Source of the DNA: a virus
DNA length: 64,000 nucleotides
UHGV virus genome: UHGV-1370141
Direction: 5' to 3' (one strand)
The number at the start of each line of letters is the position of its first letter. Within the stretch, counting starts at the first letter, position 1. The position numbers were made by a program, and so were the translations under genes. The notes below the pieces were generated by a model, which searched no databases, was not told the DNA's origin, and was given only the letters and a program-made list of their open reading frames with translations. Positions 1 through 64,000 of the stretch are shown one piece after another.

Positions 1-2676
1 TATTTAGAAGACGCTTTGAAACCTTACGTCTCGTATACCGAAGGGGGTGAAGCACAATTACGTGGCTTGTCTTCCGAGGACGTGAAGAAACTCGCAGAAG
101 GGTTCGGTGTAAACTTAGAAGAACGTGGTGAGATGTTAGCATTTACTGCGTTTATGCTACAACGTTTCGCACCGATTTACCTCCGTTGGATTTCAGCACT
201 GAAGTCTATGGATAACGATATCGCTTTGGCAGATGTCGGTGATCCGAAGAAAGTGTCGAAAGCGGATATGATTACCCTCTACAACAAAATGAAGATGGGT
301 AAAGATTCTGTGGAATTCCGTTCGTTGACTGACCCGCGTAAAGTTAACCAGGGTTGGTTCTCTAAAGCGTGGGATTTCGTTACCTTTACACCGGCAGAGT
401 TCTTGTCAGGGGAAGAGGTTGTCGAAGCACAGGAACGTGTGTGGCGGTCAATCAACATGCGTACCGACGACAAACGGAAACAACGTTCGGGTATGCGTGA
501 TGCCGTCGAAGGCCACAAAGTTGCGTCCGTTGCTGAAACCAGTCAGGTACTGGCGAATGCGGATGCTGAACGTAACGAGAAAGTTGCGAAGGTTGAAGGT
601 TGGGAAGACGGAACTGAACAGGTTCAAATCCAAGTTGACTGGCATTCGTTACCGAAGAAAAGCGATTTGGAAGACCTGGAATCGGTCAGGTGGAAAACCT
701 ACGGTGCGGTTACTATCAACCAAACAACGCGTAATCTTTTCACGCTGTTAGAGAAGAACGTGTTGAAAGACATTGATGTGAAGAACTGTACCTATAAAGG
801 CAACTGGAAAGAAGCCATTGCGGTTATCTCGCCTGACCTGATAGGTGGTCCTAAAGAGGAGCGTTGTAAGAACTGGTTCTACAACCGTTTCTTACCGGCG
901 TATATGACCTACGTCGTTGGTCTGAAACGTTACATTCCGCAAGCAGACCCTACCGAATTGAAAGTATCCGGTGGGTTCATGTACGAATTAGCGTTGATGA
1001 TTCGTGGCGCTTACAACATGAAGGGCGGTATTCGTCAGTCCGTGTGGGAGATTCCATTCAACCCGCTGGGTGAGGAAGCAAACACTGACGCAGGTTCTGT
1101 TGCTACTGAACTTGCCAACCTGAAAGAACTGTCAAAAGAACCTGACCTGGCTGTTCGTAACACCCTGCGCTCTACACCCGCAGCAGGAAAACGTGCGAAG
1201 TGGCAGAAAGCCGATCGTGCGACGAGAATGTATCAAACCGACGAAGATACCAAAGATCGTTTCAAAGGTGTCGTTGATTGGGGTACAGCGTCTAACGATG
1301 GGTACTTGCCAAACGGTGGGTCGTCTTACGGTACACCGGGCGATCTGACTCAAGTTGTGGGTGAGATGGGCATCAGCAATTACGCGAAGTTCTCTACGGG
1401 CCAATCCGGGATTAAACTCGGGGACGTCAAAGAAGGTGATTACAAAACCTTGGCTGAGAAGTATCCAATCAGCAAACTGGGTGATGGTAAATCACCTAAC
1501 GTAGAAGGCGTTAAAGCGATGATTGCGGATGTCGCAAATACCTTAGGTGTTCCGCCTGCGGTCGCGATTGCGATGGCGAAAGCCGAATCTGATTTCAAAT
1601 ACGGTGTCAAGAACCCAGGTGCGTCAGCAGCAGGGTTGTTCCAGTTCATTGACAAAACGTGGTCTGGAATGATGAAAGGGTATTCTCGTCGGTACGGTAT
1701 ACCGCAAGTAAACCAGTATGACCCGTGGGCAAATACCATCCTCGGGGTACAGTTTATTCGTGACAATATCATGCAGGCGCAGAAAGACTTGGGTGGTGTA
1801 GAACCGCCTCCGGCTGTTGCGTATCTGTATCACTTCTTGGGTCCAGGCGGTGGTAAGAAGTTCCTTAATGCGTGGCGTCAGAATCCGAACATGCCAGCCG
1901 ACAAAGCAGAAGGCATTACTCCTCAAATCCTTAGAGGTAATAAGGGGGTCTTCTACGAAATGCGTGGCAAACAGATTGTTCGTATTCGTACTGTTGGCGA
2001 AGTTATTAATGAACTGAACCGCCGTATGGGTGCTGTGGCGACAAACGAAATTGCGGCTAACCCAGCTTCAACGAAAGACATGGTGAAAGGGCTAACGCCT
2101 GCGGTTGCCTCCTCTCCGGCGGTAGCAGCAGGGGCAGCTAACGATCCATCAATTTCTGGAGCGACGGATAACTTGCCTGCGTCCAATGCGGCGCGTCGTG
2201 ACGATGCGTTAGCAGAGAAAGGTGCAATGAGTGCAGACAACGTCAAAGCCGCAACCAGTGGTGGTCCGGCAGTACCGTCACCTGGCGGTAGTAGTGCAGG
2301 CGGCGACGCCTCTATGATTGGGGAGACCGTTGCAGCCGGAGCCAGAAACGAAGGGTTGCCTGAAGAAGATGTCGAGAAGGTGAAAGAAGGTGCTATGCAG
2401 CGCGTAGCAGCGACGAGTAAACCGGCACCTGCGGTTACTTCTGATGCACAAAACGGGCCTACACTCAGTAATGGTGATCCGATTAGTGTTCAGCAGTTGG
2501 CTGTTGCGAAAGAATCGGCGGGCTATCTCAAAGAGATTGTCACGATCCTTAAACAACGCCCGCAGCCGGTTCAAAACACTGTATCGTCTAAACCTACGGC
2601 ACCAGCAGGTTCAGCATCACGACAAATGTCCGTTGAACAGCCAGCACGACAGCTTAACGTTAGACGTGCAGGTTAA
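1..2676 (+). CDS. Large virion-associated protein with lytic transglycosylase (SLT) domain; 5' end lies outside the window
   Basis: Frame open to position 1 (listed ORF begins at a TTG at 16). SLT-type motif AESDFKYGVKNPGASAAGLFQFIDKTW (E-S...A-G-L-x-Q...TW). C-terminal about 200 aa is A/G/S/P-rich low complexity. Followed by a hairpin. Confidence 0.7.
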   Translation, partial: YLEDALKPYVSYTEGGEAQLRGLSSEDVKKLAEGFGVNLEERGEMLAFTAFMLQRFAPIYLRWISALKSMDNDIALADVGDPKKVSKADMITLYNKMKMGKDSVEFRSLTDPRKVNQGWFSKAWDFVTFTPAEFLSGEEVVEAQERVWRSINMRTDDKRKQRSGMRDAVEGHKVASVAETSQVLANADAERNEKVAKVEGWEDGTEQVQIQVDWHSLPKKSDLEDLESVRWKTYGAVTINQTTRNLFTLLEKNVLKDIDVKNCTYKGNWKEAIAVISPDLIGGPKEERCKNWFYNRFLPAYMTYVVGLKRYIPQADPTELKVSGGFMYELALMIRGAYNMKGGIRQSVWEIPFNPLGEEANTDAGSVATELANLKELSKEPDLAVRNTLRSTPAAGKRAKWQKADRATRMYQTDEDTKDRFKGVVDWGTASNDGYLPNGGSSYGTPGDLTQVVGEMGISNYAKFSTGQSGIKLGDVKEGDYKTLAEKYPISKLGDGKSPNVEGVKAMIADVANTLGVPPAVAIAMAKAESDFKYGVKNPGASAAGLFQFIDKTWSGMMKGYSRRYGIPQVNQYDPWANTILGVQFIRDNIMQAQKDLGGVEPPPAVAYLYHFLGPGGGKKFLNAWRQNPNMPADKAEGITPQILRGNKGVFYEMRGKQIVRIRTVGEVINELNRRMGAVATNEIAANPASTKDMVKGLTPAVASSPAVAAGAANDPSISGATDNLPASNAARRDDALAEKGAMSADNVKAATSGGPAVPSPGGSSAGGDASMIGETVAAGARNEGLPEEDVEKVKEGAMQRVAATSKPAPAVTSDAQNGPTLSNGDPISVQQLAVAKESAGYLKEIVTILKQRPQPVQNTVSSKPTAPAGSASRQMSVEQPARQLNVRRAG

Positions 2677-2683
2677 TACATAC

Positions 2684-2708
2684 GGGGGTGGGAAACCACC
2701 CCCATCTT
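2684..2708 (+). terminator. Hairpin (GGGGGTGGG-aaa-CCACCCCC) after the SLT protein gene; weak T-tract
   Basis: Perfect 8-9 bp GC-rich inverted repeat directly after the stop at 2676; approximate coordinates. Confidence 0.4.
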
Positions 2709-2721
2709 AAAGAGGTAGAAA

Positions 2722-4923
2722 GTGGACGCTAGAACAGTTAACGACTCAAGCTGGGTCAAAAACCTATTTAATGGCGCAGTCGATGGCCGAGATGAACGTT
2801 TCCTGGCCTTGCGCCGCTATTCCGGTGGTATGATGTCGTTTGAAGACACCACAGTTGGTGGTAGTAAAGCGATTAACACACCGCCCCAGTTTACACTTTT
2901 TGCAGACCCTTCCTCAACAGGCGCGTTTGCACAACCCGACGCGACTAAGAGCGGTACCGAGTCCCTTTATAATTCCTCAGCCGCAGGGTCTTATCGCTTA
3001 GGGACGTATTACTACGAAAGTATCAGCCAGAACTCATTTTACGTTCATTGCCGTTTCGGTAAACCGAAGTATCTGGGTATGGCTTCGTTCTTTGCGAACA
3101 TGTACGACTCTAACCTGGCGTATCTTGCACGTACAGGTGACTATCCAGGAATTATTCGAACAGCGGCATCGTATATCGGTGCGGCTGCTATTTGGGCGAC
3201 GGTGGGTACTGTGGCATTCGCGGTGATTCTGATTACACCGAGGATTCTTTCGGCAGCGCTGAATAAAGAAACGTCAAGATACTATTACGTTAAGCCCACA
3301 ATGCATCTGTACTTACGTGCAGTGCAAAACATCCTGAACACCCAGCTAATTTATCGTCGTTTAGTACCAACGGGTGTGTTAGGGACTTTTGCGTTGGGTT
3401 ACGATACCGAAAGTAAAGAAAATAGTTACCATAAAGATCGTAAAGAGTGGTATGAATCTTTGCCCGAAGTCTGGAAAGCGAACGGTGAGTTTGACATTTA
3501 CCGAATGATTAACCGTTACCAGACCTTGGCGAACTACCAGGCTAAAACTATCGACGCGATTCGTGTAGAATCCGGTGACGATGAAGAATTGTTTGCCAGT
3601 CGCTTACGTGCGTTTTACTATAATGCTACTTACAGCGATAACGTACGTCTAAAAGCAGAACAGTTCGAAGTCTCACTATACAACTTGGAAAAAGTTGCCA
3701 GAAGTGAAAAGGGGGGTTACGCTTCTCCGATACAGGATATTGACAGCCAGGAAGACGAACTCATCGGACAGATGAGTAATAGCCTGGTGGTGGGTGGTAC
3801 CGCTAATGAACTGCAAGAGCAAGCTGCACAAATCCAGTCAGAGCAGGAAAAAACCCGTCAGGCTATGGAGAAACGTGCGGCAGCTGCTAAGCAGTTGAAC
3901 TCTACGTTGGATGAAAAGAACCCGGAGGATCTTACTGAGGGCGATATTGTCGAAGTTCAAGATTGGATGAACAAAGGTAAAGATGAATCCAAAGTAGGAA
4001 CGTTCTTTAAAGAGTTTACCGATATGGTTGCGGATGTTGGCGATAACGTCCTGTCAGAGATTAAGAACGGTTCACAATGGGTTACTTGGCGTATTGACGG
4101 TAAAGACACCGTTTCGCGTTCGTTCTCTAACTCCACGAAAGAACCTGAGATTTCCGGGATGGTAAACTCCGCAACAGCAAAAGCGCGTTCGTTGGAGGTT
4201 AACCTGTCGGGTGGACAAACCGGTTTTAGTGCGGTCGATGCTTTAGTTTCCGGTATTAAGTCAGCGATGCGAGGCGTTGCAGACACCCTACATTTGACAG
4301 GGATAATGTCGTTGTACAACTCCTCGGTGATAGACTTCCCAGAAGTCTGGGATAGTTCTGACGCATCAGGAGACGACATTACTTTAACCATTCCTTTACG
4401 TTGTTGGTCGGGTAACGACCTGGATATTTTCCAGGATTTGTTAGTTCCGCTTTCGTTTTGGATTGCAGCAGTGTGTCCTCTGGCTACAGGTAAACAATCT
4501 TTTACTCACCCGTTCTATTTAGAGTGTTATTCACAAGGACGTTTTTCTTTCCGTAACGCGATGGTGACGTCGATGTCGTTACAGTTCGGTGTGGGTGGTT
4601 TAGGTTGGCGGCCAGGTGATTCCGTCCCACTGTCTTGCGACATCTCTGTTACTATTCGTGATTTGACTCGCGTTATGTACATGCCCATTGTTACTGACAC
4701 AGGTGTGTGGGATGATGATAACAAATTCAGTGAATTTATGGCGTGTTTAGGTGGTGCTACGTTGTACGAACGTACTAACGGTATTGCGCGTGCCAAGATT
4801 AATGCGAGCATCTGGGCACAAAACTGGGCATCTGCATGGTCACAGGGTAGTTTTATTAACTCGGCACTGGATGTTATCCCAGCACGCCAGATCGCGAACA
4901 TCTTCCTGCCGCAAGCACGTTAA
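2722..4923 (+). CDS. Hypothetical virion protein (733 aa) with an internal hydrophobic segment
   Basis: Long ORF, probable GTG start preceded by AGAGG; hydrophobic stretch AASYIGAAAIWATVGTVAFAVILI; same strand and tight spacing with the SLT gene. Confidence 0.5.
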   Translation: MDARTVNDSSWVKNLFNGAVDGRDERFLALRRYSGGMMSFEDTTVGGSKAINTPPQFTLFADPSSTGAFAQPDATKSGTESLYNSSAAGSYRLGTYYYESISQNSFYVHCRFGKPKYLGMASFFANMYDSNLAYLARTGDYPGIIRTAASYIGAAAIWATVGTVAFAVILITPRILSAALNKETSRYYYVKPTMHLYLRAVQNILNTQLIYRRLVPTGVLGTFALGYDTESKENSYHKDRKEWYESLPEVWKANGEFDIYRMINRYQTLANYQAKTIDAIRVESGDDEELFASRLRAFYYNATYSDNVRLKAEQFEVSLYNLEKVARSEKGGYASPIQDIDSQEDELIGQMSNSLVVGGTANELQEQAAQIQSEQEKTRQAMEKRAAAAKQLNSTLDEKNPEDLTEGDIVEVQDWMNKGKDESKVGTFFKEFTDMVADVGDNVLSEIKNGSQWVTWRIDGKDTVSRSFSNSTKEPEISGMVNSATAKARSLEVNLSGGQTGFSAVDALVSGIKSAMRGVADTLHLTGIMSLYNSSVIDFPEVWDSSDASGDDITLTIPLRCWSGNDLDIFQDLLVPLSFWIAAVCPLATGKQSFTHPFYLECYSQGRFSFRNAMVTSMSLQFGVGGLGWRPGDSVPLSCDISVTIRDLTRVMYMPIVTDTGVWDDDNKFSEFMACLGGATLYERTNGIARAKINASIWAQNWASAWSQGSFINSALDVIPARQIANIFLPQAR

Positions 4924-4939
4924 TGTTTGAGAGGAAATA

Positions 4940-5503
4940 ATGGCTAATACGCTATTAGGTAAATCAGGAAAACAACTGGTTTATGAGTTATTAGTAAAAA
5001 AGAATCCAGGTTTGGTAGAGAAAGGTATTACAATCGATAAATTGAATTTCGGCACGCCGTCACATATTCCTGCGGTAGAAACACCAGAAACTCAATTTAC
5101 GCGATTAAATACTCAACTTAGCGTCCAGGGTATCATCGAGCAGAAAACATTTGGTAAAATTGACGTTATTTATCGTCGGTTGGATTTAGAGCACCTGTTA
5201 GGTGACTTTGTAGTTTCTGTTGCGGGTGTTAATGCGGCTACGGTATCTGAGGTACTACAGCTTTTTCGCACTAAGTACAATTTGCAGATTACGGATGACG
5301 AAGTTGAGAACCCAACAGCTGCACCAGACAGCAGAGATAAAACCATCATTATCATGAACGGGAGATCTTTGGCTTGGACAGGTCAGTTGGAAGTGTACTT
5401 AACTGAACTGCCATCTGACGGTAAGGATATTTCGAAGCTGATTAAAGTTACCGAACTTGACGGTTTGACGTATATCTCTTCTGGAATTGTTCCTGGCGCT
5501 TAA
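4940..5503 (+). CDS. Hypothetical protein (187 aa)
   Basis: ORF starts 17 nt after the preceding stop; last gene before a bidirectional terminator. Confidence 0.5.
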   Translation: MANTLLGKSGKQLVYELLVKKNPGLVEKGITIDKLNFGTPSHIPAVETPETQFTRLNTQLSVQGIIEQKTFGKIDVIYRRLDLEHLLGDFVVSVAGVNAATVSEVLQLFRTKYNLQITDDEVENPTAAPDSRDKTIIIMNGRSLAWTGQLEVYLTELPSDGKDISKLIKVTELDGLTYISSGIVPGA

Positions 5504-5567
5504 AAAAAGAAAAAAAATAAGAAAGTTAACCTACCTCCTTTCGGAGGTAGGTACTTTTATTTATTTC
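5504..5567. terminator. Bidirectional rho-independent terminator (CCTACCTCC-tttc-GGAGGTAGG flanked by A-tract and T-tract)
   Basis: Perfect 9 bp stem with A-rich 5' flank and TACTTTTATTTATTT 3' flank, between convergent genes ending at 5503 (+) and 5561 (-). Confidence 0.6.
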
Positions 5568-6391
5568 GCCAAATCTGCTTCTTTTACAAAAATACCGTCA
5601 GCGTTCAGATAGCCTTTACGGTCTTTGATTTCGTGCCAGGCTAAAGAGAAGCAATGGCGAATGTCAAGACGATAGTAGAGAGCCAGTTTTGCAAGACGGT
5701 ACAAAGCCCAGTTAAGCTGATCGAAACCAGCATCGGAGCGAATAAATGCGGTAGCGAAGATTTCGGTAGCGTGGAGATACAGATGGTGCGGATACCCGTT
5801 GTCATCAAAATGTTCTTCAACGTCAGCGACATCATCCACCTGTAGCTGTAAACCGTGCTCGATGATCTCGGTGGTTGACATTTCTCCAGACAGTTTGTCT
5901 TTACCCAGTTCCAGGATGTTTACCAGAACCACTAACGCATCACCGATACCATCCATGATCAGTTCAGGTTTGTTTTTACTGATACCTGTTGCGATTTCAC
6001 CAAACTCTTCAAAGAATTTCGTGATTTGGGTTTCCAGTTTACCGTTATCGAGGATGCCGCGTTCTTTAGACCAGCCTTTAACATGTTCTGCACAGTTCGC
6101 AATAGAATAGACCGGAACCGATACGGTGTGCATTACTGTACCGTTATATTCGGCACCTGTAAGTTTAAGCGGCGCTTCAATCGTTTCGATGTCCAGTTCC
6201 TGATTACCGGTGTGGCGTTTACCTTCTACGCGAACACGGTTAGTACCAGGATTTACCCCGATGGTGTAGATAGCATCAAACTGAATCGCTTTCTCGTCCA
6301 TAGCGCGTAGTTGTGTGTTAACTTCGTCCAGGAAGTTACCTGGGTTAAGAACGATGTTGTAGATAGCGTTGATGTTAAAACGTTCGCCCAT
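5561..6391 (-). CDS. MazG-like (all-alpha NTP pyrophosphohydrolase) candidate
   Basis: Motif FFEEFGEIATG...PELIMDGIGDALVVLVNILEL resembles the MazG EExxE...ExxD signature; assignment from memory of the family only. Confidence 0.4.
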   Translation of the reverse strand: MGERFNINAIYNIVLNPGNFLDEVNTQLRAMDEKAIQFDAIYTIGVNPGTNRVRVEGKRHTGNQELDIETIEAPLKLTGAEYNGTVMHTVSVPVYSIANCAEHVKGWSKERGILDNGKLETQITKFFEEFGEIATGISKNKPELIMDGIGDALVVLVNILELGKDKLSGEMSTTEIIEHGLQLQVDDVADVEEHFDDNGYPHHLYLHATEIFATAFIRSDAGFDQLNWALYRLAKLALYYRLDIRHCFSLAWHEIKDRKGYLNADGIFVKEADLAK

Positions 6392-6602
6392 TTTAAAACT
6401 CCATTAGATTAAACAAAAAAAGAATAAAGATTAGGGGTGCTACATAAGCACCCCGTGAACTGTTAAATTTTGCAAGCCCCGCCTGAGCAGTTATCGTCTT
6501 CCGTAGTTGGGTCAGCACCCTTCTCTACGGTAGCTTCCGGGTCTAAGCCAGGGATTGCAAATTCGTCAGTTTCTTTAACGGTTTCTACTTTAACTTCTTC
6601 AG

Positions 6603-6827
6603 TCATTTTTTAGTTTCCAAATTTCTTACAAAGGGGTTAATAGTTTTGATTTTAAGGTTAGCGAACGGCGACAGAAGTTTCACCATCGGTGCTAGACCTG
6701 GCGGCGTCTCTTTATATCGCACGATGCGCACTTTCGATTTACCAGGACCCTTACGTACACGGTTGTAGCCAATAAAATATAGAGCACCTGTAAAGAATCT
6801 CAGGCTGTGAAATCGTGGTTTTTTCAT
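6603..6827 (-). CDS. Small basic hypothetical protein (74 aa)
   Basis: ORF in co-directional - strand block; very K/R-rich; no recognisable motif. Confidence 0.3.
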   Translation of the reverse strand: MKKPRFHSLRFFTGALYFIGYNRVRKGPGKSKVRIVRYKETPPGLAPMVKLLSPFANLKIKTINPFVRNLETKK

Positions 6828-6997
6828 CAGACATCCCCAAAAGCCAGAAAGCGTTTACGACCCTTGTGTGGTCCTTTACGCCAGCGACTAGCGATAGTTT
6901 TACGATTTACTTTGCAACGGATTCTCTTATTCAGATTGATATACTTTATAGTAACTTTAATGACATCATTCGTCATAAAGAATTCCCTCATCATTAA

Positions 6998-7444
6998 TTA
7001 ACCCATTAAATGGATTACAACGTCTTTAGTTACTGAGTTTGCAAGTAAGCGGAAGAACTTCATGTAACGGAACATGCTAAAGAAAACCCCAGCGTCATCT
7101 ACAATGACAAGGCTGTATTTTTCCTTTTCTGTACCCATTTGGTAACCGCTGATTTGTGTGATGTTTTCCGGTAAGTCTTCGAGACCCAAACGGAATAGCA
7201 CATCGTCCTCTAAGAACCCTTTTGGGCTAACGAACAACACTTTCCCTTTATGGTTCTTAGCTAACTCGACACCAAAGTCTGTAAGCCCCATCTGCCTACC
7301 TGTACCGTAGCGGATAGTACGAAATTCAGATAAGGCATTGGGACCATAACGATCGGTAAACGGATTATCTTTAGAATCCAGATCGGTTAAACCTTTTGAT
7401 AATTCTTCTACTACGATGTTATAGTTAACATGAGTTTTAGACAT
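6998..7444 (-). CDS. Hypothetical protein (148 aa)
   Basis: ORF in - strand block, 30 nt upstream of thyA. Confidence 0.4.
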   Translation of the reverse strand: MSKTHVNYNIVVEELSKGLTDLDSKDNPFTDRYGPNALSEFRTIRYGTGRQMGLTDFGVELAKNHKGKVLFVSPKGFLEDDVLFRLGLEDLPENITQISGYQMGTEKEKYSLVIVDDAGVFFSMFRYMKFFRLLANSVTKDVVIHLMG

Positions 7445-7474
7445 TTTATCATACCTTTTTAATTAGGTGGTAAT

Positions 7475-8515
7475 TTATACTGCGACGGGGGCCGCAATAT
7501 GTGGATGAGCTTGATAACCAACTAATTCGAAGTCTTCGTATTTGTAATCGAAGATAGAATCCGGTTTACGTTTGATAACCAGTTTAGGTAACGGGTAAGG
7601 CTCACGTGTAAGTTGAAGTTTTGCTTGTTCCAGATGGTTAGAATACAGATGAACGTCTACACCACTATAAACCAACTCGTCTGGAACCATGTTCAGTTGT
7701 TGAGCAACGATGTATGTTAACAACGCGTACGAAGCGATGTTGAACGGTAAACCTAAGAATACGTCGTTTGATCGCATCAGGAAGAAACACGAAAGCTTAC
7801 GACGCGGAATACCTTCACGATCTAAAGTTTCATGAAGTCGTTCTTCATCATCAATATCTTCGTGTTTAATAAGCGGTGCGCTCGCAAATTTTTCCGGTTC
7901 GTTTACTTCGTACCATTCCAGTCTCTCAAGCAGTGACATTTCCGTTGTGTAGAATTGGAAGTAGTTGTGACACGGGTTAAGTGCCATATCGTCCAAGTCA
8001 CTTACGTTCCAGGCACTAACAATAATACGGCGGGAGTCAGGGTCTTCGAGAAGTTGTTGGATAACTTTGCTGATCTGGTCGTGAGATTTGCGATAAATAA
8101 CGATACTTTCTTCAGGGTTGTCCTTTGCAATAGTACCAACGTAGCGATAGCCTCGTTCTCTCAATACGTCTTTACTACGCTCGTCCCAAAGATAAACCAG
8201 TTTGGTATCCATCCATTCCCGCCACTGGTGTCCGTAGACAGGTCCTAATTCCCCTTCCGCATTCGCCCACTCGTTCCAGATTCTTACCCCATTCTCTTGC
8301 AGGTACTTCACGTTAGTGTCACCGTTCAAGAACCATAACAGTTCATGAATGATACTTTTCAGGTGAACCTTTTTCGTAGTAACTAATGGGAAACCTTCTT
8401 TCAGGTCAAAACGTAGTTGGCGACCAAATACAGAAAGTGTCCCTACACCTGTACGGTCTTTCTTAACAACGCCGTTATCCAGAATGTCTTGCATTAACGC
8501 TAAATACTGTTTCAT
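7475..8515 (-). CDS. thyA: Thymidylate synthase (ThyA type) with two insertions
   Basis: Near-identical blocks to E. coli ThyA: [87 protein letters not shown]. 346 aa versus 264 aa. Confidence 0.93.
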
Positions 8516-8823
8516 TAGATTTTGTCCTTTTCGAGTTCAGTTAAAATTTCAAATAGGTCTGCGTTGGATTGCAGTACGACTTCACTGCCTTCTGCTACAA
8601 CGGTAATTGAAGGCTTCTTACCACGTAGCAAGAACTCCCAACGCATTGTTCTTACGTGGCTGTCGAGTAACTGCTTTAATTTGTGGTTAACTTCGACTTC
8701 CAATTTGCCCAGTAACTGTGGTGTAATAGCTTCGCCTGAGTTTTTGTTATAAAGCGTACGCACTAAAGAACGTAAAGAATAGCCAATGCATTGCGAAATT
8801 GCCCAACCCGAATAGTTTTCCAT
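8515..8823 (-). CDS. Hypothetical protein (102 aa)
   Basis: ORF whose stop overlaps the thyA start (TAATG-type junction). Confidence 0.4.
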
Positions 8824-8824
8824 G

Positions 8825-9370
8825 TTAATCCTTCAAAATGTCTTTAAGCTTTAGTTTTGTATAGAACGGAGAACCGCTTAGTTCTTCTGTCCAACTTATA
8901 CGTCCGTTCTGTAGAACCCGGTCGAAGATTAGGCCGTACATCTTTACAATTCTGGCCAATTGATAAAAGAGCGTCGTGAGGTGTAACCGACGCTCCATTT
9001 GTGCACGGGCGGTACAACTGCGCACCGCTTTGATAGCAAGTACCGCTTCTGGCATCAACGTAAGCGCGATTGACTCAGGATGTTCATTTTTCCATTTCTT
9101 AATGGCTAGTAGTCGGTGTAAAGATTTTTCAAGGGGACGTAAATCCCCGTTATTCATCACGTAAACCAAAGCAGCAATATCCCACAAGGCAATACCTACT
9201 GCTTTAGCAACAAACAACCCGTCCTGTGTTGTCGTGGACTCACAGACTTTGCCAATACTTCCGTAAACACGTGCAGTCCATGCGTCTGTCTGTTCGCCAG
9301 GTTTTATACCCGCGTTATCCAGAAAGTGTTTAAACGCATTAACATGATCAGTTAACTGTATTTGTTTCAT
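8825..9370 (-). CDS. Hypothetical protein (181 aa)
   Basis: ORF tightly packed with neighbours on - strand. Confidence 0.4.
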   Translation of the reverse strand: MKQIQLTDHVNAFKHFLDNAGIKPGEQTDAWTARVYGSIGKVCESTTTQDGLFVAKAVGIALWDIAALVYVMNNGDLRPLEKSLHRLLAIKKWKNEHPESIALTLMPEAVLAIKAVRSCTARAQMERRLHLTTLFYQLARIVKMYGLIFDRVLQNGRISWTEELSGSPFYTKLKLKDILKD

Positions 9371-9384
9371 TTCCGATACCCGAT

Positions 9385-9849
9385 TTAGTCACGAGACTTT
9401 ATTTTAAGGTACGCAACCGCAGCTCCCATGATTGCAATACCGGCACCCCAACCTATCCTTTCTATTACACTCATATCGTCCCATCTTTTCTCTTCGTTAC
9501 GTCGTTTGGCCTCGTCTGCCCGTTCTCTCCACATCGCTTCGCGTTCCAGACAGCTGGGATTTATTTCCTCTTCACAACGACGTTTCCGTTCTTCTTCCCC
9601 AATCAGTTCTTCTAAATAGAGTCTCGTTTCTTCCACAGCTTGCTCATAGACGTCTATGCGATCGGGAAGAATTCTCCTGTGAGAGGCTTTGTTGCGAACG
9701 GAAGCAATCATGTGGAGTTTCCGTTCGTATTTTGGTTCGAGAAGATAGGCTATGCTTTTGGTCTTCTCATGAAGTCCACGACCAGTACCGCCGAGTTTTT
9801 CCACAAGTTCTTCTACAGAAATTGCAAGATCGAGAATATATCCACGCAT
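9385..9849 (-). CDS. Hypothetical protein with R-x4-H (HEPN-like) motif, charged coiled-coil region and C-terminal TM anchor
   Basis: Start moved to internal Met (MRGYILDL) to avoid overlap with the upstream gene; motif ASVRNKASHR; C-terminal IGWGAGIAIMGAAVAYL hydrophobic helix. Confidence 0.35.
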   Translation of the reverse strand: MRGYILDLAISVEELVEKLGGTGRGLHEKTKSIAYLLEPKYERKLHMIASVRNKASHRRILPDRIDVYEQAVEETRLYLEELIGEEERKRRCEEEINPSCLEREAMWRERADEAKRRNEEKRWDDMSVIERIGWGAGIAIMGAAVAYLKIKSRD

Positions 9850-9909
9850 AATTGTTTCTCCGCTTAAACGCAGTCTTGGGAGACATAAGTTTGTTCCCAA
9901 CTGTAAAAA

Positions 9910-10278
9910 TCATTTCAACAAAACAAGATGAATTTGGTATTCGTCATCCGCAGGAGAAGAATAGTCGCCGGTTTCAGGAAACGATAAATCCCCTAGTAGA
10001 CTGTGGAAGGATAATCCGTGTACAGCTTCAACTTTTCGTACAAGCGGAAAACCTGTTCTTTTAATCCAATTGTAATCGACAAACAAAACACCACCAGGAC
10101 TTCCCGAACCTGACCACACGCGAATGTCCACAGTCTTTCCTGAGAAGTTGGCAAGTACAGTGCGCAGTCCTAATAGCACATAACGGGGGAAGGGTACTTC
10201 AATAACTTGTTTTGGTAAAACAAATTCAGGGAATTTAAAACCGAAACCGTTGGGGGTATTAAAAAATTGAGCTTGCAT
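9910..10278 (-). CDS. Hypothetical protein (122 aa)
   Basis: ORF in - block; first gene after an upstream terminator. Confidence 0.35.
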   Translation of the reverse strand: MQAQFFNTPNGFGFKFPEFVLPKQVIEVPFPRYVLLGLRTVLANFSGKTVDIRVWSGSGSPGGVLFVDYNWIKRTGFPLVRKVEAVHGLSFHSLLGDLSFPETGDYSSPADDEYQIHLVLLK

Positions 10279-10295
10279 GGTAATTCTCCTTTAGG

Positions 10296-10336
10296 GTAAA
10301 AAATAAAAATACCCTACTCCCAGACAGGAGTAGGGT
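10296..10336 (-). terminator. Rho-independent terminator (CCCTACTCC-cagaca-GGAGTAGGG plus T-tract on - strand)
   Basis: Inverted repeat followed, on the - strand, by a U-run (plus-strand AAAAATAAAAAT); immediately after the stop of 10342..11001. Confidence 0.5.
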
Positions 10337-10341
10337 AGGTG

Positions 10342-11001
10342 TTACATACGGGTAACTGAATCCCAGTAATCACGAAGATATTCTTGGTCTTCAGGATCTT
10401 TTGGCGTAGCCGGAATATGGCCGTCAAACTCAAACGGAATCACGGACAACACATCCGCAATCTCGTAACGCTCGACTTCCAGTTCAACTTTCACCCAGTC
10501 ACCAACGCTGGTGCTACTACGCATCTCGGTGATAAGATCGTTAAAGTCACCTGAAACTTCAATGGCAGGGTGTCCGGTGGTGATTGTGAAAATATCAATA
10601 TCCCAATGCTTAGCCCCTTTATCGGCTAATTCACCCGGCTCTAAGTGAATACGTTTCACCAGGTGTGCCAAATAACCGTCTTTGTAAAAAGAGAGTGCGG
10701 AACTAATCCCGATATCCGAATTCTCTTCAACCTTTCCGTCCAGGAATTTACGCTTAAGCGTTAGCTGTGCCGTTCCGTCTTCTTTAATACGGATACGACG
10801 ACGCCCACCTTCTATCGGCATGAGAATGTCCATGAACATCTTGGCTTCTTGTGCGTGGAGCCAATCCCATCCCGCTTGCGTCGGTTTTACCCAAACGCAG
10901 TATTCCTTTTCGACTTCGTGTTTAATGGACTCACCAGCAACACGAATGATTTCTTCTTCCTGCGCTTTATCCAGCCGCGCTAGGGTATCGAACAATCCCA
11001 T
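10342..11001 (-). CDS. CYTH-like (triphosphate tunnel) domain candidate
   Basis: N-terminal EVEKEY resembles the CYTH ExExK start; RRRIRIK and LTLKRK basic strands; VELEVERYEI acidic strand. Low confidence. Confidence 0.3.
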   Translation of the reverse strand: MGLFDTLARLDKAQEEEIIRVAGESIKHEVEKEYCVWVKPTQAGWDWLHAQEAKMFMDILMPIEGGRRRIRIKEDGTAQLTLKRKFLDGKVEENSDIGISSALSFYKDGYLAHLVKRIHLEPGELADKGAKHWDIDIFTITTGHPAIEVSGDFNDLITEMRSSTSVGDWVKVELEVERYEIADVLSVIPFEFDGHIPATPKDPEDQEYLRDYWDSVTRM

Positions 11002-11822
11002 TAGATTAATCCCATACGTTCACTGACGTCCGTAATATCGAACGTCGAGTCGTTATAGTCGATGTTTTCTACAATAGAAATCACCAGATTAGGAAGCCAT
11101 TCAGAATGTAGTGGTGTAATCACCCGACCGTTCATGACGTAATAATGCAAGAACGGAAGATTCATCGAATGGCAGTAAGACAGGGTATTACCTAAACAAG
11201 ACCCGTCGTATTGCAATAGGTGCAACTTACGCAGCAGTGCATTCTTAAATGCACCAGTCGCGTAGCTACTAAACTCACCGGGACGGTAATCCGTTTTCCC
11301 GTAAATTGCCGCTTTTAATCGACGACCTAACTGAATACATTCCGTACCCGTTAACGTACGTAAACGAAGAATATCAGGAAATTCAGTCTCCAGACGTCCC
11401 ATCGTTTTAATCGAGTAACCCATGTGTAACATGTAGTCAACGATACGCAAGTAGTGATAGTAACCTTCCAACGTCAGGAACTGACCGTGTATCGTGTCAA
11501 ATTTTGACCCGTCGGGTTTCGCGTAGAAGTTACTGATCATCTTACCCACGGTAGTACGACCGTTGGAGTAAAAGTTGATGTGGTTCACCCCATCGGTAAA
11601 CGGGAGTTGTTCAGGTAAAGCACAAACATAGCCTAACCGTCTCAGGTATAGGACATAAGCAAGGCGCTCATCAGGCGTGAGTACAATGCTTGACGCGTTC
11701 ACGTAGGATTTAGAACGTAAATCGCCCGGCGCATAACCGAGCGTTAAAGCCAATGATTGAATGTCTTCACTTTGACTTTTGATTTTCTTTAATACGGAGC
11801 GCAGTAATTGTGGTTCGGACAT
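11001..11822 (-). CDS. Hypothetical protein (about 273 aa)
   Basis: Start set at internal Met (MSEPQLL) to remove overlap with the upstream gene stop. Confidence 0.4.
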   Translation of the reverse strand: MSEPQLLRSVLKKIKSQSEDIQSLALTLGYAPGDLRSKSYVNASSIVLTPDERLAYVLYLRRLGYVCALPEQLPFTDGVNHINFYSNGRTTVGKMISNFYAKPDGSKFDTIHGQFLTLEGYYHYLRIVDYMLHMGYSIKTMGRLETEFPDILRLRTLTGTECIQLGRRLKAAIYGKTDYRPGEFSSYATGAFKNALLRKLHLLQYDGSCLGNTLSYCHSMNLPFLHYYVMNGRVITPLHSEWLPNLVISIVENIDYNDSTFDITDVSERMGLI

Positions 11823-11832
11823 ATCCGGCCTC

Positions 11833-13107
11833 TTAGATTGCAAAGTAGTCTTCCACGATTTCATCGGTAGACTGATAACTTACACTACCTGCCGCTAAAA
11901 CGTAGTTACGTTTTTCGGTGGTCATCAGCGCTTGTATCGCGTTAGCGCCTGCGTAAGTATAAAGTTTCAGTTCAGTGGTTTCGGGAGTAACGTTTTTCGT
12001 TTTATCCCATTTGGCATCCAGTGCTTTAAACAACGCTAACATTCGTGTCCCGTACGTACTAAAGCTCGTGCCGGTTTCCACACGCAAGTTAGCCATGATG
12101 TTTTGAATCACGGTTTCCGCAATCTGTTTGCCCTGACCTTCCTGAAGTTTGCCCAGGTAATACTCTGTTGAGTCCAAGTTGCCGGTAGCAGCAGCTTGAA
12201 TCATCAACTCCCCGTAAAGCGCCTCTTTTGCTTGATCGTCACTGATAGCCTGAATCATCGGGTCGATTTTTGCAGGCAATCCGTAACTGTTAAGTTTCGT
12301 AGACAGACCGTAGATCAACGCAGACGACGTGTTAATGTCTAACGCTGAAAAACTGTCACTGCCTTTGAAACTGTTAATCAAGTTGTCGATGGCTAAGAAA
12401 TCGTCAAGGTCTTTATAGCTGTCAAACGTGTGTTGTACGTCATCAATAACTGAGGTTATCTGGTAACGCATACTGTTGACTTCAGACATAAAGTTGTTGA
12501 CTTCATGACTGATTTCTGAAGGAAGCTTAGCCAGTTGACCTGCGATATTCAGCGTTCCTTCGAGACGCTTCTTCACGGAGGAGAAGTCAGTACCGATTCC
12601 TGACAGAAAAGAATCACTCAGCGACGAAAGGCTGTCCCAACCTTTGCCCAGTAAACTTCCTGAGTCACCGGGTGACAGATACCCTAGTGCTTTAAGCCCT
12701 TCCTCATTAACCTTTTTGAAAGGTTCTGAAACATCACGCTTCTGCGGATCGAGAACAGGTAGTGTCTCTTTAGTGTTAGAAGCAAACCCAGGAACTTTTT
12801 GTCCTGGGGAAACACCGGAGGTGGAGCTGCCTGCTGTTTTGGTACCCCCTACGCTGGCAATGTCACTACCACCGAACAGGTTACCGATTTTTGAGGTCAG
12901 TTCACTTCCACCGCTGATGAGTTTGTTAAAGGTTTCACCAGCACGATCGGAAAGCTGACTGACTTTATCTACGGTATTCTGAATGCCACGTTCGGCGTTC
13001 TCTACCGTAGATTGTACTCGGTTAACCGCATTCTTCGCGGTATTAACCGAGTTGTCGATAGCCGATTGACCTTTGTTAATCTGGCCGGTTATCTGATCGA
13101 GTTTCAT
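11833..13107 (-). CDS. Hypothetical protein (424 aa), N-terminal coiled coil, S/G-rich middle
   Basis: Long ORF; heptad-like N-terminus (QINKGQSAIDNSVNTAKNAVNRVQSTVENAERGIQNTV). Confidence 0.45.
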   Translation of the reverse strand: MKLDQITGQINKGQSAIDNSVNTAKNAVNRVQSTVENAERGIQNTVDKVSQLSDRAGETFNKLISGGSELTSKIGNLFGGSDIASVGGTKTAGSSTSGVSPGQKVPGFASNTKETLPVLDPQKRDVSEPFKKVNEEGLKALGYLSPGDSGSLLGKGWDSLSSLSDSFLSGIGTDFSSVKKRLEGTLNIAGQLAKLPSEISHEVNNFMSEVNSMRYQITSVIDDVQHTFDSYKDLDDFLAIDNLINSFKGSDSFSALDINTSSALIYGLSTKLNSYGLPAKIDPMIQAISDDQAKEALYGELMIQAAATGNLDSTEYYLGKLQEGQGKQIAETVIQNIMANLRVETGTSFSTYGTRMLALFKALDAKWDKTKNVTPETTELKLYTYAGANAIQALMTTEKRNYVLAAGSVSYQSTDEIVEDYFAI

Positions 13108-13919
13108 TCTGTACTCCGAAATTGATAAGCCTCGAGGTCAACCGTGTGAACGACTTCGTAAATCTTGTTGTCGTTTTTGCGTTTTAACGTCAACAGAATG
13201 TCGAATTTCTTCACATCAATCGCCTTGAGTATCCTCATAAACCATTTCCAAGACAGCTTCTTTTTCAGTCGCATGTTGTGCTGCATATTGTGCCGCATGT
13301 CGTTGCGTTTAGAAGCGATAGGAAGACAGTTCTCTGGATTATTAACATAGTTCGTTGAAAGTCGATGCCACCAATCCGAAGTCATTTTGATATTCGCAAA
13401 GATTGTCCACAGGAGTCTCGAAAGGGGGTGTTCCATCGTCTTTGCTGTCCCCGCACAATCTCGGAAGAAACGATTTAATTCCGTACTGGCACTGGCCGTC
13501 GGTTTCTCGTTACAGTCTTCAAAATCGTAGCGGATAAGATCGTCACGCACTCGTGTGGTGACTTCAGAAATGGTTTTTGTCTGGAAACGTCCACGGTAAG
13601 TCGTTATACAGATTCTTAACGATTCTACTCCGGTAATCACTAACCCTTCCGTGAAACCTCGCCACGTAAGGTCAACTGGTAAGTCACGGTTGTTACCTGA
13701 GGTAAGTTTCGTTGAGATGCGTTGTACTCGATCTTCGAGAACGGCCTTCGAACGTGTGCGGAAATCAGGGGACAGGATGTGTCTTGCAACTGCAAGCTTA
13801 TAATCTTTAGGTTCCCACCCAATCTGAGTTTTATATTCCCAGTAAAGTTTTTGCAACGGTTTACCCGCACGTTCTTCTTCGTCTCGTTGCAGTTTTGCTT
13901 TTGCTTCGTTATCCATCAC
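13104..13919 (-). CDS. Hypothetical protein (271 aa)
   Basis: ORF with 4-nt stop/start overlap with the downstream gene. Confidence 0.45.
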   Translation of the reverse strand: MMDNEAKAKLQRDEEERAGKPLQKLYWEYKTQIGWEPKDYKLAVARHILSPDFRTRSKAVLEDRVQRISTKLTSGNNRDLPVDLTWRGFTEGLVITGVESLRICITTYRGRFQTKTISEVTTRVRDDLIRYDFEDCNEKPTASASTELNRFFRDCAGTAKTMEHPLSRLLWTIFANIKMTSDWWHRLSTNYVNNPENCLPIASKRNDMRHNMQHNMRLKKKLSWKWFMRILKAIDVKKFDILLTLKRKNDNKIYEVVHTVDLEAYQFRSTE

Positions 13920-13949
13920 TTCACCTTGTTACAAGGGGTTAACTGATTA

Positions 13950-14498
13950 TTAAACAGGTCGGTTTAAAAGGTAGTGTTCGATGAGTACCTCCATTTCACG
14001 AAACAAATGTGCACAGTGATTTACCAATGCCCGATCTTCATCGGTCTTGGGCTTTAAGAAAATATCTTCGTAAGGTTCGATAAGCTCGAGTAACTGCGTT
14101 AGCTTATAATAGGCAACCGCCGGATTGGACGTCCCAAAATAAGTGTCTAACCAGCGGTTTTCTGATGAGTCTTTTTGTTTACTTAACGACTCTGGCAATG
14201 ATAACCACTCGATAGAGGTTCCATTAATCGTGCGTTGGTATTCGTTGATATAAAAAGCAAGACGTTGGTAAAGAATATCGAGATTAGCGATACGTAACTC
14301 GAGATTACCACGTAAGCTGGGGTGGTAGGGTTCGGTATCTACGTTTATAGGCAACGTAAGCAACCGTAAGCCGCTAAACGTTCTCACGTAGGGGTTATGG
14401 ATGTTCTTATGAAACTCCTGCCTTAGAGACTCTCTGAGAGCCTGTAAACGCTTTTGCTGTAGACGTTTCTTAAAACGTGTTATTAATCCTGTAAACAT
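13950..14498 (-). CDS. Hypothetical protein (182 aa)
   Basis: ORF in - block. Confidence 0.4.
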   Translation of the reverse strand: MFTGLITRFKKRLQQKRLQALRESLRQEFHKNIHNPYVRTFSGLRLLTLPINVDTEPYHPSLRGNLELRIANLDILYQRLAFYINEYQRTINGTSIEWLSLPESLSKQKDSSENRWLDTYFGTSNPAVAYYKLTQLLELIEPYEDIFLKPKTDEDRALVNHCAHLFREMEVLIEHYLLNRPV

Positions 14499-14570
14499 AA
14501 TTCACTCCGAAAGAATGTCTCACGTAAATAATATCTGTCTGACTTCTTTTTGAAAATGAGGTGGTTTTAA

Positions 14571-15035
14571 ATGGCTGAAGAAGAAGTGAAATACCAGGCG
14601 TTAGATGGTGAAGTAGACGACGAAGAATCGCTTCTCCGCCAAACGCAACAAGCCCGTGTCAGAATTGTCAATCTAATCTTAGACGATCCTAATGCTCACA
14701 AAGACTTAAAGACCGTGGATCGTATCGGGACGTTATTAAACGACCTAGATAAGCAGATCATTTCTAAACGTCGTGTTGCCGCTGCCCAGAAAAACAGTGA
14801 AGCGAACCAAGACTTGGCTAACGCACTGAATACAATTCTGATGCAACGCGGTAACGTGAAAATAAAACGTCACGATGAAGAACCTGATGAAAATAATGGT
14901 TACCAACCCACCCTTCCAGACATTCCTAACGTAGAAATCTCGGAAGGGGAGTTGGCTCCGGTTGGCGAACAAATTGACGTGAAGTCCATTATGACTGCGG
15001 CGTTTGCGCGTCCTTCTTCGGACGAGCCAGACTAA
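14571..15035 (+). CDS. Acidic hypothetical protein (154 aa)
   Basis: Isolated + strand ORF with strong SD (GAGGTGG) 7-8 nt upstream; strongly net-negative composition. Confidence 0.45.
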   Translation: MAEEEVKYQALDGEVDDEESLLRQTQQARVRIVNLILDDPNAHKDLKTVDRIGTLLNDLDKQIISKRRVAAAQKNSEANQDLANALNTILMQRGNVKIKRHDEEPDENNGYQPTLPDIPNVEISEGELAPVGEQIDVKSIMTAAFARPSSDEPD

Positions 15036-15711
15036 ATAGCGCAGAATCACGTGGGTCGACACCGACCCACTCTGCCATAAACCGGATGTGTTCCTTGAAC
15101 GGATTCACACCATCGCGTTTAAGCTGCTCTACCGTCTCTTTTGTAAGTTCCGGCGTTAGCAGGGCAGGGTGCGTAATGGTAAAGCTAGGGATAGGCTTTT
15201 TCAGATGTTTCGCATTGAGTTCAATCCAAGCGAACCAATCGTACATTATCCAACAATCCCAAGCTGTCGCTAAACGACCCGGCGTAAGTTCCGAATGCGG
15301 CCACGACACTAACTCAACCTGCACCATATCGTAATAGATACGGAACATCTGCAAGAACGTTTGCATTTCTTGGTCAGTAAGATCAGTATACGGCCAGGTG
15401 TTAATTGTCAGCGTCGGTTTTTCGATAGGCGAATGCATCTCGATTTCGAGTAACATACATTCGAACTCGTTCTTCATCGTCAACAACAGTTCGGTGGGTT
15501 CTGCATTCATCAACGCGCGTTTATCGCGTTTCTGATATTCCTCTTTCCAATTCTCAAACCCCAAGACAGTCGCCCATTCCTCCGTAAAACGACGACGATA
15601 AACGTCGTAATCCATAATTTCCAATCTTTCAGGTTTGATGGCTTTGACCCAACCGATTCGGGTGTCAAACAACGCATCGATATCAATCAAAAAACGTCGA
15701 GAAAATCTCAT
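14989..15711 (-). CDS. Hypothetical protein (240 aa)
   Basis: ORF; 3' end converges with 14571..15035. Confidence 0.45.
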   Translation of the reverse strand: MRFSRRFLIDIDALFDTRIGWVKAIKPERLEIMDYDVYRRRFTEEWATVLGFENWKEEYQKRDKRALMNAEPTELLLTMKNEFECMLLEIEMHSPIEKPTLTINTWPYTDLTDQEMQTFLQMFRIYYDMVQVELVSWPHSELTPGRLATAWDCWIMYDWFAWIELNAKHLKKPIPSFTITHPALLTPELTKETVEQLKRDGVNPFKEHIRFMAEWVGVDPRDSALFSLARPKKDAQTPQS

Positions 15712-16376
15712 GACGGATGGCCTATGTTGTTACCAATGTGCATCGCTTTCAGATACGCAGACCAGGTACGTGTTGCTTTCGAACTGGTACGTTCTGCTCC
15801 CGGCAGGTCAATACGTCCCTTACCGGTTTGACGTAACGATTGATAGAACGCACGTTGTAAAGCTTCGTTACCCCCACGCGCCCACAGAAACTCTTTCAGT
15901 GTCCAGTCGTGACCATCGGAGTACATGATGTACGCTTCTGGGAAAGATACACCAGATGCTTTAGAAGGACCAACAACTTGACCGGAGAGTTTATCACGAA
16001 CTTTGTCGTTCTTCGCTACTGCCATTTTCTTTTCTTGCATCTGCGTTTGACGACGCGCAGGCAAGCGCAATACCAGATGTGGGTAGCGGGTACGATGGAA
16101 AACACCCGTTTTCGGCTCAGTTAACCACAATCGCTGTTCCAGGTTCAAACCTAAAACACGACATAGCTTAACGTTTCGCATGTGGTCGATTTTAACTTTA
16201 CTGCCGACCGGGTTGTAAATCGGTAAGCCTTCACGAAGACGATTAAACTGTTCGTCCGTCATTCGAGCAAAGGCTTTCTTTGCTGCCTCTGCGTTAATCC
16301 CAGAGGGGTCAACCAGGCTTAAGATTTGTAAGGCGTAAGCTTCTGCTTTTTTACGCCGCGCTGGATCGAGTTTCAT
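15708..16376 (-). CDS. Hypothetical protein (222 aa)
   Basis: ORF with 4-nt overlap with the downstream gene. Confidence 0.45.
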   Translation of the reverse strand: MKLDPARRKKAEAYALQILSLVDPSGINAEAAKKAFARMTDEQFNRLREGLPIYNPVGSKVKIDHMRNVKLCRVLGLNLEQRLWLTEPKTGVFHRTRYPHLVLRLPARRQTQMQEKKMAVAKNDKVRDKLSGQVVGPSKASGVSFPEAYIMYSDGHDWTLKEFLWARGGNEALQRAFYQSLRQTGKGRIDLPGAERTSSKATRTWSAYLKAMHIGNNIGHPS

Positions 16377-16650
16377 TTTCTACCGCCTTACGCAAGTTGG
16401 AAAGTGTCCCTGCTTCGAGGGTTTCAATCCAATAACTGATGTCGTCGGTGTTTTCAGGTACGTCGAATTTCACCGGCGGGTAACCGTAGTGTTCGAGTAA
16501 CTTGGAATAATATTCACCGACCTTTAAACAAAAAGATTCACGATCGGGAAAGAAAGTAGCGAAAGTCTCACGAAATGCCGCTGCTGTTTCCAGACTGACG
16601 CTGGCTAAACCTTCGCTTAAGCGCTCCACAATCTCCGTTTGATAACGCAT
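16351..16650 (-). CDS. Hypothetical protein (99 aa)
   Basis: ORF in - block. Confidence 0.35.
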   Translation of the reverse strand: MRYQTEIVERLSEGLASVSLETAAAFRETFATFFPDRESFCLKVGEYYSKLLEHYGYPPVKFDVPENTDDISYWIETLEAGTLSNLRKAVENETRSSAA

Positions 16651-16695
16651 AACGACTCCTTAGCTAGGGTAGGGGATTACCCTACCCTAACGCTT

Positions 16696-18192
16696 TTATT
16701 TCTTTTTGGTGAGGAACTTCGGTTCCAGGCCGTCCACGGCCATACCCAGAATCGTACGGGCAGTTAACGTGCGTTTACCACCTTTCGTTTCTTGGTCTTT
16801 AAACATCCAGTATTCTACGGTGTTCTCCAGAATCTCATTCCAATCCCATTTCTCATCAATGAGTTTGTAGATTTCTTCCATCGTGAGGTGGTATTTAACC
16901 TCTAAACGATGGTAGTTGTTCTGCATGTACGCAATCGCGGCCGTGATTTCTAATGCCCGACGCAGTTTCGGGTTATCGTCGATCATGTCGCGAATCGTCG
17001 TACGCTGGAATTTAACACCAGGCAGAATCTGGAGTTCTTTAATGGAACCACCGCTACCGCTGGATGTAAATCCAAATTCGGATTTTTTCAGAGTGTCACT
17101 CAGGTAATGCCACAGGCTCAGGTGATACAGTAGACCCATCTCTTGCGAGAAGATCATCTGGAACTTCACGCCCGTGTGACCGCCTTTAGCACGGTACTGC
17201 GTAAAGGTGATAACTTTCAGGTCGTTAACCGACGCGTTCATGGCTTTTGAACGTGCGGTTGGGTAAAGTTCTTCGTTAACACCGGTCTGGGCGTTATAAC
17301 TCTGGTCTTTTTTCAGCTCGCCTGATTTTGTCGCAACAATAAACGAGTTAGTCAAGAAACTTAATTGACGACGAGGAATCCCTGCGAATTTGAGATCGTC
17401 GTTCGCATCGTCCAGCAGTTTCGCGTTTGCTTTCTGTCCTTGACGACCGCCCGCCATCGCCTTACCGGAGTCATCGGCCATCTGTGCAACAAAGCCCATG
17501 TAGAAACCACCACGGGCAAACGCAGACGGCCAACGGCTCATCATGTTCGATTTCTGTAAGGCGTCGTGGGCGTTGAGGATGTTCTGATCGGAATCACCGA
17601 TATCCGTTTTAGCGTGCTTGTCTTCCAGAGAAGACGAGTGCCACTCCGACAGGGAGTCGATAGAATACAGCCACGGGTCAAGGATTTCTTTTTGCTTACG
17701 ACGAACCGGGTCAAGGAACGGCGTTACACGCGTTTTACCAGACATATACTGCTTGAAGCGTTTTTCCACTTCATCACGAATATAGTCACTGTAATATTGT
17801 TCCCCTGGCATCACGTCAGAACCAACGAGGTTATAACGACCTTCGTGAATAAGTTCCAGTACCGAAGTTCCATCGTCAATACCGTTGGCGTGCATGGCAG
17901 AAATATAACCGGTCTCTAAGCGATCGAGGGCAGCAGACACTTCGGTATCGTATTTCGAACCCCACTCCGCTTTATAGCGTTGCAGGATTTGGAAGATACA
18001 GAAATCCAACAGTGTGGATTTGAAGGTGTTACCACGACCCGCGAAACCCATGATGTGGGCAAAACCACCGTTAAGGTAGTATAAACCATCTTCGCCTCTT
18101 TCGTAGTTGCCTAAGGCGTGGTCCATGATGGTATAAACGTTAAAACGAGGACGAATTACTTCACCGATAACTTGCTTAGTTGGGCCTGCCAT
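16696..18192 (-). CDS. RecA-superfamily recombinase candidate (UvsX-like non-canonical P-loop)
   Basis: GGFAHIMGFAGRGNTFKSTLLDF...QRYK resembles, from memory, T4 UvsX GG..G..ILAGPSKSFKS...RQYP; later IDSL. Protein is about 100 aa longer than UvsX. Confidence 0.35.
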   Translation of the reverse strand: MAGPTKQVIGEVIRPRFNVYTIMDHALGNYERGEDGLYYLNGGFAHIMGFAGRGNTFKSTLLDFCIFQILQRYKAEWGSKYDTEVSAALDRLETGYISAMHANGIDDGTSVLELIHEGRYNLVGSDVMPGEQYYSDYIRDEVEKRFKQYMSGKTRVTPFLDPVRRKQKEILDPWLYSIDSLSEWHSSSLEDKHAKTDIGDSDQNILNAHDALQKSNMMSRWPSAFARGGFYMGFVAQMADDSGKAMAGGRQGQKANAKLLDDANDDLKFAGIPRRQLSFLTNSFIVATKSGELKKDQSYNAQTGVNEELYPTARSKAMNASVNDLKVITFTQYRAKGGHTGVKFQMIFSQEMGLLYHLSLWHYLSDTLKKSEFGFTSSGSGGSIKELQILPGVKFQRTTIRDMIDDNPKLRRALEITAAIAYMQNNYHRLEVKYHLTMEEIYKLIDEKWDWNEILENTVEYWMFKDQETKGGKRTLTARTILGMAVDGLEPKFLTKKK

Positions 18193-18207
18193 TTAGCGCT
18201 CCAATAA

Positions 18208-18507
18208 TTAACGATTCTTGGTCGGAAGAAGAAGACGGCGTTTGTGCCAGAATTCAAAGTAGGTCTCTACCCACTCGGTGACTTCTTCCGATTTTTCAGG
18301 ATAGGGGTTCTCAATAGACTCGAAACGACGTTTGTTGCGCTCGTCGATTTCTAATTCCATCACGCGCTTACCGTTAGGTAAAGAGGTCACGCTAAGAATC
18401 TTACCTACTTGAATAGGCTTACCTTCTTTGTCTTTTTTCACCGGGGTAAGATAGATTTCCGGTTCCAGACGAGGCGTGGTGTTTCGAGTCAGTAATTTGA
18501 TTTTCAT
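18208..18507 (-). CDS. Hypothetical protein (99 aa)
   Basis: ORF immediately downstream of 16696..18192. Confidence 0.35.
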   Translation of the reverse strand: MKIKLLTRNTTPRLEPEIYLTPVKKDKEGKPIQVGKILSVTSLPNGKRVMELEIDERNKRRFESIENPYPEKSEEVTEWVETYFEFWHKRRLLLPTKNR

Positions 18508-18604
18508 CGAGCTTTACCTTTATGAGATAATCTCGGTCATAAGTTCAGGATGAACTGTAAAAAGACTTTACTATGTAACCCTGACTTATAATCCGAGGTT
18601 TTAA

Positions 18605-19360
18605 ATGAACGTAAATCCACTTGCAGCGTTAACTAGCTTTGCCGCTAAAGCGTCTGCAATCTTACCCAAAGGGTTCAGTGGCCCTCAACAAGAGATTGCA
18701 TTAACCACTTACGACGACATGTCAGACGTTTCCAAGTGGATGCAACAGGAAAAATTCTTACACTTTGCAGGCATGTTGGTTATTGTACCGCCAGGCTTCA
18801 ATACCTACGTAATGGATCACATTAACCGCTTAGAATCGGTGTGGAGTTCATTACAGAAGATCTACGACGGTGTCCTTTTACCTGTTGAGTTGCAACTTTC
18901 CGCCCTTACACATGATGTGGGCGTACTGTCATTACCTATCGGTTTCCGTTATAAAAACGTTAACATTCCGTTACGTAACGTGAATCCGAAAGACCTGGTT
19001 AACCAGTTGGCTAAGTCTTACACCAACAACGTTATTGACCAGCGTCCGATTGAGAAAACGTATCACAGTGCTACGGAGATCGATATTGCGTTTAACCGTG
19101 CAAAAGCACTGAACGTTGAAATCACGAAGAAACTTCGTACGAACATCGATAAATCCATCGAGTCCATCAAAGCCTCTGCAACGATTCTGTCTGAACAAAA
19201 CATTCATCCTAACGTGGCAAAAGAACTGACAGCGATGTTAGACTTTGCATCCGATTGGGTTGAACTGTTTGGTTTGTTCATGAAACAGGTGAACGAATTG
19301 ATTGAATGTCTGAACGTGACGGCTGAACGCCTGAAAGCGCTGAAGGCAAACAAAAAATAA
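18605..19360 (+). CDS. Hypothetical protein (251 aa)
   Basis: Isolated + strand ORF with GAGG SD, followed by a clear terminator. Confidence 0.45.
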   Translation: MNVNPLAALTSFAAKASAILPKGFSGPQQEIALTTYDDMSDVSKWMQQEKFLHFAGMLVIVPPGFNTYVMDHINRLESVWSSLQKIYDGVLLPVELQLSALTHDVGVLSLPIGFRYKNVNIPLRNVNPKDLVNQLAKSYTNNVIDQRPIEKTYHSATEIDIAFNRAKALNVEITKKLRTNIDKSIESIKASATILSEQNIHPNVAKELTAMLDFASDWVELFGLFMKQVNELIECLNVTAERLKALKANKK

Positions 19361-19373
19361 AAAGTAAAAGCTA

Positions 19374-19410
19374 CCCCTAGACCACAAGGTCTAGGGGTAA
19401 TCTTTATTTT
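19374..19410 (+). terminator. Rho-independent terminator (CCCCTAGACC-acaa-GGTCTAGGGG plus T-tract)
   Basis: Perfect 10 bp stem followed by TAATCTTTATTTT, 14 nt after the stop of 18605..19360. Confidence 0.55.
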
Positions 19411-19414
19411 CACG

Positions 19415-20299
19415 CTAAAAACCAGATATAAAGGTGGGCGCAATCCATCGCCACTCCTGCCAGCGTGGTCCTGTCATTGGCCCACACCAGACCCGTTTCC
19501 AATGTGCCCTGCGTATGTGCGCTGCGCGATGAGGCGTTAAACAGATTCTCCTGCCTTCCCTGCGTTGTTTTTCTAAGTCTTCGCGTTGTACTGGACTTAC
19601 GTCAACAACGACAGGTTCTCTCCGTGGGAGGATTTCTGTATCAGGTACGTAACGTGTCGTTCTACCACGGTATTCCCGTCTCTCGCGTTCCGATTTCTTC
19701 ACCCGCGAGGAAAGATATAAACCGATATGTACCTCATCCAGAAGTTCCTCGTCCTTTGACTCGTTAGCAAAGTAAGGCTCTAAACTAACAAAGTCATCTG
19801 CCTTTCTGTTGAACCGATAAATCTTGGTTGTCCAACAGTGCCGCTGATTTATCTCCACCCATCGTAAAACGAACAATACTTCTTCACCTTCGAATTTACG
19901 ACGACCGATAAAGAGCGTAGCAGGAAGTTCGTTAATCTTGACAGTCACGGAAAAGGTGAATGAAGGGATGGCTTCAATCCACGCGTACGGAATATCCGTT
20001 AAACGTTCTGTGTCTGCAAGTAATCCCATCAGCTCTTTATCAGAGATAATTTCAATACCTGCGTATTGCCAACCCAAACCTAACGACTGACGAATAGAAT
20101 ACGGCACCTGTTTGGTGGTGCCGAACTCACGGTACGTTGGGTCGTTAACGGGCAGAAAGGTTACGGGAAGTTGTCTCTTGTGTTCCCTGACAAACGTTAG
20201 AAAACGATCTTCTTTCAGACCAAACAAGTCTTTGTGTGCAGTCTCTATAGCTTCACTAATACGTCGAAGCGTGTCTCCATAAATTCTGCGTCTTAACAT
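19415..20299 (-). CDS. Paralogue A of a two-gene family with conserved basic C-terminal motif (AAHIRRAHWKRVW.GP)
   Basis: Start moved to internal Met (MLRRRIYGD) with AGGAGA SD, removing the 113-nt overlap with the upstream paralogue; shares GW.Y.G, IPa.T and the C-terminal motif with 20310..21242. Confidence 0.5.
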   Translation of the reverse strand: MLRRRIYGDTLRRISEAIETAHKDLFGLKEDRFLTFVREHKRQLPVTFLPVNDPTYREFGTTKQVPYSIRQSLGLGWQYAGIEIISDKELMGLLADTERLTDIPYAWIEAIPSFTFSVTVKINELPATLFIGRRKFEGEEVLFVLRWVEINQRHCWTTKIYRFNRKADDFVSLEPYFANESKDEELLDEVHIGLYLSSRVKKSERERREYRGRTTRYVPDTEILPRREPVVVDVSPVQREDLEKQRREGRRICLTPHRAAHIRRAHWKRVWCGPMTGPRWQEWRWIAPTFISGF

Positions 20300-20309
20300 T
20301 ATAATTCTC

Positions 20310-21242
20310 CTAGTCTTGCGTGTGGGGTACGTAGCCTCGGACAAATGTCGGTGGAATCCAGCAAAGTTTTCTTTTTCTTTCACCGTTTCTTGGGCCAACC
20401 CAGTATCTACGCCAGTGTGCACGACGTATATGTGCAGCTTTGGCGTGTTTGATACCCTGCATGGCTTTCAAGTCGGTGTTAAATCCTTTTAGATATTTTA
20501 CTTGTCCTGGTGTGATATCAACCTTAACATCACGTTCTCGCGGTTTAACGTCGTAACTAATACTACCGTTCTTTTTGATTTCCCTGAACTTAATATCATT
20601 AAAAGACTCCCTGTAATTAGGCGGGATTAGCGTGCACAGAAATATCATCGAAGTGGCGGCTTTGGCCAGAGATAACCATAACATCTTCTCTTCTTCGGTC
20701 TGTACGCCAGTTGTATAATCAATTTCAACAAGCCCGTTTCCTACACTACGAAGCTCTAACGAACAAGTGGCAATTGTGGTAACTCCTTCTGTTAACCCGT
20801 AATCAGTATTTGTAGCGATTATAATAAACCTTTTCTTCCCATTTTTTCGATAGCCGAGAAAGAAAGTCTCATCCTCTTTACCTACGTCGATTGCCACAGT
20901 CCATGCGGGTATAAAGTCCAACCATTCTTCAGGGAATTTACTGGGCATCTCAGTCTCGAAAACAAGTTCTCTAAGTGCTTGGTTGGATATTAAGGAAACC
21001 CCGCCATATAGCCACCCGATTGCCAACGTTTGTGCGTGAAGGGAACGTGGATCTTTGAGACCTAACTCAGTGTCGTAGGGTATAAAGGAATTGGTTAAAT
21101 GGTTACGATTCTTTTTTATCCATTTCGAGACAGGATTTTCTTTTGTTTGGTTTTCTTCCATGACATTTTCTAGATGCTGACTCCCCATTTGTCTAAGACA
21201 GTCTTTAATACCTTTTACTTTTTTACTTTTGTACAAATACAT
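20310..21242 (-). CDS. Paralogue B of the same family (C-terminal AAHIRRAHWRRYWVGP)
   Basis: 310-aa ORF in tandem with paralogue A; same C-terminal motif. Confidence 0.5.
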   Translation of the reverse strand: MYLYKSKKVKGIKDCLRQMGSQHLENVMEENQTKENPVSKWIKKNRNHLTNSFIPYDTELGLKDPRSLHAQTLAIGWLYGGVSLISNQALRELVFETEMPSKFPEEWLDFIPAWTVAIDVGKEDETFFLGYRKNGKKRFIIIATNTDYGLTEGVTTIATCSLELRSVGNGLVEIDYTTGVQTEEEKMLWLSLAKAATSMIFLCTLIPPNYRESFNDIKFREIKKNGSISYDVKPRERDVKVDITPGQVKYLKGFNTDLKAMQGIKHAKAAHIRRAHWRRYWVGPRNGERKRKLCWIPPTFVRGYVPHTQD

Positions 21243-21262
21243 GGTATATGCTCCTAAAATGG

Positions 21263-21294
21263 TTAAAATAAAGCAACCCTAGCCGAAGCTAGGG
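21263..21294 (-). terminator. Rho-independent terminator (CCCTAGC-cgaa-GCTAGGG; U-run on - strand)
   Basis: Inverted repeat with plus-strand A-run on its 5' side, immediately after the stop of 21301..21789. Confidence 0.45.
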
Positions 21295-21300
21295 TGTATG

Positions 21301-21789
21301 TTAGTCGATCTTGACGTAATTTGGGTAATTAGCTTTCAACCACTCCCACAGGTGTAATGCGAGCATACCTTGGTCGTAGCTAATAATATCCACAATACCG
21401 TGTGAGTGTGCTTCATTACCCCAAATTTGACTATAGAAACGACGCCACTCACCTTCTGCATATGGTGGTACAATTGCTGGGATAAAACCGTTATGGTATT
21501 CGTTAATTAGTGATTGTAAAGTTTCAATACGGATTCCGTATAACCGTCTATCGATGAACGATTTTGTGATCCCACCAAAGAAACCAACAAAGAAATCATC
21601 CAGACTCGTTATAAGTCGGGCTCTGTAATTATTTTCGATGTAGTCGGCGGCAACGCCAGCCATCCACGGAGTATCGACGACCATTGGCGCGAGTTTATTT
21701 CTGATCGTGGCATGTACACGGTCGGTATGGTTGAGGAATTCATGAATAATGTCGGAATTTTTCAAAGCGATAATTTGATTTAAATTCAT
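21301..21789 (-). CDS. Hypothetical protein (162 aa)
   Basis: ORF with AAGGAG SD. Confidence 0.4.
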   Translation of the reverse strand: MNLNQIIALKNSDIIHEFLNHTDRVHATIRNKLAPMVVDTPWMAGVAADYIENNYRARLITSLDDFFVGFFGGITKSFIDRRLYGIRIETLQSLINEYHNGFIPAIVPPYAEGEWRRFYSQIWGNEAHSHGIVDIISYDQGMLALHLWEWLKANYPNYVKID

Positions 21790-21806
21790 GTTTTAATCTC
21801 CTTAAG

Positions 21807-22355
21807 TTAAACGGTGCTTGTCTTAGCGGGTTGAAGTTTTGATGATAAATAAATAATCTCGGAACTACACACCCTTTTTACTAATGCCAAATTTTCAATA
21901 AAGATATCTCGAATGCGAGACGTGGTTTCATTAGTAAGAATATCGCTCCAGCATACAGTATCGACTATGTTGGTTTCAGCATTCTGTTGCTGTATAACAC
22001 CAACGTAAATCGTTTCGAAATCGTCTGGGGAATGGTTTTGTAAATAGTGTGCTGCGTCGACGAACGCCTTTTCCAGTATTGATTCTACCGTAGTGTCTGG
22101 GTCGGTTACACGAACCAGGTAGGGTCGCTCTATCACTGCGTGAATCCGCCTTTCTAACACGTCTACCAGAAAATCCACCATCGCTTTAGCATCTAAGATT
22201 ACCACGGTTTCCCCGTTGTTCTCTTTTGTTAGCTTTCTCTCGTACACCGCTATCGCGTCGTGCAGTTCTAACGTCACTTTATTTCGCATTTCGGTAAGTA
22301 TTTTATTTAGCCTGTCTCGTGACGAGCTCAGAGAGAAATCAATAAGTAATTTCAT
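21807..22355 (-). CDS. Hypothetical protein (182 aa)
   Basis: ORF in - block. Confidence 0.4.
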   Translation of the reverse strand: MKLLIDFSLSSSRDRLNKILTEMRNKVTLELHDAIAVYERKLTKENNGETVVILDAKAMVDFLVDVLERRIHAVIERPYLVRVTDPDTTVESILEKAFVDAAHYLQNHSPDDFETIYVGVIQQQNAETNIVDTVCWSDILTNETTSRIRDIFIENLALVKRVCSSEIIYLSSKLQPAKTSTV

Positions 22356-22356
22356 G

Positions 22357-23094
22357 TTAATAATCCTGATAAATGACGTCAGCCCGGTCTTTACGTAACT
22401 GGCAGTATGTCACATCCGCACCGTTAGGGATTCGCACACCGGTGTCTTCAAGATAGATAACACCAGTCTGATTACAGAAATAAAAAGACCACAAATACGG
22501 ATCGCCATGACACCCATTTTCGTAATGATTGAACGGCCAATAACCACGATGTAATTCATCAAAATCATCGCGCTCGATACCGTAAGCAATCATTTCTTTT
22601 TCCCACAACTTACATTCAGCGTCATAAGTCGAATACCAGAAACCAACGAGATTCTTTGTTCGTTTGACGTTCATTAAGTCGTTATAAATGGGAAAGAGCG
22701 CTTTATTGTAATTTTCTAACATGTTCGAGGAAAGTAGAAAATTCACGTAGTATTCTAGCCATTGATAAACGGCCTCCCAGACATCTTCAGAGGAGAAATG
22801 TTCGAATACGGCGTCATCACAATCGTAGTTATCGAAGATCGCTGAGAGATCTATTATGACGTCACGAAGGTCAAAGTTTCGGTTGGTGTTGACAGCGTCA
22901 ATAACCTCAGAGACGAGGTGGGTAAAGACATTTGTACAGGCTGATTGTGCGGTGTAAAAGAATTCTCCTTGGACAGTTGACCATTTTGGGTCTTTCAGGC
23001 GTTCATTGAAGTATTGTGGCCAAATTTTATAAAAGAGTCCCTCGAACAACGAGGGATTAATACGTTGTAATTGAGGGACATAAACTTTCAACAT
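22357..23094 (-). CDS. Hypothetical protein (245 aa)
   Basis: ORF in - block; W/Y/F-rich. Confidence 0.4.
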   Translation of the reverse strand: MLKVYVPQLQRINPSLFEGLFYKIWPQYFNERLKDPKWSTVQGEFFYTAQSACTNVFTHLVSEVIDAVNTNRNFDLRDVIIDLSAIFDNYDCDDAVFEHFSSEDVWEAVYQWLEYYVNFLLSSNMLENYNKALFPIYNDLMNVKRTKNLVGFWYSTYDAECKLWEKEMIAYGIERDDFDELHRGYWPFNHYENGCHGDPYLWSFYFCNQTGVIYLEDTGVRIPNGADVTYCQLRKDRADVIYQDY

Positions 23095-23131
23095 GGTGAC
23101 TAACTCCGAGGGTTCTACACCTGAATAATAT

Positions 23132-23803
23132 CTATCTAAGAAAGTTTTTAGCGAAATAGGGATCGATGTGAAACGCTTTCACGAGAGAATCATAGCCGGA
23201 GTGAATCTGATCGGAGTTGAGCAGGAAACGGTCTAGATCGTGAGGCAATATCCAGGCGTCACCTTGTTTGAAAATAGTGTGACCTACAGTTTCTGGAGAA
23301 AATCGAATTTCTTCCGGGAAGGGATACGTTTGCTTCAAATCGAGGTCGGTGGGTTTTAAGGTAACTAAACGAACGGGTCGTTTACTGGCCACCTCCTTAA
23401 CGAATTGGTTACGATCAAACCAGATAATCTTTTCAGGGTAGCTTTCCAGCTCACTCCAGACCTTGTTAATCACCAGATTAAAGTTCTGTTGCAGTTCCCC
23501 GGATTGGTTAGCGTAACCTAAGCACTCTTCTACCAAAGCTGGATTACCGTAAGTGTTAGTAATAACCTGTGCAATCACACGTTGTGGGAAACAATCTTTC
23601 GGTATATCACAACCTGCATTGTACAATGCAATGATTTCCCACAATGAGCGTAAGGCAAGTTCAAGTGACACTTCCCCGAGTGTATAGTGGTCGTCAGAAT
23701 AGGGGGCTTTAAAGCCCCACTGCTGACGCGCAATTGCTGAAAAGCGTATCTGGATATAACTCGGTGCCATCGATAACGCTTGACTAAAAACAATCAGCAT
23801 CAA
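23132..23803 (-). CDS. Hypothetical protein (223 aa)
   Basis: ORF with 4-nt overlap with the upstream gene. Confidence 0.4.
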   Translation of the reverse strand: MMLIVFSQALSMAPSYIQIRFSAIARQQWGFKAPYSDDHYTLGEVSLELALRSLWEIIALYNAGCDIPKDCFPQRVIAQVITNTYGNPALVEECLGYANQSGELQQNFNLVINKVWSELESYPEKIIWFDRNQFVKEVASKRPVRLVTLKPTDLDLKQTYPFPEEIRFSPETVGHTIFKQGDAWILPHDLDRFLLNSDQIHSGYDSLVKAFHIDPYFAKNFLR

Positions 23804-25311
23804 AGTTCCTTATCGGTCAATATTCGTTTGTTTGAATAATAACCACACCATAGACCATGATACTTCTCACCGATATACACTAACGCGTATTCAATATACT
23901 GACGTTCTGGACGACGTACGGCAATGTAGAATCGCCCGTTTGGTTCTTTGATACGGTTGATTTCCGTACGCGTCGGTATGTCGATAGCACGCGTAAGAAT
24001 AGTTTTAACGTCAACCTTCCCGTTAGGGATTTTAATGGAAACGTCAAACCCTTTATCCACGTTTCGGTAAAAGTCTTTGGTGGGTTTACCTTTTTCGTCA
24101 TAAAGCAAATCGGTAATATCATTTAAGACAACGTTCGATTTGCCTTCCAAACAGTCACGCAGCCACTCTGCCAGTTCATCACGAATGGTTACGCAGCGGT
24201 ATGACAATAACGCGGGACGCAGAATACGACTGATAGACAAGTCTTCGTACATCCACAGGTTTTTGTCTTCGCTAAAGTGCATTTTGTCAACCGGGATACC
24301 GTTAGCCGCAGCTTCCGCAAACTTCTTACGTTTTACGAACAGGTTGAACACAACAGCGATAGGGTCAAACTGACGCAAACGTGGTACGCCCTCCCAGGCT
24401 TTAGCAGCGTGGGCGTTAACCAAATCATAAACGTTCGTCCACGGCTCACGTGTAAACATCACACAAAACTGCGCATCAGGGATGTATTTTCCGACGAAGA
24501 CAATATCGTCCTTCTGTTTTGCGTGGTTACCCCCGAACATGTAATAGAGATTTTCACCGTTTACTTTAACTGTAGGGTGTTGCTCATTTACCATCGGGTA
24601 GCAGAACTTGGTTACGCAAATATCAGGAAACGCGGCAACGTTAACGCCTTCACTGACGATTTCTTCCTGCTGTTCTTCCGGGATTTCGTCTGCTGACCAG
24701 TACGCCTGATAATCTAAACCTTCTCCGTGCGCAGAGATGGATGATCCTTTTCGTGCCAGCCCGTCAGCTCGTTCGTTACCGTAGTGACCAGAGTGTCCTT
24801 TGATTTTAAGAACACGAATCCCTTTTCCTTCTTTCTTCAGACGTTTCTTAATTTCCCACATCCGTTGAACCAGCTCAAGGTTCGCGATAGGGGTTCCATC
24901 AGCCCGTCGCCAGTCCCGCTTAGCCCAACCGTCAATCCAATCGTTAAACGTATTCACAACGTAAGACGCGTCGATATAGATAACGTAGTTTTTTGCAACG
25001 AACGGTGCTTTTTCGAAAACGGTTAAAAAAGCAACAATCTCTGCAACATCGGAGTGGTGGTGTTTCGGTACCGGAATAACACAGTCTACGAACTCAACAG
25101 AGTCCGGTAGCGCAGGAAGTTTTTCCTCTTTGTTAATCTGGCGATAACCAGAGGTCGTAATCCCTTCGGGAATGGTAGGGTGGCGATAAACGCCACCGTC
25201 AACAATCTCTTCCTTGTTAAACAGGTAGCCGTGAATCCCACCGCCTGTTCCCATCGGTGAGGTTAAATGGCTACCGTCGGTATAAAGTACAGCAACATCA
25301 ACGTTCTTCAT
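23800..25311 (-). CDS. RNase HI-domain protein fused to a roughly 300-aa C-terminal domain of unknown function
   Basis: N-terminal RNase HI catalytic set: VAVLYTDGS, SDVAEIVAF, YIDASYV, KGHSGHYGNERADGLA (compare E. coli RNase HI EIFTDGS ... KGHAGHPENERCDELA). Remainder unassigned. Confidence 0.7.
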   Translation of the reverse strand: MKNVDVAVLYTDGSHLTSPMGTGGGIHGYLFNKEEIVDGGVYRHPTIPEGITTSGYRQINKEEKLPALPDSVEFVDCVIPVPKHHHSDVAEIVAFLTVFEKAPFVAKNYVIYIDASYVVNTFNDWIDGWAKRDWRRADGTPIANLELVQRMWEIKKRLKKEGKGIRVLKIKGHSGHYGNERADGLARKGSSISAHGEGLDYQAYWSADEIPEEQQEEIVSEGVNVAAFPDICVTKFCYPMVNEQHPTVKVNGENLYYMFGGNHAKQKDDIVFVGKYIPDAQFCVMFTREPWTNVYDLVNAHAAKAWEGVPRLRQFDPIAVVFNLFVKRKKFAEAAANGIPVDKMHFSEDKNLWMYEDLSISRILRPALLSYRCVTIRDELAEWLRDCLEGKSNVVLNDITDLLYDEKGKPTKDFYRNVDKGFDVSIKIPNGKVDVKTILTRAIDIPTRTEINRIKEPNGRFYIAVRRPERQYIEYALVYIGEKYHGLWCGYYSNKRILTDKEL

Positions 25312-25313
25312 TC

Positions 25314-26048
25314 TTAATCCCTGGTTAACTGATCACGAATCTGTGGTGGAATATACTCACCGGTTTTCAGTTCTTCGTGACAGGCTTTAGCACGTTCGTA
25401 CCCATACTCGCGAGTAATCAGTGCAAGGTGATAAATACGTGCGGTGGTATAAGCTTCTTTCGCGGCATCCCACAAAGCATGGTGTTCAAATGCCGGTTTA
25501 CCCCGCGTCCAGTAAACTTGCTCAACGGTCAAGTCAGGCTCAAAACCAAACGCCAGCGCTAAACGTTCTGCGGTGCGGTCACTGTCTAACGCGCTGAACT
25601 TACGGAATTTACCTGGAGGGACGTCACATTGTGCGAACGCGTTCATGAAAATCGGCGAATCGAAATCCGGACCACGCATGGTGATAACAAAATTGTGTTT
25701 ACCGGTGATTTCGTCTAACCACTTACGCATCGCCCACAGCGCTTCCGGCATAGGAGTTGTACCGCCCCATGCTTCCGTGTAGGCTTCACGAGACGGTGCG
25801 TATTCAGGTTCCCCTTTACCTTCCCACCATCCTACGGTCTGTGGGTCTTCGTGGAACACAGCTTTTGCTTTAGGGTCGTTAGGATCAATACGCATATACG
25901 ACGACCCCACCATTTTTAAAGTCGGTACGTCAAAGGCAACTAAGCCCGTGGTTAACAGATACGCATCAGGACGCAGTGATTTAGTTTCTGCGTCGGCACC
26001 GATTACCAACGTCGGTAAGGTGGGTTGAATCGTTTTCGGGTATGTCAT
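25314..26048 (-). CDS. DEDDh 3'-5' exonuclease (T4 DexA-like)
   Basis: LVIGADAETKS (Exo I D-x-E), GPDFDSPIF (Exo II), HHALWDAAKE (H-x4-D Exo III); overall order resembles T4 DexA from memory. Confidence 0.6.
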   Translation of the reverse strand: MTYPKTIQPTLPTLVIGADAETKSLRPDAYLLTTGLVAFDVPTLKMVGSSYMRIDPNDPKAKAVFHEDPQTVGWWEGKGEPEYAPSREAYTEAWGGTTPMPEALWAMRKWLDEITGKHNFVITMRGPDFDSPIFMNAFAQCDVPPGKFRKFSALDSDRTAERLALAFGFEPDLTVEQVYWTRGKPAFEHHALWDAAKEAYTTARIYHLALITREYGYERAKACHEELKTGEYIPPQIRDQLTRD

Positions 26049-26085
26049 GTTAAGCTCCTTTCTCTATACATTAGAAGGGGGTTAA

Positions 26086-26130
26086 ACGTTAAAAAGAAAA
26101 TACCTCCTGTACCCCGAAGGATACAGGAGG
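26086..26130 (-). terminator. Terminator-like hairpin (CCTCCTGTA...TACAGGAGG) with U-run on - strand
   Basis: 9 bp inverted repeat with plus-strand A-run on 5' side, immediately after the stop of 26136..26591. Confidence 0.4.
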
Positions 26131-26135
26131 CGTTG

Positions 26136-26591
26136 TCAGTTCAAACACATTGTCAGATACTGATCGTAGGCGTCTAATAAAGCTTGCCGGTCAGAGCGAT
26201 AATTCCACAACAACGAATTCAGTTTACGTGATAAATCCCGACTGATTTCTTGTGGCGTTAACGCTTTGTCGTCTAATAACATCTTTTCTGGAACGGAATG
26301 TAATTTAGGAATTTCAAATCGTTCGCAGATAGGTGCTAACATCGGTGGATTCCACCCGCGTTTGACTGCTTGTTGATTTAAGTTTCGTGTGTAAAGATAA
26401 ACGTAATAAGCGTATGTATTCACATCCGCAACATATTCCCGCATCGCGTCTTTATCAATTTTCCAATTTAGCATGATAGGCGGCGCTGGCGGAGGTTGTA
26501 ACGCAGTATAGGATGGCCGTTTACCGGGTTCTCCATAGCCATTACTCACCAAACCCACGCACAAAATCATGATGAATAACAGCGATTTCAT
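26136..26591 (-). CDS. Secreted (signal-peptide) hypothetical protein (151 aa)
   Basis: N-terminus MKSLLFIMILCVGLVSNGYG is signal-peptide-like. Confidence 0.45.
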   Translation of the reverse strand: MKSLLFIMILCVGLVSNGYGEPGKRPSYTALQPPPAPPIMLNWKIDKDAMREYVADVNTYAYYVYLYTRNLNQQAVKRGWNPPMLAPICERFEIPKLHSVPEKMLLDDKALTPQEISRDLSRKLNSLLWNYRSDRQALLDAYDQYLTMCLN

Positions 26592-26594
26592 CAG

Positions 26595-27098
26595 TTACTC
26601 CTTAGGTGAGGATAACGTCTTTATGATCTCCTGACGGAAACTGTTAGCGTTTTGACTACCAACAGGTCGCGCCGAAGCTTCTTTGCGTTGTTCTGGTGTT
26701 GAAGCTGGGCTAACAGGAGTTTCTGGTTTCTTAGGTGTTAAATCTTTGGTAGAGTTGTCTTCTTTTACCGTGCTGTACCCACTTTCATATGGCGGTTTCT
26801 GGCCGAGGCAAATAAAGAGCTTGTCGTATAATCTACCATTATCATCTTTCAGTTTGTCACGATCTTGCTTCATCTCTTGGTAAGATTGCGACATGTATTG
26901 ATCATGAGATTGTACGGTAACGAGCTTGTGAAACTGCACTACGTACGCATAGGAGACGAAAGCCGAGTAGGATAACAAGACCGTGATGATTAAAGTCATT
27001 ATCTTGTTTGCTCTTGATACGTTTTCTCCTTCTCCTGGTTTAAATGCTTCCATCAACATCTGAATGAAGAACGGAAGCACTTTAAGAAATGAACCCAT
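26595..27098 (-). CDS. Membrane protein (N-terminal TM helix, charged C-terminal tail; 167 aa)
   Basis: Hydrophobic segment KIMTLIITVLLSYSAFVSYAYVV followed by a K/D/E-rich region; 4 nt upstream of the secreted-protein gene. Confidence 0.45.
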   Translation of the reverse strand: MGSFLKVLPFFIQMLMEAFKPGEGENVSRANKIMTLIITVLLSYSAFVSYAYVVQFHKLVTVQSHDQYMSQSYQEMKQDRDKLKDDNGRLYDKLFICLGQKPPYESGYSTVKEDNSTKDLTPKKPETPVSPASTPEQRKEASARPVGSQNANSFRQEIIKTLSSPKE

Positions 27099-27123
27099 TG
27101 CTCACCTCGGAGTATTTTTAATT

Positions 27124-28497
27124 ATGTTAGACTTACAAGGTTTTATTCAGATACCGGCTCTGTTTGACAATCAGGACGGCGTCACCGCTCCGGTAGGTGA
27201 GCTGTCTGATCTGACCCTCTCGTACGCGAAGAGTAAACAGACGTTTACTAAATCCAATCTGCAAGTGCAGTTGGTGACATTTACGTCTAAACGAGAAAAA
27301 CAGACGGTTGTTGTTCCAGCCGAGTTTTCTGATCATATTCTAACCGTTTCTCAATGGATTTACCAGCAAGCCATCTTGGGGAATCTGAGAAATGACGAAC
27401 TTGAATTCCAGCGCCTATTATTAGGTCAATTCCAAACAACCATTTCCGGTGTCCAGTCCGGTGCGATGATCCAGACGAACAGTAATTGGTTCCCACGTTG
27501 GGTGAGCTGGAAATATGAAGCAACTGCAGATCAAGTACAAGATGACACTGATGTAGATAACCAAATCATAGTTTGGTTCTCGGATGAAGACTTCGACCAG
27601 GACTACACGGGTTTTGAAATCGAAGTACAGATGCCGATTGAGCCAATCGACACATTCTTGGCCACAAAGTCAGTCGTTGAAAAAGCGATGGAAGGGTTTA
27701 ACCTTACCGAACACCATAAGAAAATCAACGAGTTAATGGCAGGGTTCCCGTATACTGCCATCCAAACTAACTACTACACCTGGCATGACCAAGAAAACTA
27801 CGAGTCAACACTGGTTATTCCAATGTCGGTTATCATTTACGGACGTGCAGGAAAAAACCCAACGAAAATAAAGCAAGCGTTGCGTGAACATATTCTTGCA
27901 AACTCCAGCTTTACGGTTCCGATCGGGGTGAAGGTATTCCCTGAGATCTTTACCACTACGAAATTCACAATGGTTCCGGGGTGGAAAATCCGTGGTATAC
28001 CGAATGAGGAAGACGTGGCGGCTCTCTATTCCCCCATCCTTCCATATGATTTCTGGGTCAAAGCCATTACAAAGTTTGGGGAATGGTCTGATCAGTCTGT
28101 TGCGGAAAGAAATAGTAAAACGGTAAGCAAACCGACGACGGATGTTACCGATTTACCGACCGTGTACAAATCACTGAACATGGTGGTTATCAGTGGTCCT
28201 GAAAACGACACTCGTAAGAATACCTTACACGAAACGTTACCAGACTACGCACTGATTGCAACAACAAACCCAGACATTGCACGAATGTCGAAATCCACCA
28301 CAGAATGGTTAGCGTTGTTCTTCCAGGCGTTAATAGCAGCGGAAGAATACCATCCGTATCAGACCAGTCTGGATGTCGTGAAACTCGTTGATGAAGCCGA
28401 TCCAGATAACTATTTCTGGGTGTTCGAATACGATAACGTCGAATATCGCATACTGTCTCGTAAATCGAAATGGTACACTGAAATCGACGAGGAGTAA
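27124..28497 (+). CDS. Hypothetical protein (about 458 aa)
   Basis: Start placed at the internal Met (MLDLQGF) so it does not overlap the divergent gene start at 27098; start uncertain. Confidence 0.45.
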   Translation: MLDLQGFIQIPALFDNQDGVTAPVGELSDLTLSYAKSKQTFTKSNLQVQLVTFTSKREKQTVVVPAEFSDHILTVSQWIYQQAILGNLRNDELEFQRLLLGQFQTTISGVQSGAMIQTNSNWFPRWVSWKYEATADQVQDDTDVDNQIIVWFSDEDFDQDYTGFEIEVQMPIEPIDTFLATKSVVEKAMEGFNLTEHHKKINELMAGFPYTAIQTNYYTWHDQENYESTLVIPMSVIIYGRAGKNPTKIKQALREHILANSSFTVPIGVKVFPEIFTTTKFTMVPGWKIRGIPNEEDVAALYSPILPYDFWVKAITKFGEWSDQSVAERNSKTVSKPTTDVTDLPTVYKSLNMVVISGPENDTRKNTLHETLPDYALIATTNPDIARMSKSTTEWLALFFQALIAAEEYHPYQTSLDVVKLVDEADPDNYFWVFEYDNVEYRILSRKSKWYTEIDEE

Positions 28498-28500
28498 TGA

Positions 28501-29124
28501 ATGGCTACGCGTTTACCTCTTTTGGTTCCCGTTAACACAACGGGTTTATTTAAGGTAAAAACACCGTTTACGTTAGCCGAAACGGTTATCTTCACGGTGG
28601 AGGCATCACGTACCTTCCCAGATTTAGTACGTCAGAATATTGATGTTTACAACGAGTATTACAAGCCCGTTGGGTTGGAGCGAGAAGAATATCTTGCTGA
28701 TGCTACCGTTAACGCGTCTATTCTTACGTTTAAATCACGCGATGGTCAAGTCGTTTATATCCCCGACACTTACGTAGAATCGTGCCCCGGTTTATCGGGA
28801 ATCGCGTACCAGCGTAATGTGATGGTGGTGGACTTATCGTTTGTACCGGATTATGTAGATGTGTCGGTGATGACTAAAGACGTTTCGGATATTCTTACCC
28901 GTACGTTGGGTATCGACCCGAAAGTCGAAATCACGACCATGGAGTATGAAGGGAAAGTGACGGAGGAGCAACACCTGCAAATGGAAGCGGCTCGGAAAAG
29001 GAAAATTCGAGAGGCTATTCCGTTGTCAGAACAGGTTACTTCGTTGACAAACGAAAACAAAAAATTAAAAGAGTTAAACAACCAGATGTTAGAGATTCTT
29101 AAAGCTAACGGGTTAGTTAACTAA
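28501..29124 (+). CDS. Hypothetical protein with C-terminal coiled coil (207 aa)
   Basis: ORF starts 4 nt after the preceding stop; C-terminus QVTSLTNENKKLKELNNQMLEILKANG; followed by a terminator. Confidence 0.45.
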   Translation: MATRLPLLVPVNTTGLFKVKTPFTLAETVIFTVEASRTFPDLVRQNIDVYNEYYKPVGLEREEYLADATVNASILTFKSRDGQVVYIPDTYVESCPGLSGIAYQRNVMVVDLSFVPDYVDVSVMTKDVSDILTRTLGIDPKVEITTMEYEGKVTEEQHLQMEAARKRKIREAIPLSEQVTSLTNENKKLKELNNQMLEILKANGLVN

Positions 29125-29170
29125 AAGAAATTACCCTACTCCTTTTCGGGAGTAGGGTAGCTTTTATTTT
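29121..29170. terminator. Bidirectional rho-independent terminator (ACCCTACTCC-ttttcg-GGAGTAGGGT with T-tract)
   Basis: Perfect 10 bp stem followed by AGCTTTTATTTT; between convergent genes ending 29124 (+) and 29169 (-). Confidence 0.6.
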
Positions 29171-29717
29171 AAATGTCGACTTCTAGTTTACGGTAATCAA
29201 TGACGCCTTGAGCAATCATAGCAGCAACATCGTTCCAAGTACGAAAAATGAAGTAAACGGTATCCCCGTTTAAAAAGATATTGGATTCTTTATCCGGGAA
29301 ATCATTTTCGCTGAGGTAGTAGTAGGGTTTGTCGAATGGGAAGTCACGCTCATCAGAGGAACCAAGTACCGCATAACGATTGCCACAGTCGAACAGAATC
29401 TTCCAACCTGATACTTCACTATTAACATCAACACGATCGACGATTTCAACAGTAATCGGAGAATGGTCAAGAAAACTGATCGTGATTCCCTCGCAATACC
29501 GTTTGAATCGCCAAATATCTGTGGGTACAATTTCAGACGCTGCTATAAGGGAATAAAGTTGTGTTGTGGTGATCTTTTTGTAAACGCTATTGCCGTCTCC
29601 CAAACGGTCAAATAAGAAATTAGCCAGGAAATTTATATCCTTTAAACGTGTACGGAAAACAGAACCACGGCGAATACCATAAGCCAGGTGGGTTAAATAT
29701 TCAGATGATGGAAACAT
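29169..29717 (-). CDS. Hypothetical protein (182 aa), paralogue of 29780..30712
   Basis: Shared blocks with the neighbouring gene: N-terminal MFPSSEYL/MTFPSEVI and NIFLNGDTVYFIFRTW / NIGLNGGVVYFILSNW. Confidence 0.45.
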   Translation of the reverse strand: MFPSSEYLTHLAYGIRRGSVFRTRLKDINFLANFLFDRLGDGNSVYKKITTTQLYSLIAASEIVPTDIWRFKRYCEGITISFLDHSPITVEIVDRVDVNSEVSGWKILFDCGNRYAVLGSSDERDFPFDKPYYYLSENDFPDKESNIFLNGDTVYFIFRTWNDVAAMIAQGVIDYRKLEVDI

Positions 29718-29730
29718 TTTAATACTCCTA

Positions 29731-29770
29731 AGATGGAAAAAAGAATTAACCCTACTCCCGGAGGAGTAGG
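29731..29770 (-). terminator. Rho-independent terminator (CCCTACTCC-cgga-GGAGTAGGG; U-run on - strand)
   Basis: Same stem sequence as at 29134 and 10311; plus-strand A-run on 5' side. Confidence 0.5.
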
Positions 29771-29779
29771 GGACTTAAA

Positions 29780-30712
29780 TTACTTTTTGGCTTGACCCAG
29801 GTTTTCAAGAACCAGTTCACGAATGTACTTTTGAGTACGTTTCTTCGGCGGTAAAGCCATAAGGGTGTCAACAATTTCCTGACCGCCGATAACCTTGCTG
29901 ACGAGTTGTTGAACTTGGAAGAGTTCCGCTTCTTCGTCACTGATCTCATTAGCTTGGTCTTTCTGACACAGCGCTTCTACCAGGTCAGCTACGGATATTT
30001 CTTTTTCGTCACCAGGGAAATCCAGGTTTAACGATTCGAAAACATCACGTTTAACGAGCACAGATTTCAGATCATCGTAGTCTTCGCAAACGGCGACTTC
30101 TGTACCAGGGACGGTTTCTTCTTCGTCTTGATCTTCATTCTCAGCGGAGAGGTAATTTACTTCTGTTGCGTGGAACGTTGCGTCAGCTTTTCTCAGGACG
30201 TAGCTCACATGCGCCCAGTTGCTCAGGATGAAGTAGACGACGCCCCCATTTAATCCGATATTGCCTTGGCGAAGCTCGAGAGCAATTTCCAGGCGGCGCG
30301 AAATCTGCCCCAAGTCAAAGAAAGACTCGTCGCGTGCCGCAACAACTTCGTACTGATTCACCCCTTGTTCTACAACAACGAACCAGTTATCCGGGAGAGG
30401 ATATGGGTTGGGCATGAGAGAATGTTCGATCCCTACGCTTGGGTCAACAGTAACGGATGTATGCCGCATTCCCATGGAGAAGTTGAACATATCCCCATTT
30501 TGAACCGCAATTGCATTGTCGATTGGAAGAATTTTGGTGGTACGATCGATAGAGAAAATCACTTCTTGCGTAATTGAAGACTGATTACTGCCTAGGAAAT
30601 GGTTGCGCAGAAAGGCAGCGGTTGCACCTACGCTGGTTTGCAGCATATGGTAGTTATAACGACGACGTAGAGTGTTAGCCAGTTCGTAAATTACTTCAGA
30701 TGGAAAAGTCAT
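29780..30712 (-). CDS. Hypothetical protein (310 aa) with acidic C-terminal half, paralogue of 29169..29717
   Basis: See paralogue; acidic stretch ENEDQDEEETVPGTEVAVCEDYDDL. Confidence 0.45.
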   Translation of the reverse strand: MTFPSEVIYELANTLRRRYNYHMLQTSVGATAAFLRNHFLGSNQSSITQEVIFSIDRTTKILPIDNAIAVQNGDMFNFSMGMRHTSVTVDPSVGIEHSLMPNPYPLPDNWFVVVEQGVNQYEVVAARDESFFDLGQISRRLEIALELRQGNIGLNGGVVYFILSNWAHVSYVLRKADATFHATEVNYLSAENEDQDEEETVPGTEVAVCEDYDDLKSVLVKRDVFESLNLDFPGDEKEISVADLVEALCQKDQANEISDEEAELFQVQQLVSKVIGGQEIVDTLMALPPKKRTQKYIRELVLENLGQAKK

Positions 30713-30765
30713 TTTAATAGTCCTCTTTAGGTTTGTTCAAATCAACTAAGGGTTTTGTAAAAAAG

Positions 30766-31245
30766 TTAAAAGAGTGGGAGGTTACGCCATTGACCTACGG
30801 AATAGAAAGCCTTCGGATGTTTACGAATATAGTCCTTCGCTTCTTTCGGTAACCAGCGTTGACCTGCACGTTTCTGCTGGGCAACAATAACAGCCAGCAG
30901 CAAATAAGGATTCTTTGACCCAGGGAATTTTGCATTCGTTTCTAGCGCAATATCCAACATCGATTCCCATCCCAGTGTTTTAGACTGAGCGGGTAAACGG
31001 TCTTCGATATACATCAACCAGTTCATGATTTCTCTGGGTTTAAATGGACAGGTGTAGTTCGCCCAGCTTATCATGAAAAACTTAATAATCTTTGCAAATA
31101 CCCACAACGGTATAGCTACGAATACACAGAAAATCACCATTTGTTTCGTAGGGGCGTTTACGAACGTCACTAACAGTAGAACGGTGATTACCTCTAATAC
31201 CACGAACCAAAAGCGGGTTGGGTAACGCCAGATAAACTTCAACAT
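30766..31245 (-). CDS. Membrane protein with two N-terminal TM helices (159 aa)
   Basis: FWFVVLEVITVLLLVTFV and VIFCVFVAIPLWVFAKIIKFF hydrophobic helices, then a basic C-terminal region; two genes from the secreted SLT lysin candidate. Confidence 0.45.
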   Translation of the reverse strand: MLKFIWRYPTRFWFVVLEVITVLLLVTFVNAPTKQMVIFCVFVAIPLWVFAKIIKFFMISWANYTCPFKPREIMNWLMYIEDRLPAQSKTLGWESMLDIALETNAKFPGSKNPYLLLAVIVAQQKRAGQRWLPKEAKDYIRKHPKAFYSVGQWRNLPLF

Positions 31246-31264
31246 ACCTTTGCTCCTTTAGGGG

Positions 31265-31302
31265 AATAAATAAAAGTACCCCTAATCCGATTGGATTAGG
31301 GG
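31265..31302 (-). terminator. Rho-independent terminator (CCCCTAATCC-gatt-GGATTAGGGG; U-run on - strand)
   Basis: Perfect 10 bp stem with plus-strand A-run on 5' side, right after the stop of 31309..31818. Confidence 0.5.
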
Positions 31303-31308
31303 CAAGTA

Positions 31309-31818
31309 TTAGAAGAACGGTTGGTTTGGAATCACAGCAAATTCCAGAACGAAGATGTGTTCAGGGGCACCTGCCTGACGCCAGATTTTGTGCGTAGTCG
31401 CCAGTTTCTCCAGAATCGTCAGGAAGCTACGCTGGCAGTAGGTGTTCTCACCCAACAGCAAATTCTGTAACTCTACAGTGGCTTCCATATACGCTTCTTT
31501 AAAGACCTGATTCGGATTGTATTTACCGGTATGATGCCACAACAGAACTTTCCCTTGCTCTGTGTCTCTCACGGCCGGACGTAACCCGCAAATCCACAAC
31601 AAGGCAAGGTTGACGTTCCAGTCAAACTCTAAGCCTTCTTCTTCGTCATCACCGAAAGCCGTTTTAAGGGCATCGTAAAACTCATGTCGCGTTGCAAAGT
31701 CTTCGTCGGACTTTATCTGGTCTTCGTTACTGCTACGAACGATACTGTACACGTCCTGGGCAGTAATTTGGGTAGCCTTAGTGATACCTTTATACCAATC
31801 GGTTACAACGATGCTCAA
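31309..31818 (-). CDS. Hypothetical protein (169 aa)
   Basis: ORF with 4-nt overlap with the upstream lysin-candidate gene. Confidence 0.4.
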   Translation of the reverse strand: MSIVVTDWYKGITKATQITAQDVYSIVRSSNEDQIKSDEDFATRHEFYDALKTAFGDDEEEGLEFDWNVNLALLWICGLRPAVRDTEQGKVLLWHHTGKYNPNQVFKEAYMEATVELQNLLLGENTYCQRSFLTILEKLATTHKIWRQAGAPEHIFVLEFAVIPNQPFF

Positions 31819-32501
31819 AGGGTGACTCCTTGTTTAAATGGAAAACTGGTGTTTATCGTATCCCAAATTCGGTTAACTTCTGCCAACTGAATCTGGCGTT
31901 CTGGTTTCTTCGCAAACGCAAGCTGACGAGATGCTACAGGCTTGTTGATTTTCGCACTGTAGAACGTTGCATCTTTCATAAAGCTCGCCATTTCTCGTTG
32001 TGCTGCCCGAGACTTGCTTTTAATCCTGGCGTGTGCACCGCTTTCACCCCAGTGATAAGCCAATGCAATTTCTGCAATAGTGGGCTTGCGTTTGAGTCGT
32101 TTAGTCAACCCCTTTTCTAAATGTTTAACGTAGACGGAAGCCAATAGCACCGCATTACGAGGATTGTACAAATCCGCGTTACGACTAAGTCCGATTTCGT
32201 TGCCGTAGAGTTTTAGTAAATTACGCTTTGTGCTCGGTAGCATCTGAACCAGACTGTGCGCTTTAGACGTTCGATTATACGCCTTCGGATTAAACCGCGA
32301 TTCCCGATAGATTAGCGTGGTCATCAACTTAGGATCGACGCCCTGCTTTCGGGAGATTTCCACAATCAACGGTTTTACCCGTTCGAAACGGTCTTGAATC
32401 ATTTCGAATTCACGATGGTGTTTGGCACTGGGTGCGGATTTGGATGCGTATGCGTTAAACGCGAAAAGTGTTACCAGTAAAAGAAAGAAAATACGAAACA
32501 T
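31815..32501 (-). CDS. Secreted lytic transglycosylase (SLT family); endolysin candidate
   Basis: Start set at internal Met (MFRIFFLLLVTLFAFNAYA, signal-peptide-like) with GGAGA SD; SLT motif RESRFNPKAYNRTSKAHSLVQML and AYHWG. Confidence 0.6.
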   Translation of the reverse strand: MFRIFFLLLVTLFAFNAYASKSAPSAKHHREFEMIQDRFERVKPLIVEISRKQGVDPKLMTTLIYRESRFNPKAYNRTSKAHSLVQMLPSTKRNLLKLYGNEIGLSRNADLYNPRNAVLLASVYVKHLEKGLTKRLKRKPTIAEIALAYHWGESGAHARIKSKSRAAQREMASFMKDATFYSAKINKPVASRQLAFAKKPERQIQLAEVNRIWDTINTSFPFKQGVTL

Positions 32502-32601
32502 ACTAGTTCTCCAGTTGGATTTATACATTTCCGTGTTCCGTAGAACGAAATCACGGCGCGGACAGCTGGAACTCCTTTGTTGTGTGCCCTAATGATAATA
32601 T

Positions 32602-33126
32602 CTATTTAAAAAGGTTTGGAATTAAAGGTTTTGCTTCTTGGTAAAGCGTATCGGGTAAATAGAAACGGTAATGTTGTCTCCTCGGTACGAGTTTCTTTTC
32701 GATAAACAAAAAGATTTGTTGACGTTCAGCTTTTGTCAACCAACCGTTAGCCATCCCTAACGGCGGTAAAGCCACCCCACCCTCTAAGTTTTCTGCGGCA
32801 TCTGCCAACGCGGTGATACCCGCGATAACATAAGAAACCTGGGATTTCAGTTTCCAATGTGTTTTAGTTGGTAAGAGAATGCAGTTTTCCTCGGGATAAA
32901 CATACACATTCCCTATTCGTATTTCGTTAGCGAAGCAACGTTCTCGGTAGTCCTGATAAAGCCCAGGATAGCGTTCTCTGCACGCTAAAGCGATACCCCG
33001 ACCCATTGCCCCTACACAATTTATCGTAACGACCTTGAAGCGCTCAGGGGCGTTAAACAGGTCGTTGTCAATATCCGATTCTGGAAGTATCGTTAGCATA
33101 ACGGTCTTACCGAGTGAGGTAAGCAT
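32602..33126 (-). CDS. Macro-domain-like protein (ADP-ribose binding/hydrolase candidate)
   Basis: VVTINCVGAMGRGIALAC and GVALPPLGMANG resemble macro-domain blocks (VVNAAN...GGGGV...G and AFPAISTGVYG) as recalled for E. coli YmdB; start may be an internal Met. Confidence 0.4.
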   Translation of the reverse strand: MLTSLGKTVMLTILPESDIDNDLFNAPERFKVVTINCVGAMGRGIALACRERYPGLYQDYRERCFANEIRIGNVYVYPEENCILLPTKTHWKLKSQVSYVIAGITALADAAENLEGGVALPPLGMANGWLTKAERQQIFLFIEKKLVPRRQHYRFYLPDTLYQEAKPLIPNLFK

Positions 33127-33199
33127 AATTGATGCACAGGGATAAACCGCGTTCCACCAATCGCCAACTCAACCAAAATCGCTATATACGTTTTAGACA

Positions 33200-33574
33200 T
33201 TAACGATTCCTTTTCACCCATTGACTGATAACGGACTCCAGTCCTTCGTGTTCGAGACCGAGGCGTTTCATGGCAAGGTGTAATTCCAGCGTGTGAGTAA
33301 TCTGTTCTCGGGTTTGGGCGTCGTTCATCTTCTCCCAGACCTTCTCCAGATTAATGTTAAATTTTGACAGCATATACGCTTCGCGACACGCACCACGACG
33401 CCACAAACTCGGTTTAACGAACGGTAATTCGATTTCTGGAATCAGCCACAGCAGTTTATTAACCCGCGTAAGTTCACTACCACCGATTTCGTGACACTGA
33501 TAACAGATTTGTAAGATGTCGCTGTTATCCAGTGGTTCACTAAATAGATACGGGGTTTGGGTTCCTGGTAACAT
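33200..33574 (-). CDS. Hypothetical protein (124 aa)
   Basis: ORF in - block. Confidence 0.4.
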   Translation of the reverse strand: MLPGTQTPYLFSEPLDNSDILQICYQCHEIGGSELTRVNKLLWLIPEIELPFVKPSLWRRGACREAYMLSKFNINLEKVWEKMNDAQTREQITHTLELHLAMKRLGLEHEGLESVISQWVKRNR

Positions 33575-33776
33575 CTGGATTCTCCTTAGGCTCGAAAGGT
33601 GATTCAGGTGGCAGCGTTCCTAACGCACCTTGAATACAGGCTGTCAGTGCAGGTTTACCAAAACACACCTGACCGATCTTACCCATGTTGGGATGCTGGA
33701 GAAATGCTTTTGCGCGTTCGTATTCTTTCCAGCAAATGCTTGTATCCATTCCACCTACACCGAAACTGTTTAACAT
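33540..33776 (-). CDS. Small hypothetical protein (78 aa)
   Basis: ORF filling the gap between the GNAT gene and 33200..33574; short, uncertain. Confidence 0.3.
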   Translation of the reverse strand: MLNSFGVGGMDTSICWKEYERAKAFLQHPNMGKIGQVCFGKPALTACIQGALGTLPPESPFEPKENPDVTRNPNPVSI

Positions 33777-33842
33777 AAGTAGCTCTCCTGACGTAAAATT
33801 CTCACACTCATAGTGAGGAACGTCAAGAGAGCCTTTATTGTT

Positions 33843-34286
33843 TTAGAAAGTTTTGCTGAAATCCACCCATTCTTTATCGTGAGAATAGGTTGCTTTGTAG
33901 CCACGACGAATGAAATACTCTTTCGCTTCTTTGCACTTCGTGTACATCCCAATGGCAATTTCACCGAATGCTTCATCAGCGGCTATCGCTTTGAAGATTT
34001 CTTTCATTACCCCACGCTGACGGTAATCAGGCAGCACGTATAACGAACGAATTTTGAGTACCCCGTTGCGATTACGGTAACTGCAATAACCCACCGCAAC
34101 ATCGTCGATATAAATCAGAACAACACAGTTGCCTTCGATCAGTTGACGCACGTTTAATTTCGGTACAGCGGTTTTGATTTTCAGCATCGTTGCTTGGTGA
34201 TCTAAGTAACGGTAATGAAGTGCGAGTAAATCTTTCGCTTGTTCTTCACCGATTTTAGAAAGTGCGTTCAACAAATAAATTTCCAT
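33843..34286 (-). CDS. GNAT-family N-acetyltransferase
   Basis: Core LYVLPDYRQRGVMKEIFKAI (GNAT motif A R/Q-x-x-G-x-G/A region) preceded by beta-strand VVLIYIDDVAVGYCSY; size typical of GNAT. Confidence 0.55.
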   Translation of the reverse strand: MEIYLLNALSKIGEEQAKDLLALHYRYLDHQATMLKIKTAVPKLNVRQLIEGNCVVLIYIDDVAVGYCSYRNRNGVLKIRSLYVLPDYRQRGVMKEIFKAIAADEAFGEIAIGMYTKCKEAKEYFIRRGYKATYSHDKEWVDFSKTF

Positions 34287-34318
34287 TTATCAGACCTTAC
34301 AGACGCAAAAAGATGAAA

Positions 34319-34447
34319 TTAAAACCAACGTCCAATGATAAAAGCGGCAGCGGCGAGAAGCAGTACGGTAATAAAACCCGCACCCCATGTTAGTTCCGCG
34401 TTATATAAAGCGCCGATTGCAGCATTGGTAGTATTGACAACAGTCAT
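34319..34447 (-). CDS. Small hydrophobic protein (about 42 aa; not in ORF track)
   Basis: Manual translation MTVVNTTNAAIGALYNAELTWGAGFITVLLLAAAAFIIGRWF with GAGGGA SD upstream; coordinates approximate. Confidence 0.3.
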   Translation of the reverse strand: MTVVNTTNAAIGALYNAELTWGAGFITVLLLAAAAFIIGRWF

Positions 34448-34605
34448 AGTTCTTCCCTCGTAAAACACCCTCCCAGTTACCCAGGAGGGGGTTCTAACTT
34501 AACTGTGCGTAGAGCCTTTGAAAGCCCATCCGTACTTATTAATCAGCCAGTTGAGAGATTTCCCAATAATCCACAACGACCCAAGTGTTAACAGAATACC
34601 CTCAA

Positions 34606-34806
34606 TCATGACTTCCCTCCAACACACCGCCACTCACATTCGCGTTGGTGCCAAATTGAACCCCAGGTGAGCCTAATCGCGTACGCTAAGACCACCCATA
34701 AAATCGCCGTTATACAAAATAGCACGTACAGAATGGCAACCAGCACCATGACGCTAAACCCTAAAACGCTTAGTAACTGACGCCACCAATCAGTTTGCGT
34801 AGACAA
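34606..34806 (-). CDS. Small membrane protein (66 aa)
   Basis: Hydrophobic core LLSVLGFSVMVLVAILYVLFCITAILWVVLAYAI; TTG start whose codon overlaps the SbcC-like gene 3' end. Confidence 0.35.
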   Translation of the reverse strand: MSTQTDWWRQLLSVLGFSVMVLVAILYVLFCITAILWVVLAYAIRLTWGSIWHQRECEWRCVGGKS

Positions 34807-37312
34807 TTTTTACTCCTTCGTTGTAAACCGCAGGCAGTGTTACGCCTTCAGGTTCAATAACACAGTATGCGGCTTCGTTAAGTTTTGAATGAATTTCTGC
34901 TTCGTGAGATACCACCAGTAACTGAGAGAACTCACCGGAATTCGCCAGGGTTTTAATAAACCCAACGAGGTTATTTCGGTGTTCTTCATCCATCCCTTCT
35001 GACGGCTCATCCAACAGTAGCGGATACTGATGAAGTTTCAGGGCTTTGTAAGCGGTTAAACGAAACATCAAATTAAAGATGGCTCGCTGCGCTTTCGACC
35101 CTTTCCGCACGTCAGGTACCGGTTCAGGATGGGTTTTTAACTGCACTGGGAACGTGTAGTCTAAGTCACCGTCGGTTAAGTCACACGGCATGACCCGCAT
35201 AGGGTAGGTCCAGACTTGTTCGATATATCGCGTCATCAATTCCGTGATTCTCACGATAGCGTTGTAGAAGTATTTGCGTAGTACCCCTTTCTCGGGCGAG
35301 AACGCTTGAATCATCAGTTTGTTATTGAATTGCTGTGCCTGTAAATCCGATAACTCCTTTTCTAACGCAGTAAGTTGGTTGAGCTCGTTTTCCATCTGAC
35401 GGTACCGTTCCCGTGCTGTGGTGAACGCATCCAACTTGTTTTCTCGGGCGTTTAATAACGTTTCGACCACCGTGTTGGTTAATGTTACCTTAACATCGTT
35501 CTCTAAACGCTCAAAAACCGCATTAAAATTGTCTACAGTGGCTTTAAGTTCGTTTAGATAACAAAAGGTATCATTAGCAACTGCGTGCTCTCTACGGCGC
35601 TCTGAGAGCGTTTCTGTCGCCTTACCCAAACGCTCCTGCTGGAAGGCAATTTTCTGCTGTAGAGCACCATCAACGTTACCTACCGCTGCAACTGCGTTTG
35701 CCCACTCTTTTTCCGCTTTAGCAAAACGGTGTTTCGTTTCGTGGTATTCAATTGCGGAATAAAGTTCACGATCGAACTCTGCACACAAACTGCCAAACTG
35801 ACTGCGGTTATCCGTAAAGACATTCCGCTCCTGGAGACGTTTAAAGAACAAACTCAATACCGGGTCTTTCGAGTATGTTAAAACGATTTCCCGCACTTGG
35901 CGCATGTAATTAACGTCCGACTCTAATTCCGTACGGTCTCGCAACACGGAATCAAGCTGAGTCTGTAACGTATTACGTTGCTCCATTTGTCCACGAATGG
36001 CTTCTTCCAATTCAGGCAAAGAACGACGCACGCCCGGACGGAATTTAAATTGACACTGCGGACAATCAACCTCTGCGGTTTCCAAATAGTGATTCCGTTC
36101 GTGGTTGAGGTTCTGCAATACGTTTTCAACGCGTTGTAGTCGGTCACGCAACCCAGATGAGTTCTGGTCTAAGGTCAACAGTTTCTCTTCCAGTACGTTC
36201 AACCGTTCCGTTGATTTAATAGCATCCAGCGTTGTTCCTAAACGTTGTCCCCAGACACGCGCATCCGTCGCTGCTTTAAGCTGGTCAATGTTAACGGTCT
36301 CCGCAAACAGTTCAGGGAAAAGATGTTCGGTGTCCCACTGCTTTAATAACTCACGCAGTTTTGCAACCGTGTTCTTTAACCCTTCGTGATTCCGCATCAG
36401 GTAATCTTGGCGGGTAGACTCGTCCATCAACAGAGACAAATCTTTGTTTAGCATAGACAGCTCTGTTTCAGCAGAGACCACCGCTTCACGGGCAGTGGCT
36501 TCAACGCGTCGTGCTTCCTCTACCTGTTCTTCCGTAGGTAATCCACCACGGTGTTCCAAGATAGCATTAATCGGTGCTTCGATTTTAAGCAATAGCGATT
36601 GAATCGTTGCCACCGTAACGTCACGATTCAGGCCCGGCAGTTGTTCAATCTGTTTGTTGAGTTCACGTAAATCTGCTTCTAATGCTTTTAACCGTGTTGC
36701 TAACTGCTGACGTTCTTCCTCGTTATCAATCACGCGGGTACGCAACTCTGCAATCTTGCGGCTGGTGATTTCAATACCGCCGTTTAACATCGTCAGGTTT
36801 TTTCGTAAACGTTGATAAAAACCTAACGCGTAAGTTAAGTCTGACGTACTTAAACGGTAGAACCACTTACGACGCAGTTCCGTTCCTGCATCCGTTAAAA
36901 GCACTTCTCCGTTCAGTAACTCTTTAATCTCTTTTGTAATGCCCGTGATTTCTTCTACACGAGAGTTATACACTTTCGCATTACCTTGTTCGACGATTTT
37001 GGTACCCGTCGTCAGGTTCTCGATATCGCAAACCAGTGAGTTGCCTTTACGTGCAACCTTAAATTTGTAACGATGGTCGTTAACCAAACAGATGTTGGTG
37101 TAAGAACCCCCGTCACGGAATTCGGATTTCGAAGGTGCGATAGGTAGAAACACGGACAGTAAGCTGGTCTTACCGCAGCCGTTACCACCGAGGATAATAG
37201 TGGTTGGGGAATGGATAGTAAAATCGAAGGTTTCGATTTCGTGTAGTCCCATCCCGGTAAACCCTTTAAGTACAATACGTTCAACTTTTAACATGTCCAC
37301 CTCCATATTCAC
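34790..37312 (-). CDS. SbcC/Rad50-like SMC-family ATPase with zinc hook
   Basis: N-terminal Walker A IILGGNGCGKTSLL; long coiled-coil middle with CPQC zinc-hook; C-terminal Walker B LLLDEPSEGMD and H-loop VVSHEAE. Confidence 0.8.
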   Translation of the reverse strand: MNMEVDMLKVERIVLKGFTGMGLHEIETFDFTIHSPTTIILGGNGCGKTSLLSVFLPIAPSKSEFRDGGSYTNICLVNDHRYKFKVARKGNSLVCDIENLTTGTKIVEQGNAKVYNSRVEEITGITKEIKELLNGEVLLTDAGTELRRKWFYRLSTSDLTYALGFYQRLRKNLTMLNGGIEITSRKIAELRTRVIDNEEERQQLATRLKALEADLRELNKQIEQLPGLNRDVTVATIQSLLLKIEAPINAILEHRGGLPTEEQVEEARRVEATAREAVVSAETELSMLNKDLSLLMDESTRQDYLMRNHEGLKNTVAKLRELLKQWDTEHLFPELFAETVNIDQLKAATDARVWGQRLGTTLDAIKSTERLNVLEEKLLTLDQNSSGLRDRLQRVENVLQNLNHERNHYLETAEVDCPQCQFKFRPGVRRSLPELEEAIRGQMEQRNTLQTQLDSVLRDRTELESDVNYMRQVREIVLTYSKDPVLSLFFKRLQERNVFTDNRSQFGSLCAEFDRELYSAIEYHETKHRFAKAEKEWANAVAAVGNVDGALQQKIAFQQERLGKATETLSERRREHAVANDTFCYLNELKATVDNFNAVFERLENDVKVTLTNTVVETLLNARENKLDAFTTARERYRQMENELNQLTALEKELSDLQAQQFNNKLMIQAFSPEKGVLRKYFYNAIVRITELMTRYIEQVWTYPMRVMPCDLTDGDLDYTFPVQLKTHPEPVPDVRKGSKAQRAIFNLMFRLTAYKALKLHQYPLLLDEPSEGMDEEHRNNLVGFIKTLANSGEFSQLLVVSHEAEIHSKLNEAAYCVIEPEGVTLPAVYNEGVKIVYAN

Positions 37313-37324
37313 GGAGCGTGGTGT

Positions 37325-37372
37325 AAAAAGAAAAAAAATAAAAGAGAAGGGAGAGAACCCGAAGGTTCTCTC
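37325..37372 (-). terminator. Rho-independent terminator (GAGAGAACC-cgaa-GGTTCTCTC; long U-run on - strand)
   Basis: Perfect 9 bp stem with a roughly 20 nt plus-strand A-run on 5' side, right after the stop of 37379..37987. Confidence 0.55.
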
Positions 37373-37378
37373 GTGGTA

Positions 37379-37987
37379 TTACGGCTGGTAGAGTTTGTAA
37401 CCCATCTCCTGCCAGTTTTGGATATTTTTCGATTGCTCAACCCAAGCCTGGCCTGCGTCGGACGCAACAACTTCCATCGTCAGTAAACAAATCAGATTGG
37501 TAACGGGAACACATTTGCCTGGTGTAACGTCATCCAAATACACCGGATACAGATAAGGTGATTTGATGCTTTGATACGGATAGGAATAATGCGTTCCTAC
37601 AACCCAACCTTCTTCCACCGGGCAGAGGTTAAAGGTACGCGTTTCTGGGATTTCCCCTTCAGAGATCCAATTTACAACGTCGGCCTTAATACGGCCGTTG
37701 TCGATGTAGTAGAACACAACACGTTGCGGGATACCTGCACCCCCGGTAGGGTCTATTGCTTCCAGCGCTTTAAACGGTGTATTATTTAGCGTAGTACGGT
37801 TATCTAACGCGTACATCAGCTTTTCGTAAGCGGTTGGCGTTTTACGTTCGAAATACGCTTTCAAACGCGGGTACGCTAAGAACCCTTCGACTTCTTCCTC
37901 CATTAAATCGATGAATAACGGAGAATGTGGATTAGCTTCGTTTAGTCGCATCGCTTCGATAAAACGAACCAAAGTAATTTCGTTCAT
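37379..37987 (-). CDS. Hypothetical protein (202 aa)
   Basis: ORF directly upstream of the SbcC-like gene; no metallophosphoesterase motifs seen, so not an SbcD/Mre11 homologue by eye. Confidence 0.4.
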   Translation of the reverse strand: MNEITLVRFIEAMRLNEANPHSPLFIDLMEEEVEGFLAYPRLKAYFERKTPTAYEKLMYALDNRTTLNNTPFKALEAIDPTGGAGIPQRVVFYYIDNGRIKADVVNWISEGEIPETRTFNLCPVEEGWVVGTHYSYPYQSIKSPYLYPVYLDDVTPGKCVPVTNLICLLTMEVVASDAGQAWVEQSKNIQNWQEMGYKLYQP

Positions 37988-38004
37988 GTTTCAGTTTCCT
38001 TTGG

Positions 38005-38033
38005 CAAAAAAGAAGCCCCGTACACAGCGGGGC
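38005..38033 (-). terminator. Terminator-like hairpin (GCCCCG...CGGGGC; U-run on - strand)
   Basis: GC stem with plus-strand A-run on 5' side, after the stop of 38042..38518. Confidence 0.4.
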
Positions 38034-38041
38034 CGGGCTAA

Positions 38042-38518
38042 TCACAGCCCTAAGTGCGTGAGTGATAAGATAGGCTGTGAGACACCCTGGATAGTAGCGT
38101 GGGAACGATACATTTCGGCGTTGGTTGAGAATACCTCGTTAGCGATAATGCATTCACCCGTCTCTAAAGATAGGAGATAAATGTAATCGCTCCATACGCT
38201 TTGTACCAAGACCCACTCTAAGGATGGACCACAGTCTGATGTTGCTTGCAAATAGTGGAAATAAGGACGTATCGCATCCACCGCCGCATTAAAGCGACGA
38301 TGATAAATTCGAGTTAAGTCAAACGACCAAATTGTTTCCAGGTCAATAGGGCGTAAAGTACGCACGGTTTTGATAATAGTTTCCTGGTCGTTGTGTCGTG
38401 CAGCATCAGCAATCAATAGCAGTTTCCAAGCTACCGTTAAGTTGTGGCGAATATACTCAGGCTTAGCCGTCAGTTCGTGATGGAATTGGGCTGCTTGATA
38501 AACATTAGATAAACGCAT
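38042..38518 (-). CDS. Hypothetical protein (158 aa)
   Basis: ORF in - block. Confidence 0.4.
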   Translation of the reverse strand: MRLSNVYQAAQFHHELTAKPEYIRHNLTVAWKLLLIADAARHNDQETIIKTVRTLRPIDLETIWSFDLTRIYHRRFNAAVDAIRPYFHYLQATSDCGPSLEWVLVQSVWSDYIYLLSLETGECIIANEVFSTNAEMYRSHATIQGVSQPILSLTHLGL

Positions 38519-38596
38519 TTTAATTCTCCTTTAGGTAAAACAAGTCGTAAAAAGGACCCCGGACGAATCGGAACGTACCGGGGCCAAGACTACACA

Positions 38597-38986
38597 TCAG
38601 TAATCTAATTCGATAGCACCTAACATCTCACCGCGTTCTTCGATGACGATAAGATGGCGGTCACGTGATTTGCTTTTCGCAAGCGTTAGTACAACTGTGG
38701 GGTCACACGTTTTGGTCGTTACAGGAAGCACCTCTTTTGCTACAGAGTCGAGTACGAAATAATAACCCGCAGGGCAGGTTGTCCCACCATCTGCTTTTAC
38801 GAGTATATAGCGTCCATCTGCGCCAACTTCTTGGCACTCGCCTGCATCGCCTTCGCAGACTTCAAAACCCGGTGGGTTGTAGTGATAGTCTGTGTTCGTT
38901 GCCGGGGTAAGTAATAAATCGTCGATGTGTGTAGAAGCCATAACTCCGATTGAGAAAAACGCCAACAAAGCGCAGATAAGACGCAT
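38597..38986 (-). CDS. Small secreted protein 1 of 5 (129 aa)
   Basis: N-terminal signal-peptide-like MRLICALLAFFSIGVMAS; several Cys in mature part. Confidence 0.45.
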   Translation of the reverse strand: MRLICALLAFFSIGVMASTHIDDLLLTPATNTDYHYNPPGFEVCEGDAGECQEVGADGRYILVKADGGTTCPAGYYFVLDSVAKEVLPVTTKTCDPTVVLTLAKSKSRDRHLIVIEERGEMLGAIELDY

Positions 38987-38996
38987 GGTTTACTCC

Positions 38997-39407
38997 TTAG
39001 ATTTTAAGTTTGTCCTGTGCTACAACGATTGGTGCTCCAGAGGTGTCGATAACACCTACAGTCGGCACACCATTTTTGATTTTGAAGAACGGTTTGTTTT
39101 CGCCTGAACACAATTGGTTGTCTTTGTATTCGATTTTCTGTGCTTTCCAAGTTTCCAGGTTGAGTACCGACATAGGGCTGTCGTAGCACCAGGCACCACC
39201 TTGCTCAACAACGAAAACATATCTGTTACCTTTGTATTCAAACAAATTCTTTGTCTGGCAATACAGACCGTCAATTTCTGTGCAGTAGAATTCATCGGTA
39301 CTGTTGACGTATTTGATACCCGCCGGTAGCTTTATTGTTTTTGCTGCTACGTTAAGAGAGAACAGAACAGTTACAGCAACGAGTAAAGTTTTGATAAACG
39401 TTTTCAT
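38997..39407 (-). CDS. Small secreted protein 2 of 5 (136 aa)
   Basis: Signal-peptide-like MKTFIKTLLVAVTVLFSLNVAA. Confidence 0.45.
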   Translation of the reverse strand: MKTFIKTLLVAVTVLFSLNVAAKTIKLPAGIKYVNSTDEFYCTEIDGLYCQTKNLFEYKGNRYVFVVEQGGAWCYDSPMSVLNLETWKAQKIEYKDNQLCSGENKPFFKIKNGVPTVGVIDTSGAPIVVAQDKLKI

Positions 39408-39422
39408 GACAGACTCCTTAAA

Positions 39423-39905
39423 TTAATTAACCGTAGCTACGTATTTCTTAACCAGATAGGCGAATTCATTAACGCCGATATCGCCAAACCAAACCAGGTA
39501 ACCTGGGTCGACGTTGTAATAGTAACCTACCACGACATGGGTCTGCGGGTTATAAAGCGTCGTGATGTATTCCCAACCACAAGCATTGCTTTTGCAAGCG
39601 GTAGATTCAAGCCAGATTTTGCCGTTGATTTGCACGGGAATAACATCGCCGCCAGGACCATCCATCACGCCATCTTTACCGAATAACCCGTCTAGTCCGA
39701 CAGGTTTCAACGCTTTATCGATTGCGGCTTTATAAGTCGCATCGTCGGTATAGAGTGTGTTGATATCAGGACATGCACTGGGTTGTTCAGCCCAGGCTTC
39801 CGGGTTACAACTAAGTGCTTGTTTTACACTAGCCGCTTCTGCGTTAAAGGTAAAGCCCGTGAACAGAACCGCCACGAAGAACATCAGGGTATGTAAACGT
39901 TTCAT
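39423..39905 (-). CDS. Small secreted protein 3 of 5 (160 aa)
   Basis: Signal-peptide-like MKRLHTLMFFVAVLFTGFTFNAEA. Confidence 0.45.
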   Translation of the reverse strand: MKRLHTLMFFVAVLFTGFTFNAEAASVKQALSCNPEAWAEQPSACPDINTLYTDDATYKAAIDKALKPVGLDGLFGKDGVMDGPGGDVIPVQINGKIWLESTACKSNACGWEYITTLYNPQTHVVVGYYYNVDPGYLVWFGDIGVNEFAYLVKKYVATVN

Positions 39906-39923
39906 TGTAAATTCTCCATTAAA

Positions 39924-40316
39924 TTATTCAGCGCTACGATTTAAAGTAATACGACCGATCAGTTCTGCATTATGGAAGAAGTCCACAGCAGTATAGTTAC
40001 CGACCTCTAACGGATGAATACTGACTGACATGACTTTTGGTTGTTCGCAGGCGATATCCGTCAGACGTTGGTAGACTTGTGCACGAGTGTCAGCAATGAG
40101 TAATCCGGTACACGATTCACCACGCACTAAACGATAAACTTGCAGTTTACCGAAACTGCGCATTAACGTAGGCGACTCATCCGGGTTGATAATGGGTGAA
40201 TCAGGAGCCGGTTCGTAATGGCGGACGTCCGAATCGCCGAAAGCATAAGTGGCCGTAATACCGACTGCACAGAAAATAATGATGGTATAAAGTATAGTTC
40301 TGATATTCATTTTCAC
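39924..40316 (-). CDS. Small secreted protein 4 of 5 (130 aa)
   Basis: Signal-peptide-like MKMNIRTILYTIIIFCAVGITATYA. Confidence 0.45.
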   Translation of the reverse strand: MKMNIRTILYTIIIFCAVGITATYAFGDSDVRHYEPAPDSPIINPDESPTLMRSFGKLQVYRLVRGESCTGLLIADTRAQVYQRLTDIACEQPKVMSVSIHPLEVGNYTAVDFFHNAELIGRITLNRSAE

Positions 40317-40338
40317 GCACTCTAAAAAAGATTAATAC

Positions 40339-40800
40339 TTATTTGTTAGGACGGGTGTGTCCACAGTTCTGGAAGAAAGTTTCAGACAGACGTTCGCCTT
40401 CTACGGTAAAGTTAGCGGCTTCGTTTCCGTTGATATTCACACTGAAAGTTTTGGCATTGCCGATAGCATTAACGAAAGCCACCCAAGCGAGTTCTGCTTT
40501 GTCACTACCATCCACCGTAGGGATGTTGTAAGTTTTGCCATTTACGACAATATCCAGCGTGTTGTCTTCAGCGTTAGTTGCACCTACAGGTTCCCCGTAA
40601 TACCAAACCATGCGACCGTAAAATTTGCGATTCGCGGTTTCAGTGTCACAGTTGATAGACAGTCCGTTTCCGGTGGTGTCTTCGATTTCGTAAACAGCTT
40701 GACCTGGGTTCTGTAGTTGTTCCCAACTATTGATTGCAGCGTGTGCAGTATTGAATCCGATTGCGAAAAGGCCGATTAAAAAGGAAGTGAAGATTTTCAT
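40339..40800 (-). CDS. Small secreted protein 5 of 5 (153 aa)
   Basis: Signal-peptide-like MKIFTSFLIGLFAIGFNTAHA. Confidence 0.45.
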   Translation of the reverse strand: MKIFTSFLIGLFAIGFNTAHAAINSWEQLQNPGQAVYEIEDTTGNGLSINCDTETANRKFYGRMVWYYGEPVGATNAEDNTLDIVVNGKTYNIPTVDGSDKAELAWVAFVNAIGNAKTFSVNINGNEAANFTVEGERLSETFFQNCGHTRPNK

Positions 40801-40892
40801 TGTTTTGCTCCTCGTGGGGTTAACAAGTAAAAGAGTTAATCTTAACTCTCACCTAAGTAATATATATCTGAGATTATTTTTAATGTTAGATA

Positions 40893-40926
40893 ACAAAAAA
40901 TAAAAGGTGGGGTTTACACCCCACCG
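40893..40926 (-). terminator. Rho-independent terminator (GGTGGGGT-ttac-ACCCCACC; U-run on - strand)
   Basis: Perfect 8 bp stem with plus-strand A-run on 5' side, right after the stop of 40930..41508. Confidence 0.5.
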
Positions 40927-40929
40927 TTG

Positions 40930-41508
40930 TTAAACGTCGAATCGATACTGACGAGAATTGATTAAGAATTCTGTATTCAGTTCAATCCATTCGAGCAGGT
41001 CACCCAGTTGTAAACGACTTGGGTTTTCTAACTCGATAGTGGCAACCGGATAAGAGTTTACTAATTCCGTAATTGCCTCAATACCTTCTTGCGTTCCATC
41101 GTCTTCTAAGGTAATTATAAACGGCATATCGGTACGCTCTGCGTTCGGGTTATACAGACTGACTTTCGTTGCCTGTACAAACGCCGAGTAATCGTCACGC
41201 ATGATTCTAATGTCAGGCGCTAACGTTACCCAGAGGTGTTGTCCCGGTTGGAGTTTACGTTTTGCGTAGTTTAAGAACGGATTAGCCGGTAAGTTTTCCA
41301 AACCACTGCAAATGTTCCGTAAATGAATTCCTCGCGGGTCTTTATAGTCCACAGTGAAAATTCCTACCGGTTCACGGTCTGCCTGTTTTACCAGAAAGGC
41401 CAATACCGTGTCCGCTCTCTCTGGTAAGGAAAGCTCTATTCCCTCAAGCTCCCCGTCGACGAGGTTTTCCAACCAAACGTCTTTTCTCATTTCTATTAAT
41501 CGGTACAC
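40930..41508 (-). CDS. Hypothetical protein (192 aa)
   Basis: ORF in - block. Confidence 0.4.
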   Translation of the reverse strand: MYRLIEMRKDVWLENLVDGELEGIELSLPERADTVLAFLVKQADREPVGIFTVDYKDPRGIHLRNICSGLENLPANPFLNYAKRKLQPGQHLWVTLAPDIRIMRDDYSAFVQATKVSLYNPNAERTDMPFIITLEDDGTQEGIEAITELVNSYPVATIELENPSRLQLGDLLEWIELNTEFLINSRQYRFDV

Positions 41509-41520
41509 GGTACCACCTCT

Positions 41521-42294
41521 TTAGTTATTGAGATTTACATCTGCGATAAACAACAATTGTTTGCCGTGTTGCTGTACTTCTTTCCAACCTAATTTCATAG
41601 CAGTATCAACAACATCAACCATGCTGTAACGGGACATCAAAGATTCTGATTTTGTTCCTGACATTAAGTAAAGTGGCTCATTAGGGCTACGGTCACGTGC
41701 GTCAGGAAGTTCACGTACGACTGCCGAGCCTTCGGGTACGGTAACAAGATGAATCACGGTAAATGGCCTCTTGTGCGTTAAATAGATACGAAATCCAACG
41801 TGTTCAGATTCATGAAAGATTTTCCTCACAACCACATCTTTCAGTGTTGTTTGAACATCAGCCCCAGGCAATATCATGGATTCGCGTGAAACGAAACAAC
41901 GACTATTTTCAATTGTGGAGAAATAATTACGTAGCGGTAAACTGGCGTTATTATCGCGCAGTCTTTTGCTTAAACGGTCGTAATCCATTTCTTTAACTTC
42001 TTCTAACCATGCGTAGGCACGTTCAACGTAGTACAGACCAACAGCGCGATAAGTTAATACTTTGCCTGTGGCCACTTGCCAGAGCTTAACGGTTAGCGTA
42101 TCAGGTTTATATCGCCGATATTCTCCGCGTGTATAAGTGATACGTTGATAAAGACCCACGTCTTCTGTTGGCGCGGATTCGACCGATTGTAATTGCAGCG
42201 TTCGATGAAATCTATCGTCTAGCAACAATGAAGCCAGCGAACCTTTAACCATATACGGTTCAGATTTAAAGAGGTCGTCTAAATGAATTTTCAT
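41521..42294 (-). CDS. Member 1 of a four-gene paralogue family with conserved C-terminal module (GWKEV...GKQLLFIADV)
   Basis: 257-aa ORF; the C-terminal roughly 30 aa is shared with the three neighbouring genes. Confidence 0.5.
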   Translation of the reverse strand: MKIHLDDLFKSEPYMVKGSLASLLLDDRFHRTLQLQSVESAPTEDVGLYQRITYTRGEYRRYKPDTLTVKLWQVATGKVLTYRAVGLYYVERAYAWLEEVKEMDYDRLSKRLRDNNASLPLRNYFSTIENSRCFVSRESMILPGADVQTTLKDVVVRKIFHESEHVGFRIYLTHKRPFTVIHLVTVPEGSAVVRELPDARDRSPNEPLYLMSGTKSESLMSRYSMVDVVDTAMKLGWKEVQQHGKQLLFIADVNLNN

Positions 42295-42361
42295 TTCTAT
42301 TTCCTTCTTAACAAAAGCCGCGACTAAAGCGCGGCAGTTAGAGAAAGTGTATTTTCACTTA

Positions 42362-43513
42362 TTAAAGGTCAGCAACAAACAGCAGCTGATTGCCGTACGG
42401 TTCGACAGATTTCCAACCGTAATCTTTACCGATCGTCGTTAGATGACCGGTATTTAACTTTTTGTCAACCATTCGCAGACGCATCATTAGCGTATTGGAT
42501 TCTGCCGCATCGAGTAATAACGCAGGTTCTTTTTCAGTGCGGTCATCTGCTTTCGGGAAGAAACTGTAATATTGACTTTTGGGCAGATCGATTGACAACG
42601 TATAATTTTTCTTTGTAACGAATAACGCCATCCCTTCGAAATTGCAATCGAAGCGATATTCCCAACCCGCTTCTGCTAAAACGTCCTTTAGCATCTCCAT
42701 GACTTTAAGCTGGTTAACGCTAGGCAGTCGGTAGATTGCAAGACCACTTGGGAAAATGCGTATACCGTCGACGACACTATCGGTGGTTTCGTCAATAAGT
42801 TCAGGATAGCGTTGTGAGAAAATGTGATCGCTCTTGCTTTTCTCTTCGACGTCACGAATGAATTGGGCTAATTCGTCTTTTAAGGCAGACATTTGATTTT
42901 CTCCTTTGTCTTCAATAATCAGGTGGGGTTCGCCGCTAACTAAAATGTGGTAAACAATGTCGTCGGTAGAACGGTAAGTGAGCTTGATAGCTTTATCACT
43001 TAACATTTCGTAGCGGAAGAAGCTTTCGTACCAGCTTGAGCCGAAATCGTTTTGTGTGAGTTCCTGCTCAACTTTGATGGTTTTTGCTTCAAAGCCAATT
43101 AACCCGCTTAATAACGCGAGTTCTGGTTTAGTTAAAATAGCTGCGCCGTGAAAGGACACTTGTTCAAGCTGAAAACATAAATTACTGACTTTACCACTTG
43201 GGAAGACTTTAAACATAATCTTCCGGTTGCTACTCTTTTCTCTAACAACGAGTTTACGGTAATTTAGTCCAGAATTTGTGTAAGCCGTGAACTGGTAACC
43301 TTCAATTTCTTCGTCGTAAGTACAGACATCGACAGGCGCGATAATCTCATCGTATTCACTCAGTACACAGCAGCCCAAGTTATAACCAAACAACTCGCGT
43401 TGTAATGAAGACTCGATGGTTAAGCTTGGCAGTGGCCATGTCCGATTATAGCATCTGTCCATCAGTTCTTTTAGGATCTTGACATGCCCTGGTTTAGAAA
43501 TAATATTTCGCAT
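42362..43513 (-). CDS. Member 2 of the paralogue family (C-terminus GWKSVEPYGNQLLFVADL)
   Basis: 383-aa ORF; shared C-terminal module. Confidence 0.5.
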   Translation of the reverse strand: MRNIISKPGHVKILKELMDRCYNRTWPLPSLTIESSLQRELFGYNLGCCVLSEYDEIIAPVDVCTYDEEIEGYQFTAYTNSGLNYRKLVVREKSSNRKIMFKVFPSGKVSNLCFQLEQVSFHGAAILTKPELALLSGLIGFEAKTIKVEQELTQNDFGSSWYESFFRYEMLSDKAIKLTYRSTDDIVYHILVSGEPHLIIEDKGENQMSALKDELAQFIRDVEEKSKSDHIFSQRYPELIDETTDSVVDGIRIFPSGLAIYRLPSVNQLKVMEMLKDVLAEAGWEYRFDCNFEGMALFVTKKNYTLSIDLPKSQYYSFFPKADDRTEKEPALLLDAAESNTLMMRLRMVDKKLNTGHLTTIGKDYGWKSVEPYGNQLLFVADL

Positions 43514-43541
43514 TTTTACTCTCCTTTAGGGTTTTCGTTAC

Positions 43542-44081
43542 TTAAACATCAAAAGCTAAGAACAACAGTTGCTGACCGAGTTTGCGCACAGTATGCCAGC
43601 CGTGCGCTTTTGCTGTTTCTACTAACGTTTCCCAATCGTCAACGTTACAACCGTCTTTTTTCAGTTTTGTAAGTAGTGTCTCTGCTTCTTTATCTGTCAA
43701 CAATAATCCTGGGTTACTTAACGTAGACGTAAGTGGGTTAGGGAAATATGCGTAGCGTCTTGCGAAAGTAAAGTTCACGAGATAACGTGCTTTCCCCGTG
43801 TCTAGAAGCGTAACAACATCCACGCCGCCGTCGTAGGACGCGCTCGTCACTTTCCATCCTGTACCGGAAAACAGTTGACTGAATAATTTGGTAAAGATAT
43901 CCCCGGAACCGCGATGATAAAGCACAGCATCTTCGTTGATTTTTTCTATTTCAATACCAGTGATCGTTGTACCCGGTTGAATAACGTTAGACAATATACT
44001 GTACGGGCTTTCAAAACGATGTTTACCCACACCCAGGTTAACAAACTTAATAGCTTGTTGTTTCATTTCGATACTAACCAT
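43542..44081 (-). CDS. Member 3 of the paralogue family (C-terminus GWHTVRKLGQQLLFLAFDV)
   Basis: 179-aa ORF; shared C-terminal module. Confidence 0.5.
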   Translation of the reverse strand: MVSIEMKQQAIKFVNLGVGKHRFESPYSILSNVIQPGTTITGIEIEKINEDAVLYHRGSGDIFTKLFSQLFSGTGWKVTSASYDGGVDVVTLLDTGKARYLVNFTFARRYAYFPNPLTSTLSNPGLLLTDKEAETLLTKLKKDGCNVDDWETLVETAKAHGWHTVRKLGQQLLFLAFDV

Positions 44082-44108
44082 GATATTTTCTCCTTTAGGT
44101 TTTTTTAC

Positions 44109-44846
44109 TTACGCGGTTTTAATTAACAGCAGATAGTCCTTCGTAATCTCAGCACAACCCCACCCTCTCATCGCGGCGATTTTACGAAGATCAATTTTCT
44201 CGTGATATTTCAATAAGGGATCGTCCGGGTTAATTTCAACCAGGTGTGTGGCTTTAGAAATCGTTTCCACATCTGGTATTTGTTTTGCTAAGTCCGATGC
44301 AATTAGTTCAATAACGCGGTATCCGTTTAACACAGAAACATAAATGCGTAAACCATATAGCGTGCCCTCGTCTTCTAATGGACAAAGATCGATGCCGGGT
44401 CCAAGCAGTGATAACTCGACGTTATCGGGAAGGTTTTCTGCATTTCGGAGTAACCCTATCCCATTTCTAAACAGAGGGAAGTAAGAGAATAGTGGTGGTA
44501 AAGCCCAACCATTCCCAATAAGCACATCAGCGATACTCGTAGGTGTGTTCGCAAGAAGACGAATGTGGTCAGCCACAACTTCAAGTTCGGCATCACTGAT
44601 CAACTTATAGATTAACATGACACTGGTTTCGGTATTAATAACAAAGAAGACGCGGTTGGCGTAACTGCCTATCACGTATTCGTCAATCATACAGTCGATA
44701 ACGTCACTGTCTGGATAATCTTCAGGTTTAATTGTTCCAGCATCGATTAACTTAGCAGGTTGCGATTGTTTTAATAGTTCTTTAACCACCGTAGAAGAAA
44801 GTTCTAAACTGGTGTTGGTAAAGATATCGTCTAACAATTCTCTCAT
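44109..44846 (-). CDS. Member 4 (divergent) of the paralogue family (C-terminus GWGCAEITKDYLLLIKTA)
   Basis: Start set to internal Met (MRELLDD) preceded by AGGAGA SD; weaker match to the C-terminal module. Confidence 0.45.
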   Translation of the reverse strand: MRELLDDIFTNTSLELSSTVVKELLKQSQPAKLIDAGTIKPEDYPDSDVIDCMIDEYVIGSYANRVFFVINTETSVMLIYKLISDAELEVVADHIRLLANTPTSIADVLIGNGWALPPLFSYFPLFRNGIGLLRNAENLPDNVELSLLGPGIDLCPLEDEGTLYGLRIYVSVLNGYRVIELIASDLAKQIPDVETISKATHLVEINPDDPLLKYHEKIDLRKIAAMRGWGCAEITKDYLLLIKTA

Positions 44847-45231
44847 GGGGTTTATTCTCCTAAAAAGGGATAAGGAAGTCACTACGTTCCTCTGGGAAGA
44901 GTATGTCGGTATACTACGTATACCTCCGCTATTTATATCCGTATACATAATGCCCCCTACCCCCTACCGGTATCCCGAGTAGCAGAATAAAGGGACAATC
45001 TGTAAATTTTAAGTAATACTATGATTACCGTGGTAGATAAGGTGAATAGTGACGGAAGAGTCTCACTACCTCTTCGATACCGTCTTTCTGTTCAGCGAAC
45101 ATGGTAGCCTCCACTATTGTTAGTATCCGTTTCGAAAAGAAACGTGCCCATAGGGGTTGAAGTGCGAGTTCAACCCCTATTCACTTAAGTAAAATATATC
45201 TGAATCTATTTCCGATCTAAGGAACGACCTA

Positions 45232-46197
45232 ATGGAGAAATCCAGCGTTGATTTTTTCTCAATTGGTATCGTCGCGGAAGACAAACCCCGTGGTACAGAT
45301 CGGGTAAAAGTGATACCAATTGAAACCAACTTTGCGAACCCTACCGTTGTACAATCGGTTTCCTCAACCGCTGAAAAGGTACACGATACTGGGGGTGCTA
45401 CTGACAACCTAACGATTAAAACAGGTAACACGATTACCGCAAAGTGGTGGAAGTTTAATTCCAACCGAATTAATTCCCCAGACGTTAAGCGAGAAGATTA
45501 CGTTATCTTGCTACGTCTAGGGCAAACCGATATTTATTTTTGGATTGATCTGAATTTTGCTAACGTTAAGCGATTAGAAGATGCGGTTTACGCGTGGTCT
45601 GCTGACCCTGAAAACCAGATGGCGGATGACTTGTCGAATGCGTATGTGTTAAACGTCTCAACGATTGACAAACACGTTACCCTAAGAACAAGTATGGTGA
45701 ACGGGGAGAAAGCGGCGTGGTTATTCCAATTCGATAACGCTAACGGGTCGTGGCAGTGCGTTGACCATAAAGGGAATAAGTATTACATTAACTCGGTGGA
45801 AGACGATTTAGGTTTTGAGAACGCGATGCTTTCGAAAGTGAACATCAACAAAGAAGATGCATTCATTTACGCAAAACGTTCGATTAACCTGGAAACGAAA
45901 ACGATTAATGAGAAATGCGAAGTTCGGAATACCGAAGCGTCGAAATCGGTTACCTTTAAAACAGAAACCTGGCTAACTGAAGCTTCTGGTTCAACAACGT
46001 ATAAAACGCCGAACTTCAAGCAAGAAGGTAATGAAGCGATGTTCACCGGTAATTTGGAAGTTGCTAAGAACTTCAAATACGGTGGTACGGGCGAAGGCGT
46101 GGGTATCTTTACGGTTAAGGATGCGGTTATTTCCGGTATTACCTTCAGCGTACACATCCATGACGGCGTCCATGGCCCAACTTCAGGCCCACGCTGA
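45232..46197 (+). CDS. Hypothetical protein (321 aa), possibly structural
   Basis: First + strand gene after the divergent intergenic region; T/N/K-rich beta-like composition. Confidence 0.45.
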   Translation: MEKSSVDFFSIGIVAEDKPRGTDRVKVIPIETNFANPTVVQSVSSTAEKVHDTGGATDNLTIKTGNTITAKWWKFNSNRINSPDVKREDYVILLRLGQTDIYFWIDLNFANVKRLEDAVYAWSADPENQMADDLSNAYVLNVSTIDKHVTLRTSMVNGEKAAWLFQFDNANGSWQCVDHKGNKYYINSVEDDLGFENAMLSKVNINKEDAFIYAKRSINLETKTINEKCEVRNTEASKSVTFKTETWLTEASGSTTYKTPNFKQEGNEAMFTGNLEVAKNFKYGGTGEGVGIFTVKDAVISGITFSVHIHDGVHGPTSGPR

Positions 46198-46315
46198 TTT
46201 CCCCTTTTTCTTACGTTGGTATTATATATTGTGACCTGACGTTGGTAAGCTTCTTATCAACACTTTTCTTAAACCTCATCGTTTAGTTAAGCAGGCCACT
46301 TTTTTCGCGCACTCA

Positions 46316-46345
46316 CTCCTCCCTTCGGGGAGGAGCTATCTTATG
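46316..46345 (+). terminator. Terminator-like hairpin (CTCCTCCC-ttcg-GGGAGGAG)
   Basis: Perfect 8 bp GC stem with tetraloop followed by a moderately U-rich tail; downstream of 45232..46197. Confidence 0.4.
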
Positions 46346-46396
46346 CTTTGGTTGTAACACGATACAGTCCTTCCTTTCTTTAACTGGAGAGTAGCT

Positions 46397-46606
46397 ATGG
46401 CTATTAAAGAATTCTCTTCTGCTGAACACATTCCTGAAGAGTTCAAGAAAATTGGTAACGTAAGCGCTTTCGGTGATACCGTAGACGACGTTACTGCTAA
46501 GCTGGCTGTCGAAGCTGAAAAGATCGGCGGTGAAGCGTTTAAAGTTATCGGTATTTCCGGTAACAACAAACTGCACGGTAACGCGATTGTCTACAAAAAA
46601 GACTAA
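46397..46606 (+). CDS. DUF1471 (YdgH/BhsA/McbA)-like small protein without signal peptide
   Basis: FGDTVDDVTAKLAVEAEKIGGEAFKVIGISGNNKLHGNAIVYKK resembles, from memory, the E. coli BhsA/YcfR core (...GAKSFRITSVTGPNTLHGTAVIYK); GGAGAG SD; flanked by hairpins on both sides. Confidence 0.5.
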   Translation: MAIKEFSSAEHIPEEFKKIGNVSAFGDTVDDVTAKLAVEAEKIGGEAFKVIGISGNNKLHGNAIVYKKD

Positions 46607-46608
46607 GT

Positions 46609-46666
46609 GAAAAAAAAACGTGCTACTCCTACCCTCTAAGAGGGTAGGAGGTTACTTATTTTTTTC
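46609..46666. terminator. Bidirectional rho-independent terminator (CTCCTACCCT-ctaag-AGGGTAGGAG; A-run 5', T-run 3')
   Basis: Perfect 10 bp stem between convergent genes ending at 46606 (+) and 46656 (-). Confidence 0.6.
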
Positions 46667-47918
46667 TTGCACGGAAACGATGCATTTCCAAATAGACTTT
46701 TTCCCAGGGACCGAAAGGCCCTACGATTGCCTGTGCATCGTTAATTTTCTTCTGGTTATACCAACGGGCCTCACGGAACACGTAGTTTTGACTGTCGAAT
46801 TCCGTGGTGTTAAATACCCATTCCCCTTCTTCCCACGTCGGCCAGTAACCAACGGTTTTACCGAAGCGGTTTAACAGATAACCCAGTTGTTTTTCCCCAT
46901 CAGGGTCATTAGGATCTTTAAGGTATAAACGTCCCCAGATAGCGTTGTGAGAAACCCCCACAACTTCTTCTTCCAGATACGGATTATCCACCGTAAAGAT
47001 AAACGACGACTCGTGGGTTAAAAGCGCCTTTAACGTTTCTGGGTTGCGGATACGCTGTACGCTGGTCGGGGATGACAGATCGCCAACGCCGATGCTATCC
47101 CAGTCGTAATAACGTCGGGTTTCTAGCACAGTACGCGCAACGTCAAAGTTCGGTAACGAGACCATAATGGCTTTGTCGGAGAAGTACCCAGTAACCGGTA
47201 ACCAGTGTATCAGACCCCCGATAACAAACCCCACGGTTTTACCCGTAATAGATTCCGGTAAAGAAATCATTAACGTGGAATAATAGTCACGGGTGGTGTC
47301 GAGTTTGTTTAAGGTCAAGTTAGCAATGGGGTACGTTTTAACATTCCCCAACTTACTAAAGACCATGCACCCGATATCCGGTGTCCCTGCACGACGTACT
47401 ATCTTACCCGCACCCGGTAAACGTACACCAACAGTATCCGACTGATGTGGTACCCATTGACCGTTGATGTTGTACAACACCCCGTTACGGTATTTGTCTT
47501 TCCATTTATCTTCGCAAACAATCACAACGTCGTCAGCATCGTCTATACTGAAATTTTGACTGTAGTGATAACCGGGAGGACACAGATAAGTTTCTACTGG
47601 AACATCAGCATTAATCGATTGGTAGTGTGCCCAATCAAACTCTAACGTCGGTAAACCGTCTTTCAACGCAGAGATAACCACACCGGCTTTTTCATTCAGC
47701 CAGTCTTGTAACGTATCGGTACGGTTTTGTAAGTCAGCGAGGTGATATTGGCTAATTAACGTATAGTCTTTACCAAGCGCACTCAGACCGACTTCGAAAA
47801 TATGGTAATCAGAACACAAGGTTTCTAAGGGTTGCGTGACGTCGATGGCTCCCCAGGTACGGGTCTCTCGAGAGAAGCCAAAAGCGCTGTCAGGCCGTAC
47901 TTGATAAGCAGTAGTCAC
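46656..47918 (-). CDS. Hypothetical protein (about 420 aa); start uncertain
   Basis: Listed ORF (46656..48134) would overlap the 5' end of the divergent fibre gene by about 150 nt; an in-frame GTG preceded by GAGGA gives a start at 47918. Confidence 0.4.
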   Translation of the reverse strand: MTTAYQVRPDSAFGFSRETRTWGAIDVTQPLETLCSDYHIFEVGLSALGKDYTLISQYHLADLQNRTDTLQDWLNEKAGVVISALKDGLPTLEFDWAHYQSINADVPVETYLCPPGYHYSQNFSIDDADDVVIVCEDKWKDKYRNGVLYNINGQWVPHQSDTVGVRLPGAGKIVRRAGTPDIGCMVFSKLGNVKTYPIANLTLNKLDTTRDYYSTLMISLPESITGKTVGFVIGGLIHWLPVTGYFSDKAIMVSLPNFDVARTVLETRRYYDWDSIGVGDLSSPTSVQRIRNPETLKALLTHESSFIFTVDNPYLEEEVVGVSHNAIWGRLYLKDPNDPDGEKQLGYLLNRFGKTVGYWPTWEEGEWVFNTTEFDSQNYVFREARWYNQKKINDAQAIVGPFGPWEKVYLEMHRFRARKK

Positions 47919-47985
47919 AGCTCTTTTCCTCAATAGATTCAAGTCATAGTATGAACTCGACGCCCACGGACTATAGGAGTAGATA

Positions 47986-50900
47986 ATGGCTGTCGTCCTA
48001 GACCCACACTTCAAAGAACCGGGGAATAAAATAACCGGTGAAGCGGTCGCCGTCATTGGTACGAAGTACCGAATGTTGGTACCTGCCCACGCCCCTTTTT
48101 TCACCACATCCCTGGTGGTCAAGAGCGGCGGCAAAATACTGACCTTAGGCGACGATTACGTTATTACACACCCGTACGAGACCGGTATGTTGCGCACAGC
48201 CTATCTCGTGCACGGGATGATTTGGATTGTTAACGACAAATACAAATCGAATTTCACGGTAGATTACCACGCCGTAGGTTGCGGTGAGGCAACCCAAGAA
48301 CAGATTACCGCAGAACGCGAACTCAATAAAGATAAATACCCGTCTGCGTGTCAATGGGATACCGTTATCGGCGACGTTTACTTTCCACCGGTCGACATTC
48401 AGTTCGACTGGGAAAACTGGAAAGGTGAACTGGAATTAATGCAGACCATTGCAGGCTTAGGTGATTCGTTAGGTAACGTGGTGAATCGGGTAGACCCGAT
48501 TGCACGTAACACGTTAGATATCGAGCATCGCGCTAATGGTACGGTTAGCACGTCTGAACAGTACGCAACGTACGACAACAAAGGTGGGTATACTTACAAT
48601 ACCGCTAAACGTCGTTTCTCCGTTACGTACAAAACCACCACGTTAAATGAATATTCCCTGTCGATGAAATACCGTATTCCGGCTATTTTTCCGAATATGG
48701 GGAGTATTAATCCGAACGAACAAATCGATTGGATGTTGTGCTATGCGAATGGTGGCGCAAGTATCCTTCGTCTCCAATTAAAACAACGTAAAATCAGCCT
48801 ACGACTGACGGTCGCGTTAGGCAGTGGTTCGACCGATTATGATTATACGTTAATCAACGGTTTGACCGATGACGAATTAAAAGGCGAATTAACGTTTAGC
48901 GTTGTCCGTCAACCGGGTAACGGTGTATACGTTATCGAGGTGACGACTAACAAACAGTCCATGGACTATACGTTTAACGTCGACACACCGCCAGACGAAT
49001 TCTCAGCAGGTTACAGCAAAACGGATGTTGCGAAGTGGCTGAAATACAAAACCAACGTTAACTTAAACTGGTGGGCGGCTGAAAACGATTACGCTCAATT
49101 CCTTGCGTTACCTGGTGCGCCAGAAGCAGACGTAAGTAACGACGTTTATCAGTTAATCGTTAAGTACCATCAGTTAGTAGAGCAACTCTATCGCAACGCA
49201 CCTGCACACGAACACGTTACACGTAAGGACAACCCGCACAGCGACACGTGGGGACCGATTCGTGCGTTAGAATTAAACGGCATTGCGTCCGACGCAGCGT
49301 TAACCTACGGGAAAACCAAGCGACAGTTAACGGACTACGTTAACGCTAAATACCCAACACAGGCAACGCTAACCACCCAGAGAAAACTGCTTCGAGAATC
49401 GGCGAGCAAGAACGTTAACGGCACGATTACAGCGCTCCCTGGCTTTACGTCATTTACTACTGAAGTCGACCCAGTGTCGATGTCGAAATACGTTAGTCGG
49501 CAATTTAGCGAATATTACGTTTCGAACGGAATTGGATACCACGGAGCACTTCGCTACGCTGGAACTAAAAACGGGTTCTCATGTTATTTTAACGGTGTTC
49601 CCGCTGATTTACAAGACATCGACTTTATTGTAACGGGTACAAGAGTTGCAGGCGATAATTCAGCGATCGGCGTGGCTCAGATGCGATTCTACGAGAATCC
49701 GGGTACCGAGTCCGGTAAGTATGTTGAGCTGGAAGGTTCGCTCTCCGGAGATCGCCTTTCCATCCAAGTATCGCTTGGCGGATATGGTGTCGGTACAGAC
49801 CCACAAGTCCGTTATATCTCCAAAGCACCTGATCCGGTGGTGCCTGCTGGCGATTTCACATTACGTTTCCAGATGAAACGAACCGGTAATCTTTTTGACG
49901 TTATCGTTACGGTGAACGGGAAAACCTACAGTGCGCGTGTCAATTTCGTCAATATGGATGCCGAGTTAGAAGCGCTGGAAAACCGTTATCACTTCAAGAG
50001 CTTTATTAATAACGTTGCAGATAGGGTCAGTATCCAATCTGCTCACAACAGAAACTACGTTACCATCAAAAAGGCTCCTGACGTTGTTGACGAAAGACGT
50101 TTAGGCGCTCAATTCGTTGTTGATCCGAAGTCCATTAAGTTTATCGGTCAAGGTTCTACCGATGTTCATGCGGGTAACAACCCTGTTACGTTACAGGCAG
50201 GCGATAACCAGCTTGTGCTATACCCCGATGACCGTGGACTGTTGTGGCGTGGTAAGAAACTCTTAGACCCCACTACGGTAGCGCCGTATTTGCCGGGTAA
50301 TACCGCAGGCGGTACAGGTCTGTTCTACGGTGCATCTACAGCTACAGTGGAACTTACTGGTAGCGGGATTAAAGCATCGCCGTTTGTCGCAACGTTTATC
50401 CTTCCGGTTGCCGAAGACGTCACGACGTTAGCCTGCTGGCAGTTAACGGATGAATTCGGTACGGCTGAAAACCTTGCAGCTACACCCGCGTTAATTGAAA
50501 AACTGGACGCAGAGTTTACCGGTAAGTTAGTTGCTGCCAAGTCGTACATCAACGACATGCAGCTTACCAGTTCGATTACTATCGACAAAATTACCTTTGG
50601 TTTAGGTAACGTTGCGAATACCCCGGACCTCGATTTGCCGATTTCTGTTGCACAACAGACTGAGTTAGACAAATACTCACCGAAGGTTCACCAACACCCG
50701 TCTTCTGTGTTCGGTGTTGAAAACGCAGACACCACGAAACGGGGTCTGATTAAATTCGGTCTGGAAGTGGATGATACCACTTTAGCACTCGATGGTAGTG
50801 TGGTGATGGCGCAGACTTCCCAGATTGAAAATTTGGAGAATACCGTCGGCGGGGTTGACTCGGGTGCGCGCGTTGACATTATTCGCTTTGGTAAGTCCGG

Positions 50901-52311
50901 TAACGACTTAATTGACGTTACGGTTAAAGACAATATCCTGGTGTCACTTCCTGCTTCCACGTATTTCGTTGGCGGCGAAACGTACGACGTGCCGTTGATG
51001 ACGGTTAACGTTACCGAACGTTTCCCGAACCCGAAAACAGTAATTTACGCAGGGATTTTTGTTGATATCGTTGACAACAAAGCGAAGTACATTATCCACG
51101 ACAGCTATAACCAAGCTGAGACGGATACCATGACGCGTGTGGGAAGACTCGTTGTTAATGATCTTTCCGAAGTGGATGTAGTGGAGTTGCGTAACGTGAC
51201 ACGGTTAGGCGATTTCCGTGAGCTGAAAGACCACGTCGCCAATGACAACGCACACATTCACCGCTCCGCGTCACGTGCAGTGCTGGGGTTAAGCAATTTA
51301 ACAGTAGGTGCGCCCTGCTGGGCTTCTGGACTTCAAGCGGTTGTGCGTGGCGAGGCAGATTGGCGCTATGTGGTTGGTGGTGGATATAAAGCACTCGATG
51401 GTGTGAAATACGACCAGCTTGCGTCGAAGTGGGTGTTTGATGCGAAAGGGGTAAGTGATAATGTTCACGGGTTTATCCACAACCTGTTCCCAGTATTTAA
51501 CAATGCGGGGATGCGAGTCAGTTGGGAAACCGAAAGCAACGCAAAAACCGGTACGGTGCTAGAAACCATCCTGGGTTGCTGGAAAAACACCGATGGCGAG
51601 TTTATGCGGTTGTCGTTACTTATCACCCGTGGTTACCGGTTAACTGACAGTAACGGTGAATATTGTTACGCGGGGTTCGGTTTGAACTTCAGTAACGGGA
51701 AATCGGTAGTGTTAGGTTTCACGCCAACGAAACGTGTTACAGCTGCACCATGGAGCACATTACAACCTGACGTAACGTTTAGTCACACCCGTGGTGCAAA
51801 CAACGCAATAACGTTTAATGCAACACTGACCTTAGCTGGTACTGCGTATACCATTGTGGTGTATTTGTCTGCGACGGATAAATACGTAAGCTGTACAGCA
51901 GCAGGGGGAACTACGCAGAAAATCTCACTGAGTGACCGTTTAACCGGGTTCAACCTCGCACCTATCGTTAACGATCCGTATACCCCTATTTACTACGGAT
52001 TAGGGGGACTTTATGAGGACGAAGTGCGTGCTAATATCCGTTCTACGGCAGACAGCATAATCGGGAACAAACTCTACGGTACGCTGTTGGATTATATCAG
52101 CAACTACTCCTCGTTAAATCGTGTACGCGTCGTGGAATTGGCCGGGACAAGCTCAGACCCTGAAACGCTTAATGCGCTAGTGGCGACTGAGTTTAATAAC
52201 AACCTGGCGGATTACGCTGCGTTACCGATACCTCCTTATCTTAACAAGGAGCGCGTAATGTCGTTTATCGACACCAACAATTTAGTGCAGGCGGTAATCA
52301 TTCGCGATTAA
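47986..52311 (+). CDS. Tail fibre/tailspike-like receptor-binding protein 1 (1441 aa)
   Basis: AGGAG SD; N-terminal anchor motif PAHAPFFTTSLVV...LGDDYVIT shared with the next three genes; very large T/N/G/V-rich beta-type protein. Confidence 0.6.
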   Translation: MAVVLDPHFKEPGNKITGEAVAVIGTKYRMLVPAHAPFFTTSLVVKSGGKILTLGDDYVITHPYETGMLRTAYLVHGMIWIVNDKYKSNFTVDYHAVGCGEATQEQITAERELNKDKYPSACQWDTVIGDVYFPPVDIQFDWENWKGELELMQTIAGLGDSLGNVVNRVDPIARNTLDIEHRANGTVSTSEQYATYDNKGGYTYNTAKRRFSVTYKTTTLNEYSLSMKYRIPAIFPNMGSINPNEQIDWMLCYANGGASILRLQLKQRKISLRLTVALGSGSTDYDYTLINGLTDDELKGELTFSVVRQPGNGVYVIEVTTNKQSMDYTFNVDTPPDEFSAGYSKTDVAKWLKYKTNVNLNWWAAENDYAQFLALPGAPEADVSNDVYQLIVKYHQLVEQLYRNAPAHEHVTRKDNPHSDTWGPIRALELNGIASDAALTYGKTKRQLTDYVNAKYPTQATLTTQRKLLRESASKNVNGTITALPGFTSFTTEVDPVSMSKYVSRQFSEYYVSNGIGYHGALRYAGTKNGFSCYFNGVPADLQDIDFIVTGTRVAGDNSAIGVAQMRFYENPGTESGKYVELEGSLSGDRLSIQVSLGGYGVGTDPQVRYISKAPDPVVPAGDFTLRFQMKRTGNLFDVIVTVNGKTYSARVNFVNMDAELEALENRYHFKSFINNVADRVSIQSAHNRNYVTIKKAPDVVDERRLGAQFVVDPKSIKFIGQGSTDVHAGNNPVTLQAGDNQLVLYPDDRGLLWRGKKLLDPTTVAPYLPGNTAGGTGLFYGASTATVELTGSGIKASPFVATFILPVAEDVTTLACWQLTDEFGTAENLAATPALIEKLDAEFTGKLVAAKSYINDMQLTSSITIDKITFGLGNVANTPDLDLPISVAQQTELDKYSPKVHQHPSSVFGVENADTTKRGLIKFGLEVDDTTLALDGSVVMAQTSQIENLENTVGGVDSGARVDIIRFGKSGNDLIDVTVKDNILVSLPASTYFVGGETYDVPLMTVNVTERFPNPKTVIYAGIFVDIVDNKAKYIIHDSYNQAETDTMTRVGRLVVNDLSEVDVVELRNVTRLGDFRELKDHVANDNAHIHRSASRAVLGLSNLTVGAPCWASGLQAVVRGEADWRYVVGGGYKALDGVKYDQLASKWVFDAKGVSDNVHGFIHNLFPVFNNAGMRVSWETESNAKTGTVLETILGCWKNTDGEFMRLSLLITRGYRLTDSNGEYCYAGFGLNFSNGKSVVLGFTPTKRVTAAPWSTLQPDVTFSHTRGANNAITFNATLTLAGTAYTIVVYLSATDKYVSCTAAGGTTQKISLSDRLTGFNLAPIVNDPYTPIYYGLGGLYEDEVRANIRSTADSIIGNKLYGTLLDYISNYSSLNRVRVVELAGTSSDPETLNALVATEFNNNLADYAALPIPPYLNKERVMSFIDTNNLVQAVIIRD

Positions 52312-52321
52312 GGAGAATTTT

Positions 52322-55300
52322 TTGATGAAAGCGTATCCTTACGATCCTCGGGGGACGAAAACCGAGAATCACTTCTTAGAGGAGCGTATCATCGGGTCAG
52401 AAAACAACAACGACCGGGTGGTGATTTTAGACCATCGCCCGTTCTTTGAAGACTTAGTCGTCAGACAACCAGGTTCAACCACCCCACTGAGCCGTGGGGT
52501 GGACTACGAACTGCAATATCAGCTGACGGAACTGGATGACTCGGTAGCAGCCAACGTGTATTGTGGGGTACACCTTATCAACCCATCCATTAAAGGTATT
52601 GTAACCTTTGAAGGACAAATGCTCGGCGGTACGTTCTACGACCCGTTCGTTGACATGCTCGACGAGTTGGTGAAATATTTGAATAACCCAGTCAGTGCAG
52701 ACTGGCTGTTGTTAGACGGTAGACCGTCATTATACCCAGCTACGCCTGCGGCAACGTCCTGGGCGGATTTGCTGAACAAAAAATACTTAGCGTCAGCGAT
52801 TCACGATATTGAGTTGAAAACCGATGACGCTAACCAGCTAATTAAAGATAAATTAGCCGAAGTTAAAGCGCTAGTGACTGCGTTGGGGAAAGAAATTGAA
52901 GCGTTTAACTACCCAGCACATATCGCCGCGACGAACCCGCACGAAACCACGAGCGCACAAATTAACGCCCATCCCGTTAACCTGAAAACACCTGACACCT
53001 TTATGGCGTACGGGTTAAAGTTGAAAGCGTTAACGGATGAACTGAAAGCGTTTCGTTTACCACAGTCAGTTATTGACACGTATATCTCCCACTGGATTTC
53101 TTCGGAAGTACGGGGCGTGTTTAACTGTACGGTGTCTGGAAACCGCGCACAATTCCGTTCGAAAAACGGTGAGTCAGAAATCATTTTTGCGAATGATGGC
53201 TTTACGTTAAAATCCAACGGTTCTGTGGTATTAGCGGTAGGGCATCTGGAAGGCACAGGTGCGGGGCGTTACATTAACTGGCGTGCGGGTAAAAACACGT
53301 TACGCATCGAGTCAACCGGTGACGCTTTAGGGATGAACAAACTCACCCTGAACGGTAACCCGTTGTTGACCACCACAGCGCTGATGGAGTATCAGCAAGA
53401 CCCTGATGCTGGCGGGAGTGGCGGTAGCGATCCTGATGACTCCAAAGTGTATATCGAAGGCCGTAACGGGATTAGTTTTACCGGTAAAGGTTCTCGTGCC
53501 GATCCCATCGTGGGGACTATCGACCCGACGAAAGCGACCACCGCTGAAAAAGGTGTTGTTAAGCTTAAAACCGGTAAAGGCACAGAAACGGTTGGGGTTG
53601 CTGCAACACCTGCGTCATTAACGCCGTATTCAACCGACTTATCAGGGTACGTGACTAAAACGACCATGATTAACGGTAAGCCGATGAACGACGGTTCCAG
53701 GACAATCACGAAAGCTGACCTGGGATTAGGGCAAGCGGATAACACCGCAGACCTTGACAAACCGTTGTCTACTGCACTGAATGCTTCGGTTAGTGGTTTA
53801 GCAGATGTTGGCCACCATCACGACTGGTCAGAGTTAGGCATTTATAAAGCCTCGCAGACGGTTTACGGTATCGGTCGTTACGCAACTAACCAGAATGGCT
53901 TAGTTGAAAACCGTGCAGTGGTACCGAACATCCTAAAAGAGCTTTCAGCACGTTTAGATGTGGTTGCTGCCGCAATTGCGAATGCGAAAGAAGGTACGGT
54001 AACTGATTTTGCTGCTGTGAAAGGTGCAGACTGGCGTTTTAATAGCCAGGGTACGGCAATCTCCGTTCAGGATTTGAAATATTTCTATTTGCTAAATGGT
54101 GAAAAGGCCGACGGTGTCGTTACCGGCGCGATTGACCTGCAAACCACCCCGATGTTTAACTGGTTCTCACCGAACAACCAGCTTGAGCTGACTTGGCCTA
54201 CGGGGAAAGTTAGTAGGGGTACTGGGATTAGTTGGGATGGAATTGTTGATCCTCCAACAATGGGGTTTCAGTCAGTTCCGGTAGGTAAAACCGCTATACA
54301 GATGGGTGACCAGTCAGTTGTTACGGTGCTGGCAAAAACACGGGTCAAAGCTTATCAGAATAGGCTGTTTGTTTACGCCGCTGGCGGTGGAATGATAACC
54401 GTTTATGTAAATGGTGTTGTGGCTGCTACCGGTGAATCTCCGTTGTTAATGAACTACACAACGTCGTCAGATGTTGAAAATTACACAATCGCTGTTAAAG
54501 CAGAATGTAGCGATACGGCTAAGTCCGCAGCGGTACAGTTTGAAGTTTACGATGGCGATTACCCTGTTTACTTCAGTGGCCCTGAAACACACGTAGAGCT
54601 TCTCCAGGAGTTTGTTACCACGCACGTAGGGATTCGTCACTATTTGTACGTTAACATGCTCACAGGCTCTCTATATTCGCGTGCTGAACCGATTCAGAGC
54701 ATCGCAGTTGATCCTGAACGTGGTTATATCGGTTACGTTGATATTGTTGCTGGTGAGAATTACGCGAATAAAACGGTAGGGTTCGAAACCACGTTTGATT
54801 TCGGGAAAAGTGCCGAGGTTAGTGAACACATCGACACGCGTAAAGCGCACGGACTCAGTTCTGTGGACTGGGCGTTAACGGATAACCCACGTTTGCCGTT
54901 ATTAAACCGTGCTATTGCCGAACCGAGAGCGTGTATCTTTAGGAAAGCGTTAGCAACCGGTACAGGCGATGTTTTCCATCTTGTCAGTCGTGGTCTTTAT
55001 ACTTACGCACACAACCAAAACGTGAAGTCCAGTCTTCAGTACGTTGTGATTCCTGAAGGTGCTACACCGTATTGCTGGTTTACACCGTTTAACCCGAAAG
55101 AAAACAACGCACCGACTTTCGAAGGTTCGTTTGCGTTTGACGTTGACGACGTCGGTGGGACGCAAGCCCTTGCTGCTGCGCCGGATTTGGTTCTATGCTC
55201 GTCAACGCAAGGGAGTAGCGTTAAACGTCGCTATCTGCGCATTGACCTAACTGCCAAAGCGTGTAAGCTGGGGATTGGTTCCCGTTCAGATTCTGCCGTT

Positions 55301-56506
55301 ACTGACATTCCGTTGGTAATGGAGGAGTCTGGGGAAACAGCGGTGAATGCAACGTTTAAGGACGTTTTGTTCAACGGTGAAGAAACGAATGCTGCGATTC
55401 TCGATTTGATTGGCTGGGGTGCCGCCCGAGATAAAATCTCTGCAAACCATGCACCTCGTGGGATGATTCGTTACCGTTATAACGTAAGTACGCGTGTGTT
55501 ACGTTTAGCGTTGTCGTTCTCGCAGTTTGGGACGACGACAGTTAAACAACGTCAGTTGGAAATTCAATTCCCGTTCGACTTAGTGGATTATTTCACCGGT
55601 GACGGAATAGGATTATCGTTTAAAGAACTGAGCGCGAAATGCCGAGTAACGATTAGCCATGCGTTGATTGATCCGGTTACGAACAACATCGACATTGATA
55701 AGTATCATTACTTACGTTCGTTGTTTGAGTCGTATTTGGATTCATCCGTTGGGTATTTGGCTGATAACAAAGACGCTGATTATAGTCAGTCTGTGATTGA
55801 CCCTGCGACTTATGAGATTAGTCAAAAATACCGTGCCACGGAGAGCATTGCCTTGCCAACTGGTCAGGGAAGTGTTGCGGTTTCTCACGATGGGCAGTTA
55901 CCTGCGCAGTTCTTTGACCGTAAACTGTCTCGTGGTGCGTTGATGGCGAAGAACAACGAACTGCACACTTCCTGGAACAATGTGTGGAGTACGACTAAGG
56001 TTGCTGCAAGTCGTTATCGTCACAAACTCATTCTCCGTTTTGCACAAGGTGTTGATAAACAGCAATACCGAGTTGCAAAAGTGACGGGAACGATAAAAAG
56101 TAACTGGCCAGGTAAAGTGATTATCGGCGACGCTGGGAAAGACCCATTCTTAGCGTCTACCGATAGCGCAGAGTTTGCTCTGTCAACCAGTTCTGATGCT
56201 GGTAAAGCGATTAGTATCACTGCCACTGACTTACGCGTGGGTCAGGACATCTATATTGTCTTAGACCCGCCAGGTAATAATCCAGAAGGTTATGAACTTA
56301 ACTTTACCTGTTCGTTAGACGTGACTGATGAGCAAAGCACTCGTCAGGATCAGCTTAATGCGCAGAGCTTCGAACTGCGTAGCGGTGAAAAGCAGTTCTT
56401 AATGGAGAAACGCAATCCGTACCATATCACGAGTAAAGCGTGGAAATGGATACTTTCTGTACTGAAACGAGAACTTAACGGGAAGCAGTTAGGGGATCGT
56501 ACTTAG
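52322..56506 (+). CDS. Tail fibre/tailspike-like receptor-binding protein 2 (1394 aa)
   Basis: GGAG SD; N-terminal HRPFFEDLVV...RGVDYELQ; GGSGGS linker; TAEKGVVKLKTGKG...TETVGVAATPASL repeat flavour seen in fibre proteins. Confidence 0.6.
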   Translation: MMKAYPYDPRGTKTENHFLEERIIGSENNNDRVVILDHRPFFEDLVVRQPGSTTPLSRGVDYELQYQLTELDDSVAANVYCGVHLINPSIKGIVTFEGQMLGGTFYDPFVDMLDELVKYLNNPVSADWLLLDGRPSLYPATPAATSWADLLNKKYLASAIHDIELKTDDANQLIKDKLAEVKALVTALGKEIEAFNYPAHIAATNPHETTSAQINAHPVNLKTPDTFMAYGLKLKALTDELKAFRLPQSVIDTYISHWISSEVRGVFNCTVSGNRAQFRSKNGESEIIFANDGFTLKSNGSVVLAVGHLEGTGAGRYINWRAGKNTLRIESTGDALGMNKLTLNGNPLLTTTALMEYQQDPDAGGSGGSDPDDSKVYIEGRNGISFTGKGSRADPIVGTIDPTKATTAEKGVVKLKTGKGTETVGVAATPASLTPYSTDLSGYVTKTTMINGKPMNDGSRTITKADLGLGQADNTADLDKPLSTALNASVSGLADVGHHHDWSELGIYKASQTVYGIGRYATNQNGLVENRAVVPNILKELSARLDVVAAAIANAKEGTVTDFAAVKGADWRFNSQGTAISVQDLKYFYLLNGEKADGVVTGAIDLQTTPMFNWFSPNNQLELTWPTGKVSRGTGISWDGIVDPPTMGFQSVPVGKTAIQMGDQSVVTVLAKTRVKAYQNRLFVYAAGGGMITVYVNGVVAATGESPLLMNYTTSSDVENYTIAVKAECSDTAKSAAVQFEVYDGDYPVYFSGPETHVELLQEFVTTHVGIRHYLYVNMLTGSLYSRAEPIQSIAVDPERGYIGYVDIVAGENYANKTVGFETTFDFGKSAEVSEHIDTRKAHGLSSVDWALTDNPRLPLLNRAIAEPRACIFRKALATGTGDVFHLVSRGLYTYAHNQNVKSSLQYVVIPEGATPYCWFTPFNPKENNAPTFEGSFAFDVDDVGGTQALAAAPDLVLCSSTQGSSVKRRYLRIDLTAKACKLGIGSRSDSAVTDIPLVMEESGETAVNATFKDVLFNGEETNAAILDLIGWGAARDKISANHAPRGMIRYRYNVSTRVLRLALSFSQFGTTTVKQRQLEIQFPFDLVDYFTGDGIGLSFKELSAKCRVTISHALIDPVTNNIDIDKYHYLRSLFESYLDSSVGYLADNKDADYSQSVIDPATYEISQKYRATESIALPTGQGSVAVSHDGQLPAQFFDRKLSRGALMAKNNELHTSWNNVWSTTKVAASRYRHKLILRFAQGVDKQQYRVAKVTGTIKSNWPGKVIIGDAGKDPFLASTDSAEFALSTSSDAGKAISITATDLRVGQDIYIVLDPPGNNPEGYELNFTCSLDVTDEQSTRQDQLNAQSFELRSGEKQFLMEKRNPYHITSKAWKWILSVLKRELNGKQLGDRT

Positions 56507-56581
56507 GACAGGCTGCCTGCGGGCAGTTGTGTGTCCGTAGGTAACCCCTCCCTGTAATGGGGAGGGGTATCCATTTTATTT
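56507..56581 (+). terminator. Rho-independent terminator (two hairpins; ACCCCTCCC-tgtaat-GGGGAGGGGT plus T-tract)
   Basis: Hairpin then ATCCATTTTATTT directly after the stop at 56506. Confidence 0.55.
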
Positions 56582-56601
56582 AAAAAGTAGGAGTCTTTAC
56601 G

Positions 56602-59600
56602 ATGCCGAGAGAAGACGCGGCGCAGTTTAACGGTACGCTAAGCACAGCAACGTACCCTAACCGATTTAATGTGGTCATTCCACCTGAAGGACCTTTTTAT
56701 CGTATCGGATTAAAACTCACAGTAGCCGACGATACCGCGCCTAACGGACGTCGTACTCTGATTGAGGGGTTGGACTACTATTTAGGCTATTACTTTAAAG
56801 AACTCGCAGAAGCTGAACAAGATCAGATTTATGGCGGGTTTATGTTGCTTACTGCAACAGAAATCGAATATGAGATTTTAGGGGTAGCACGTCAATACCG
56901 TGTGCCGCAATCTGAAATCGGGAAGTTCTTAGTTCGTACTGACCTGAAAGACCCACGTAACGTGGACTGGTCTGAACTAATGGCGTATGCGCCGGTTATT
57001 CAGCCTATCGACCCGCCTGCTAACTTAGAAGAAGCGATTCTGAGGGATGAGGTTGTTAAGGCGTTAGAAGACATTCGCAAGAAAATCATTAAGCGTTCTA
57101 CGGAATTAGATGCTGCGTTCAGTGAAGTCACTAACCTGATTTACGAGAACGGGAAAAAGGTTTTCGACGAAGAATTATACCAGCATCACCGTAACCCTAA
57201 CGCGCATCATTACACCACCGATGACATTGCCGCTCTCCCCGTATTAGGACGTGCTGTTGACGCTACAAAAGCGTTTGGGTTGACGATTGACGAGTTGGCT
57301 ACGCTGATGGGTTCAGCGGGTATTGAGCAATCGGACGTTGACCAGTTAATGGGTGAAGCCCTCGGCACCGTTTACGGTCGATGGGGCACCACGAACGGTA
57401 ATGAATTAACGTTTAAAACGTCAGGTGGCCACATCATCAGTATTCGTGGTGATAAGTGGTTAATTACCTCGCCACAACCGTTGGTGATTAAAGCAGACCA
57501 GGACAACAACGAATCGGGTTTAGCGGTTGAATTCAGTGCGGGTCTGAATACGCTTTGGGTTCACTCGGGGTCAGAACAGGATGTATTAGCGCCAGTTTAT
57601 AACTCCGTGTATCTGGTTACGCCAGAAATGGTGAACATGTACCTGACGTCAGTAACGTTGCTCGAAGCAAACGCATATTTCAAAGCGTCAGACACTGTAA
57701 AACCGCACGGTACCGCAAAACAGACTAACCCGGTTACGTTAAACGCGAATATTCCTACAGCGACCGAATCAGTTTATGGGTTGTTCTCGATTACGAATAT
57801 CTCCACGTCTGCGGCGTTAGGTACTGCTATCTCCCAGAAAGCCGTAACCGAACTAAAAGACCGTTTGGACCTGTACGTTGACGATGACTATACCGTTAAC
57901 GGTAAAGGGTTTGTTAAAACAGGTGACAATATGGTGTTAACCTTAACGAAAACCGATTTCGGTATCGATAGGATGGATAACACCACGCCAAGTGCTAAGC
58001 CGGTGACGAAAGCGTTAGCGAACGTGTTGAAAAACAAGAGTTTGAAGACGCACACCCACACTACTGCTGATTTGGATAACGTTCCAATTGGTAGTGCAAC
58101 GGTTGACGGTATCTTACAGCTGTGGGATGCGATTGACACCACTAACGATAAAGCTGTCACGTCACGTCAAGGCTGGTTGTTCGCAAAAGAGATTAAGAAA
58201 GTCTCTGATAAACTCAATACCATCTTACCGGCATGGACGGTAGGTGGTGCGAAGTTCGGTAACAAGAACTTCTTACCTATTCCAGCGTTAGGCAACTACG
58301 CAGGCTACACCAAAAACCAGTCCTACCAGAAAGGGATCGTTGGGTATCAGCAGGGTAAGGTTTATTCACTCCGTAACGGTTCTAACGGCGTTCCAGGTAC
58401 GGAAGCTATCTATTACGGCTATGCTGACATTAACACGTCAAACGCGTTTGTAAATCCGCAGCAAACCTCAGTGAAATATCACCCTGCCGGGATGAGTAAA
58501 TATCCTGGCGTGACCCTAAAAGCGATATTGATTGGTGGGCAGGAAGCGATTATTTGTCTGGGTTCTGACAATAACCGATATTTGGTGCTGTTCAATGGTT
58601 CGATGGACCACACTAAGCACACGGTGGTATGTCGTGTTACGATGCCTATGTACCGTAACGACAACCCCGGCGGTACTACGGAACAGACCTGGAATCCCCG
58701 GCCAGAAGCTGACGATGTTGTGTTAGTTGACGATCACGTTTATCTTCTCCGTTCTTCGGTAAGTAACATTGCTTATGGCGTGGCAGCATGGCGTTTACGT
58801 AAAGCCGATTTGACTACTAATACTGAGTTAGAGTTTGAACGCGTAACCCTAACCGGTGAAATGGGGCAATTCGGAGATAACCTCTGGTTACGATTTGGTC
58901 AGAAGACCGAAGAGTCGCAAACGGGTCAATTCTTTACATTTCTCACGCCGGAGGGTCGTGCTAAATGGACGATCGGACGTAGCTTTGTTCACGGTCCAGA
59001 ATGTAACCACGCCTGTGCTGTACGCGAAAGCGTGATTCGTGTGAACCATATGCCTACTGTGTGGTTTGCAGCGGCCGACGGTACGACGATTAATTTCCGT
59101 CAATGGGCAACAAGTTTTACAATCGATACGTTAACGGGAAAAGTTACGTTAGAAGGAGGCGAACGCTTCCCCATCAAGGCTGATGCTACTACACTCTCGT
59201 TCGCGGATGGTTCAACTGTAGAAACCAGTCGTAAGTGGGGTGGTGGTCTGGCAAACAACCGTTGTTTCGCGACATATGCTAAACCCAACGGTACAGGAAT
59301 GATGCTTTCCTGTTGGCAGATTAACGATGCGGACCAAATGCCTAATGTTTCTATTAAAGGAACACAAGGCAAAGAGCTTTTCGATTATCTGCGTTATGAT
59401 AACCCAAACAACACCTCGGGCGAAGGAACGTTTACCTGGGATAAAGGTCGCGGTTCTATTTATACCATCGGTCTTTCCCATCCGGTCGGCATTGGCGGTT
59501 CGAATAAGGTGTGGTTGTCTAATCCACGTAACCGTTACACCATCGAAGTAGAAGTTGATCCGAACAAACCTTACGATGTTCCAGGTTATGGCGGATACGG

Positions 59601-61785
59601 TCCGAACAACAACCGTCGTGAAGTCGATGCGACGCTTTACGAGCAGCTTAGCTGTATGGCTGCGTGCATGACTCCTGAGGAGCGTCACGGACAGTTAAAC
59701 GGTTGGTATTTGACCAAAGCAGAAACGTTCCCGTATCGCAACATCTACGGTAACTTCGCGTTGTCTTCCGAACGCTTAACGCTAGAAGAAGCCGATCGCC
59801 AGAAAATGATTCGGATGATCGTTGACGGTGCGCCATCTGGTCAAGCAAATGGTTACGCGAACGAACGTATTAGTGCTGCCCATCAAACCGGTAATGCATT
59901 GTTTGCTCTTTGGATGTTGGGTATCAACACCGTGTGCGAATTTGACTTGTTGCAAGTTTCGTGCATGAAAACCTCAAGTAACGGACGTCGAATTCTTGAC
60001 ATCTATTACTTCATGGTGAGTCCATCTAAAGAGAACGGCTACTTACGGTTCAACTCAGCCACCTTTAAGTTGGTGGACTGGTTCTTAGACCTCGATTATG
60101 GTTTAAGTTATCAGTCTCTGAGGGAAGAAGCGGGTAATAAAACGCGACGTGTAGGCCAGCCAATTTTTGCTTCTGCCGACGGTGTAAACTTCGGTCTATG
60201 GCTACCTTATACGCTGACAATACGGAATATCGGGGACCTAAATGCTTTGGGTTACGCTGCGAAGTACACCTTCGACCCTGGGTCGGGTTGGACTCGCGTT
60301 CCTGGTAAGTCACAGTTGCGTCAGATGGCCCCTGCTCATAATCCCGAATCAGGTTGCTACATGGGTGCGGGTAATTGGGACAAGATGGCGTTGATTTTCT
60401 CTAAAGCTGACCGTGTTTTCTGTTCAGGTAACGCGTATACAGCCGCAGAGTTCGTTAACGACACGACGTTCTCAACGGGAGGTCAGGCTGTTATTATTGC
60501 TGGTGTGGAAACAGCGGAAGGTTGGATTCTGTATTTGACAGAAGAAGTCAAATTAGATTTCGGTAGCAGCAGTTACACACTCCCAACGTGGTCTGTGGAT
60601 TTAAGCAGCGAGTTCCCGTCCAATCACGCTAACCAGACGTTCTACGTACACGCTGAGGTGTCGGGTTCTACCGCACAATACCGCATCGGTTTGGAGCAGT
60701 TAGCCGATACTTCAACAAGACTGTTCGTCGGGACAGTAACCACCGATTCCAGCCGTATTACTGATATCAGTATCGACAAAGTAAAACGCTTGGGTCGTGT
60801 AAAAGAGCTGGAAGACCACGCAGCAATTATCGACCAACACGATGTTGCAGCAGCGTTTGACAGAAAGACGGGTCCTCTATTAACGCTGGTTAACAAGCCC
60901 GTTAAAGCACCTACGGCGTCTGCGTCGAAAGGCGAAGGGTATGTTGACGGTCAGAAATGGGGTTCACTGTCTGGCATCACGACGCGTCCTAAGTTACCAA
61001 TTCAGGAAACGTATTCGGGTTATAAGAGTGTGGCCAGAGTAGCGTATGAGAACTGCGCCGACCAATTCTGGCAGAAAGCGGTAGCTGCTAACATTACGAC
61101 AGCCACTGCTTCTGAGAACTCGCAGGCAGCGTCTGCGAACATGAAATGGATAGGTGCGTATACGAAACCGACTACCGGAACGTATGCTTACTTAGCATTG
61201 AGTTTGCGCGTTCAAGTGCCAGGTAATCCAGGAACGGCGAATCGTGCTCTGAAGCTGAGACTTGCTGCACCAACCGGTATTGTTGAAGCTCGGTATGCAA
61301 TAAACCAGGCCGGTGGTACGATGAAAGAGCAGGACGTCACGTTAACCGCCAACCAGTACCTGGAAAAAGAGCACAGTGGGTTTAAACCTGCCGAGGAGGT
61401 TCGTGTTCATGTCACGTTCGTTATTCCGAAGAACGAATATGAAAGTTATCGTACGAAGTTTGGGGCGGTACAGTTGATTGACGTCGAGTCTGGTACTACA
61501 ATCAAACAGGCAGATATTGATACGCCGTTCTTTGTCTTTACGGACACTGAACTGTCTGCACAATCCGGTTTGGTGTATAAAGCGGTCAAGGGTCAGTTTG
61601 ACAATCTCCCGAGTGAACCTACACTCATTGTGCGAGATGGTCAGACCGGAACTAACCCACCGGTGAAATCGTCTTACGCTGACGGTACGCTAACGGTTTA
61701 CGTAGCGACCGCGTACGATGGTGTGAATCCGGCAGAAACTCGCGATATCGACAAACTCCAGTTCAATCTTATGTTTACATCTTAA
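56602..61785 (+). CDS. Tail fibre/tailspike-like receptor-binding protein 3 (1727 aa)
   Basis: AGGAG SD; N-terminal PEGPFYRIGLKL...EGLDYYLG anchor motif; very large. Confidence 0.6.
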   Translation: MPREDAAQFNGTLSTATYPNRFNVVIPPEGPFYRIGLKLTVADDTAPNGRRTLIEGLDYYLGYYFKELAEAEQDQIYGGFMLLTATEIEYEILGVARQYRVPQSEIGKFLVRTDLKDPRNVDWSELMAYAPVIQPIDPPANLEEAILRDEVVKALEDIRKKIIKRSTELDAAFSEVTNLIYENGKKVFDEELYQHHRNPNAHHYTTDDIAALPVLGRAVDATKAFGLTIDELATLMGSAGIEQSDVDQLMGEALGTVYGRWGTTNGNELTFKTSGGHIISIRGDKWLITSPQPLVIKADQDNNESGLAVEFSAGLNTLWVHSGSEQDVLAPVYNSVYLVTPEMVNMYLTSVTLLEANAYFKASDTVKPHGTAKQTNPVTLNANIPTATESVYGLFSITNISTSAALGTAISQKAVTELKDRLDLYVDDDYTVNGKGFVKTGDNMVLTLTKTDFGIDRMDNTTPSAKPVTKALANVLKNKSLKTHTHTTADLDNVPIGSATVDGILQLWDAIDTTNDKAVTSRQGWLFAKEIKKVSDKLNTILPAWTVGGAKFGNKNFLPIPALGNYAGYTKNQSYQKGIVGYQQGKVYSLRNGSNGVPGTEAIYYGYADINTSNAFVNPQQTSVKYHPAGMSKYPGVTLKAILIGGQEAIICLGSDNNRYLVLFNGSMDHTKHTVVCRVTMPMYRNDNPGGTTEQTWNPRPEADDVVLVDDHVYLLRSSVSNIAYGVAAWRLRKADLTTNTELEFERVTLTGEMGQFGDNLWLRFGQKTEESQTGQFFTFLTPEGRAKWTIGRSFVHGPECNHACAVRESVIRVNHMPTVWFAAADGTTINFRQWATSFTIDTLTGKVTLEGGERFPIKADATTLSFADGSTVETSRKWGGGLANNRCFATYAKPNGTGMMLSCWQINDADQMPNVSIKGTQGKELFDYLRYDNPNNTSGEGTFTWDKGRGSIYTIGLSHPVGIGGSNKVWLSNPRNRYTIEVEVDPNKPYDVPGYGGYGPNNNRREVDATLYEQLSCMAACMTPEERHGQLNGWYLTKAETFPYRNIYGNFALSSERLTLEEADRQKMIRMIVDGAPSGQANGYANERISAAHQTGNALFALWMLGINTVCEFDLLQVSCMKTSSNGRRILDIYYFMVSPSKENGYLRFNSATFKLVDWFLDLDYGLSYQSLREEAGNKTRRVGQPIFASADGVNFGLWLPYTLTIRNIGDLNALGYAAKYTFDPGSGWTRVPGKSQLRQMAPAHNPESGCYMGAGNWDKMALIFSKADRVFCSGNAYTAAEFVNDTTFSTGGQAVIIAGVETAEGWILYLTEEVKLDFGSSSYTLPTWSVDLSSEFPSNHANQTFYVHAEVSGSTAQYRIGLEQLADTSTRLFVGTVTTDSSRITDISIDKVKRLGRVKELEDHAAIIDQHDVAAAFDRKTGPLLTLVNKPVKAPTASASKGEGYVDGQKWGSLSGITTRPKLPIQETYSGYKSVARVAYENCADQFWQKAVAANITTATASENSQAASANMKWIGAYTKPTTGTYAYLALSLRVQVPGNPGTANRALKLRLAAPTGIVEARYAINQAGGTMKEQDVTLTANQYLEKEHSGFKPAEEVRVHVTFVIPKNEYESYRTKFGAVQLIDVESGTTIKQADIDTPFFVFTDTELSAQSGLVYKAVKGQFDNLPSEPTLIVRDGQTGTNPPVKSSYADGTLTVYVATAYDGVNPAETRDIDKLQFNLMFTS

Positions 61786-61819
61786 TGACTCGGGACAAGG
61801 ATGTCTCGAATAAAGGAGA

Positions 61820-63025
61820 GTGGCCATGGCCTCCATTGTTTATCAATATCCTTTAGATTTAACGGGCTCGCTAACGTCTAACGCTGTGGAGCGTCAGATT
61901 ACGTTAGGTACAGGTAAAGTAAACCGTGCTTTTGCTTTTCCTGACGGCCCGTTCTTTGCGGACACGTTCCGTTTACGTGTTGCTAACCGACCGGATGCAA
62001 CCTACGAACGTGGTACCGATTATGAGTTGATTTTTGCACACCCGACTTATGAAAAGCTGACTAAAAACCGCGAGATTGTTATGGCGGTGGTGGTCACTAA
62101 CACAGCGATTCCAACAGATATTACGGTATCTGCGCAGGTCGTTGGTGGACCACAGTCTGCGAACATCGTGGCTATCGAACAGGCGATTGCTGAATTAAAC
62201 CTCGATAACCGTACGGTTGCGTTTAAAGACCTGCGTAACGTACCAGATACATTCCCTTCTGCACCGACGTATAAAGACGTAGGTGACATCTACGGTTTTG
62301 AATATATCATTACCGTATTGGCGGGTATTAAAGATGCGATCAGTTCCGGTGACGCAGTACAGTTAGAGAACATTAAAGCGATTTTAGAAAGCCTGAAAAA
62401 TGACTTCTTAGACGCTTTAAATGCACACATTAACGCAACCGGTAACGTTCACCATCTTGATATTCATCAGGTTAACGGGTTAACAGAAACTGAAATCCGT
62501 GCGCTTATTCGTGACGTCCAGTCTGCCATCGACGCAACGATTACGGAAATCAATGCACTGAAGAAAGCGGACGAAGCTTTAGGTAAACGTATTGACGCTG
62601 TTGTCAACTCTCTGGAAGCGTGGAACGACCAACTTAACGTGGTTGCTCAAAACTACCAGAAAATGGCCTTAGCGTTGGCGAACCTGAACTCGTTAGTGTT
62701 ACAGCTGCAAAAGAGCATTAACGATCTGAACACGAAACTGAATCAGGTTATTCAGCGTGTTGATGCGTTAGAGCAACAGGGTCAAGAAACCGATCAGAAA
62801 ATCGATCAGCTACAACAAAACCTGGATGCGCTTAAACAGCAGGTTAACAATAACACGAACGCAATCAGTCAAGCGAACCAGAACCTACAAAACCACATTG
62901 CGGCAGATGACCCGCACACCGGTTATCTCCACAAGAGATACGGTGGTGTGGTTCAGGCCCCAGTACACGTTAACGCTAACCTGACGTCTCGTGATGACGT
63001 ACAGGCGGAAGCGGGTACGAAATAA
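61820..63025 (+). CDS. Fibrous protein 4 (401 aa) with shared N-terminal anchor and long coiled coil
   Basis: N-terminal FPDGPFFADTFRLRV...RGTDYELIF; residues about 230-350 are heptad-rich (LEAWNDQLNVVAQNYQKMALALANLNSLVLQLQKSINDLNTKLNQVIQRVDALEQQ). Confidence 0.55.
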   Translation: MAMASIVYQYPLDLTGSLTSNAVERQITLGTGKVNRAFAFPDGPFFADTFRLRVANRPDATYERGTDYELIFAHPTYEKLTKNREIVMAVVVTNTAIPTDITVSAQVVGGPQSANIVAIEQAIAELNLDNRTVAFKDLRNVPDTFPSAPTYKDVGDIYGFEYIITVLAGIKDAISSGDAVQLENIKAILESLKNDFLDALNAHINATGNVHHLDIHQVNGLTETEIRALIRDVQSAIDATITEINALKKADEALGKRIDAVVNSLEAWNDQLNVVAQNYQKMALALANLNSLVLQLQKSINDLNTKLNQVIQRVDALEQQGQETDQKIDQLQQNLDALKQQVNNNTNAISQANQNLQNHIAADDPHTGYLHKRYGGVVQAPVHVNANLTSRDDVQAEAGTK

Positions 63026-63034
63026 TTTAATTAC

Positions 63035-63078
63035 AGGAGGAACTATGCTTATGGGCGTAGTCCTCCTCTTTTTTATTT
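63035..63078 (+). terminator. Rho-independent terminator (AGGAGGA...TCCTCCT plus CTTTTTTATTTT)
   Basis: Inverted repeat plus long T-run directly after the stop at 63025. Confidence 0.55.
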
Positions 63079-63090
63079 TAAGGATACGGA

Positions 63091-63483
63091 ATGGCGATTA
63101 GTGTTAAAAACGTACGCGACCGAATCACCAACGTAGAGAATCAGATGGCGACTGGGCCACGCATAGATCCTCAGGTTGCGTCAAAGGCGCACAATGCCGC
63201 AGACTCTTTTTCAGGTTGGACGCCAGGTCGTCTAGACTGTGGCGGTAGCTGTAGCTGGACGTGCTCGAACGGCTGCACACATGGTTGTACGAGTTGTTCA
63301 GGTACGTGTACATCTGTGTGTGTAGGAAGTTGTTCGTCTGCTTGCGGTAATCAGTGTACCGGATGTTCCGCTACATGCTCTGGTGGGTGCACTGGTTGTA
63401 GCGCTACATGCAGCGGTAGATGTTCCGGGCGTTGTAGCTCGGGTTGTAGTGGCGCGTGTGCGTCTTGTTCAGGGCCGACTTAA
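63091..63483 (+). CDS. Leader plus Cys-rich repeat peptide (130 aa); candidate RiPP precursor
   Basis: AAGGA SD; first about 45 aa Cys-free, then about 25 Cys at nearly regular C-x2-3-C spacing separated by S/G/T (CGGSCSWTCSNGCTHGCTSCSGTCTSVC...). Immediately upstream of a radical-SAM ORF. Confidence 0.55.
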   Translation: MAISVKNVRDRITNVENQMATGPRIDPQVASKAHNAADSFSGWTPGRLDCGGSCSWTCSNGCTHGCTSCSGTCTSVCVGSCSSACGNQCTGCSATCSGGCTGCSATCSGRCSGRCSSGCSGACASCSGPT

Positions 63484-63507
63484 TTTAACAGATAGGTATT
63501 ATCTCTG

Positions 63508-64000
63508 ATGATAGAATTAACCACACCGACAGTATCCGATCAATTGTATTCTGAAGCAAGAACGTTAAATGTTATTACTACATCCAAATGTAATCTGGAC
63601 TGTAGTTTCTGCGGCGGAGCCTATTACATGCATAGAGAGGATACAACCGCAGAAGTACAAAAGAAAAGTATTATCGAGGCGCTGGAAAATAACCCAACCA
63701 TTACAAACATTCAATGGTCAGGGGGTGAACCATTACTCGCTTCGCGTAAAATTGATACCCTTATAGAAGAGATAAGGGAGAAGTATCCTCGTTGCGATCA
63801 TTACCTCTATACCAACGGTTTAAAGATGCGTAAAACGCATCTCCCGTTGTTAAAGGGTTTCGATAGTATCTTTTTTAGCATGGACGGATTCAAAGAATCA
63901 GAGCGCCCATTCATGCGGATTATCGAAGAAAAACAATACGAGGTTTTGGAGACAATTTACGAGTTGAAAAATATTCGTACTTGGGCAGTCTTGACGCGAG
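63508..64000 (+). CDS. Radical SAM enzyme (N-terminal about 164 aa; 3' end beyond window)
   Basis: Manual translation from ATG near 63508: MIELTTPTVSDQLYSEARTLNVITTSKCNLDCSFCGG (CxxxCxxC cluster) ... NIQWSGGEPLL (SAM glycine-rich motif) ... YTNG ... FFSMDG. No stop before 64000. Not in the ORF track because it is open-ended. Confidence 0.7.
   Translation, partial: MIELTTPTVSDQLYSEARTLNVITTSKCNLDCSFCGGAYYMHREDTTAEVQKKSIIEALENNPTITNIQWSGGEPLLASRKIDTLIEEIREKYPRCDHYLYTNGLKMRKTHLPLLKGFDSIFFSMDGFKESERPFMRIIEEKQYEVLETIYELKNIRTWAVLTR

What the first reader, a model, noticed from the sequence alone, without database searches (positions are those of the whole stretch)
34319..37312. Zinc-hook SbcC/Rad50-like ATPase without an adjacent Mre11/SbcD nuclease, followed by three tiny hydrophobic ORFs
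The 840-aa protein has all Rad50/SbcC hallmarks (N-terminal Walker A GGNGCGKTS, central CPQC hook in a long coiled coil, C-terminal Walker B LLLDEPS and H-loop). Established knowledge: in T4 and T5 and in bacteria Rad50/SbcC is encoded next to its Mre11/SbcD phosphoesterase partner. Here the flanking genes are a 202-aa protein with no phosphoesterase motifs and three very small membrane-like ORFs (66, about 35 and about 42 aa). Either the nuclease partner is elsewhere in the genome, or the host SbcD is used, or this ATPase has a different partner.
Basis: partly seen in the sequence, partly recalled or inferred. Interest (0 to 1): 0.5.

Follow-up and report, generated by a model that had tools for sequence, protein, structure and literature searches.

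The report
Jumbo-phage SbcC, with SbcD encoded elsewhere
This is the ordinary Rad50/SbcC DNA-end-processing ATPase of an SPN3US-like jumbo phage; its Mre11/SbcD nuclease partner is present but lies about 87 kb away, a split arrangement already published for this phage group.

Summary
Window 34790-37294 (-) encodes an 834-aa Rad50/SbcC-type ATPase; the 840-aa reading from GTG 37312 is probably 6 codons too long. It has Walker A, a central CPQC hook at the tip of a long coiled coil, Walker B, D-loop and H-loop. Three small hydrophobic ORFs of 66, 36 and 42 aa follow it.

The puzzle has an ordinary answer. The window contains no SbcD. A 93-98% identical, collinear 222-kb element (NZ_CP134650.1) encodes an Mre11/SbcD-type phosphoesterase 87 kb from its SbcC. 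In the phage collection, SbcC and SbcD homologues are each found in 290 records with nearly the same genus breakdown, and lie 138-149 kb apart in five relatives checked.

Thomas et al. 2016 (PMC5105663) already described this for SPN3US. They reported gp186 as an essential SbcC, gp27 as a distant SbcD, the same split in phiKZ relatives, and a small transmembrane protein just downstream.

The 202-aa neighbour is a clade-restricted orphan fold. It is not a phosphoesterase, and a conserved terminator-like hairpin separates it from SbcC.

What this work adds is modest. SbcC, ORF A and ORF B overlap or abut in all relatives examined, and ORF B is unannotated in the SPN3US and Asesino records.

Low interest; already known.

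The parts
34790..37294 (-). SbcC/Rad50-like ABC ATPase, 834 aa (the ORF is open up to GTG 37312, giving 840 aa). It is the orthologue of SPN3US gp186 and phiKZ gp165.
   Evidence: phrog_77 'SbcC-like subunit' E=2.4e-92. Pfam SMC_N scores 35.1 bits, below the 40-bit cut-off. P. furiosus and C. thermophilum Rad50 are the best PDB sequence hits, E=1e-4. AF2 pLDDT is 82.6. The Foldseek top hit is Rad50 7zr1, E=1.6e-18. tblastn gives 57.7% identity to SPN3US and 69% to Erwinia phage Asesino.
37166..37192 (-). Walker A / P-loop LGGNGCGKT (residues 35-43)
   Evidence: G36, N38, G39, G41 and K42 are invariant in 20 homologues down to 22% identity. Coordinates verified.
36053..36064 (-). Zinc-hook motif CPQC (residues 411-414) at the apex of the coiled coil
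   Evidence: C411, P412 and C414 are invariant in 20 homologues. phiKZ gp165 has CPSC at residue 412. In the AF2 model the motif lies in the turn between helices 365-405 and 426-474.
35084..35101 (-). Divergent ABC signature motif GSKAQR (S-x-x-Q in place of S-G-G-Q/E)
   Evidence: It aligns to the SGGER signature region of P. furiosus Rad50. S733 is invariant and Q736 nearly invariant in the family, while the two glycines are not conserved.
34988..35026 (-). Walker B and D-loop YPLLLDEPSEGMD (residues 757-769)
   Evidence: L761, D762, E763 and D769 are invariant. Coordinates verified.
34901..34915 (-). H-loop VVSHE (residues 794-798)
   Evidence: S796 and H797 are invariant. The motif aligns to the H-loop of P. 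furiosus Rad50.
34606..34806 (-). Small ORF A, 66 aa, TTG start, strongly hydrophobic core. It overlaps the SbcC stop by 17 nt and is the positional orthologue of SPN3US gp187 and Asesino gp208.
   Evidence: phrog_16515 E=5.3e-6. Maximum KD19 is 2.93. A small hydrophobic ORF starts within -16 to +4 nt of the SbcC stop in all relatives examined. GAAGGAG lies 6 nt upstream of the start.
34499..34609 (-). Small ORF B, 36 aa, one hydrophobic helix followed by a basic/aromatic tail. Its ATG overlaps the ORF A stop (ATGA).
   Evidence: phrog_13448 E=1.8e-12. Homologues are present in all 11 relatives, down to 51% SbcC identity, and W13 and W21 are nearly invariant. It is not annotated in the SPN3US or Asesino records. 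GGAGGG lies upstream of the start.
34319..34447 (-). Small ORF C, 42 aa, with a C-terminal hydrophobic helix ending in RWF
   Evidence: Homologues occur in the 87%-identity relatives (L012, L016) and as SPN3US gp189. It was not found in Asesino or phiEaH2. It has no PHROG hit. Gene callers predict it in public contigs.
34468..34489 (-). Terminator-like hairpin after ORF B (CCCTCCTGGGTAACTGGGAGGG followed by TGTTTT)
37351..37372 (-). Terminator-like hairpin with a CTTCGG loop followed by a T-run, between the 202-aa gene and SbcC
   Evidence: Found. The equivalent hairpin is present at the same place in 8 relatives.
37304..37329 (-). Motif TTTTTAC-N14-ATATG directly upstream of the SbcC start; a possible phage-RNAP promoter (inferred)
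   Evidence: The motif has 4 matches in the window against 0.4 expected. A TTTTTTTAC...WTATG arrangement is seen upstream of SbcC in all relatives.
37379..37987 (-). 202-aa upstream neighbour, a clade-restricted orphan protein (phrog_9964). It is not part of the SbcCD enzyme as far as can be told.

Best explanation
The gene is the SbcC (Rad50) subunit of a phage-encoded SbcCD/Mre11-Rad50 complex in an SPN3US-like jumbo phage, which fits the published description of the proposed genus 'Bapsvirus' (Chimalliviridae). Its nuclease subunit SbcD is encoded by the same genome about 87 kb away, outside the 64-kb window.

By inference from the family, two SbcC chains join through the CxxC zinc hook. 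The ATP-bound heads clamp DNA ends or hairpins, and the SbcD dimer cuts them. This would serve recombination-dependent replication and repair of the phage genome.

SbcC appears to be expressed as its own unit together with two tiny membrane proteins, ORF A and ORF B. A terminator-like hairpin precedes SbcC and another follows ORF B, and the three reading frames overlap.

Shown here: the identity of the fold and motifs, the existence and distant location of SbcD, co-occurrence of the two genes, and conservation of the small ORFs. Inferred: complex formation, enzymatic activity, and any functional link to the membrane proteins.
For: SbcC identity:
- phrog_77 E=2.4e-92.
- Invariant Walker A, CPxC, Walker B, D-loop and H-loop in 20 homologues.
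- AF2 head/coiled-coil/hook architecture.
- Best structural match is Rad50, E=1.6e-18.

SbcD exists:
- NZ_CP134650.1 is collinear with the window at 93-98% nt identity.
- It carries SbcC at 16946-19450 and an SbcD homologue at 106244-107392.
- That protein is phrog_100 'SbcD-like', E=7.8e-63.
- Its family profile hits T. maritima Mre11/SbcD at E=3.7e-10 over positions 10-308.
- The phosphoesterase motifs DxH, GD, GTPSHD, H and GHxH are conserved.
- Two IMG/VR contigs with an 87%-identical SbcC carry both genes.

Co-occurrence: SbcC and SbcD each hit 290 phage records, with nearly the same genus breakdown.

Literature:
- SPN3US gp186 (SbcC) is essential. gp27 (SbcD) lies far away, the split is general in phiKZ relatives, and gp187 is a small TM protein (PMC5105663).
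- SbcC/SbcD are practically universal in jumbo phages (PMC7824862).
- phiKZ165 is listed as a core gene with a knock-down phenotype (PMC12571901).
Against: - SbcD was shown in a 93-98% identical genome and in relatives, not on the very molecule the window comes from.
- Pfam scores are below the curated cut-offs for both subunits: SMC_N 35.1 against 40 bits, and Metallophos 14.7 against 21.5 bits.
- The ABC signature motif is S-K-A-Q rather than S-G-G-Q/E.
- No biochemical evidence exists for a complex in any phiKZ-like phage.
Confidence: 0.9

Rival explanations
1. The small membrane proteins ORF A and ORF B (and perhaps ORF C) are functional partners of SbcC. They would tether or regulate the phage SbcCD complex at a membrane, as Miller et al. 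proposed for T4 gp47.1, which Thomas et al. 2016 compared with SPN3US gp187.
For: - The start of ORF A overlaps or abuts the SbcC stop in all 11 relatives.
- The start of ORF B overlaps the ORF A stop (ATGA) in most of them.
- Both ORFs belong to PHROG families.
- Terminator-like hairpins bracket SbcC-A-B as one unit.
- The T4 gp47.1 analogy is cited in PMC5105663.
Against: - phiKZ gp165 has no such downstream ORFs on the same strand, so the link is confined to one clade and may only reflect inherited gene order.
- ORF A sequences diverge almost beyond recognition between subclades.
- The region is an indel hot spot of small membrane genes.
- No interaction data exist.
Confidence: 0.2
2. The small hydrophobic ORFs are unrelated membrane proteins, for example for lysis control, superinfection exclusion or envelope remodelling. 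They would merely share a transcript with SbcC.
For: - Relatives carry a variable cluster of 3-6 small membrane ORFs between SbcC and the GNAT gene.
- A signal-anchored SLT transglycosylase gene lies 2 kb downstream.
- Small-ORF clusters of this kind are common in large phage genomes (general knowledge).
Against: - Coupling of ORF A and ORF B to SbcC is conserved across genera.
- No holin or spanin family hit was found in PHROGs or Pfam.
Confidence: 0.5
3. The ATPase works without a phage Mre11, either with the host SbcD or with the 202-aa neighbour as a new partner. These are the reader's second and third alternatives.
For: Only the lack of an adjacent nuclease gene.
Against: - A dedicated phage SbcD co-occurs with SbcC across the family.
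- The 202-aa protein has no nuclease or phosphoesterase fold and no structural neighbour in the PDB.
- It is restricted to a subclade and is absent next to phiKZ gp165.
- A conserved terminator-like hairpin separates it from SbcC.
Confidence: 0.03

Closest known systems
Salmonella phage SPN3US gp186 (SbcC) / gp27 (SbcD) / gp187 (Thomas et al. 2016, PMC5105663)
   Same: - It is the orthologue: 57.7% aa identity over the full length.
- The neighbours are the same: a ~205-aa protein upstream, small TM ORFs downstream, then a GNAT acetyltransferase.
- SbcD is encoded far away in both, at 21 kb against 169 kb in SPN3US.
   Different: - The window phage lacks two of the small ORFs found in SPN3US: a 2-TM protein of about 82 aa and a protein of about 92 aa.
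- Its 5' leader is about 25 nt shorter.
- Essentiality was shown only for SPN3US.
Pseudomonas phage phiKZ gp165 ('SbcC-like nuclease', Chimalliviridae core gene)
   Same: The length is similar (830 aa), the hook is in the same position (CPSC at 412), and the head motifs match. Its SbcD homologue is also encoded elsewhere.
   Different: The neighbours differ. A baseplate gene lies upstream on the other strand, and there are no same-strand small TM ORFs downstream.
T4 gp46/gp47 and T5 D13/D12 (phage Rad50/Mre11)
   Same: The enzyme type and presumed role in recombination-dependent replication are the same. T4 also has small ORFs (46.1, 46.2, 47.1) in the locus, and gp47.1 is a small TM protein (PMC5105663).
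   Different: - In T4 the two genes are clustered; here they are about 87 kb apart.
- The coiled coil here is about 300 residues longer than in gp46.
- Thomas et al. report no BLASTP-detectable similarity between the T4 and SPN3US proteins.
E. coli SbcCD, and archaeal and eukaryotic Mre11-Rad50
   Same: - Split ABC head, antiparallel coiled coil and CxxC zinc hook.
- The partner is a calcineurin-like phosphoesterase.
- Structural and profile matches.
   Different: - No sbcDC operon.
- The signature motif is S-K-A-Q instead of S-G-G-Q/E.
- The Q-loop position appears to carry Asn (N128-G-E).
- Sequence identity is only about 10-13%.

Membership tests
Rad50/SbcC (zinc-hook SMC-like ABC ATPase) | Split ABC ATPase head: N-terminal Walker A; C-terminal signature motif, Walker B, D-loop and H-loop | tested here: met
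   All are present. All but the two signature glycines are conserved in 20 homologues. The signature motif is the divergent S-K-A-Q. The region aligns to the P. furiosus Rad50 C-lobe.
Rad50/SbcC (zinc-hook SMC-like ABC ATPase) | Long antiparallel intramolecular coiled coil between the two head halves | tested here: met
   The AF2 model shows helical arms at 138-405 and 426-694, with pLDDT mostly 70-90.
Rad50/SbcC (zinc-hook SMC-like ABC ATPase) | CxxC hook at the coiled-coil apex, instead of an SMC hinge domain | tested here: met
   CPQC at 411-414. C, P and C are invariant in 20 homologues and phiKZ gp165 has CPSC. There is no hinge domain in the model. Zinc binding itself was not tested.
Rad50/SbcC (zinc-hook SMC-like ABC ATPase) | Significant match to curated family models or solved structures | tested here: met
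   phrog_77 E=2.4e-92. The Foldseek top hit is Rad50 7zr1, E=1.6e-18. Pfam SMC_N is below its cut-off, 35.1 against 40 bits.
Rad50/SbcC (zinc-hook SMC-like ABC ATPase) | A cognate Mre11/SbcD phosphoesterase encoded by the same genome | tested here: met
   None is in the window. One is present 87 kb away in the 93-98% identical NZ_CP134650.1. The two genes co-occur in phage records: 290 records each, with nearly the same genus breakdown.
Canonical sbcDC / gene 46-47 type locus | ATPase and nuclease genes adjacent in one operon | tested here: not met
   The genes are 87 kb apart in the near-identical genome. They are 138-149 kb apart in Asesino, Machina, Kwan, pEa_SNUABM_38 and SPN3US. This is the known arrangement for phiKZ/SPN3US-like phages (PMC5105663).
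Rad50/SbcC (zinc-hook SMC-like ABC ATPase) | ATP-dependent nuclease activity in complex with Mre11/SbcD | not testable with these tools
   This needs biochemistry. The only available data are genetic essentiality of the SPN3US orthologue and the phiKZ165 knock-down phenotype.
Mre11/SbcD (the distal partner gene, cluster P0004) | Calcineurin-like phosphoesterase motifs I-V (DxH, GD, GNHD/E, H, GHxH) | tested here: met
   D22/H24, G57-D58, G97-T-P-S-H101-D102, H180 and H212/H214 are invariant or nearly invariant in 35 homologues. Motif III reads GTPSHD.
Mre11/SbcD (the distal partner gene, cluster P0004) | Profile or sequence match to solved Mre11/SbcD | tested here: met
   The family profile hits T. 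maritima Mre11/SbcD 2q8u at E=3.7e-10 over nearly the full length, and also P. furiosus Mre11 and E. coli SbcD. phrog_100 E=7.8e-63. Pfam Metallophos reaches only E=0.04, below its cut-off.

The most novel reading that the evidence does not exclude
In SPN3US-like Chimalliviridae, the SbcC ATPase forms a conserved, translationally coupled module with two tiny membrane proteins, ORF A (phrog_16515) and ORF B (phrog_13448). These would tether or gate the phage Mre11-Rad50 machine at a membrane. That would make it a membrane-anchored variant of SbcCD found in no cellular system and not in phiKZ itself.
Probability: 0.15. Interest if true: 0.5.

Novelty: already known. Interest (0 to 1): 0.12.

Why it matters
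It matters little beyond annotation. The apparent orphan Rad50 is one half of a split SbcCD pair that is a core, genetically essential function of phiKZ/SPN3US-like jumbo phages.

Practical value:
- In the RefSeq 'plasmid' record of this element both subunits are named 'hypothetical protein', because Pfam scores fall below the cut-offs. They can now be named.
- The conserved 36-aa ORF B is missing from the SPN3US and Asesino annotations.
- The conserved SbcC-ORF A-ORF B coupling gives a concrete, testable handle on the old suggestion that phage Mre11-Rad50 is membrane-associated.

Tried and rejected
- **Exact contig look-up.** I tried to place SbcD on the same public contigs that carry the exact SbcC. 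I used the PLSDB and IMG/VR records instead.
- **Pfam on SbcD and the small ORFs.** This gave only a sub-threshold Metallophos hit and nothing for ORF B or ORF C.
- **RNAalifold on the SbcC 5' leaders of 9 relatives.** I was testing for a conserved hairpin occluding the Shine-Dalgarno. It gave no consensus structure, so the idea was dropped.
- **The 202-aa protein as a nuclease partner.** Considered and rejected, for the reasons above plus the terminator-like hairpin and its absence from the phiKZ locus.
- **Other SMC-like readings (Lamassu LmuB, Wadjet JetC, MukB, SMC5/6).** These appear in the fold search. I rejected them because the CxxC hook replaces a hinge, Rad50 is the top hit, and a dedicated SbcD co-occurs.
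Full report
**What is there**

The minus strand of window 34319-37987 carries five ORFs in order:
- a 202-aa ORF, 37379-37987;
- a long ORF, 34790-37312;
- three small ORFs: 66 aa (34606-34806), 36 aa (34499-34609) and 42 aa (34319-34447).

The long ORF is 840 aa from GTG 37312. Three things point to ATG 37294 and an 834-aa product instead. A GGAGG sits 5 nt upstream of that ATG. All relatives align from that Met. Public gene calls give exactly the 834-aa product, which is listed in 115 blocks of the assembly collection, on contigs up to 239 kb.

**Identity of the ATPase**

The sequence evidence is as follows:
- It matches phrog_77, 'SbcC-like subunit of palindrome specific endonuclease', at E=2.4e-92.
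- Pfam SMC_N scores 35.1 bits, just below the 40-bit cut-off.
- The best sequence matches among solved structures are the Rad50 ATPase lobes, at E=1e-4.

In an alignment of 20 homologues down to 22% identity, the following are invariant (coordinates checked):
- Walker A: G36, N38, G39, G41, K42.
- The hook: C411, P412, C414.
- Walker B: L761, D762, E763.
- D-loop: D769.
- H-loop: S796, H797.

The ABC signature motif is divergent. It reads S733-K-A-Q736, with S733 invariant and Q736 nearly invariant, where Rad50 has S-G-G-E/Q. The position of the Q-loop appears to carry N128-G-E.

The AlphaFold2 model has mean pLDDT 82.6. It shows a beta-rich N-lobe, an ascending helical arm (138-405), a short hook turn containing CPQC, a descending arm (426-694) and the C-lobe. 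Its best Foldseek hit in the PDB is Chaetomium Rad50 (7zr1, E=1.6e-18). SMC5/6, condensin, MukB, Lamassu and Wadjet ATPases follow. The hook in place of a hinge, together with Rad50 as top hit, places it in Rad50/SbcC.

**Where the window comes from**

At the nucleotide level nothing in the phage collection is close: the best match is 72% identity over 11% of the query.

At the protein level SbcC is 69% identical to Erwinia phages Asesino, Stratton and phiEaH2 (Erskinevirus), 58% to Salmonella phage SPN3US (Seoulvirus), and 45-53% to the Machina, Huxley, Kwan and Caitlin groups. In all, 290 phage records have a homologue, including 81 Pseudomonas phage records. Thomas et al. give ORF165 as the phiKZ homolog.

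The window is collinear with NZ_CP134650.1, a 222,441-bp circular 'plasmid' of Enterobacter ludwigii. Identity is 96.1% over bases 1-25000, 97.9% over 34000-38000 and 93.4% over 39001-54986. The SbcC region (34000-36690) also matches a 221,873-bp 'plasmid' of E. coli 98232 at 97.3% identity.

Proteins of this phage occur in many Salmonella, E. coli and Shigella isolate assemblies on contigs of about 222-228 kb. This fits the published description of 'Bapsvirus', a proposed Chimalliviridae genus. That genus was found in bacterial assemblies, has a genome of about 220-249 kb, shows limited identity to Seoulvirus and keeps the same gene order (PMC12768965).

**The 'missing' nuclease**

The window has no SbcD. 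tblastn with SPN3US gp27 gave nothing below E=2.8. An HMM built from 35 SbcD-family members gave nothing below E=1.9 against all 421 ORFs of at least 50 aa, while positive controls scored 1e-159.

SPN3US does annotate a 'putative nuclease SbcCD D subunit', gp27, at 21.0-22.2 kb, far from its SbcC at 168.9-171.4 kb. A homologue search with gp27 found a 248-member cluster, P0004, at 66% identity. It comes from the same Salmonella, E. coli and Shigella assemblies.

In NZ_CP134650.1 a 99.5%-identical copy lies at 106,244-107,392 (+), and SbcC lies at 16,946-19,450 (-). The two are 87 kb apart one way round the circle and 132 kb the other. That position maps about 51 kb beyond the window's edge.

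Two IMG/VR contigs with an 87%-identical SbcC carry both genes, about 87 kb and 131 kb apart.

The protein is a genuine Mre11/SbcD homologue:
- It matches phrog_100 'SbcD-like' at E=7.8e-63.
- Its family profile hits T. maritima Mre11/SbcD at E=3.7e-10 over positions 10-308, and also P. furiosus Mre11 and E. coli SbcD.
- The phosphoesterase motifs are invariant or nearly so: D22-x-H24, G57-D58, G-T-P-S-H101-D102, H180 and H212-x-H214.
- Pfam Metallophos reaches only E=0.04. That probably explains why the record calls it a 'hypothetical protein'.

Co-occurrence is tight. SbcC and SbcD queries each hit 290 phage records. The genus counts match for Pseudomonas (81), Erwinia (62), Serratia (21), Aeromonas (19), Klebsiella (16) and Ralstonia (13). 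They differ by one for Salmonella (25 against 24) and Vibrio (22 against 23). In Asesino, Machina, Kwan and pEa_SNUABM_38 the two genes are 138-149 kb apart.

**This is published**

Thomas et al. 2016 (PMC5105663) made all of the following points:
- SPN3US gp186 is the SbcC subunit and is essential, as shown by an amber mutant.
- gp27 is the SbcD subunit.
- The gene just downstream, gp187, encodes a 63-aa protein with a predicted transmembrane domain, which they compared with T4 gp47.1.

Iyer et al. 2021 call the SbcC/SbcD pair 'practically universally conserved' in jumbo phages (PMC7824862). An antisense screen lists phiKZ165, 'SbcC-like nuclease', among core genes, with a mild knock-down phenotype (PMC12571901).

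**The 202-aa neighbour**

- It belongs to phrog_9964, of unknown function.
- It has only 8 representatives among 1.84 billion proteins.
- It folds confidently, with pLDDT 84.8 and pTM 0.81, into an alpha+beta structure.
- In BFVD it matches only its own orthologues in Erwinia jumbo phages.
- A GC-rich CTTCGG-loop hairpin followed by a T-run lies between it and SbcC in the window and in all 8 relatives examined.
- In phiKZ the gene upstream of gp165 is a baseplate gene on the other strand.

It is therefore neither a phosphoesterase nor a conserved companion of SbcC.

**The small ORFs**

All three have a Shine-Dalgarno and a hydrophobic core.

ORF A (phrog_16515, E=5e-6) starts within -16 to +4 nt of the SbcC stop in all 11 relatives examined. 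Its sequence drifts strongly between subclades.

ORF B (phrog_13448, E=1.8e-12) is present in all of them. Its ATG overlaps the ORF A stop (ATGA) in the window, SPN3US, Huxley, ChrisDB, Caitlin and one IMG/VR relative (L015). It overlaps by one base in Asesino. It is not annotated in the SPN3US or Asesino records.

ORF C has homologues in the 87%-identity relatives and as SPN3US gp189, but none was found in Asesino or phiEaH2.

Relatives also carry extra small ORFs here that the window lacks: a 2-TM protein of about 85 aa, a 35-aa protein ending ...TQGWF, and a protein of about 90 aa.

A terminator-like hairpin follows ORF B. SbcC-A-B therefore looks like one coupled unit. Whether that reflects function, a membrane tether as speculated in 2016, or only inherited gene order cannot be decided here. 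phiKZ lacks the arrangement.

**Mechanism**

Established for the family, inferred here: SbcC dimerises through zinc-hook and head contacts, ATP binding clamps DNA ends or hairpins, and the SbcD dimer cleaves them. This would feed recombination-dependent replication and repair of the phage genome.

Shown here: the architecture, the motifs, the existence of the partner, co-occurrence of the two genes, and conserved coupling with two small membrane ORFs.

**Verdict**

The arrangement is the documented norm for phiKZ/SPN3US-like phages. Interest is low.

Noticed in passing
whole window; NZ_CP134650.1, NZ_CP173450.1: The phage appears as a circular ~222-kb 'plasmid' in complete genomes of Enterobacter ludwigii and E. 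coli. Its proteins also occur in many Salmonella, E. coli and Shigella isolate assemblies. This fits the published 'Bapsvirus' and bacterial-assembly-associated phage report, which suggests a carrier-like state (PMC12768965).
   Followed up: partly
window 37304-37372 (-); L001, L002, L012-L019 upstream of SbcC: A conserved CTTCGG-loop terminator hairpin plus T-run is followed by TTTTTTTAC-N14-20-WTATG upstream of SbcC in all relatives. The motif occurs 4 times in the window against 0.4 expected (also at 9884-9909 and 18538-18563 on the minus strand). It may be a phage-RNAP promoter.
   Followed up: partly
L002:10698-10802 (SPN3US); L001:10695-10805 (Asesino): Homologues of the conserved 36-aa ORF B (phrog_13448) are present but not annotated in the SPN3US and Asesino GenBank/RefSeq records.
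   Followed up: yes
window 34319-34500 compared with L001:10738-11418 and L002:10744-11499: The stretch between ORF B and the GNAT acetyltransferase is an indel hot spot of small genes. Relatives carry a ~85-aa 2-TM protein (...RPPLLRDPAYD), a 35-aa ...TQGWF protein and a ~90-aa ...GEDWRGNQ protein. All three are missing from the window.
   Followed up: partly
window 35084-35101 and 36905-36913 (-): The ABC signature motif is S-K-A-Q (family pattern S-x-x-Q) instead of S-G-G-Q/E. The Q-loop position appears to hold a conserved Asn (N128-G-E).
   Followed up: partly
window 38597-40800 (-): There is a run of five small genes (129, 136, 160, 130 and 153 aa), each with an N-terminal signal-peptide-like sequence. 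One is YfjT-like (PF27224). The first ~900 nt of window 39001-64000, i.e. 39001-39912, match Klebsiella and E. coli plasmids at 75-78% nt identity.
   Followed up: no
window 37285-37345 (-) compared with the relatives' leaders: Seoulvirus and Erskinevirus relatives have a conserved element, ACTAATACTTTnTCATTAGAAGG, in the SbcC 5' leader. The window lineage lacks about 25 nt here. RNAalifold found no consensus structure.
   Followed up: partly
NZ_CP134650.1 16946-19450 and 106244-107392; MT679221.1, OQ383623.1: Annotation problems. The PLSDB/RefSeq record of the near-identical element calls both SbcC and SbcD 'hypothetical protein'. Proteus phage 7 and Salmonella phage MET_P1_082_240 label the SbcC homologue 'nuclease SbcCD subunit D'.
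   Followed up: no
window 23800-26048 (-): Two other nucleic-acid enzymes lie about 9 kb downstream of SbcC: a 503-aa RNase H-domain protein and a 244-aa Rv2179c-like exonuclease (precomputed Pfam hits). Neither is a phosphoesterase.
   Followed up: no

What the first reader, a model, noticed from the sequence alone, without database searches (positions are those of the whole stretch)
38597..40800. Run of five consecutive small signal-peptide proteins
Five adjacent - strand genes (129-160 aa) each start with a classical signal-peptide-like N-terminus (basic residues, 15-20 hydrophobic residues, A-x-A-like end). None has an obvious lipobox. Phages rarely need five periplasmic proteins in a row. 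Candidates are superinfection exclusion, inhibitors of host periplasmic enzymes (lysozyme or protease inhibitor-like), or receptor-masking factors. Mature parts look different from one another, so this is not simple duplication.
Basis: partly seen in the sequence, partly recalled or inferred. Interest (0 to 1): 0.55.

Follow-up and report, generated by a model that had tools for sequence, protein, structure and literature searches.

The report
Early periplasmic-protein operon of jumbo phage
A giant phage of enterobacteria carries a self-contained, probably early-expressed operon of five small proteins exported to the periplasm; one is a diverged relative of the bacterial lysozyme inhibitor Ivy, and part of the operon also sits in about a third of complete E. 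coli genomes, where what is probably the same gene has been reported to limit phage T7, so the likeliest job is blocking the cell-wall-cutting enzymes of other incoming phages.

Summary
Five adjacent minus-strand genes (38597-40800) all begin with an SPase-I signal peptide. None has a lipobox, a Tat motif or a further membrane segment, and each mature part has 2 or 4 cysteines. A run this long arises by chance with P about 1e-4 to 1e-3.

The genes form one transcription unit, with terminator hairpins on both sides. Upstream lies a promoter-like block (TCAGATATATATTAC.T..GTGAG) that is invariant in seven related jumbo phages and matches the phiKZ-type early promoter.

- **P3** is a diverged Ivy-family protein whose loop reads CKSNAC where Ivy has CKPHDC.
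- **P5** belongs to the YfjT family of the E. coli CP4-57 cryptic prophage.
- **P1 and P2** are paralogues of a four-cysteine all-beta family that resembles two propeller blades. P4 may be a distant relative.

The SPN3US orthologues (gp180-183) are absent from the published virion proteome. A P3-P2 segment with phage-like GC content sits in CP4-type islands of 1877 of 5426 complete E. coli genomes, and one island type also keeps a decayed P4 remnant. A preprint reports that knocking down an E. coli O121 Ivy-like gene with the same CKANTC loop raises T7 plating.

Best reading: an accessory cassette for envelope protection or superinfection exclusion, analogous to T4 Spackle. The function is inferred, not shown.

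The parts
40906..40925 (-). Intrinsic terminator of the upstream operon (GGTGGGGTGTAAACCCCACC followed by a T-run); it isolates the cassette from upstream read-through.
   Evidence: Terminator scan. RNA fold -17.0 kcal/mol, z -3.9.
40841..40871 (-). Promoter-like element TCAGATATATATTACTTAGGTGAGAGTTAAG, of the phiKZ-type early (virion RNA polymerase) promoter form.
   Evidence: It contains TATATTAC-N4-GTG, which matches the phiKZ and 201phi2-1 early promoter consensus listed in PMC7058600 Table 2. The core is invariant in 7 phages of at least four genera, directly upstream of the homologous cassette. It was the only stretch of the query window:38000-41600 with a megablast match, about 89% identical to SPN3US-like phages. 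No timing experiment exists.
40339..40800 (-). P5, 153 aa: signal peptide MKIFTSFLIGLFAIGFNTAHA|A and a YfjT-family periplasmic protein with 2 conserved Cys.
   Evidence: Precomputed PF27224:YfjT on homologues. hhalign against E. coli K-12 YfjT: probability 97.1%, E 7e-11. phrog_3429. No GenBank phage homologue by tblastn.
39924..40316 (-). P4, 130 aa (128 aa from the ATG at 40310): signal peptide ending TYA|F, 2 conserved Cys; orthologue of SPN3US gp180.
   Evidence: phrog_9424 E 3e-42 and a weak phrog_5248 hit. Orthologues in SPFM4, phiEaH2, Huxley, pEa29 and SPAsTU. A frameshifted remnant lies in E. coli islands.
39423..39905 (-). P3, 160 aa: signal peptide ending AEA|A; a diverged Ivy-family protein with the disulfide loop CKSNAC; 4 Cys.
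38997..39407 (-). P2, 136 aa: signal peptide ending VAA|K; four-Cys all-beta domain; orthologue of SPN3US gp182 and paralogue of P1.
38597..38986 (-). P1, 129 aa: signal peptide ending VMA|S; four-Cys domain; orthologue of SPN3US gp183.
   Evidence: phrog_5248 E 5e-31. Four invariant Cys shared with the P2 and gp181 groups.
38549..38585 (-). Intrinsic terminator closing the cassette (GGCCCCGG...CCGGGGTCC followed by TTTTT).
   Evidence: Terminator scan. RNA fold -19.7 kcal/mol, z -2.65.

Best explanation
The five genes form one accessory operon of a jumbo phage related to SPN3US and phiEaH2. The operon is probably transcribed early. Its products are exported by the Sec pathway, cleaved by signal peptidase I and folded with disulfide bonds in the periplasm of the infected cell. 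There they most likely protect the envelope against cell-wall-degrading and entry machinery, mainly that of secondary (superinfecting) phages. This would parallel phage T4, whose early periplasmic protein Spackle blocks the tail lysozyme gp5.

P3 is the component with a nameable mechanism. [quoted passage not shown] P3's loop (CKSNAC) has lost the canonical histidine, which points to a target other than C-type lysozyme. Candidates are the SLT-type transglycosylase domains that phiKZ-like phages and T7 use to cross the wall. P5 (YfjT family) and the P1/P2(/P4) paralogues are binding modules whose targets are unknown. The P1/P2 type resembles two propeller blades.

Shown: gene structure, signal peptides, paralogy, Ivy and YfjT homology, the conserved promoter motif, absence from the SPN3US virion, and presence in E. 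coli islands. Inferred: export, early timing, enzyme inhibition and exclusion of other phages.
For: - **Export signals and cysteines:** signal peptides and an even number of conserved Cys in all five proteins.
- **Discrete unit:** the cassette lies between two stable terminators.
- **Promoter:** the block upstream is invariant across seven phages and matches the phiKZ/201phi2-1 early consensus.
- **P3 is Ivy family:** four independent routes agree.
- **Accessory, mosaic behaviour:** the cassette has 0, 3, 4, 5 or 6 genes in relatives. One slot is occupied by gp181, by the Ivy-like gene or by an unrelated domain behind the same signal peptide. Against relative L022, P4 is 95% identical but P3 only 67%.
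- **Domestication in E. coli:** the P3-P2 pair, with the same 15-nt spacing, sits in CP4-44-type islands of 1877 of 5426 complete E. coli genomes. It has phage-like GC (0.41 and 0.46 against 0.515 for the island). One island type also keeps a frameshifted P4 remnant. The genes are under purifying selection there too. A benefit to the cell without the phage is what an exclusion gene would give.
- **Experimental hint:** bioRxiv 10.1101/2024.04.20.590424 reports that CRISPRi knock-down of E. coli O121 Hypo_04657, an Ivy-like protein with loop CKANTC, raises T7 plating efficiency. The E. coli homologues of P3 (71-73% identical) carry exactly CKANTC.
- **Not virion proteins:** SPN3US gp180-183 are absent from the 83-protein virion list.
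- **Precedent:** T4 Spackle is an early, signal-peptide-bearing, disulfide-containing periplasmic inhibitor of a tail lysozyme (PMC7677548).
Against: - No experiment on this phage or on SPN3US gp180-183 was found.
- P3 scores below the curated cut-offs of the Ivy models (14.7 against 21 bits; 19.4 against 180 bits).
- P3 lacks the loop histidine that, from my own knowledge of Abergel et al. 2007, contacts the lysozyme catalytic residues.
- The identity of Hypo_04657 with the P3 homologue rests on the loop motif and the description, not on a sequence.
- CRISPRi is polar and could act through the downstream P2 homologue.
- The P1/P2 fold matches no known inhibitor.
- Early timing rests on a promoter motif only.
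- Most SPN3US-like phages lack P3 and P5, so the conserved core (P1, P2, P4) may do something different from P3.
Confidence: 0.5

Rival explanations
1. Lysis-timing control. The periplasmic proteins, P3 above all, restrain the phage's own exported SLT transglycosylase or host lytic transglycosylases. The wall then stays intact during the long jumbo-phage cycle and resists lysis from without until the proper lysis signal.
For: The window encodes a 237-aa protein with a signal peptide and an SLT domain (31815-32528; Pfam SLT 4e-14). This is probably an exported endolysin that needs to be held in check. Ivy is reported to control bacterial lytic transglycosylases (Clarke et al. 2010, as cited in PMC3660660). 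An inhibitor made early would be in place before a late endolysin.
Against: SPN3US, phiEaH2 and other relatives have the same type of endolysin region but no P3, so P3 is not needed for their lysis control. Retention of P3-P2 in a third of complete E. coli genomes without the phage endolysin is hard to explain by phage lysis timing. The knock-down phenotype in E. coli O121 concerns an unrelated phage, T7.
Confidence: 0.2
2. Envelope take-over or receptor masking. The proteins bind host periplasmic or outer-membrane components, such as the Tol-Pal system, porins, LPS or peptidoglycan sugars, to remodel the envelope or hide receptors. The two-blade propeller-like P1/P2/P4 proteins would act as lectin-like or TolB-like binders, possibly assembling into a full propeller.
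Against: The structural matches are weak and generic (Foldseek best E 0.16). No lipobox or membrane anchor is present, unlike the known receptor-masking lipoproteins. No partner has been identified.
Confidence: 0.12
3. Cargo of the early infection vesicle. In phiKZ-like phages the injected DNA first sits in a membrane vesicle. If that vesicle derives from the inner membrane, Sec-targeted early proteins could be delivered into its lumen and act on the vesicle rather than in the bulk periplasm.
For: The promoter is of the early type. The phage belongs to the group related to phiKZ for which early infection vesicles are described (bioRxiv 10.1101/2023.12.31.573766 and 10.1101/2024.03.24.586471, seen in the list only).
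Against: Nothing links these families to the vesicle. Some relatives lack the cassette altogether (Phobos). The genes persist and are under purifying selection in E. coli, which has no vesicle.
Confidence: 0.05
4. The N-termini are uncleaved membrane anchors, or the proteins are virion components. These are the reader's own refutation scenarios.
For: P4's hydrophobic core is long, and its cleavage motif TYA|F is the least canonical of the five.
Against: All five have small residues at -3 and -1 after a short hydrophobic core. The mature parts are hydrophilic and carry conserved paired cysteines. The homologous Ivy and YfjT families are periplasmic or secreted. SPN3US gp180-183 are not among the 83 virion proteins detected by mass spectrometry.
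Confidence: 0.04

Closest known systems
Ivy (inhibitor of vertebrate lysozyme; Pfam PF08816, NCBIfam NF007443; PDB 1GPQ, 1XS0, 1UUZ)
   Same: P3 is a small periplasmic protein with a signal peptide. It has a six-residue disulfide-closed loop, C-K-x-x-x-C followed by G, at the aligned position between two beta-strands. Predicted secondary structure runs helices, beta-sheet, C-terminal helix. Ivy is the top structural match. A profile search reaches proteins annotated as Ivy family.
   Different: P3 scores below the curated family cut-offs. The loop is CKSNAC, not CKPHDC, so the histidine is replaced by asparagine. P3 has an extra N-terminal cysteine pair. It is encoded by a virulent jumbo phage and by E. 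coli islands, not by a core chromosomal gene. No Ivy-family gene was found in 50,697 GenBank phage records.
T4 Spackle (gp61.3), superinfection exclusion by inhibition of the tail lysozyme gp5
   Same: Working model only: an early phage gene, a cleaved signal peptide, a small disulfide-containing periplasmic protein, and a proteinaceous inhibitor of a wall-cutting enzyme (PMC7677548).
   Different: There is no sequence or fold relationship. Spackle is an alpha-helical bundle acting allosterically, whereas Ivy-type inhibitors insert a loop. Here there are five proteins rather than one, and the target is unknown.
E. coli O121 Hypo_04657 (PHAGEPACK preprint, bioRxiv 10.1101/2024.04.20.590424)
   Same: It is an Ivy-like domain with loop CKANTC, identical to the loop of the E. 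coli homologues of P3 (P0007, P0009, O157:H7 WP_000775497.1). Its knock-down increases T7 plating.
   Different: The preprint describes an extra helical domain. The effect was measured in a bacterium against T7, not for the phage-borne copy.
YfjT (E. coli K-12 b2637, CP4-57 cryptic prophage; Pfam PF27224)
   Same: P5 aligns over 122 columns with 25% identity, hhalign probability 97.1%. It shares the signal peptide, the length (153 against 155 aa) and both cysteines.
   Different: YfjT itself is uncharacterised, so the match gives a family but no function. P5 sits in a phage operon, whereas yfjT follows the lipoprotein gene yfjS.
SPN3US gp180-gp183 and the equivalent genes of phiEaH2, Machina/Huxley, pEa_SNUABM_29 and SPAsTU (PHROGs 9424, 8968, 5248)
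   Same: They occupy the same position, three genes from the SbcC-like gene. They have the same strand, the same promoter block, and orthologues of P4, P2 and P1.
   Different: Those cassettes have three or four genes, with a third P2-type paralogue (gp181) where the window has the Ivy-like P3, and no YfjT-like gene. All are annotated only as hypothetical proteins.

Membership tests
Ivy family (P3) | Score above the curated cut-off of the family models (Pfam PF08816 21 bits; NCBIfam NF007443 180 bits). | tested here: not met
   14.7 bits, E 0.035, and 19.4 bits, E 7e-4. P3 is therefore a diverged relative, not an equivalog.
Ivy family (P3) | Homology to bona fide members, shown through intermediate sequences. 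| tested here: met
   A profile of P3 and close homologues finds 58 proteins at E 1e-3 or better. Of the 32 sequences aligned and scanned (29 of those hits plus P3 and two close E. coli homologues), 27 hit Pfam Ivy, best E 7.6e-12. Hits such as P0116, P0125 and P0148 are named 'Ivy family c-type lysozyme inhibitor' by NCBI.
Ivy family (P3) | Disulfide-closed six-residue loop at the conserved position between two beta-strands. | tested here: met
   CKSNAC aligns with CKPHDC of 1GPQ and 1XS0. C104, K105, C109 and G110 are invariant in the P3 family.
Ivy family (P3) | Histidine in the loop (CKPHDC) that contacts the lysozyme catalytic residues. | tested here: not met
   P3 has Asn. The homologues aligned carry CKSNAC, CKANAC, CKAHAC or CKANTC. 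The role of the histidine is from my own knowledge of Abergel et al. 2007, which could not be read here.
Ivy family (P3) | Ivy fold. | tested here: inconclusive
Ivy family (P3) | Inhibition of C-type lysozyme or lytic transglycosylase. | not testable with these tools
   This needs a biochemical assay.
YfjT family, PF27224 (P5) | Significant profile match over most of the length to E. coli YfjT. | tested here: met
   hhalign probability 97.1%, E 7e-11, 122 columns. Homologues at 75-99% identity carry the precomputed PF27224 hit. The model is not in the local Pfam copy.
T4 Spackle-type superinfection exclusion | Signal peptide and periplasmic location. | tested here: met
   This holds by sequence prediction only. 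Export was not shown experimentally.
T4 Spackle-type superinfection exclusion | Sequence or fold homology to Spackle. | tested here: not met
   No such hit was found in Pfam, PHROGs, NCBIfam or PDB searches for P3 and P5. P1, P2 and P4 were checked against the three family libraries only. P2 is all-beta and P3 is alpha/beta, whereas Spackle is a helical bundle. The cassette is therefore an analogue at most.
T4 Spackle-type superinfection exclusion | Early expression. | tested here: inconclusive
   There is a conserved phiKZ-type early promoter motif. No transcript data are available.
T4 Spackle-type superinfection exclusion | Exclusion of a second phage and inhibition of its tail enzyme. | not testable with these tools
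   The only indirect support is the T7 phenotype of the probable E. coli homologue.
Lipoprotein exclusion factors (T5 Llp, Cor type) | Lipobox [LVI][ASTVI][GAS]C at the end of the signal peptide. | tested here: not met
   None of the five has one.
Known anti-phage defence systems (PADLOC) | Match to a PADLOC model. | tested here: not met
   No hit at E 1 or better for any of the five.
P1/P2/gp181 four-cysteine family (PHROGs 5248, 8968) | Shared F-x-C...C...C...C pattern and profile-profile similarity. | tested here: met
   F40, C50, C74 and C100 are invariant and the first Cys is offset by two alignment columns between the P1 and P2 groups. hhalign gives 93%, 92% and 97.6% between the three groups. 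For P4 the result is inconclusive (E 0.004-0.013, probability 8% or less).

The most novel reading that the evidence does not exclude
The cassette is a modular periplasmic anti-phage shield. Its conserved core, the two-blade propeller-like paralogues P1, P2 and P4, would assemble into a hetero-oligomeric propeller that works together with exchangeable inhibitor modules such as the Ivy-like P3 and the YfjT-like P5. A fragment of this shield (P3-P2, plus a decayed P4 remnant in one island type) would have been captured from a jumbo phage by CP4-type islands. It would now serve about a third of complete E. coli genomes as an unrecognised class of envelope-level phage defence aimed at the wall-piercing enzymes of incoming phages.
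Probability: 0.15. Interest if true: 0.8.

Novelty: new variant of a known kind. Interest (0 to 1): 0.58.

Why it matters
Early genes of phiKZ- and SPN3US-like jumbo phages are almost all 'hypothetical', and nothing is known about how these phages guard the envelope of the cell they occupy. This cassette offers a concrete, testable candidate: the first Ivy-family gene seen in a phage within the collections searched, sitting in a conserved early operon.

It also gives a likely origin and a likely function to a pair of 'hypothetical' genes found in about 35% of complete E. coli genomes, O157:H7 included. One of those genes appears to be the host factor that limits T7 in a recent genome-wide screen.

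If P3 inhibits phage transglycosylases, it would be a second, independently evolved solution to the problem T4 solves with Spackle. It would also be a defence layer acting before DNA entry that current defence catalogues do not list.

Tried and rejected
- **Direct family searches** of the five proteins in Pfam, NCBIfam, PADLOC and PDB gave nothing above threshold. The exceptions were the weak Ivy signals for P3 and PHROGs of unknown function.
- **tblastn of P3 and P5** against 50,697 GenBank phages found nothing. A canonical Ivy query also found nothing.
- **The P3 structure model** was poor (pLDDT 52), so the fold evidence for P3 is weak.
- **Homology of P4 with P1/P2** could not be established.
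- **P3 and P5** show no relation to each other or to the P1/P2 family.
- **Rfam** found no RNA family in the region, and sigma-70-type promoters are not enriched there.
- **Literature:** no paper on SPN3US mentions gp180-183. The SPN3US infection-proteome paper (PMC6384053) and the Ivy family paper (PMC1847508) are not held, so timing of expression and the role of the loop histidine could not be checked in the sources.
- **Artefacts discarded:** apparent extra paralogues in the SPFM phage records (P0096-P0109) are scrambled sequences caused by a record artefact.
- all AlphaFold, fold-search and large protein-search quotas were used, so P1, P4 and P5 have no structure model.
Full report
**What is there.** The window comes from a jumbo phage distantly related to Salmonella phage SPN3US and Erwinia phage phiEaH2. 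DNA identity is only about 70%, in the SbcC-like gene, and no GenBank phage covers the region. Near-identical and related contigs of 107-226 kb exist in metagenome and read-archive assemblies.

Each has a short basic N-terminus, an uncharged hydrophobic core and a small-x-small cleavage motif. None has a lipobox, a twin-arginine motif or a further hydrophobic segment. The mature parts contain 4, 4, 4, 2 and 2 cysteines, and these are invariant in their families. SignalP was not available, so the calls come from my own heuristic plus inspection. With the same heuristic only about two other genes of 68 in the window are convincing, and a run of five arises by chance with P about 1.5e-4 to 1.5e-3. 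All five are under purifying selection (dN/dS 0.03-0.20 against a relative).

**Transcription unit.** A strong terminator hairpin precedes the cassette (40906-40925, -17 kcal/mol) and another follows it (38549-38585, -19.7 kcal/mol). Gene spacings are 10-22 nt, and P1, P2, P3 and P5 have Shine-Dalgarno sequences.

Between the upstream terminator and P5 lies TCAGATATATATTACTTAGGTGAGAGTT. This was the only stretch of the query region with a megablast match, about 89% identical to SPN3US-like phages. When the intergenic regions upstream of the homologous cassettes of seven phages are aligned, the core TCAGATA.ATATTAC.T..GTGAG is invariant.

It contains TATATTAC-N4-GTG, the consensus reported for early promoters of phiKZ and 201phi2-1 (PMC7058600 Table 2; general properties in PMC11512511). 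A second, slightly diverged copy heads the next operon upstream, at about 45176-45205. Early transcription by the virion RNA polymerase is therefore likely, but it is inferred from the motif only.

**The proteins.**

*P3.* P3 has no homologue in GenBank phages, but three libraries give weak hits to Ivy, the periplasmic inhibitor of C-type lysozyme:
- Pfam, E 0.035, and 0.008 for a homologue.
- NCBIfam, E 7e-4.
- PDB profile search, E 0.5, aligning CKANAC-G with CKPHDC-G of 1GPQ and 1XS0.

The decisive test was transitive. A profile of P3 and its close homologues, searched against 1.84 billion representatives, gave 58 hits. I aligned and scanned 32 sequences: 29 of those hits plus P3 and two close E. 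coli homologues. Of these, 27 match Pfam Ivy (best E 7.6e-12), and several are named 'Ivy family c-type lysozyme inhibitor' by NCBI. Their loops read C-[EKQ]-x-H-[ND]-C. P3 is thus a diverged member of the Ivy superfamily whose loop, CKSNAC, has lost the histidine.

*P5.* P5 belongs to the YfjT family. Its homologues carry the precomputed hit PF27224:YfjT, and hhalign against E. coli K-12 YfjT gives 97.1%, E 7e-11. YfjT is an uncharacterised exported protein of the CP4-57 cryptic prophage.

**Comparative anatomy.** The cassette always sits three genes from the SbcC-like gene, which is SPN3US gp186 (PMC5105663).

| Phage or contig | Cassette content |
|---|---|
| SPN3US, SPFM4, pEa_SNUABM_29, SPAsTU, phiEaH2 | Four signal-peptide genes: gp180 = P4, gp181 = third P2-type paralogue, gp182 = P2, gp183 = P1 |
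| Huxley | Three genes |
| Phobos | None |
| The window and contigs L020, L022, L023 | Five genes |
| L015, L017 | Six genes, with a second YfjT-like gene |
| L016 | A 150-aa protein in the P3 slot that shares only the signal peptide with P3 |

Divergence between the window and L022 is very uneven: P4 95%, P5 90%, P1 80%, P2 76% and P3 67%. This is the behaviour of an accessory, recombining locus, not of core machinery.

**Link to E. coli.** P3 homologues (61-73% identical) and P2 homologues (69-79%) occur in E. coli chromosomes. By comparison, P2 is only about 32% identical to SPN3US gp182.

The two genes are adjacent and in the phage order, with the same 15-nt spacing. They lie in CP4-44-type islands between dynamin-like, RdcB and patatin genes on one side and the DUF932, antirestriction, yeeS, yeeT and cbeA-cbtA block on the other. 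The pair is present at 80% coverage or more in 1877 of 5426 complete E. coli genomes, and 2301 genomes have some match.

One island type also keeps a frameshifted remnant of P4 just upstream of the P3 homologue. The GC content of the two genes (0.41 and 0.46) matches the phage (0.455), not the island (0.515). P2 and P4 belong to families that are old in these phages. The simplest reading is therefore that a P4-P3-P2 segment moved from a jumbo phage into the islands. The origin of P3 itself, bacterial or phage, is open. The genes remain under purifying selection in E. coli, so they do something useful for a cell that has no phage.

**Experimental hints from the literature.**
1. SPN3US gp180-183 are not among the 83 proteins found in virions by mass spectrometry (Table S4 of PMC5105663).
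2. A preprint (bioRxiv 10.1101/2024.04.20.590424) found that CRISPRi knock-down of E. coli O121 'Hypo_04657' increases T7 plating. It describes the gene as an Ivy-like protein whose loop is CKANTC instead of CKPHDC, surrounded by hypothetical genes. The E. coli homologues of P3, including the O157:H7 copy, carry exactly CKANTC. I therefore think it is the same gene family, but I could not compare sequences. CRISPRi could also have silenced the downstream P2 homologue.
3. The preprint attributes the effect to the T7 lysozyme. From my own knowledge, that enzyme is a cytoplasmic amidase, whereas T7 gp16 carries a transglycosylase motif used during entry, which would be a more natural periplasmic target.
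4. T4 Spackle is the precedent: an early, exported, disulfide-bonded inhibitor of the tail lysozyme that causes superinfection exclusion (PMC7677548).
5. Ivy has also been reported to control lytic transglycosylases (Clarke et al. 2010, via PMC3660660).

**Mechanism proposed.** The operon would be transcribed early and its products exported through Sec, cleaved and oxidised in the periplasm. P3 would then insert its loop into the cleft of wall-cutting enzymes of incoming phages, or perhaps of resident ones. The other four proteins would bind targets still unknown.

I give the exclusion or envelope-protection reading a probability of about 0.5. The main rival, at 0.2, is control of the phage's own exported SLT enzyme. 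That enzyme is encoded 6 kb away (31815-32528). The rival is weakened because relatives with the same type of enzyme region lack P3, and because E. coli keeps P3 without the enzyme.

**Novelty and score.** Periplasmic exclusion factors and Ivy-type inhibitors are both known. Four things are new here:
- an Ivy-family gene in a phage;
- a conserved multi-gene early cassette in SPN3US-like jumbo phages;
- a new four-cysteine, two-blade family;
- the tie to very common E. coli island genes.

I rate the finding a new variant of a known kind, with interest 0.58. The function remains inferred.

Noticed in passing
window 31815-32528 (-): A 237-aa protein with a signal-peptide-like N-terminus (…FAFNAYA|SKS) and an SLT lytic transglycosylase domain (Pfam 4e-14; phrog 'transglycosylase'). 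It is probably an exported endolysin and a possible target of the Ivy-like P3.
   Followed up: partly
window 26136-26591 (-): Another small protein (151 aa, phrog_8165, function unknown) with a signal-peptide-like N-terminus, outside the cassette.
   Followed up: no
window ~45176-45205 (-): A second copy of the early-promoter-like motif (TTCAGATATATTTTACTTAAGTGA), in the divergent intergenic region that heads the operon 44948 to 40930. The whole minus-strand block down to the SbcC-like gene may be an early region.
   Followed up: partly
L001 7113-7217 (SPFM4); also SPAsTU (L010) and pEa_SNUABM_29 (L009): In these phages the conserved promoter block is followed by a GC-rich hairpin plus a T-run before the first cassette gene. 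In the window the hairpin lies upstream of the promoter. This could be an attenuator or a 5' stabiliser.
   Followed up: no
proteins P0096-P0109 (SPFM phage records): These 'proteins' consist of 20-residue blocks of gp181 and gp183 in reversed order. This is evidently an artefact of some SPFM GenBank records, not real paralogues.
   Followed up: partly
L016 7427-7879 (223-kb contig in a Salmonella assembly): At the P3 slot sits a 150-aa protein that shares only the signal peptide with P3. The mature domain has been swapped behind a conserved export signal.
   Followed up: no
L018 6906-7589 (E. coli O157:H7, WP_000775497.1) and L003 7098-7640: The annotated 227-aa O157:H7 protein is an in-frame fusion of a fragment of a 180-aa signal-peptide protein with the P3 homologue, which keeps its own signal peptide. 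The real start is probably the internal MKRLH. The 180-aa protein is yet another exported island protein of unknown function.
   Followed up: partly
window cassette compared with L015, L022 and L011: Synonymous divergence of P2 (dS 0.65) is far lower than that of its neighbours (about 1.1-2.9). It equals the phage-to-E. coli value, which suggests recent exchange of P2 alone.
   Followed up: partly
L003-L006, L011-L013, L018 (E. coli islands): The P3 and P2 homologues lie directly downstream of dynamin-like GTPase, RdcB (YjcZ) and patatin-like phospholipase genes. This possible defence-type cluster was not analysed.
   Followed up: no
window 34606-34806 (-): A 66-aa protein with two hydrophobic segments, overlapping the end of the SbcC-like gene. 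It is the counterpart of SPN3US gp187, which was noted in PMC5105663 as a possible membrane anchor of SbcCD.
   Followed up: no

What the first reader, a model, noticed from the sequence alone, without database searches (positions are those of the whole stretch)
44847..45231. Divergent intergenic control region (about 385 bp) with a strong hairpin and a small SD-preceded ORF
This is the longest non-coding gap in the window and separates the leftward paralogue array from the rightward genes. It contains a perfect 9 bp hairpin (GGGGTTGAA-gtgcgag-TTCAACCCC, about 45153-45177) with no clean T-tract on either side, a G-rich run (GGGGGTAGGGGG on the complementary strand), and a roughly 25-codon ORF with a GGAGG SD on the - strand (about 45033-45110; MFAEQKDGIEEVVRLFRHYSPYLPR). 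Candidates are divergent early promoters with an operator or RNA-processing hairpin, a leader peptide, or a small RNA.
Basis: seen in the sequence. Interest (0 to 1): 0.35.

Follow-up and report, generated by a model that had tools for sequence, protein, structure and literature searches.

The report
Jumbo-phage early/late promoter junction
This gap is where a giant phage's leftward early genes and rightward tail genes begin: it holds the phage's own early promoter, an RNA hairpin of a kind that follows nearly all such promoters, and a tiny conserved gene, all inserted into an older conserved control module of unknown function.

Summary
The gap is exactly 44847-45231. The hairpin is a perfect 12-bp stem (45150-45180), the 25-codon ORF lies at 45102-45025 (-), and the G-run at 44953-44964.

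The window comes from a phiKZ-like jumbo phage related to SPN3US and Erskinevirus, which encodes its own RNA polymerases. No sigma-70-like promoter or terminator-like site was found in the gap.

- **Early promoter and hairpin.** The right end carries, on the minus strand, the phage group's AT-rich early promoter (45203-45180). The hairpin follows it directly. In 32 of 36 distinct promoter copies in relatives a hairpin occupies this position, and these fold better on the transcribed strand. I read it as the 5' stem-loop of the early leftward mRNA.
- **Small ORF.** It is the first cistron. It is conserved as a peptide at 59% DNA identity, but deleted in 4 of 13 close relatives.
- **Conserved module.** The left 160 bp, including the G-run, is a single-copy module kept upstream of the baseplate gene in at least five genera. 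It has covarying hairpins and ends in a late-type A-rich/TATG box. Its function is unresolved.

The promoter part is ordinary for this phage group. The module and the hairpin rule appear undescribed.

The parts
44847..45231 (.). Whole intergenic region between the leftward gene 44109-44846 and the rightward baseplate gene 45232-46197
   Evidence: flanking genes
45180..45203 (-). Early (virion-RNA-polymerase type) promoter motif TCAGATATATTTTACTTAAGTGAA. It matches 21 of 24 positions of the consensus TCAGATATATATTACTTAGGTGAG. By analogy the predicted start is about 45182-45184.
   Evidence: literature PMC7598289, PMC5312081, PMC8244752
45150..45180 (-). It starts 2-4 nt after the predicted early transcription start, so I read it as a 5' stem-loop. 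It also forms on the + strand.
45129..45143 (-). Second small hairpin, GTTTC-loop-GAAAC, in the leader. It is kept in relatives that have the small ORF and in L388, which lacks the ORF.
45025..45112 (-). SD GGAGG (45112-45108) plus the 25-codon ORF MFAEQKDGIEEVVRLFRHYSPYLPR (ATG at 45102, stop ends at 45025)
45000..45023 (+). Homologue of the A-rich box + TATG late-promoter box (CTGTAAATTTTAAGTAATACTATG; TATG at 45020-45023). In other genera this box lies 15-30 nt upstream of the baseplate start codon.
   Evidence: PMC7598289, PMC12809450
44865..45024 (.). Conserved single-copy module upstream of the baseplate gene, present in at least five genera
44953..44964 (.). It is the most conserved block of the module.
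44930..44949 (.). Variable hairpin H2 (TATTTATA-tccg-TATACATA). A TATG on the minus strand lies at 44949-44946.
44899..44929 (.). Box 1 GAGTATGTCGG (TATG on the + strand at 44902-44905), covarying hairpin H1 GGTATAC-tac-GTATACC (44908-44924), and box 3 CCTCCGC (44923-44929)
44870..44891 (.). Second copy of box 1 (ATAAGGAAGTCAC) with the small hairpin AGGAA/TTCCT. On the minus strand it is followed by a U5 run just before the SD of the left gene.

Best explanation
The gap is the junction between the leftward early-gene block and the rightward late (baseplate/tail) block of a phiKZ-like jumbo phage that transcribes its genome with its own RNA polymerases. It has three layers.

1. **Early promoter and hairpin.** At the right end, on the minus strand, lies a copy of the phage group's AT-rich early promoter (45203-45180), the type that in phiKZ-like phages is read by the injected virion RNA polymerase. 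Transcription is inferred to start near 45182-45184. Such a promoter-proximal 5' stem-loop is a rule for this promoter class. I infer that it protects or marks early mRNAs, for example against 5'-end-dependent decay.

2. **Micro-gene.** The first cistron is a 25-codon accessory gene (45102-45025) with a strong SD. No terminator-like site follows it, so the transcript is inferred to run on through the module into the leftward genes.

3. **Ancient module.** The left 160 bp (44865-45024), including the G-run, is a single-copy module attached to the baseplate gene. It ends in the late-promoter box (A-rich tract + TATG) that drives the baseplate gene in other genera. In the window's lineage the promoter-hairpin-ORF cassette sits between that box and the baseplate gene.

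Shown: motif identity and orientation, the hairpin class and its strand bias, covariation, peptide conservation, and module conservation. Inferred: start sites, timing, the polymerase used, and the roles of the hairpin and the module.
For: **Phage type.**
- The baseplate protein is 57-73% identical to those of Erskinevirus, Seoulvirus (SPN3US), Machinavirus and Wellingtonvirus.
- An RNA polymerase beta fragment is encoded at 15708-16376 (phrog_3233, 2e-93).

**Promoter.**
- The only parts of the gap that match other jumbo phages by blastn are one weak match of positions 15-64, in the conserved module, to Asesino, and positions 330-366, which hit mostly unannotated (intergenic) places.
- Read on the minus strand, positions 330-366 are the consensus TCAGATATATATTACTTAGGTGAG. 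A perfect copy lies at 40848-40871(-).
- In relatives the motif nearly always lies on the strand of the downstream gene, after a terminator and about 55 nt before the ATG.
- SPN3US has six exact copies, each 69-96 nt upstream of an annotated same-strand CDS.
- This fits published descriptions: early promoters of phiKZ-related phages are extended AT-rich conserved motifs with the start about 6 nt downstream (PMC7598289, PMC5312081, PMC8244752).

**Hairpin.**
- 32 of 36 distinct promoter copies have a hairpin of -5 kcal/mol or stronger within the first 36 nt.
- Mean energy is -8.6 against -2.7 for a control segment; Wilcoxon p = 3e-7.
- The transcribed strand folds better than its complement: -9.3 against -6.4, p = 2e-5, with 62 against 21 G-U pairs.
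- In the window clade, 3 of 12 pairs show compensatory double changes while the loop is free to vary.

**ORF.**
- Window and L002 share 59% of nucleotides but 12/25 identical and 19/25 similar residues.
- Eight identical residues use different synonymous codons, and the other frames contain stops.
- The ORF is intact in 8 of 13 relatives.

**Module.**
- The alignment spans all clades.
- It is single-copy in SPN3US and in the window (nhmmer), and there is one place per record in 37 phage records.
- H1 is 97.9% paired, with 8 double-change cells; 0 of 500 shuffles reach its covariation score.

**Late box.** TATG sits 20-60 nt upstream of many SPN3US late genes. TATG is the phiKZ late-promoter consensus (PMC12809450).
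Against: - No transcription start data exist for this phage or for any close relative in the searched literature.
- The window's promoter copy differs from the consensus at 3 of 24 positions, and in AR9 a single mismatch can abolish an early promoter (PMC5312081). Against that, the same T variant occurs in a typical promoter context in a relative (L037) and in most of the 13 close relatives.
- Upstream of this copy the sequence is the baseplate leader, not the usual A/T-rich tract.
- This particular hairpin is equally stable on both strands (-18.9 against -18.1).
- Single-substitution intermediates are G-U on the plus strand in 3 cases and on the minus strand in 1. A role in the rightward baseplate leader, or at the DNA level, is therefore not excluded.
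- The ORF is absent in 4 of 13 relatives and out of frame at an A-run in 2. It has no database homologue.
- The function of the module is not established.
Confidence: 0.62

Rival explanations
1. The hairpin acts in the rightward late baseplate mRNA, on the + strand, or on both strands. It would be a leader structure that stabilises the long 5' UTR made when transcription starts at 45023 or 44905.
For: - The baseplate start codon is only 28 nt from the edge of the early promoter, so any rightward promoter must lie to the left and the hairpin must be inside the rightward leader.
- Cells paired: 98.5% on the + strand against 93.9% on the - strand.
- Two internal single-change intermediates (L384, L386) are G-U only on the + strand.
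- The stem is a perfect palindrome, and the loop occurs in both orientations among relatives.
Against: - There are only about four informative substitution events (3 against 1), which is not significant.
- The position immediately after an early promoter matches a class of 36 or more cases whose hairpins are biased towards the transcribed strand.
- Baseplate genes of other genera have short leaders without such a hairpin.
Confidence: 0.2
2. The hairpin is a transcription terminator or attenuator. It would stop leftward transcripts early, like the 5'-UTR premature terminators that give short RNAs in phiKZ, or it would separate the two gene blocks.
For: - Its TAGGGG...CCCCTA composition resembles the window's intergenic terminator hairpins.
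- A U-rich stretch (GUUUCUUUUCG) lies 6 nt downstream on the minus strand.
- phiKZ has conditional terminators in 5' UTRs (PMC10914365).
Against: - The terminator scan found no site in the gap.
- Real terminators of this phage have the U-run directly after the stem.
- The U-rich stretch is itself part of a second small hairpin.
- Hairpins at the same position behind other early promoters are short and are followed by the SD and a gene.
Confidence: 0.08
3. The hairpin works as DNA: a cruciform or operator bound by a protein, or a structural part of the promoter as in phage N4.
For: - It is a perfect palindrome, equally stable on both strands.
- Loop inversions are tolerated.
- Its position relative to the promoter motif is fixed.
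Against: - A dimeric operator would conserve sequence, whereas here the stem covaries.
- For the class as a whole, G-U pairs make the transcribed strand fold better than its complement, which DNA does not explain.
- N4 promoter hairpins lie upstream of the start and have 5-7 bp stems with 3-nt loops (own knowledge).
Confidence: 0.06
4. The conserved module (44865-45024) encodes or forms a structured minus-strand RNA. This could be a small RNA or 5'-UTR element with hairpins H2 and H1 and a U-rich tail, ending in a terminator-like structure.
For: - Conserved short boxes are separated by variable, covarying helices.
- H2 needs G-U pairs that exist only on the minus strand in the ChrisDB-like clades (-16.8 against -10.4; -18.9 against -11.2).
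- In Caitlin and Phobos, H1 is followed by UUAUUCUUUUU like the phage's terminators. In Phobos, SNU38 and L010 it is followed by an AT-rich spacer and an early promoter, the usual terminator-promoter layout.
- SPN3US, EaH2 and Kwan have no other promoter for the left gene.
Against: - RNAalifold finds no consensus fold.
- The proposed closing helix between the G-box and box 1 failed a swap test: cognate -14.2 against non-cognate -14.0 kcal/mol.
- The strand bias over all clades is weak (p = 0.09).
- H1 has only Watson-Crick pairs, which carry no strand information.
- No promoter for such an RNA was identified, and there is no Rfam match.
Confidence: 0.35
5. One reading: divergent host-type (sigma-70) early promoters with an operator hairpin and a leader peptide that controls the downstream genes by attenuation.
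For: The genes are divergent. A short ORF with a strong SD lies upstream of the left gene.
Against: - The simple sigma-70 consensus scan found no site in the gap.
- The phage encodes its own RNA polymerases, and phiKZ develops independently of host RNA polymerase (PMC5312081; PMC7598289).
- The ORF ends about 75 nt before the next hairpin (H2), and no alternative pairing or adjacent terminator overlaps it.
- The ORF is dispensable in 4 of 13 relatives.
Confidence: 0.03

Closest known systems
Early (virion RNA polymerase) promoters of phiKZ-related jumbo phages (phiKZ, AR9, phiR1-37)
   Same: Both are extended, highly conserved AT-rich motifs of about 13 nt. They are repeated in the genome, lie on the strand of the downstream early operon and usually have an A/T-rich upstream tract. 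The reported start is 6-7 nt downstream. Compare AR9 AAATATATATTAT-(6N)-G with CAGATATATATTAC-(6N)-G here.
   Different: The sequence is specific to the SPN3US-like group. I found no published start sites for it. Here the motif is almost always followed at once by a stem-loop, a feature the papers I read on phiKZ and AR9 do not mention.
5'-terminal stem-loops that stabilise bacterial mRNAs (e.g. the ompA leader)
   Same: A hairpin within a few nucleotides of the 5' end with variable sequence and a conserved stem. This is expected to hinder 5'-end-dependent decay (own knowledge).
   Different: The role is inferred, not tested. The window's stem (12 bp, about -18 kcal/mol) is much stronger than the class average. 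Early mRNAs of these phages are made inside an infection vesicle (PMC13282480), so the hairpin could instead serve export or recognition.
phiKZ late promoters (TATG overlapping the start, read by the non-virion RNA polymerase)
   Same: The baseplate gene's relatives have rTATGA 15-30 nt before the start codon. TATG is common upstream of SPN3US late genes. The window keeps TATG at 45020-45023 and at 44902-44905.
   Different: Here TATG is preceded by a conserved CGTAAAAAA box and, further upstream, by a long conserved module. phiKZ late promoters have no conserved upstream sequence. In the window the box lies 208 nt from the gene, and it is lost in 6 of 13 close relatives.
Short 5'-UTR RNAs made by conditional termination in phiKZ (Putzeys et al. 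2024, PMC10914365)
   Same: Structured elements between a phage promoter and the first long gene, giving possible short transcripts.
   Different: No terminator with an adjacent U-run is present in the window's gap, and no RNA data are available.
Phage N4 early promoters (DNA hairpins recognised by the virion RNA polymerase)
   Same: Both involve a virion-carried polymerase and promoters associated with hairpins.
   Different: In N4 the hairpin is the promoter and lies upstream of the start. Here it lies downstream of a sequence-conserved motif and shows the strand bias of an RNA structure.

Membership tests
phiKZ-type virion-RNAP early promoter | The phage encodes multisubunit RNA polymerase subunits | tested here: met
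   phrog_3233 RNA polymerase beta subunit at 15708-16376, E = 2e-93. The relative SPN3US has several annotated RNAP beta genes.
phiKZ-type virion-RNAP early promoter | An extended AT-rich motif, highly conserved and repeated in the genome | tested here: met
   The consensus has a perfect copy at 40848-40871 and a 21/24 copy at 45180-45203. SPN3US has 6 exact copies. There are 36-43 distinct copies in relatives.
phiKZ-type virion-RNAP early promoter | Lies upstream of, and on the same strand as, early operons | tested here: met
   The orientation and the roughly 55-96 nt distance to the next same-strand start codon hold in nearly all related copies inspected (with 42-46). That the downstream genes are 'early' is assumed, not shown.
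phiKZ-type virion-RNAP early promoter | A/T-rich tract upstream of the core motif | tested here: inconclusive
   Present at most copies (AAAAATAATCT). At 45204-45231 the upstream sequence is the baseplate leader and is less A/T-rich.
phiKZ-type virion-RNAP early promoter | Start 6-7 nt downstream; active early and without new protein synthesis | not testable with these tools
   This needs 5'-end mapping and a time course. No such data were found for this phage group.
Intrinsic (rho-independent) terminator | GC-rich stem followed directly by a U-run | tested here: not met
   No terminator-like site lies in 44847-45231. The nearest U-rich stretch starts 6-7 nt after the stem on the minus strand, and there is none on the plus strand.
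phiKZ-type late promoter | TATG with G as the start, upstream of a late (structural) gene | tested here: inconclusive
   TATG is present at 45020-45023 and 44902-44905 on the + strand. It is homologous to the rTATGA box of other genera. Its use as a start site is not testable here.
Leader-peptide attenuator | A short ORF overlapping alternative terminator/antiterminator structures just upstream of the regulated gene | tested here: not met
   The ORF ends at 45025 and the next hairpins lie at 44949-44908. No terminator was detected. The ORF is deleted in 4 of 13 relatives while the rest is retained.
Any Rfam RNA family | Score at or above the family's gathering threshold | tested here: not met
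   There are no matches at gathering scores in the window. Only chance-level hits appear at E <= 10 in the window, SPN3US and ChrisDB regions.
Sigma-70 promoter pair with operator | -35/-10 hexamers at 16-18 nt spacing | tested here: not met
   The scan found one site in 44400-45700. It lies inside the left gene, not in the gap, and shuffles gave 2.9.

The most novel reading that the evidence does not exclude
The 160-bp module containing the G-run could be an undescribed structured RNA, or RNA/DNA control element, conserved as a single copy in at least five genera of RNA-polymerase-encoding jumbo phages. It sits exactly at the border between the early and late gene blocks, and it might couple or insulate early leftward and late baseplate expression. 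Separately, the obligatory 5' stem-loop behind every early promoter could be a recognition, export or stability signal specific to mRNAs made by the injected polymerase.
Probability: 0.3. Interest if true: 0.6.

Novelty: new member of a known kind. Interest (0 to 1): 0.4.

Why it matters
Transcription signals of nucleus-forming jumbo phages are mapped experimentally only for phiKZ, AR9 and phiR1-37.

This analysis yields four usable results for the large SPN3US/Erskinevirus group, which infects Salmonella, Erwinia and E. coli and includes candidates for phage therapy and biocontrol:
- a working early-promoter consensus;
- evidence that early transcripts begin with a selected RNA stem-loop;
- a dispensable 25-residue micro-gene that annotation pipelines miss;
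- a deeply conserved, single-copy non-coding module next to the baseplate operon that no annotation mentions.

The hairpin rule and the module are cheap to test by 5'-end mapping, northern blots and stem mutants. They bear on how early mRNAs survive or leave the infection vesicle, and on how the early-to-late switch is organised.

Tried and rejected
- **Sigma-70 promoters and intrinsic terminators in the gap:** none found.
- **tRNA, tmRNA and Rfam:** nothing.
- **Homologues of the left gene in phage records:** none by tblastn; no Pfam or PHROG hit.
- **Homologues of the 25-aa peptide:** none.
- **My first reading of TTAAGTAAAATATATCTGA as a plus-strand promoter for the baseplate gene:** rejected, because in relatives the motif consistently lies on the strand of the gene downstream of its reverse complement.
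- **'GTAAAAA...TATG' as a general late-promoter motif:** not general. Only the baseplate site and the gp052 homologue have it.
- **Extra copies of the module in SPN3US or the window:** none (nhmmer). A scan for 'CGGAGG + hairpin' found no comparable intergenic case.
- **Consensus RNA fold of the whole module on either strand:** RNAalifold found nothing convincing.
- **Long-range helix between the G-box and box 1 on the minus strand:** it looked attractive in single sequences. It failed the swap test, with cognate pairs no better than non-cognate ones, so I dropped it.
- **Two degenerate pattern scans of IMG/VR for the module:** swamped by chance matches and gave nothing usable.
- **Literature searches for start-site data or a published promoter motif for SPN3US-like phages:** nothing found.

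Full report
**What is there.** The gap runs from 44847 to 45231, 385 bp. It lies between a leftward gene whose ATG is at 44846 and a rightward gene starting at 45232.
- It is one of two such hairpins in the 64 kb, where Markov simulations give none. It folds at -20.7 kcal/mol, z = -5.3.
- CCCCCTACCCCC is at 44953-44964.
- The 25-codon ORF runs from 45102 to 45025 on the minus strand. A GGAGG lies 5 nt upstream of its ATG.
- The other long ORF-poor stretches of the window are tiled by same-strand small ORFs, so 'longest non-coding gap' is fair.

**What genome this is.**
- DNA similarity to known phages is minimal.
- The rightward protein is a baseplate assembly protein (phrog_3216). It is 57-73% identical to those of Erwinia phages of Erskinevirus, Machinavirus and Wellingtonvirus and of Salmonella phage SPN3US.
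- The window also encodes an RNA polymerase beta fragment, an SbcC-like protein and virion proteins in SPN3US order.
- It is therefore a phiKZ-like jumbo phage with its own two RNA polymerases.
- Thirteen close relatives (93-99% baseplate identity) were recovered from IMG/VR and metagenomes.

**The promoter.**
- A blastn of the gap against phage genomes matched mainly positions 330-366. These hit mostly unannotated (intergenic) places in many jumbo phages.
- Collecting occurrences of the motif showed one layout throughout. Read as TCAGATATATATTACTTAGGTGAG, it lies on the strand of the next gene. It follows a GC-rich hairpin with a U-run and an A/T-rich spacer, and lies about 55 nt before the start codon.
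- The window has a perfect copy at 40848-40871(-) and a 21/24 copy at 45180-45203(-).
- The complete SPN3US genome has six exact copies, each 69-96 nt upstream of an annotated same-strand gene.
- The sigma-70 scan found no site in the gap.

**The hairpin.** It begins at the last base of the 24-nt promoter motif, 2-4 nt after the predicted start. This is a rule for the class, not a peculiarity of this locus.
- Among 36 distinct promoter copies with the extended consensus, 32 have a hairpin of -5 kcal/mol or stronger in the first 36 nt. In 32 of 35 the 5' arm starts within six bases of the conserved GTGA.
- Mean energy is -8.6 against -2.7 kcal/mol for a downstream control (p = 3e-7).
- Excluding the baseplate-gap copies, the transcribed strand folds better than its complement: -9.3 against -6.4, p = 2e-5, with 62 against 21 G-U pairs in the full set. 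The class is therefore selected as RNA, not as DNA.

For the window's own hairpin:
- Three of 12 pairs show compensatory double changes across 11 distinct relatives.
- The loop is free to vary and occurs in both orientations: CTCGCAC and GTGCGAG, GTACCAG and CTGGTAC.
- This copy is equally stable on both strands. The few single-change intermediates lean towards the plus strand (98.5% against 93.9% of cells paired).
- I therefore cannot exclude a second role in the rightward baseplate leader, which must contain it because the baseplate ATG is only 28 nt from the promoter.
- No U-run abuts the stem, so it is not a standard terminator.

**The small ORF.**
- Window and L002 differ at 41% of nucleotides in the ORF. 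They keep length, start and stop, 12/25 identical and 19/25 similar residues, and eight synonymous changes at identical residues. The other frames contain stops. The flanks are nearly identical.
- A third allele (L012, L386) has A7 or A5 where A6 would be in frame. All three substitutions between the two copies are nevertheless synonymous in the homologous frame.
- Four relatives have deleted the ORF.
- It is most simply a real, fast-evolving, dispensable micro-gene and the first cistron of the early transcript.
- No homologue was found in phage records. Nothing resembles an attenuator.

**The module.**
- Aligning the sequence upstream of the baseplate gene from all clades shows a conserved arrangement. 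In order:
  - box 1, AAGGAWGTCGG;
  - a hairpin, H1;
  - box 3, CCTCCGC;
  - a variable spacer, often a hairpin (H2);
  - the C-box, CCCCCTnACCCCC;
  - about 40 nt of variable sequence;
  - CGTAAAAAA;
  - 6-20 nt of variable sequence;
  - rTATGA;
  - the SD and start codon.
- It is single-copy in SPN3US and in the window, and occurs once per record in 37 phage records.
- It is absent from phiKZ/KTN4, Kc263, RAY and SXP01, where the baseplate gene abuts the SbcC gene.
- H1 covaries strongly: 97.9% paired, four pair types at one position, and 0 of 500 shuffles reach the score.
- The window's homologue spans about 44865-45024. Its TATG is at 45020-45023.
- So in this lineage the promoter-hairpin-ORF cassette lies between the old late-promoter box and the baseplate gene.
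- TATG is the phiKZ late-promoter consensus (PMC12809450) and is frequent upstream of SPN3US late genes.
- Six close relatives have lost the 45020 TATG, while all 13 have a clade-specific TATG in box 1 at 44902-44905. The rightward start is therefore uncertain.

**What the module does remains open.**
- *For a minus-strand RNA:*
  - The build is conserved boxes separated by variable helices.
  - H2 stems need G-U pairs available only on that strand in several clades.
  - U-rich tails follow H1, as in the phage's terminators.
  - In Phobos, SNU38 and L010 a terminator-then-early-promoter layout lies to its left.
- *Against:*
  - There is no consensus fold.
  - The attractive G-box:box 1 helix failed a swap test.
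  - The overall strand bias is only p = 0.09.
  - No promoter for such an RNA was found.
- A DNA-level regulatory role for the divergent promoters is equally possible.

**Comparison and verdict.**
- The right-hand part is a new member of a known kind, the virion-polymerase early promoter of phiKZ-like phages. It has an added, apparently undescribed regularity, the 5' stem-loop. None of the phiKZ or AR9 papers I read, nor the 2026 review, mention it.
The region is a control region with a functional hairpin and a probably real small ORF.
- The promoters are phage-specific rather than sigma-70, only one is early, and the hairpin is neither an operator nor a processing site unique to this locus.
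- The G-run turned out to mark the most interesting piece: a deeply conserved module of unknown function.

Noticed in passing
window 14519-14542(-), 23116-23139(-); SPN3US upstream of gp190, gp232, gp244 and neighbours: There is a second AT-rich promoter-like class, CAGATAGATATTATCT.CGTGA. It is related to the early consensus but distinct from it, and it recurs upstream of genes in SPN3US and twice in the window. It may be a different temporal class.
   Followed up: partly
window 45162-45168 and the same loop in L385, L387, L003, L396 and others: The hairpin loop occurs in both orientations among close relatives: CTCGCAC against GTGCGAG, and GTACCAG against CTGGTAC. The spacer between the inverted repeats has therefore flipped more than once.
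   Followed up: partly
L012 about 2770-2850 and L386 about 970-1050 (minus strand): The third allele of the small ORF carries an A7 or A5 run where A6 would be in frame. L386 reads AAA AAG at that point, like the slippery site of dnaX. This could be assembly error, decay or programmed slippage.
   Followed up: partly
window 18508-18604: A second divergent junction has CTGTAAAAAG flanked by TATG on both strands. Its architecture matches the baseplate late box (AACTGTAAAAAGACTTTACTATG upstream of 18605-19360). The homologous SPN3US gp052 site is similar.
   Followed up: partly
window 46606-46656: The hairpin CTCCTACCCTCT-AAG-AGGGTAGGAG has an A-run on one side and a T-run on the other. It lies between a short rightward gene and the leftward gene 46656-47918, so it is a likely bidirectional terminator.
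   Followed up: no
window 40930-44846: Four of the five leftward genes share a similar C-terminal end (...QQLLF.A...). Two of them (41521-42294, 42362-43513) match phrog_26772 at their C-terminal ends. The first gene (44109-44846) has no homologue in 50,697 phage records.
   Followed up: partly
L256 (pEa_SNUABM_4), L007 (ChrisDB), L251 (SPAsTU): just left of the C-box: Several clades have TATCCACAC, TAGTCACAC or TTTCACAC followed by AGATC next to the C-box. This resembles a DnaA box (TTATCCACA) with a GATC site. It may well be chance.
   Followed up: no
L264 (Erwinia phage RAY) 812-886: RAY lacks the module but keeps ACGTAAAAAA about 15 nt upstream of a TATG whose ATG is the annotated baseplate start codon. 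This would give a leaderless or nearly leaderless late mRNA.
   Followed up: no
window 34790-45231 compared with L262-L265: In phiKZ/KTN4, Kc263 and SXP01 the baseplate gene is divergently adjacent to the SbcC/SMC gene, with gaps of 20-64 bp; in RAY one small gene intervenes. In the SPN3US-like group about a dozen to fifteen genes, and the module, lie between them.
   Followed up: partly
window 6392-6997 and 34287-34789: These stretches carry runs of unannotatable small same-strand ORFs of 42-74 aa, several of them hydrophobic. They are probably clusters of small genes rather than non-coding DNA.
   Followed up: no
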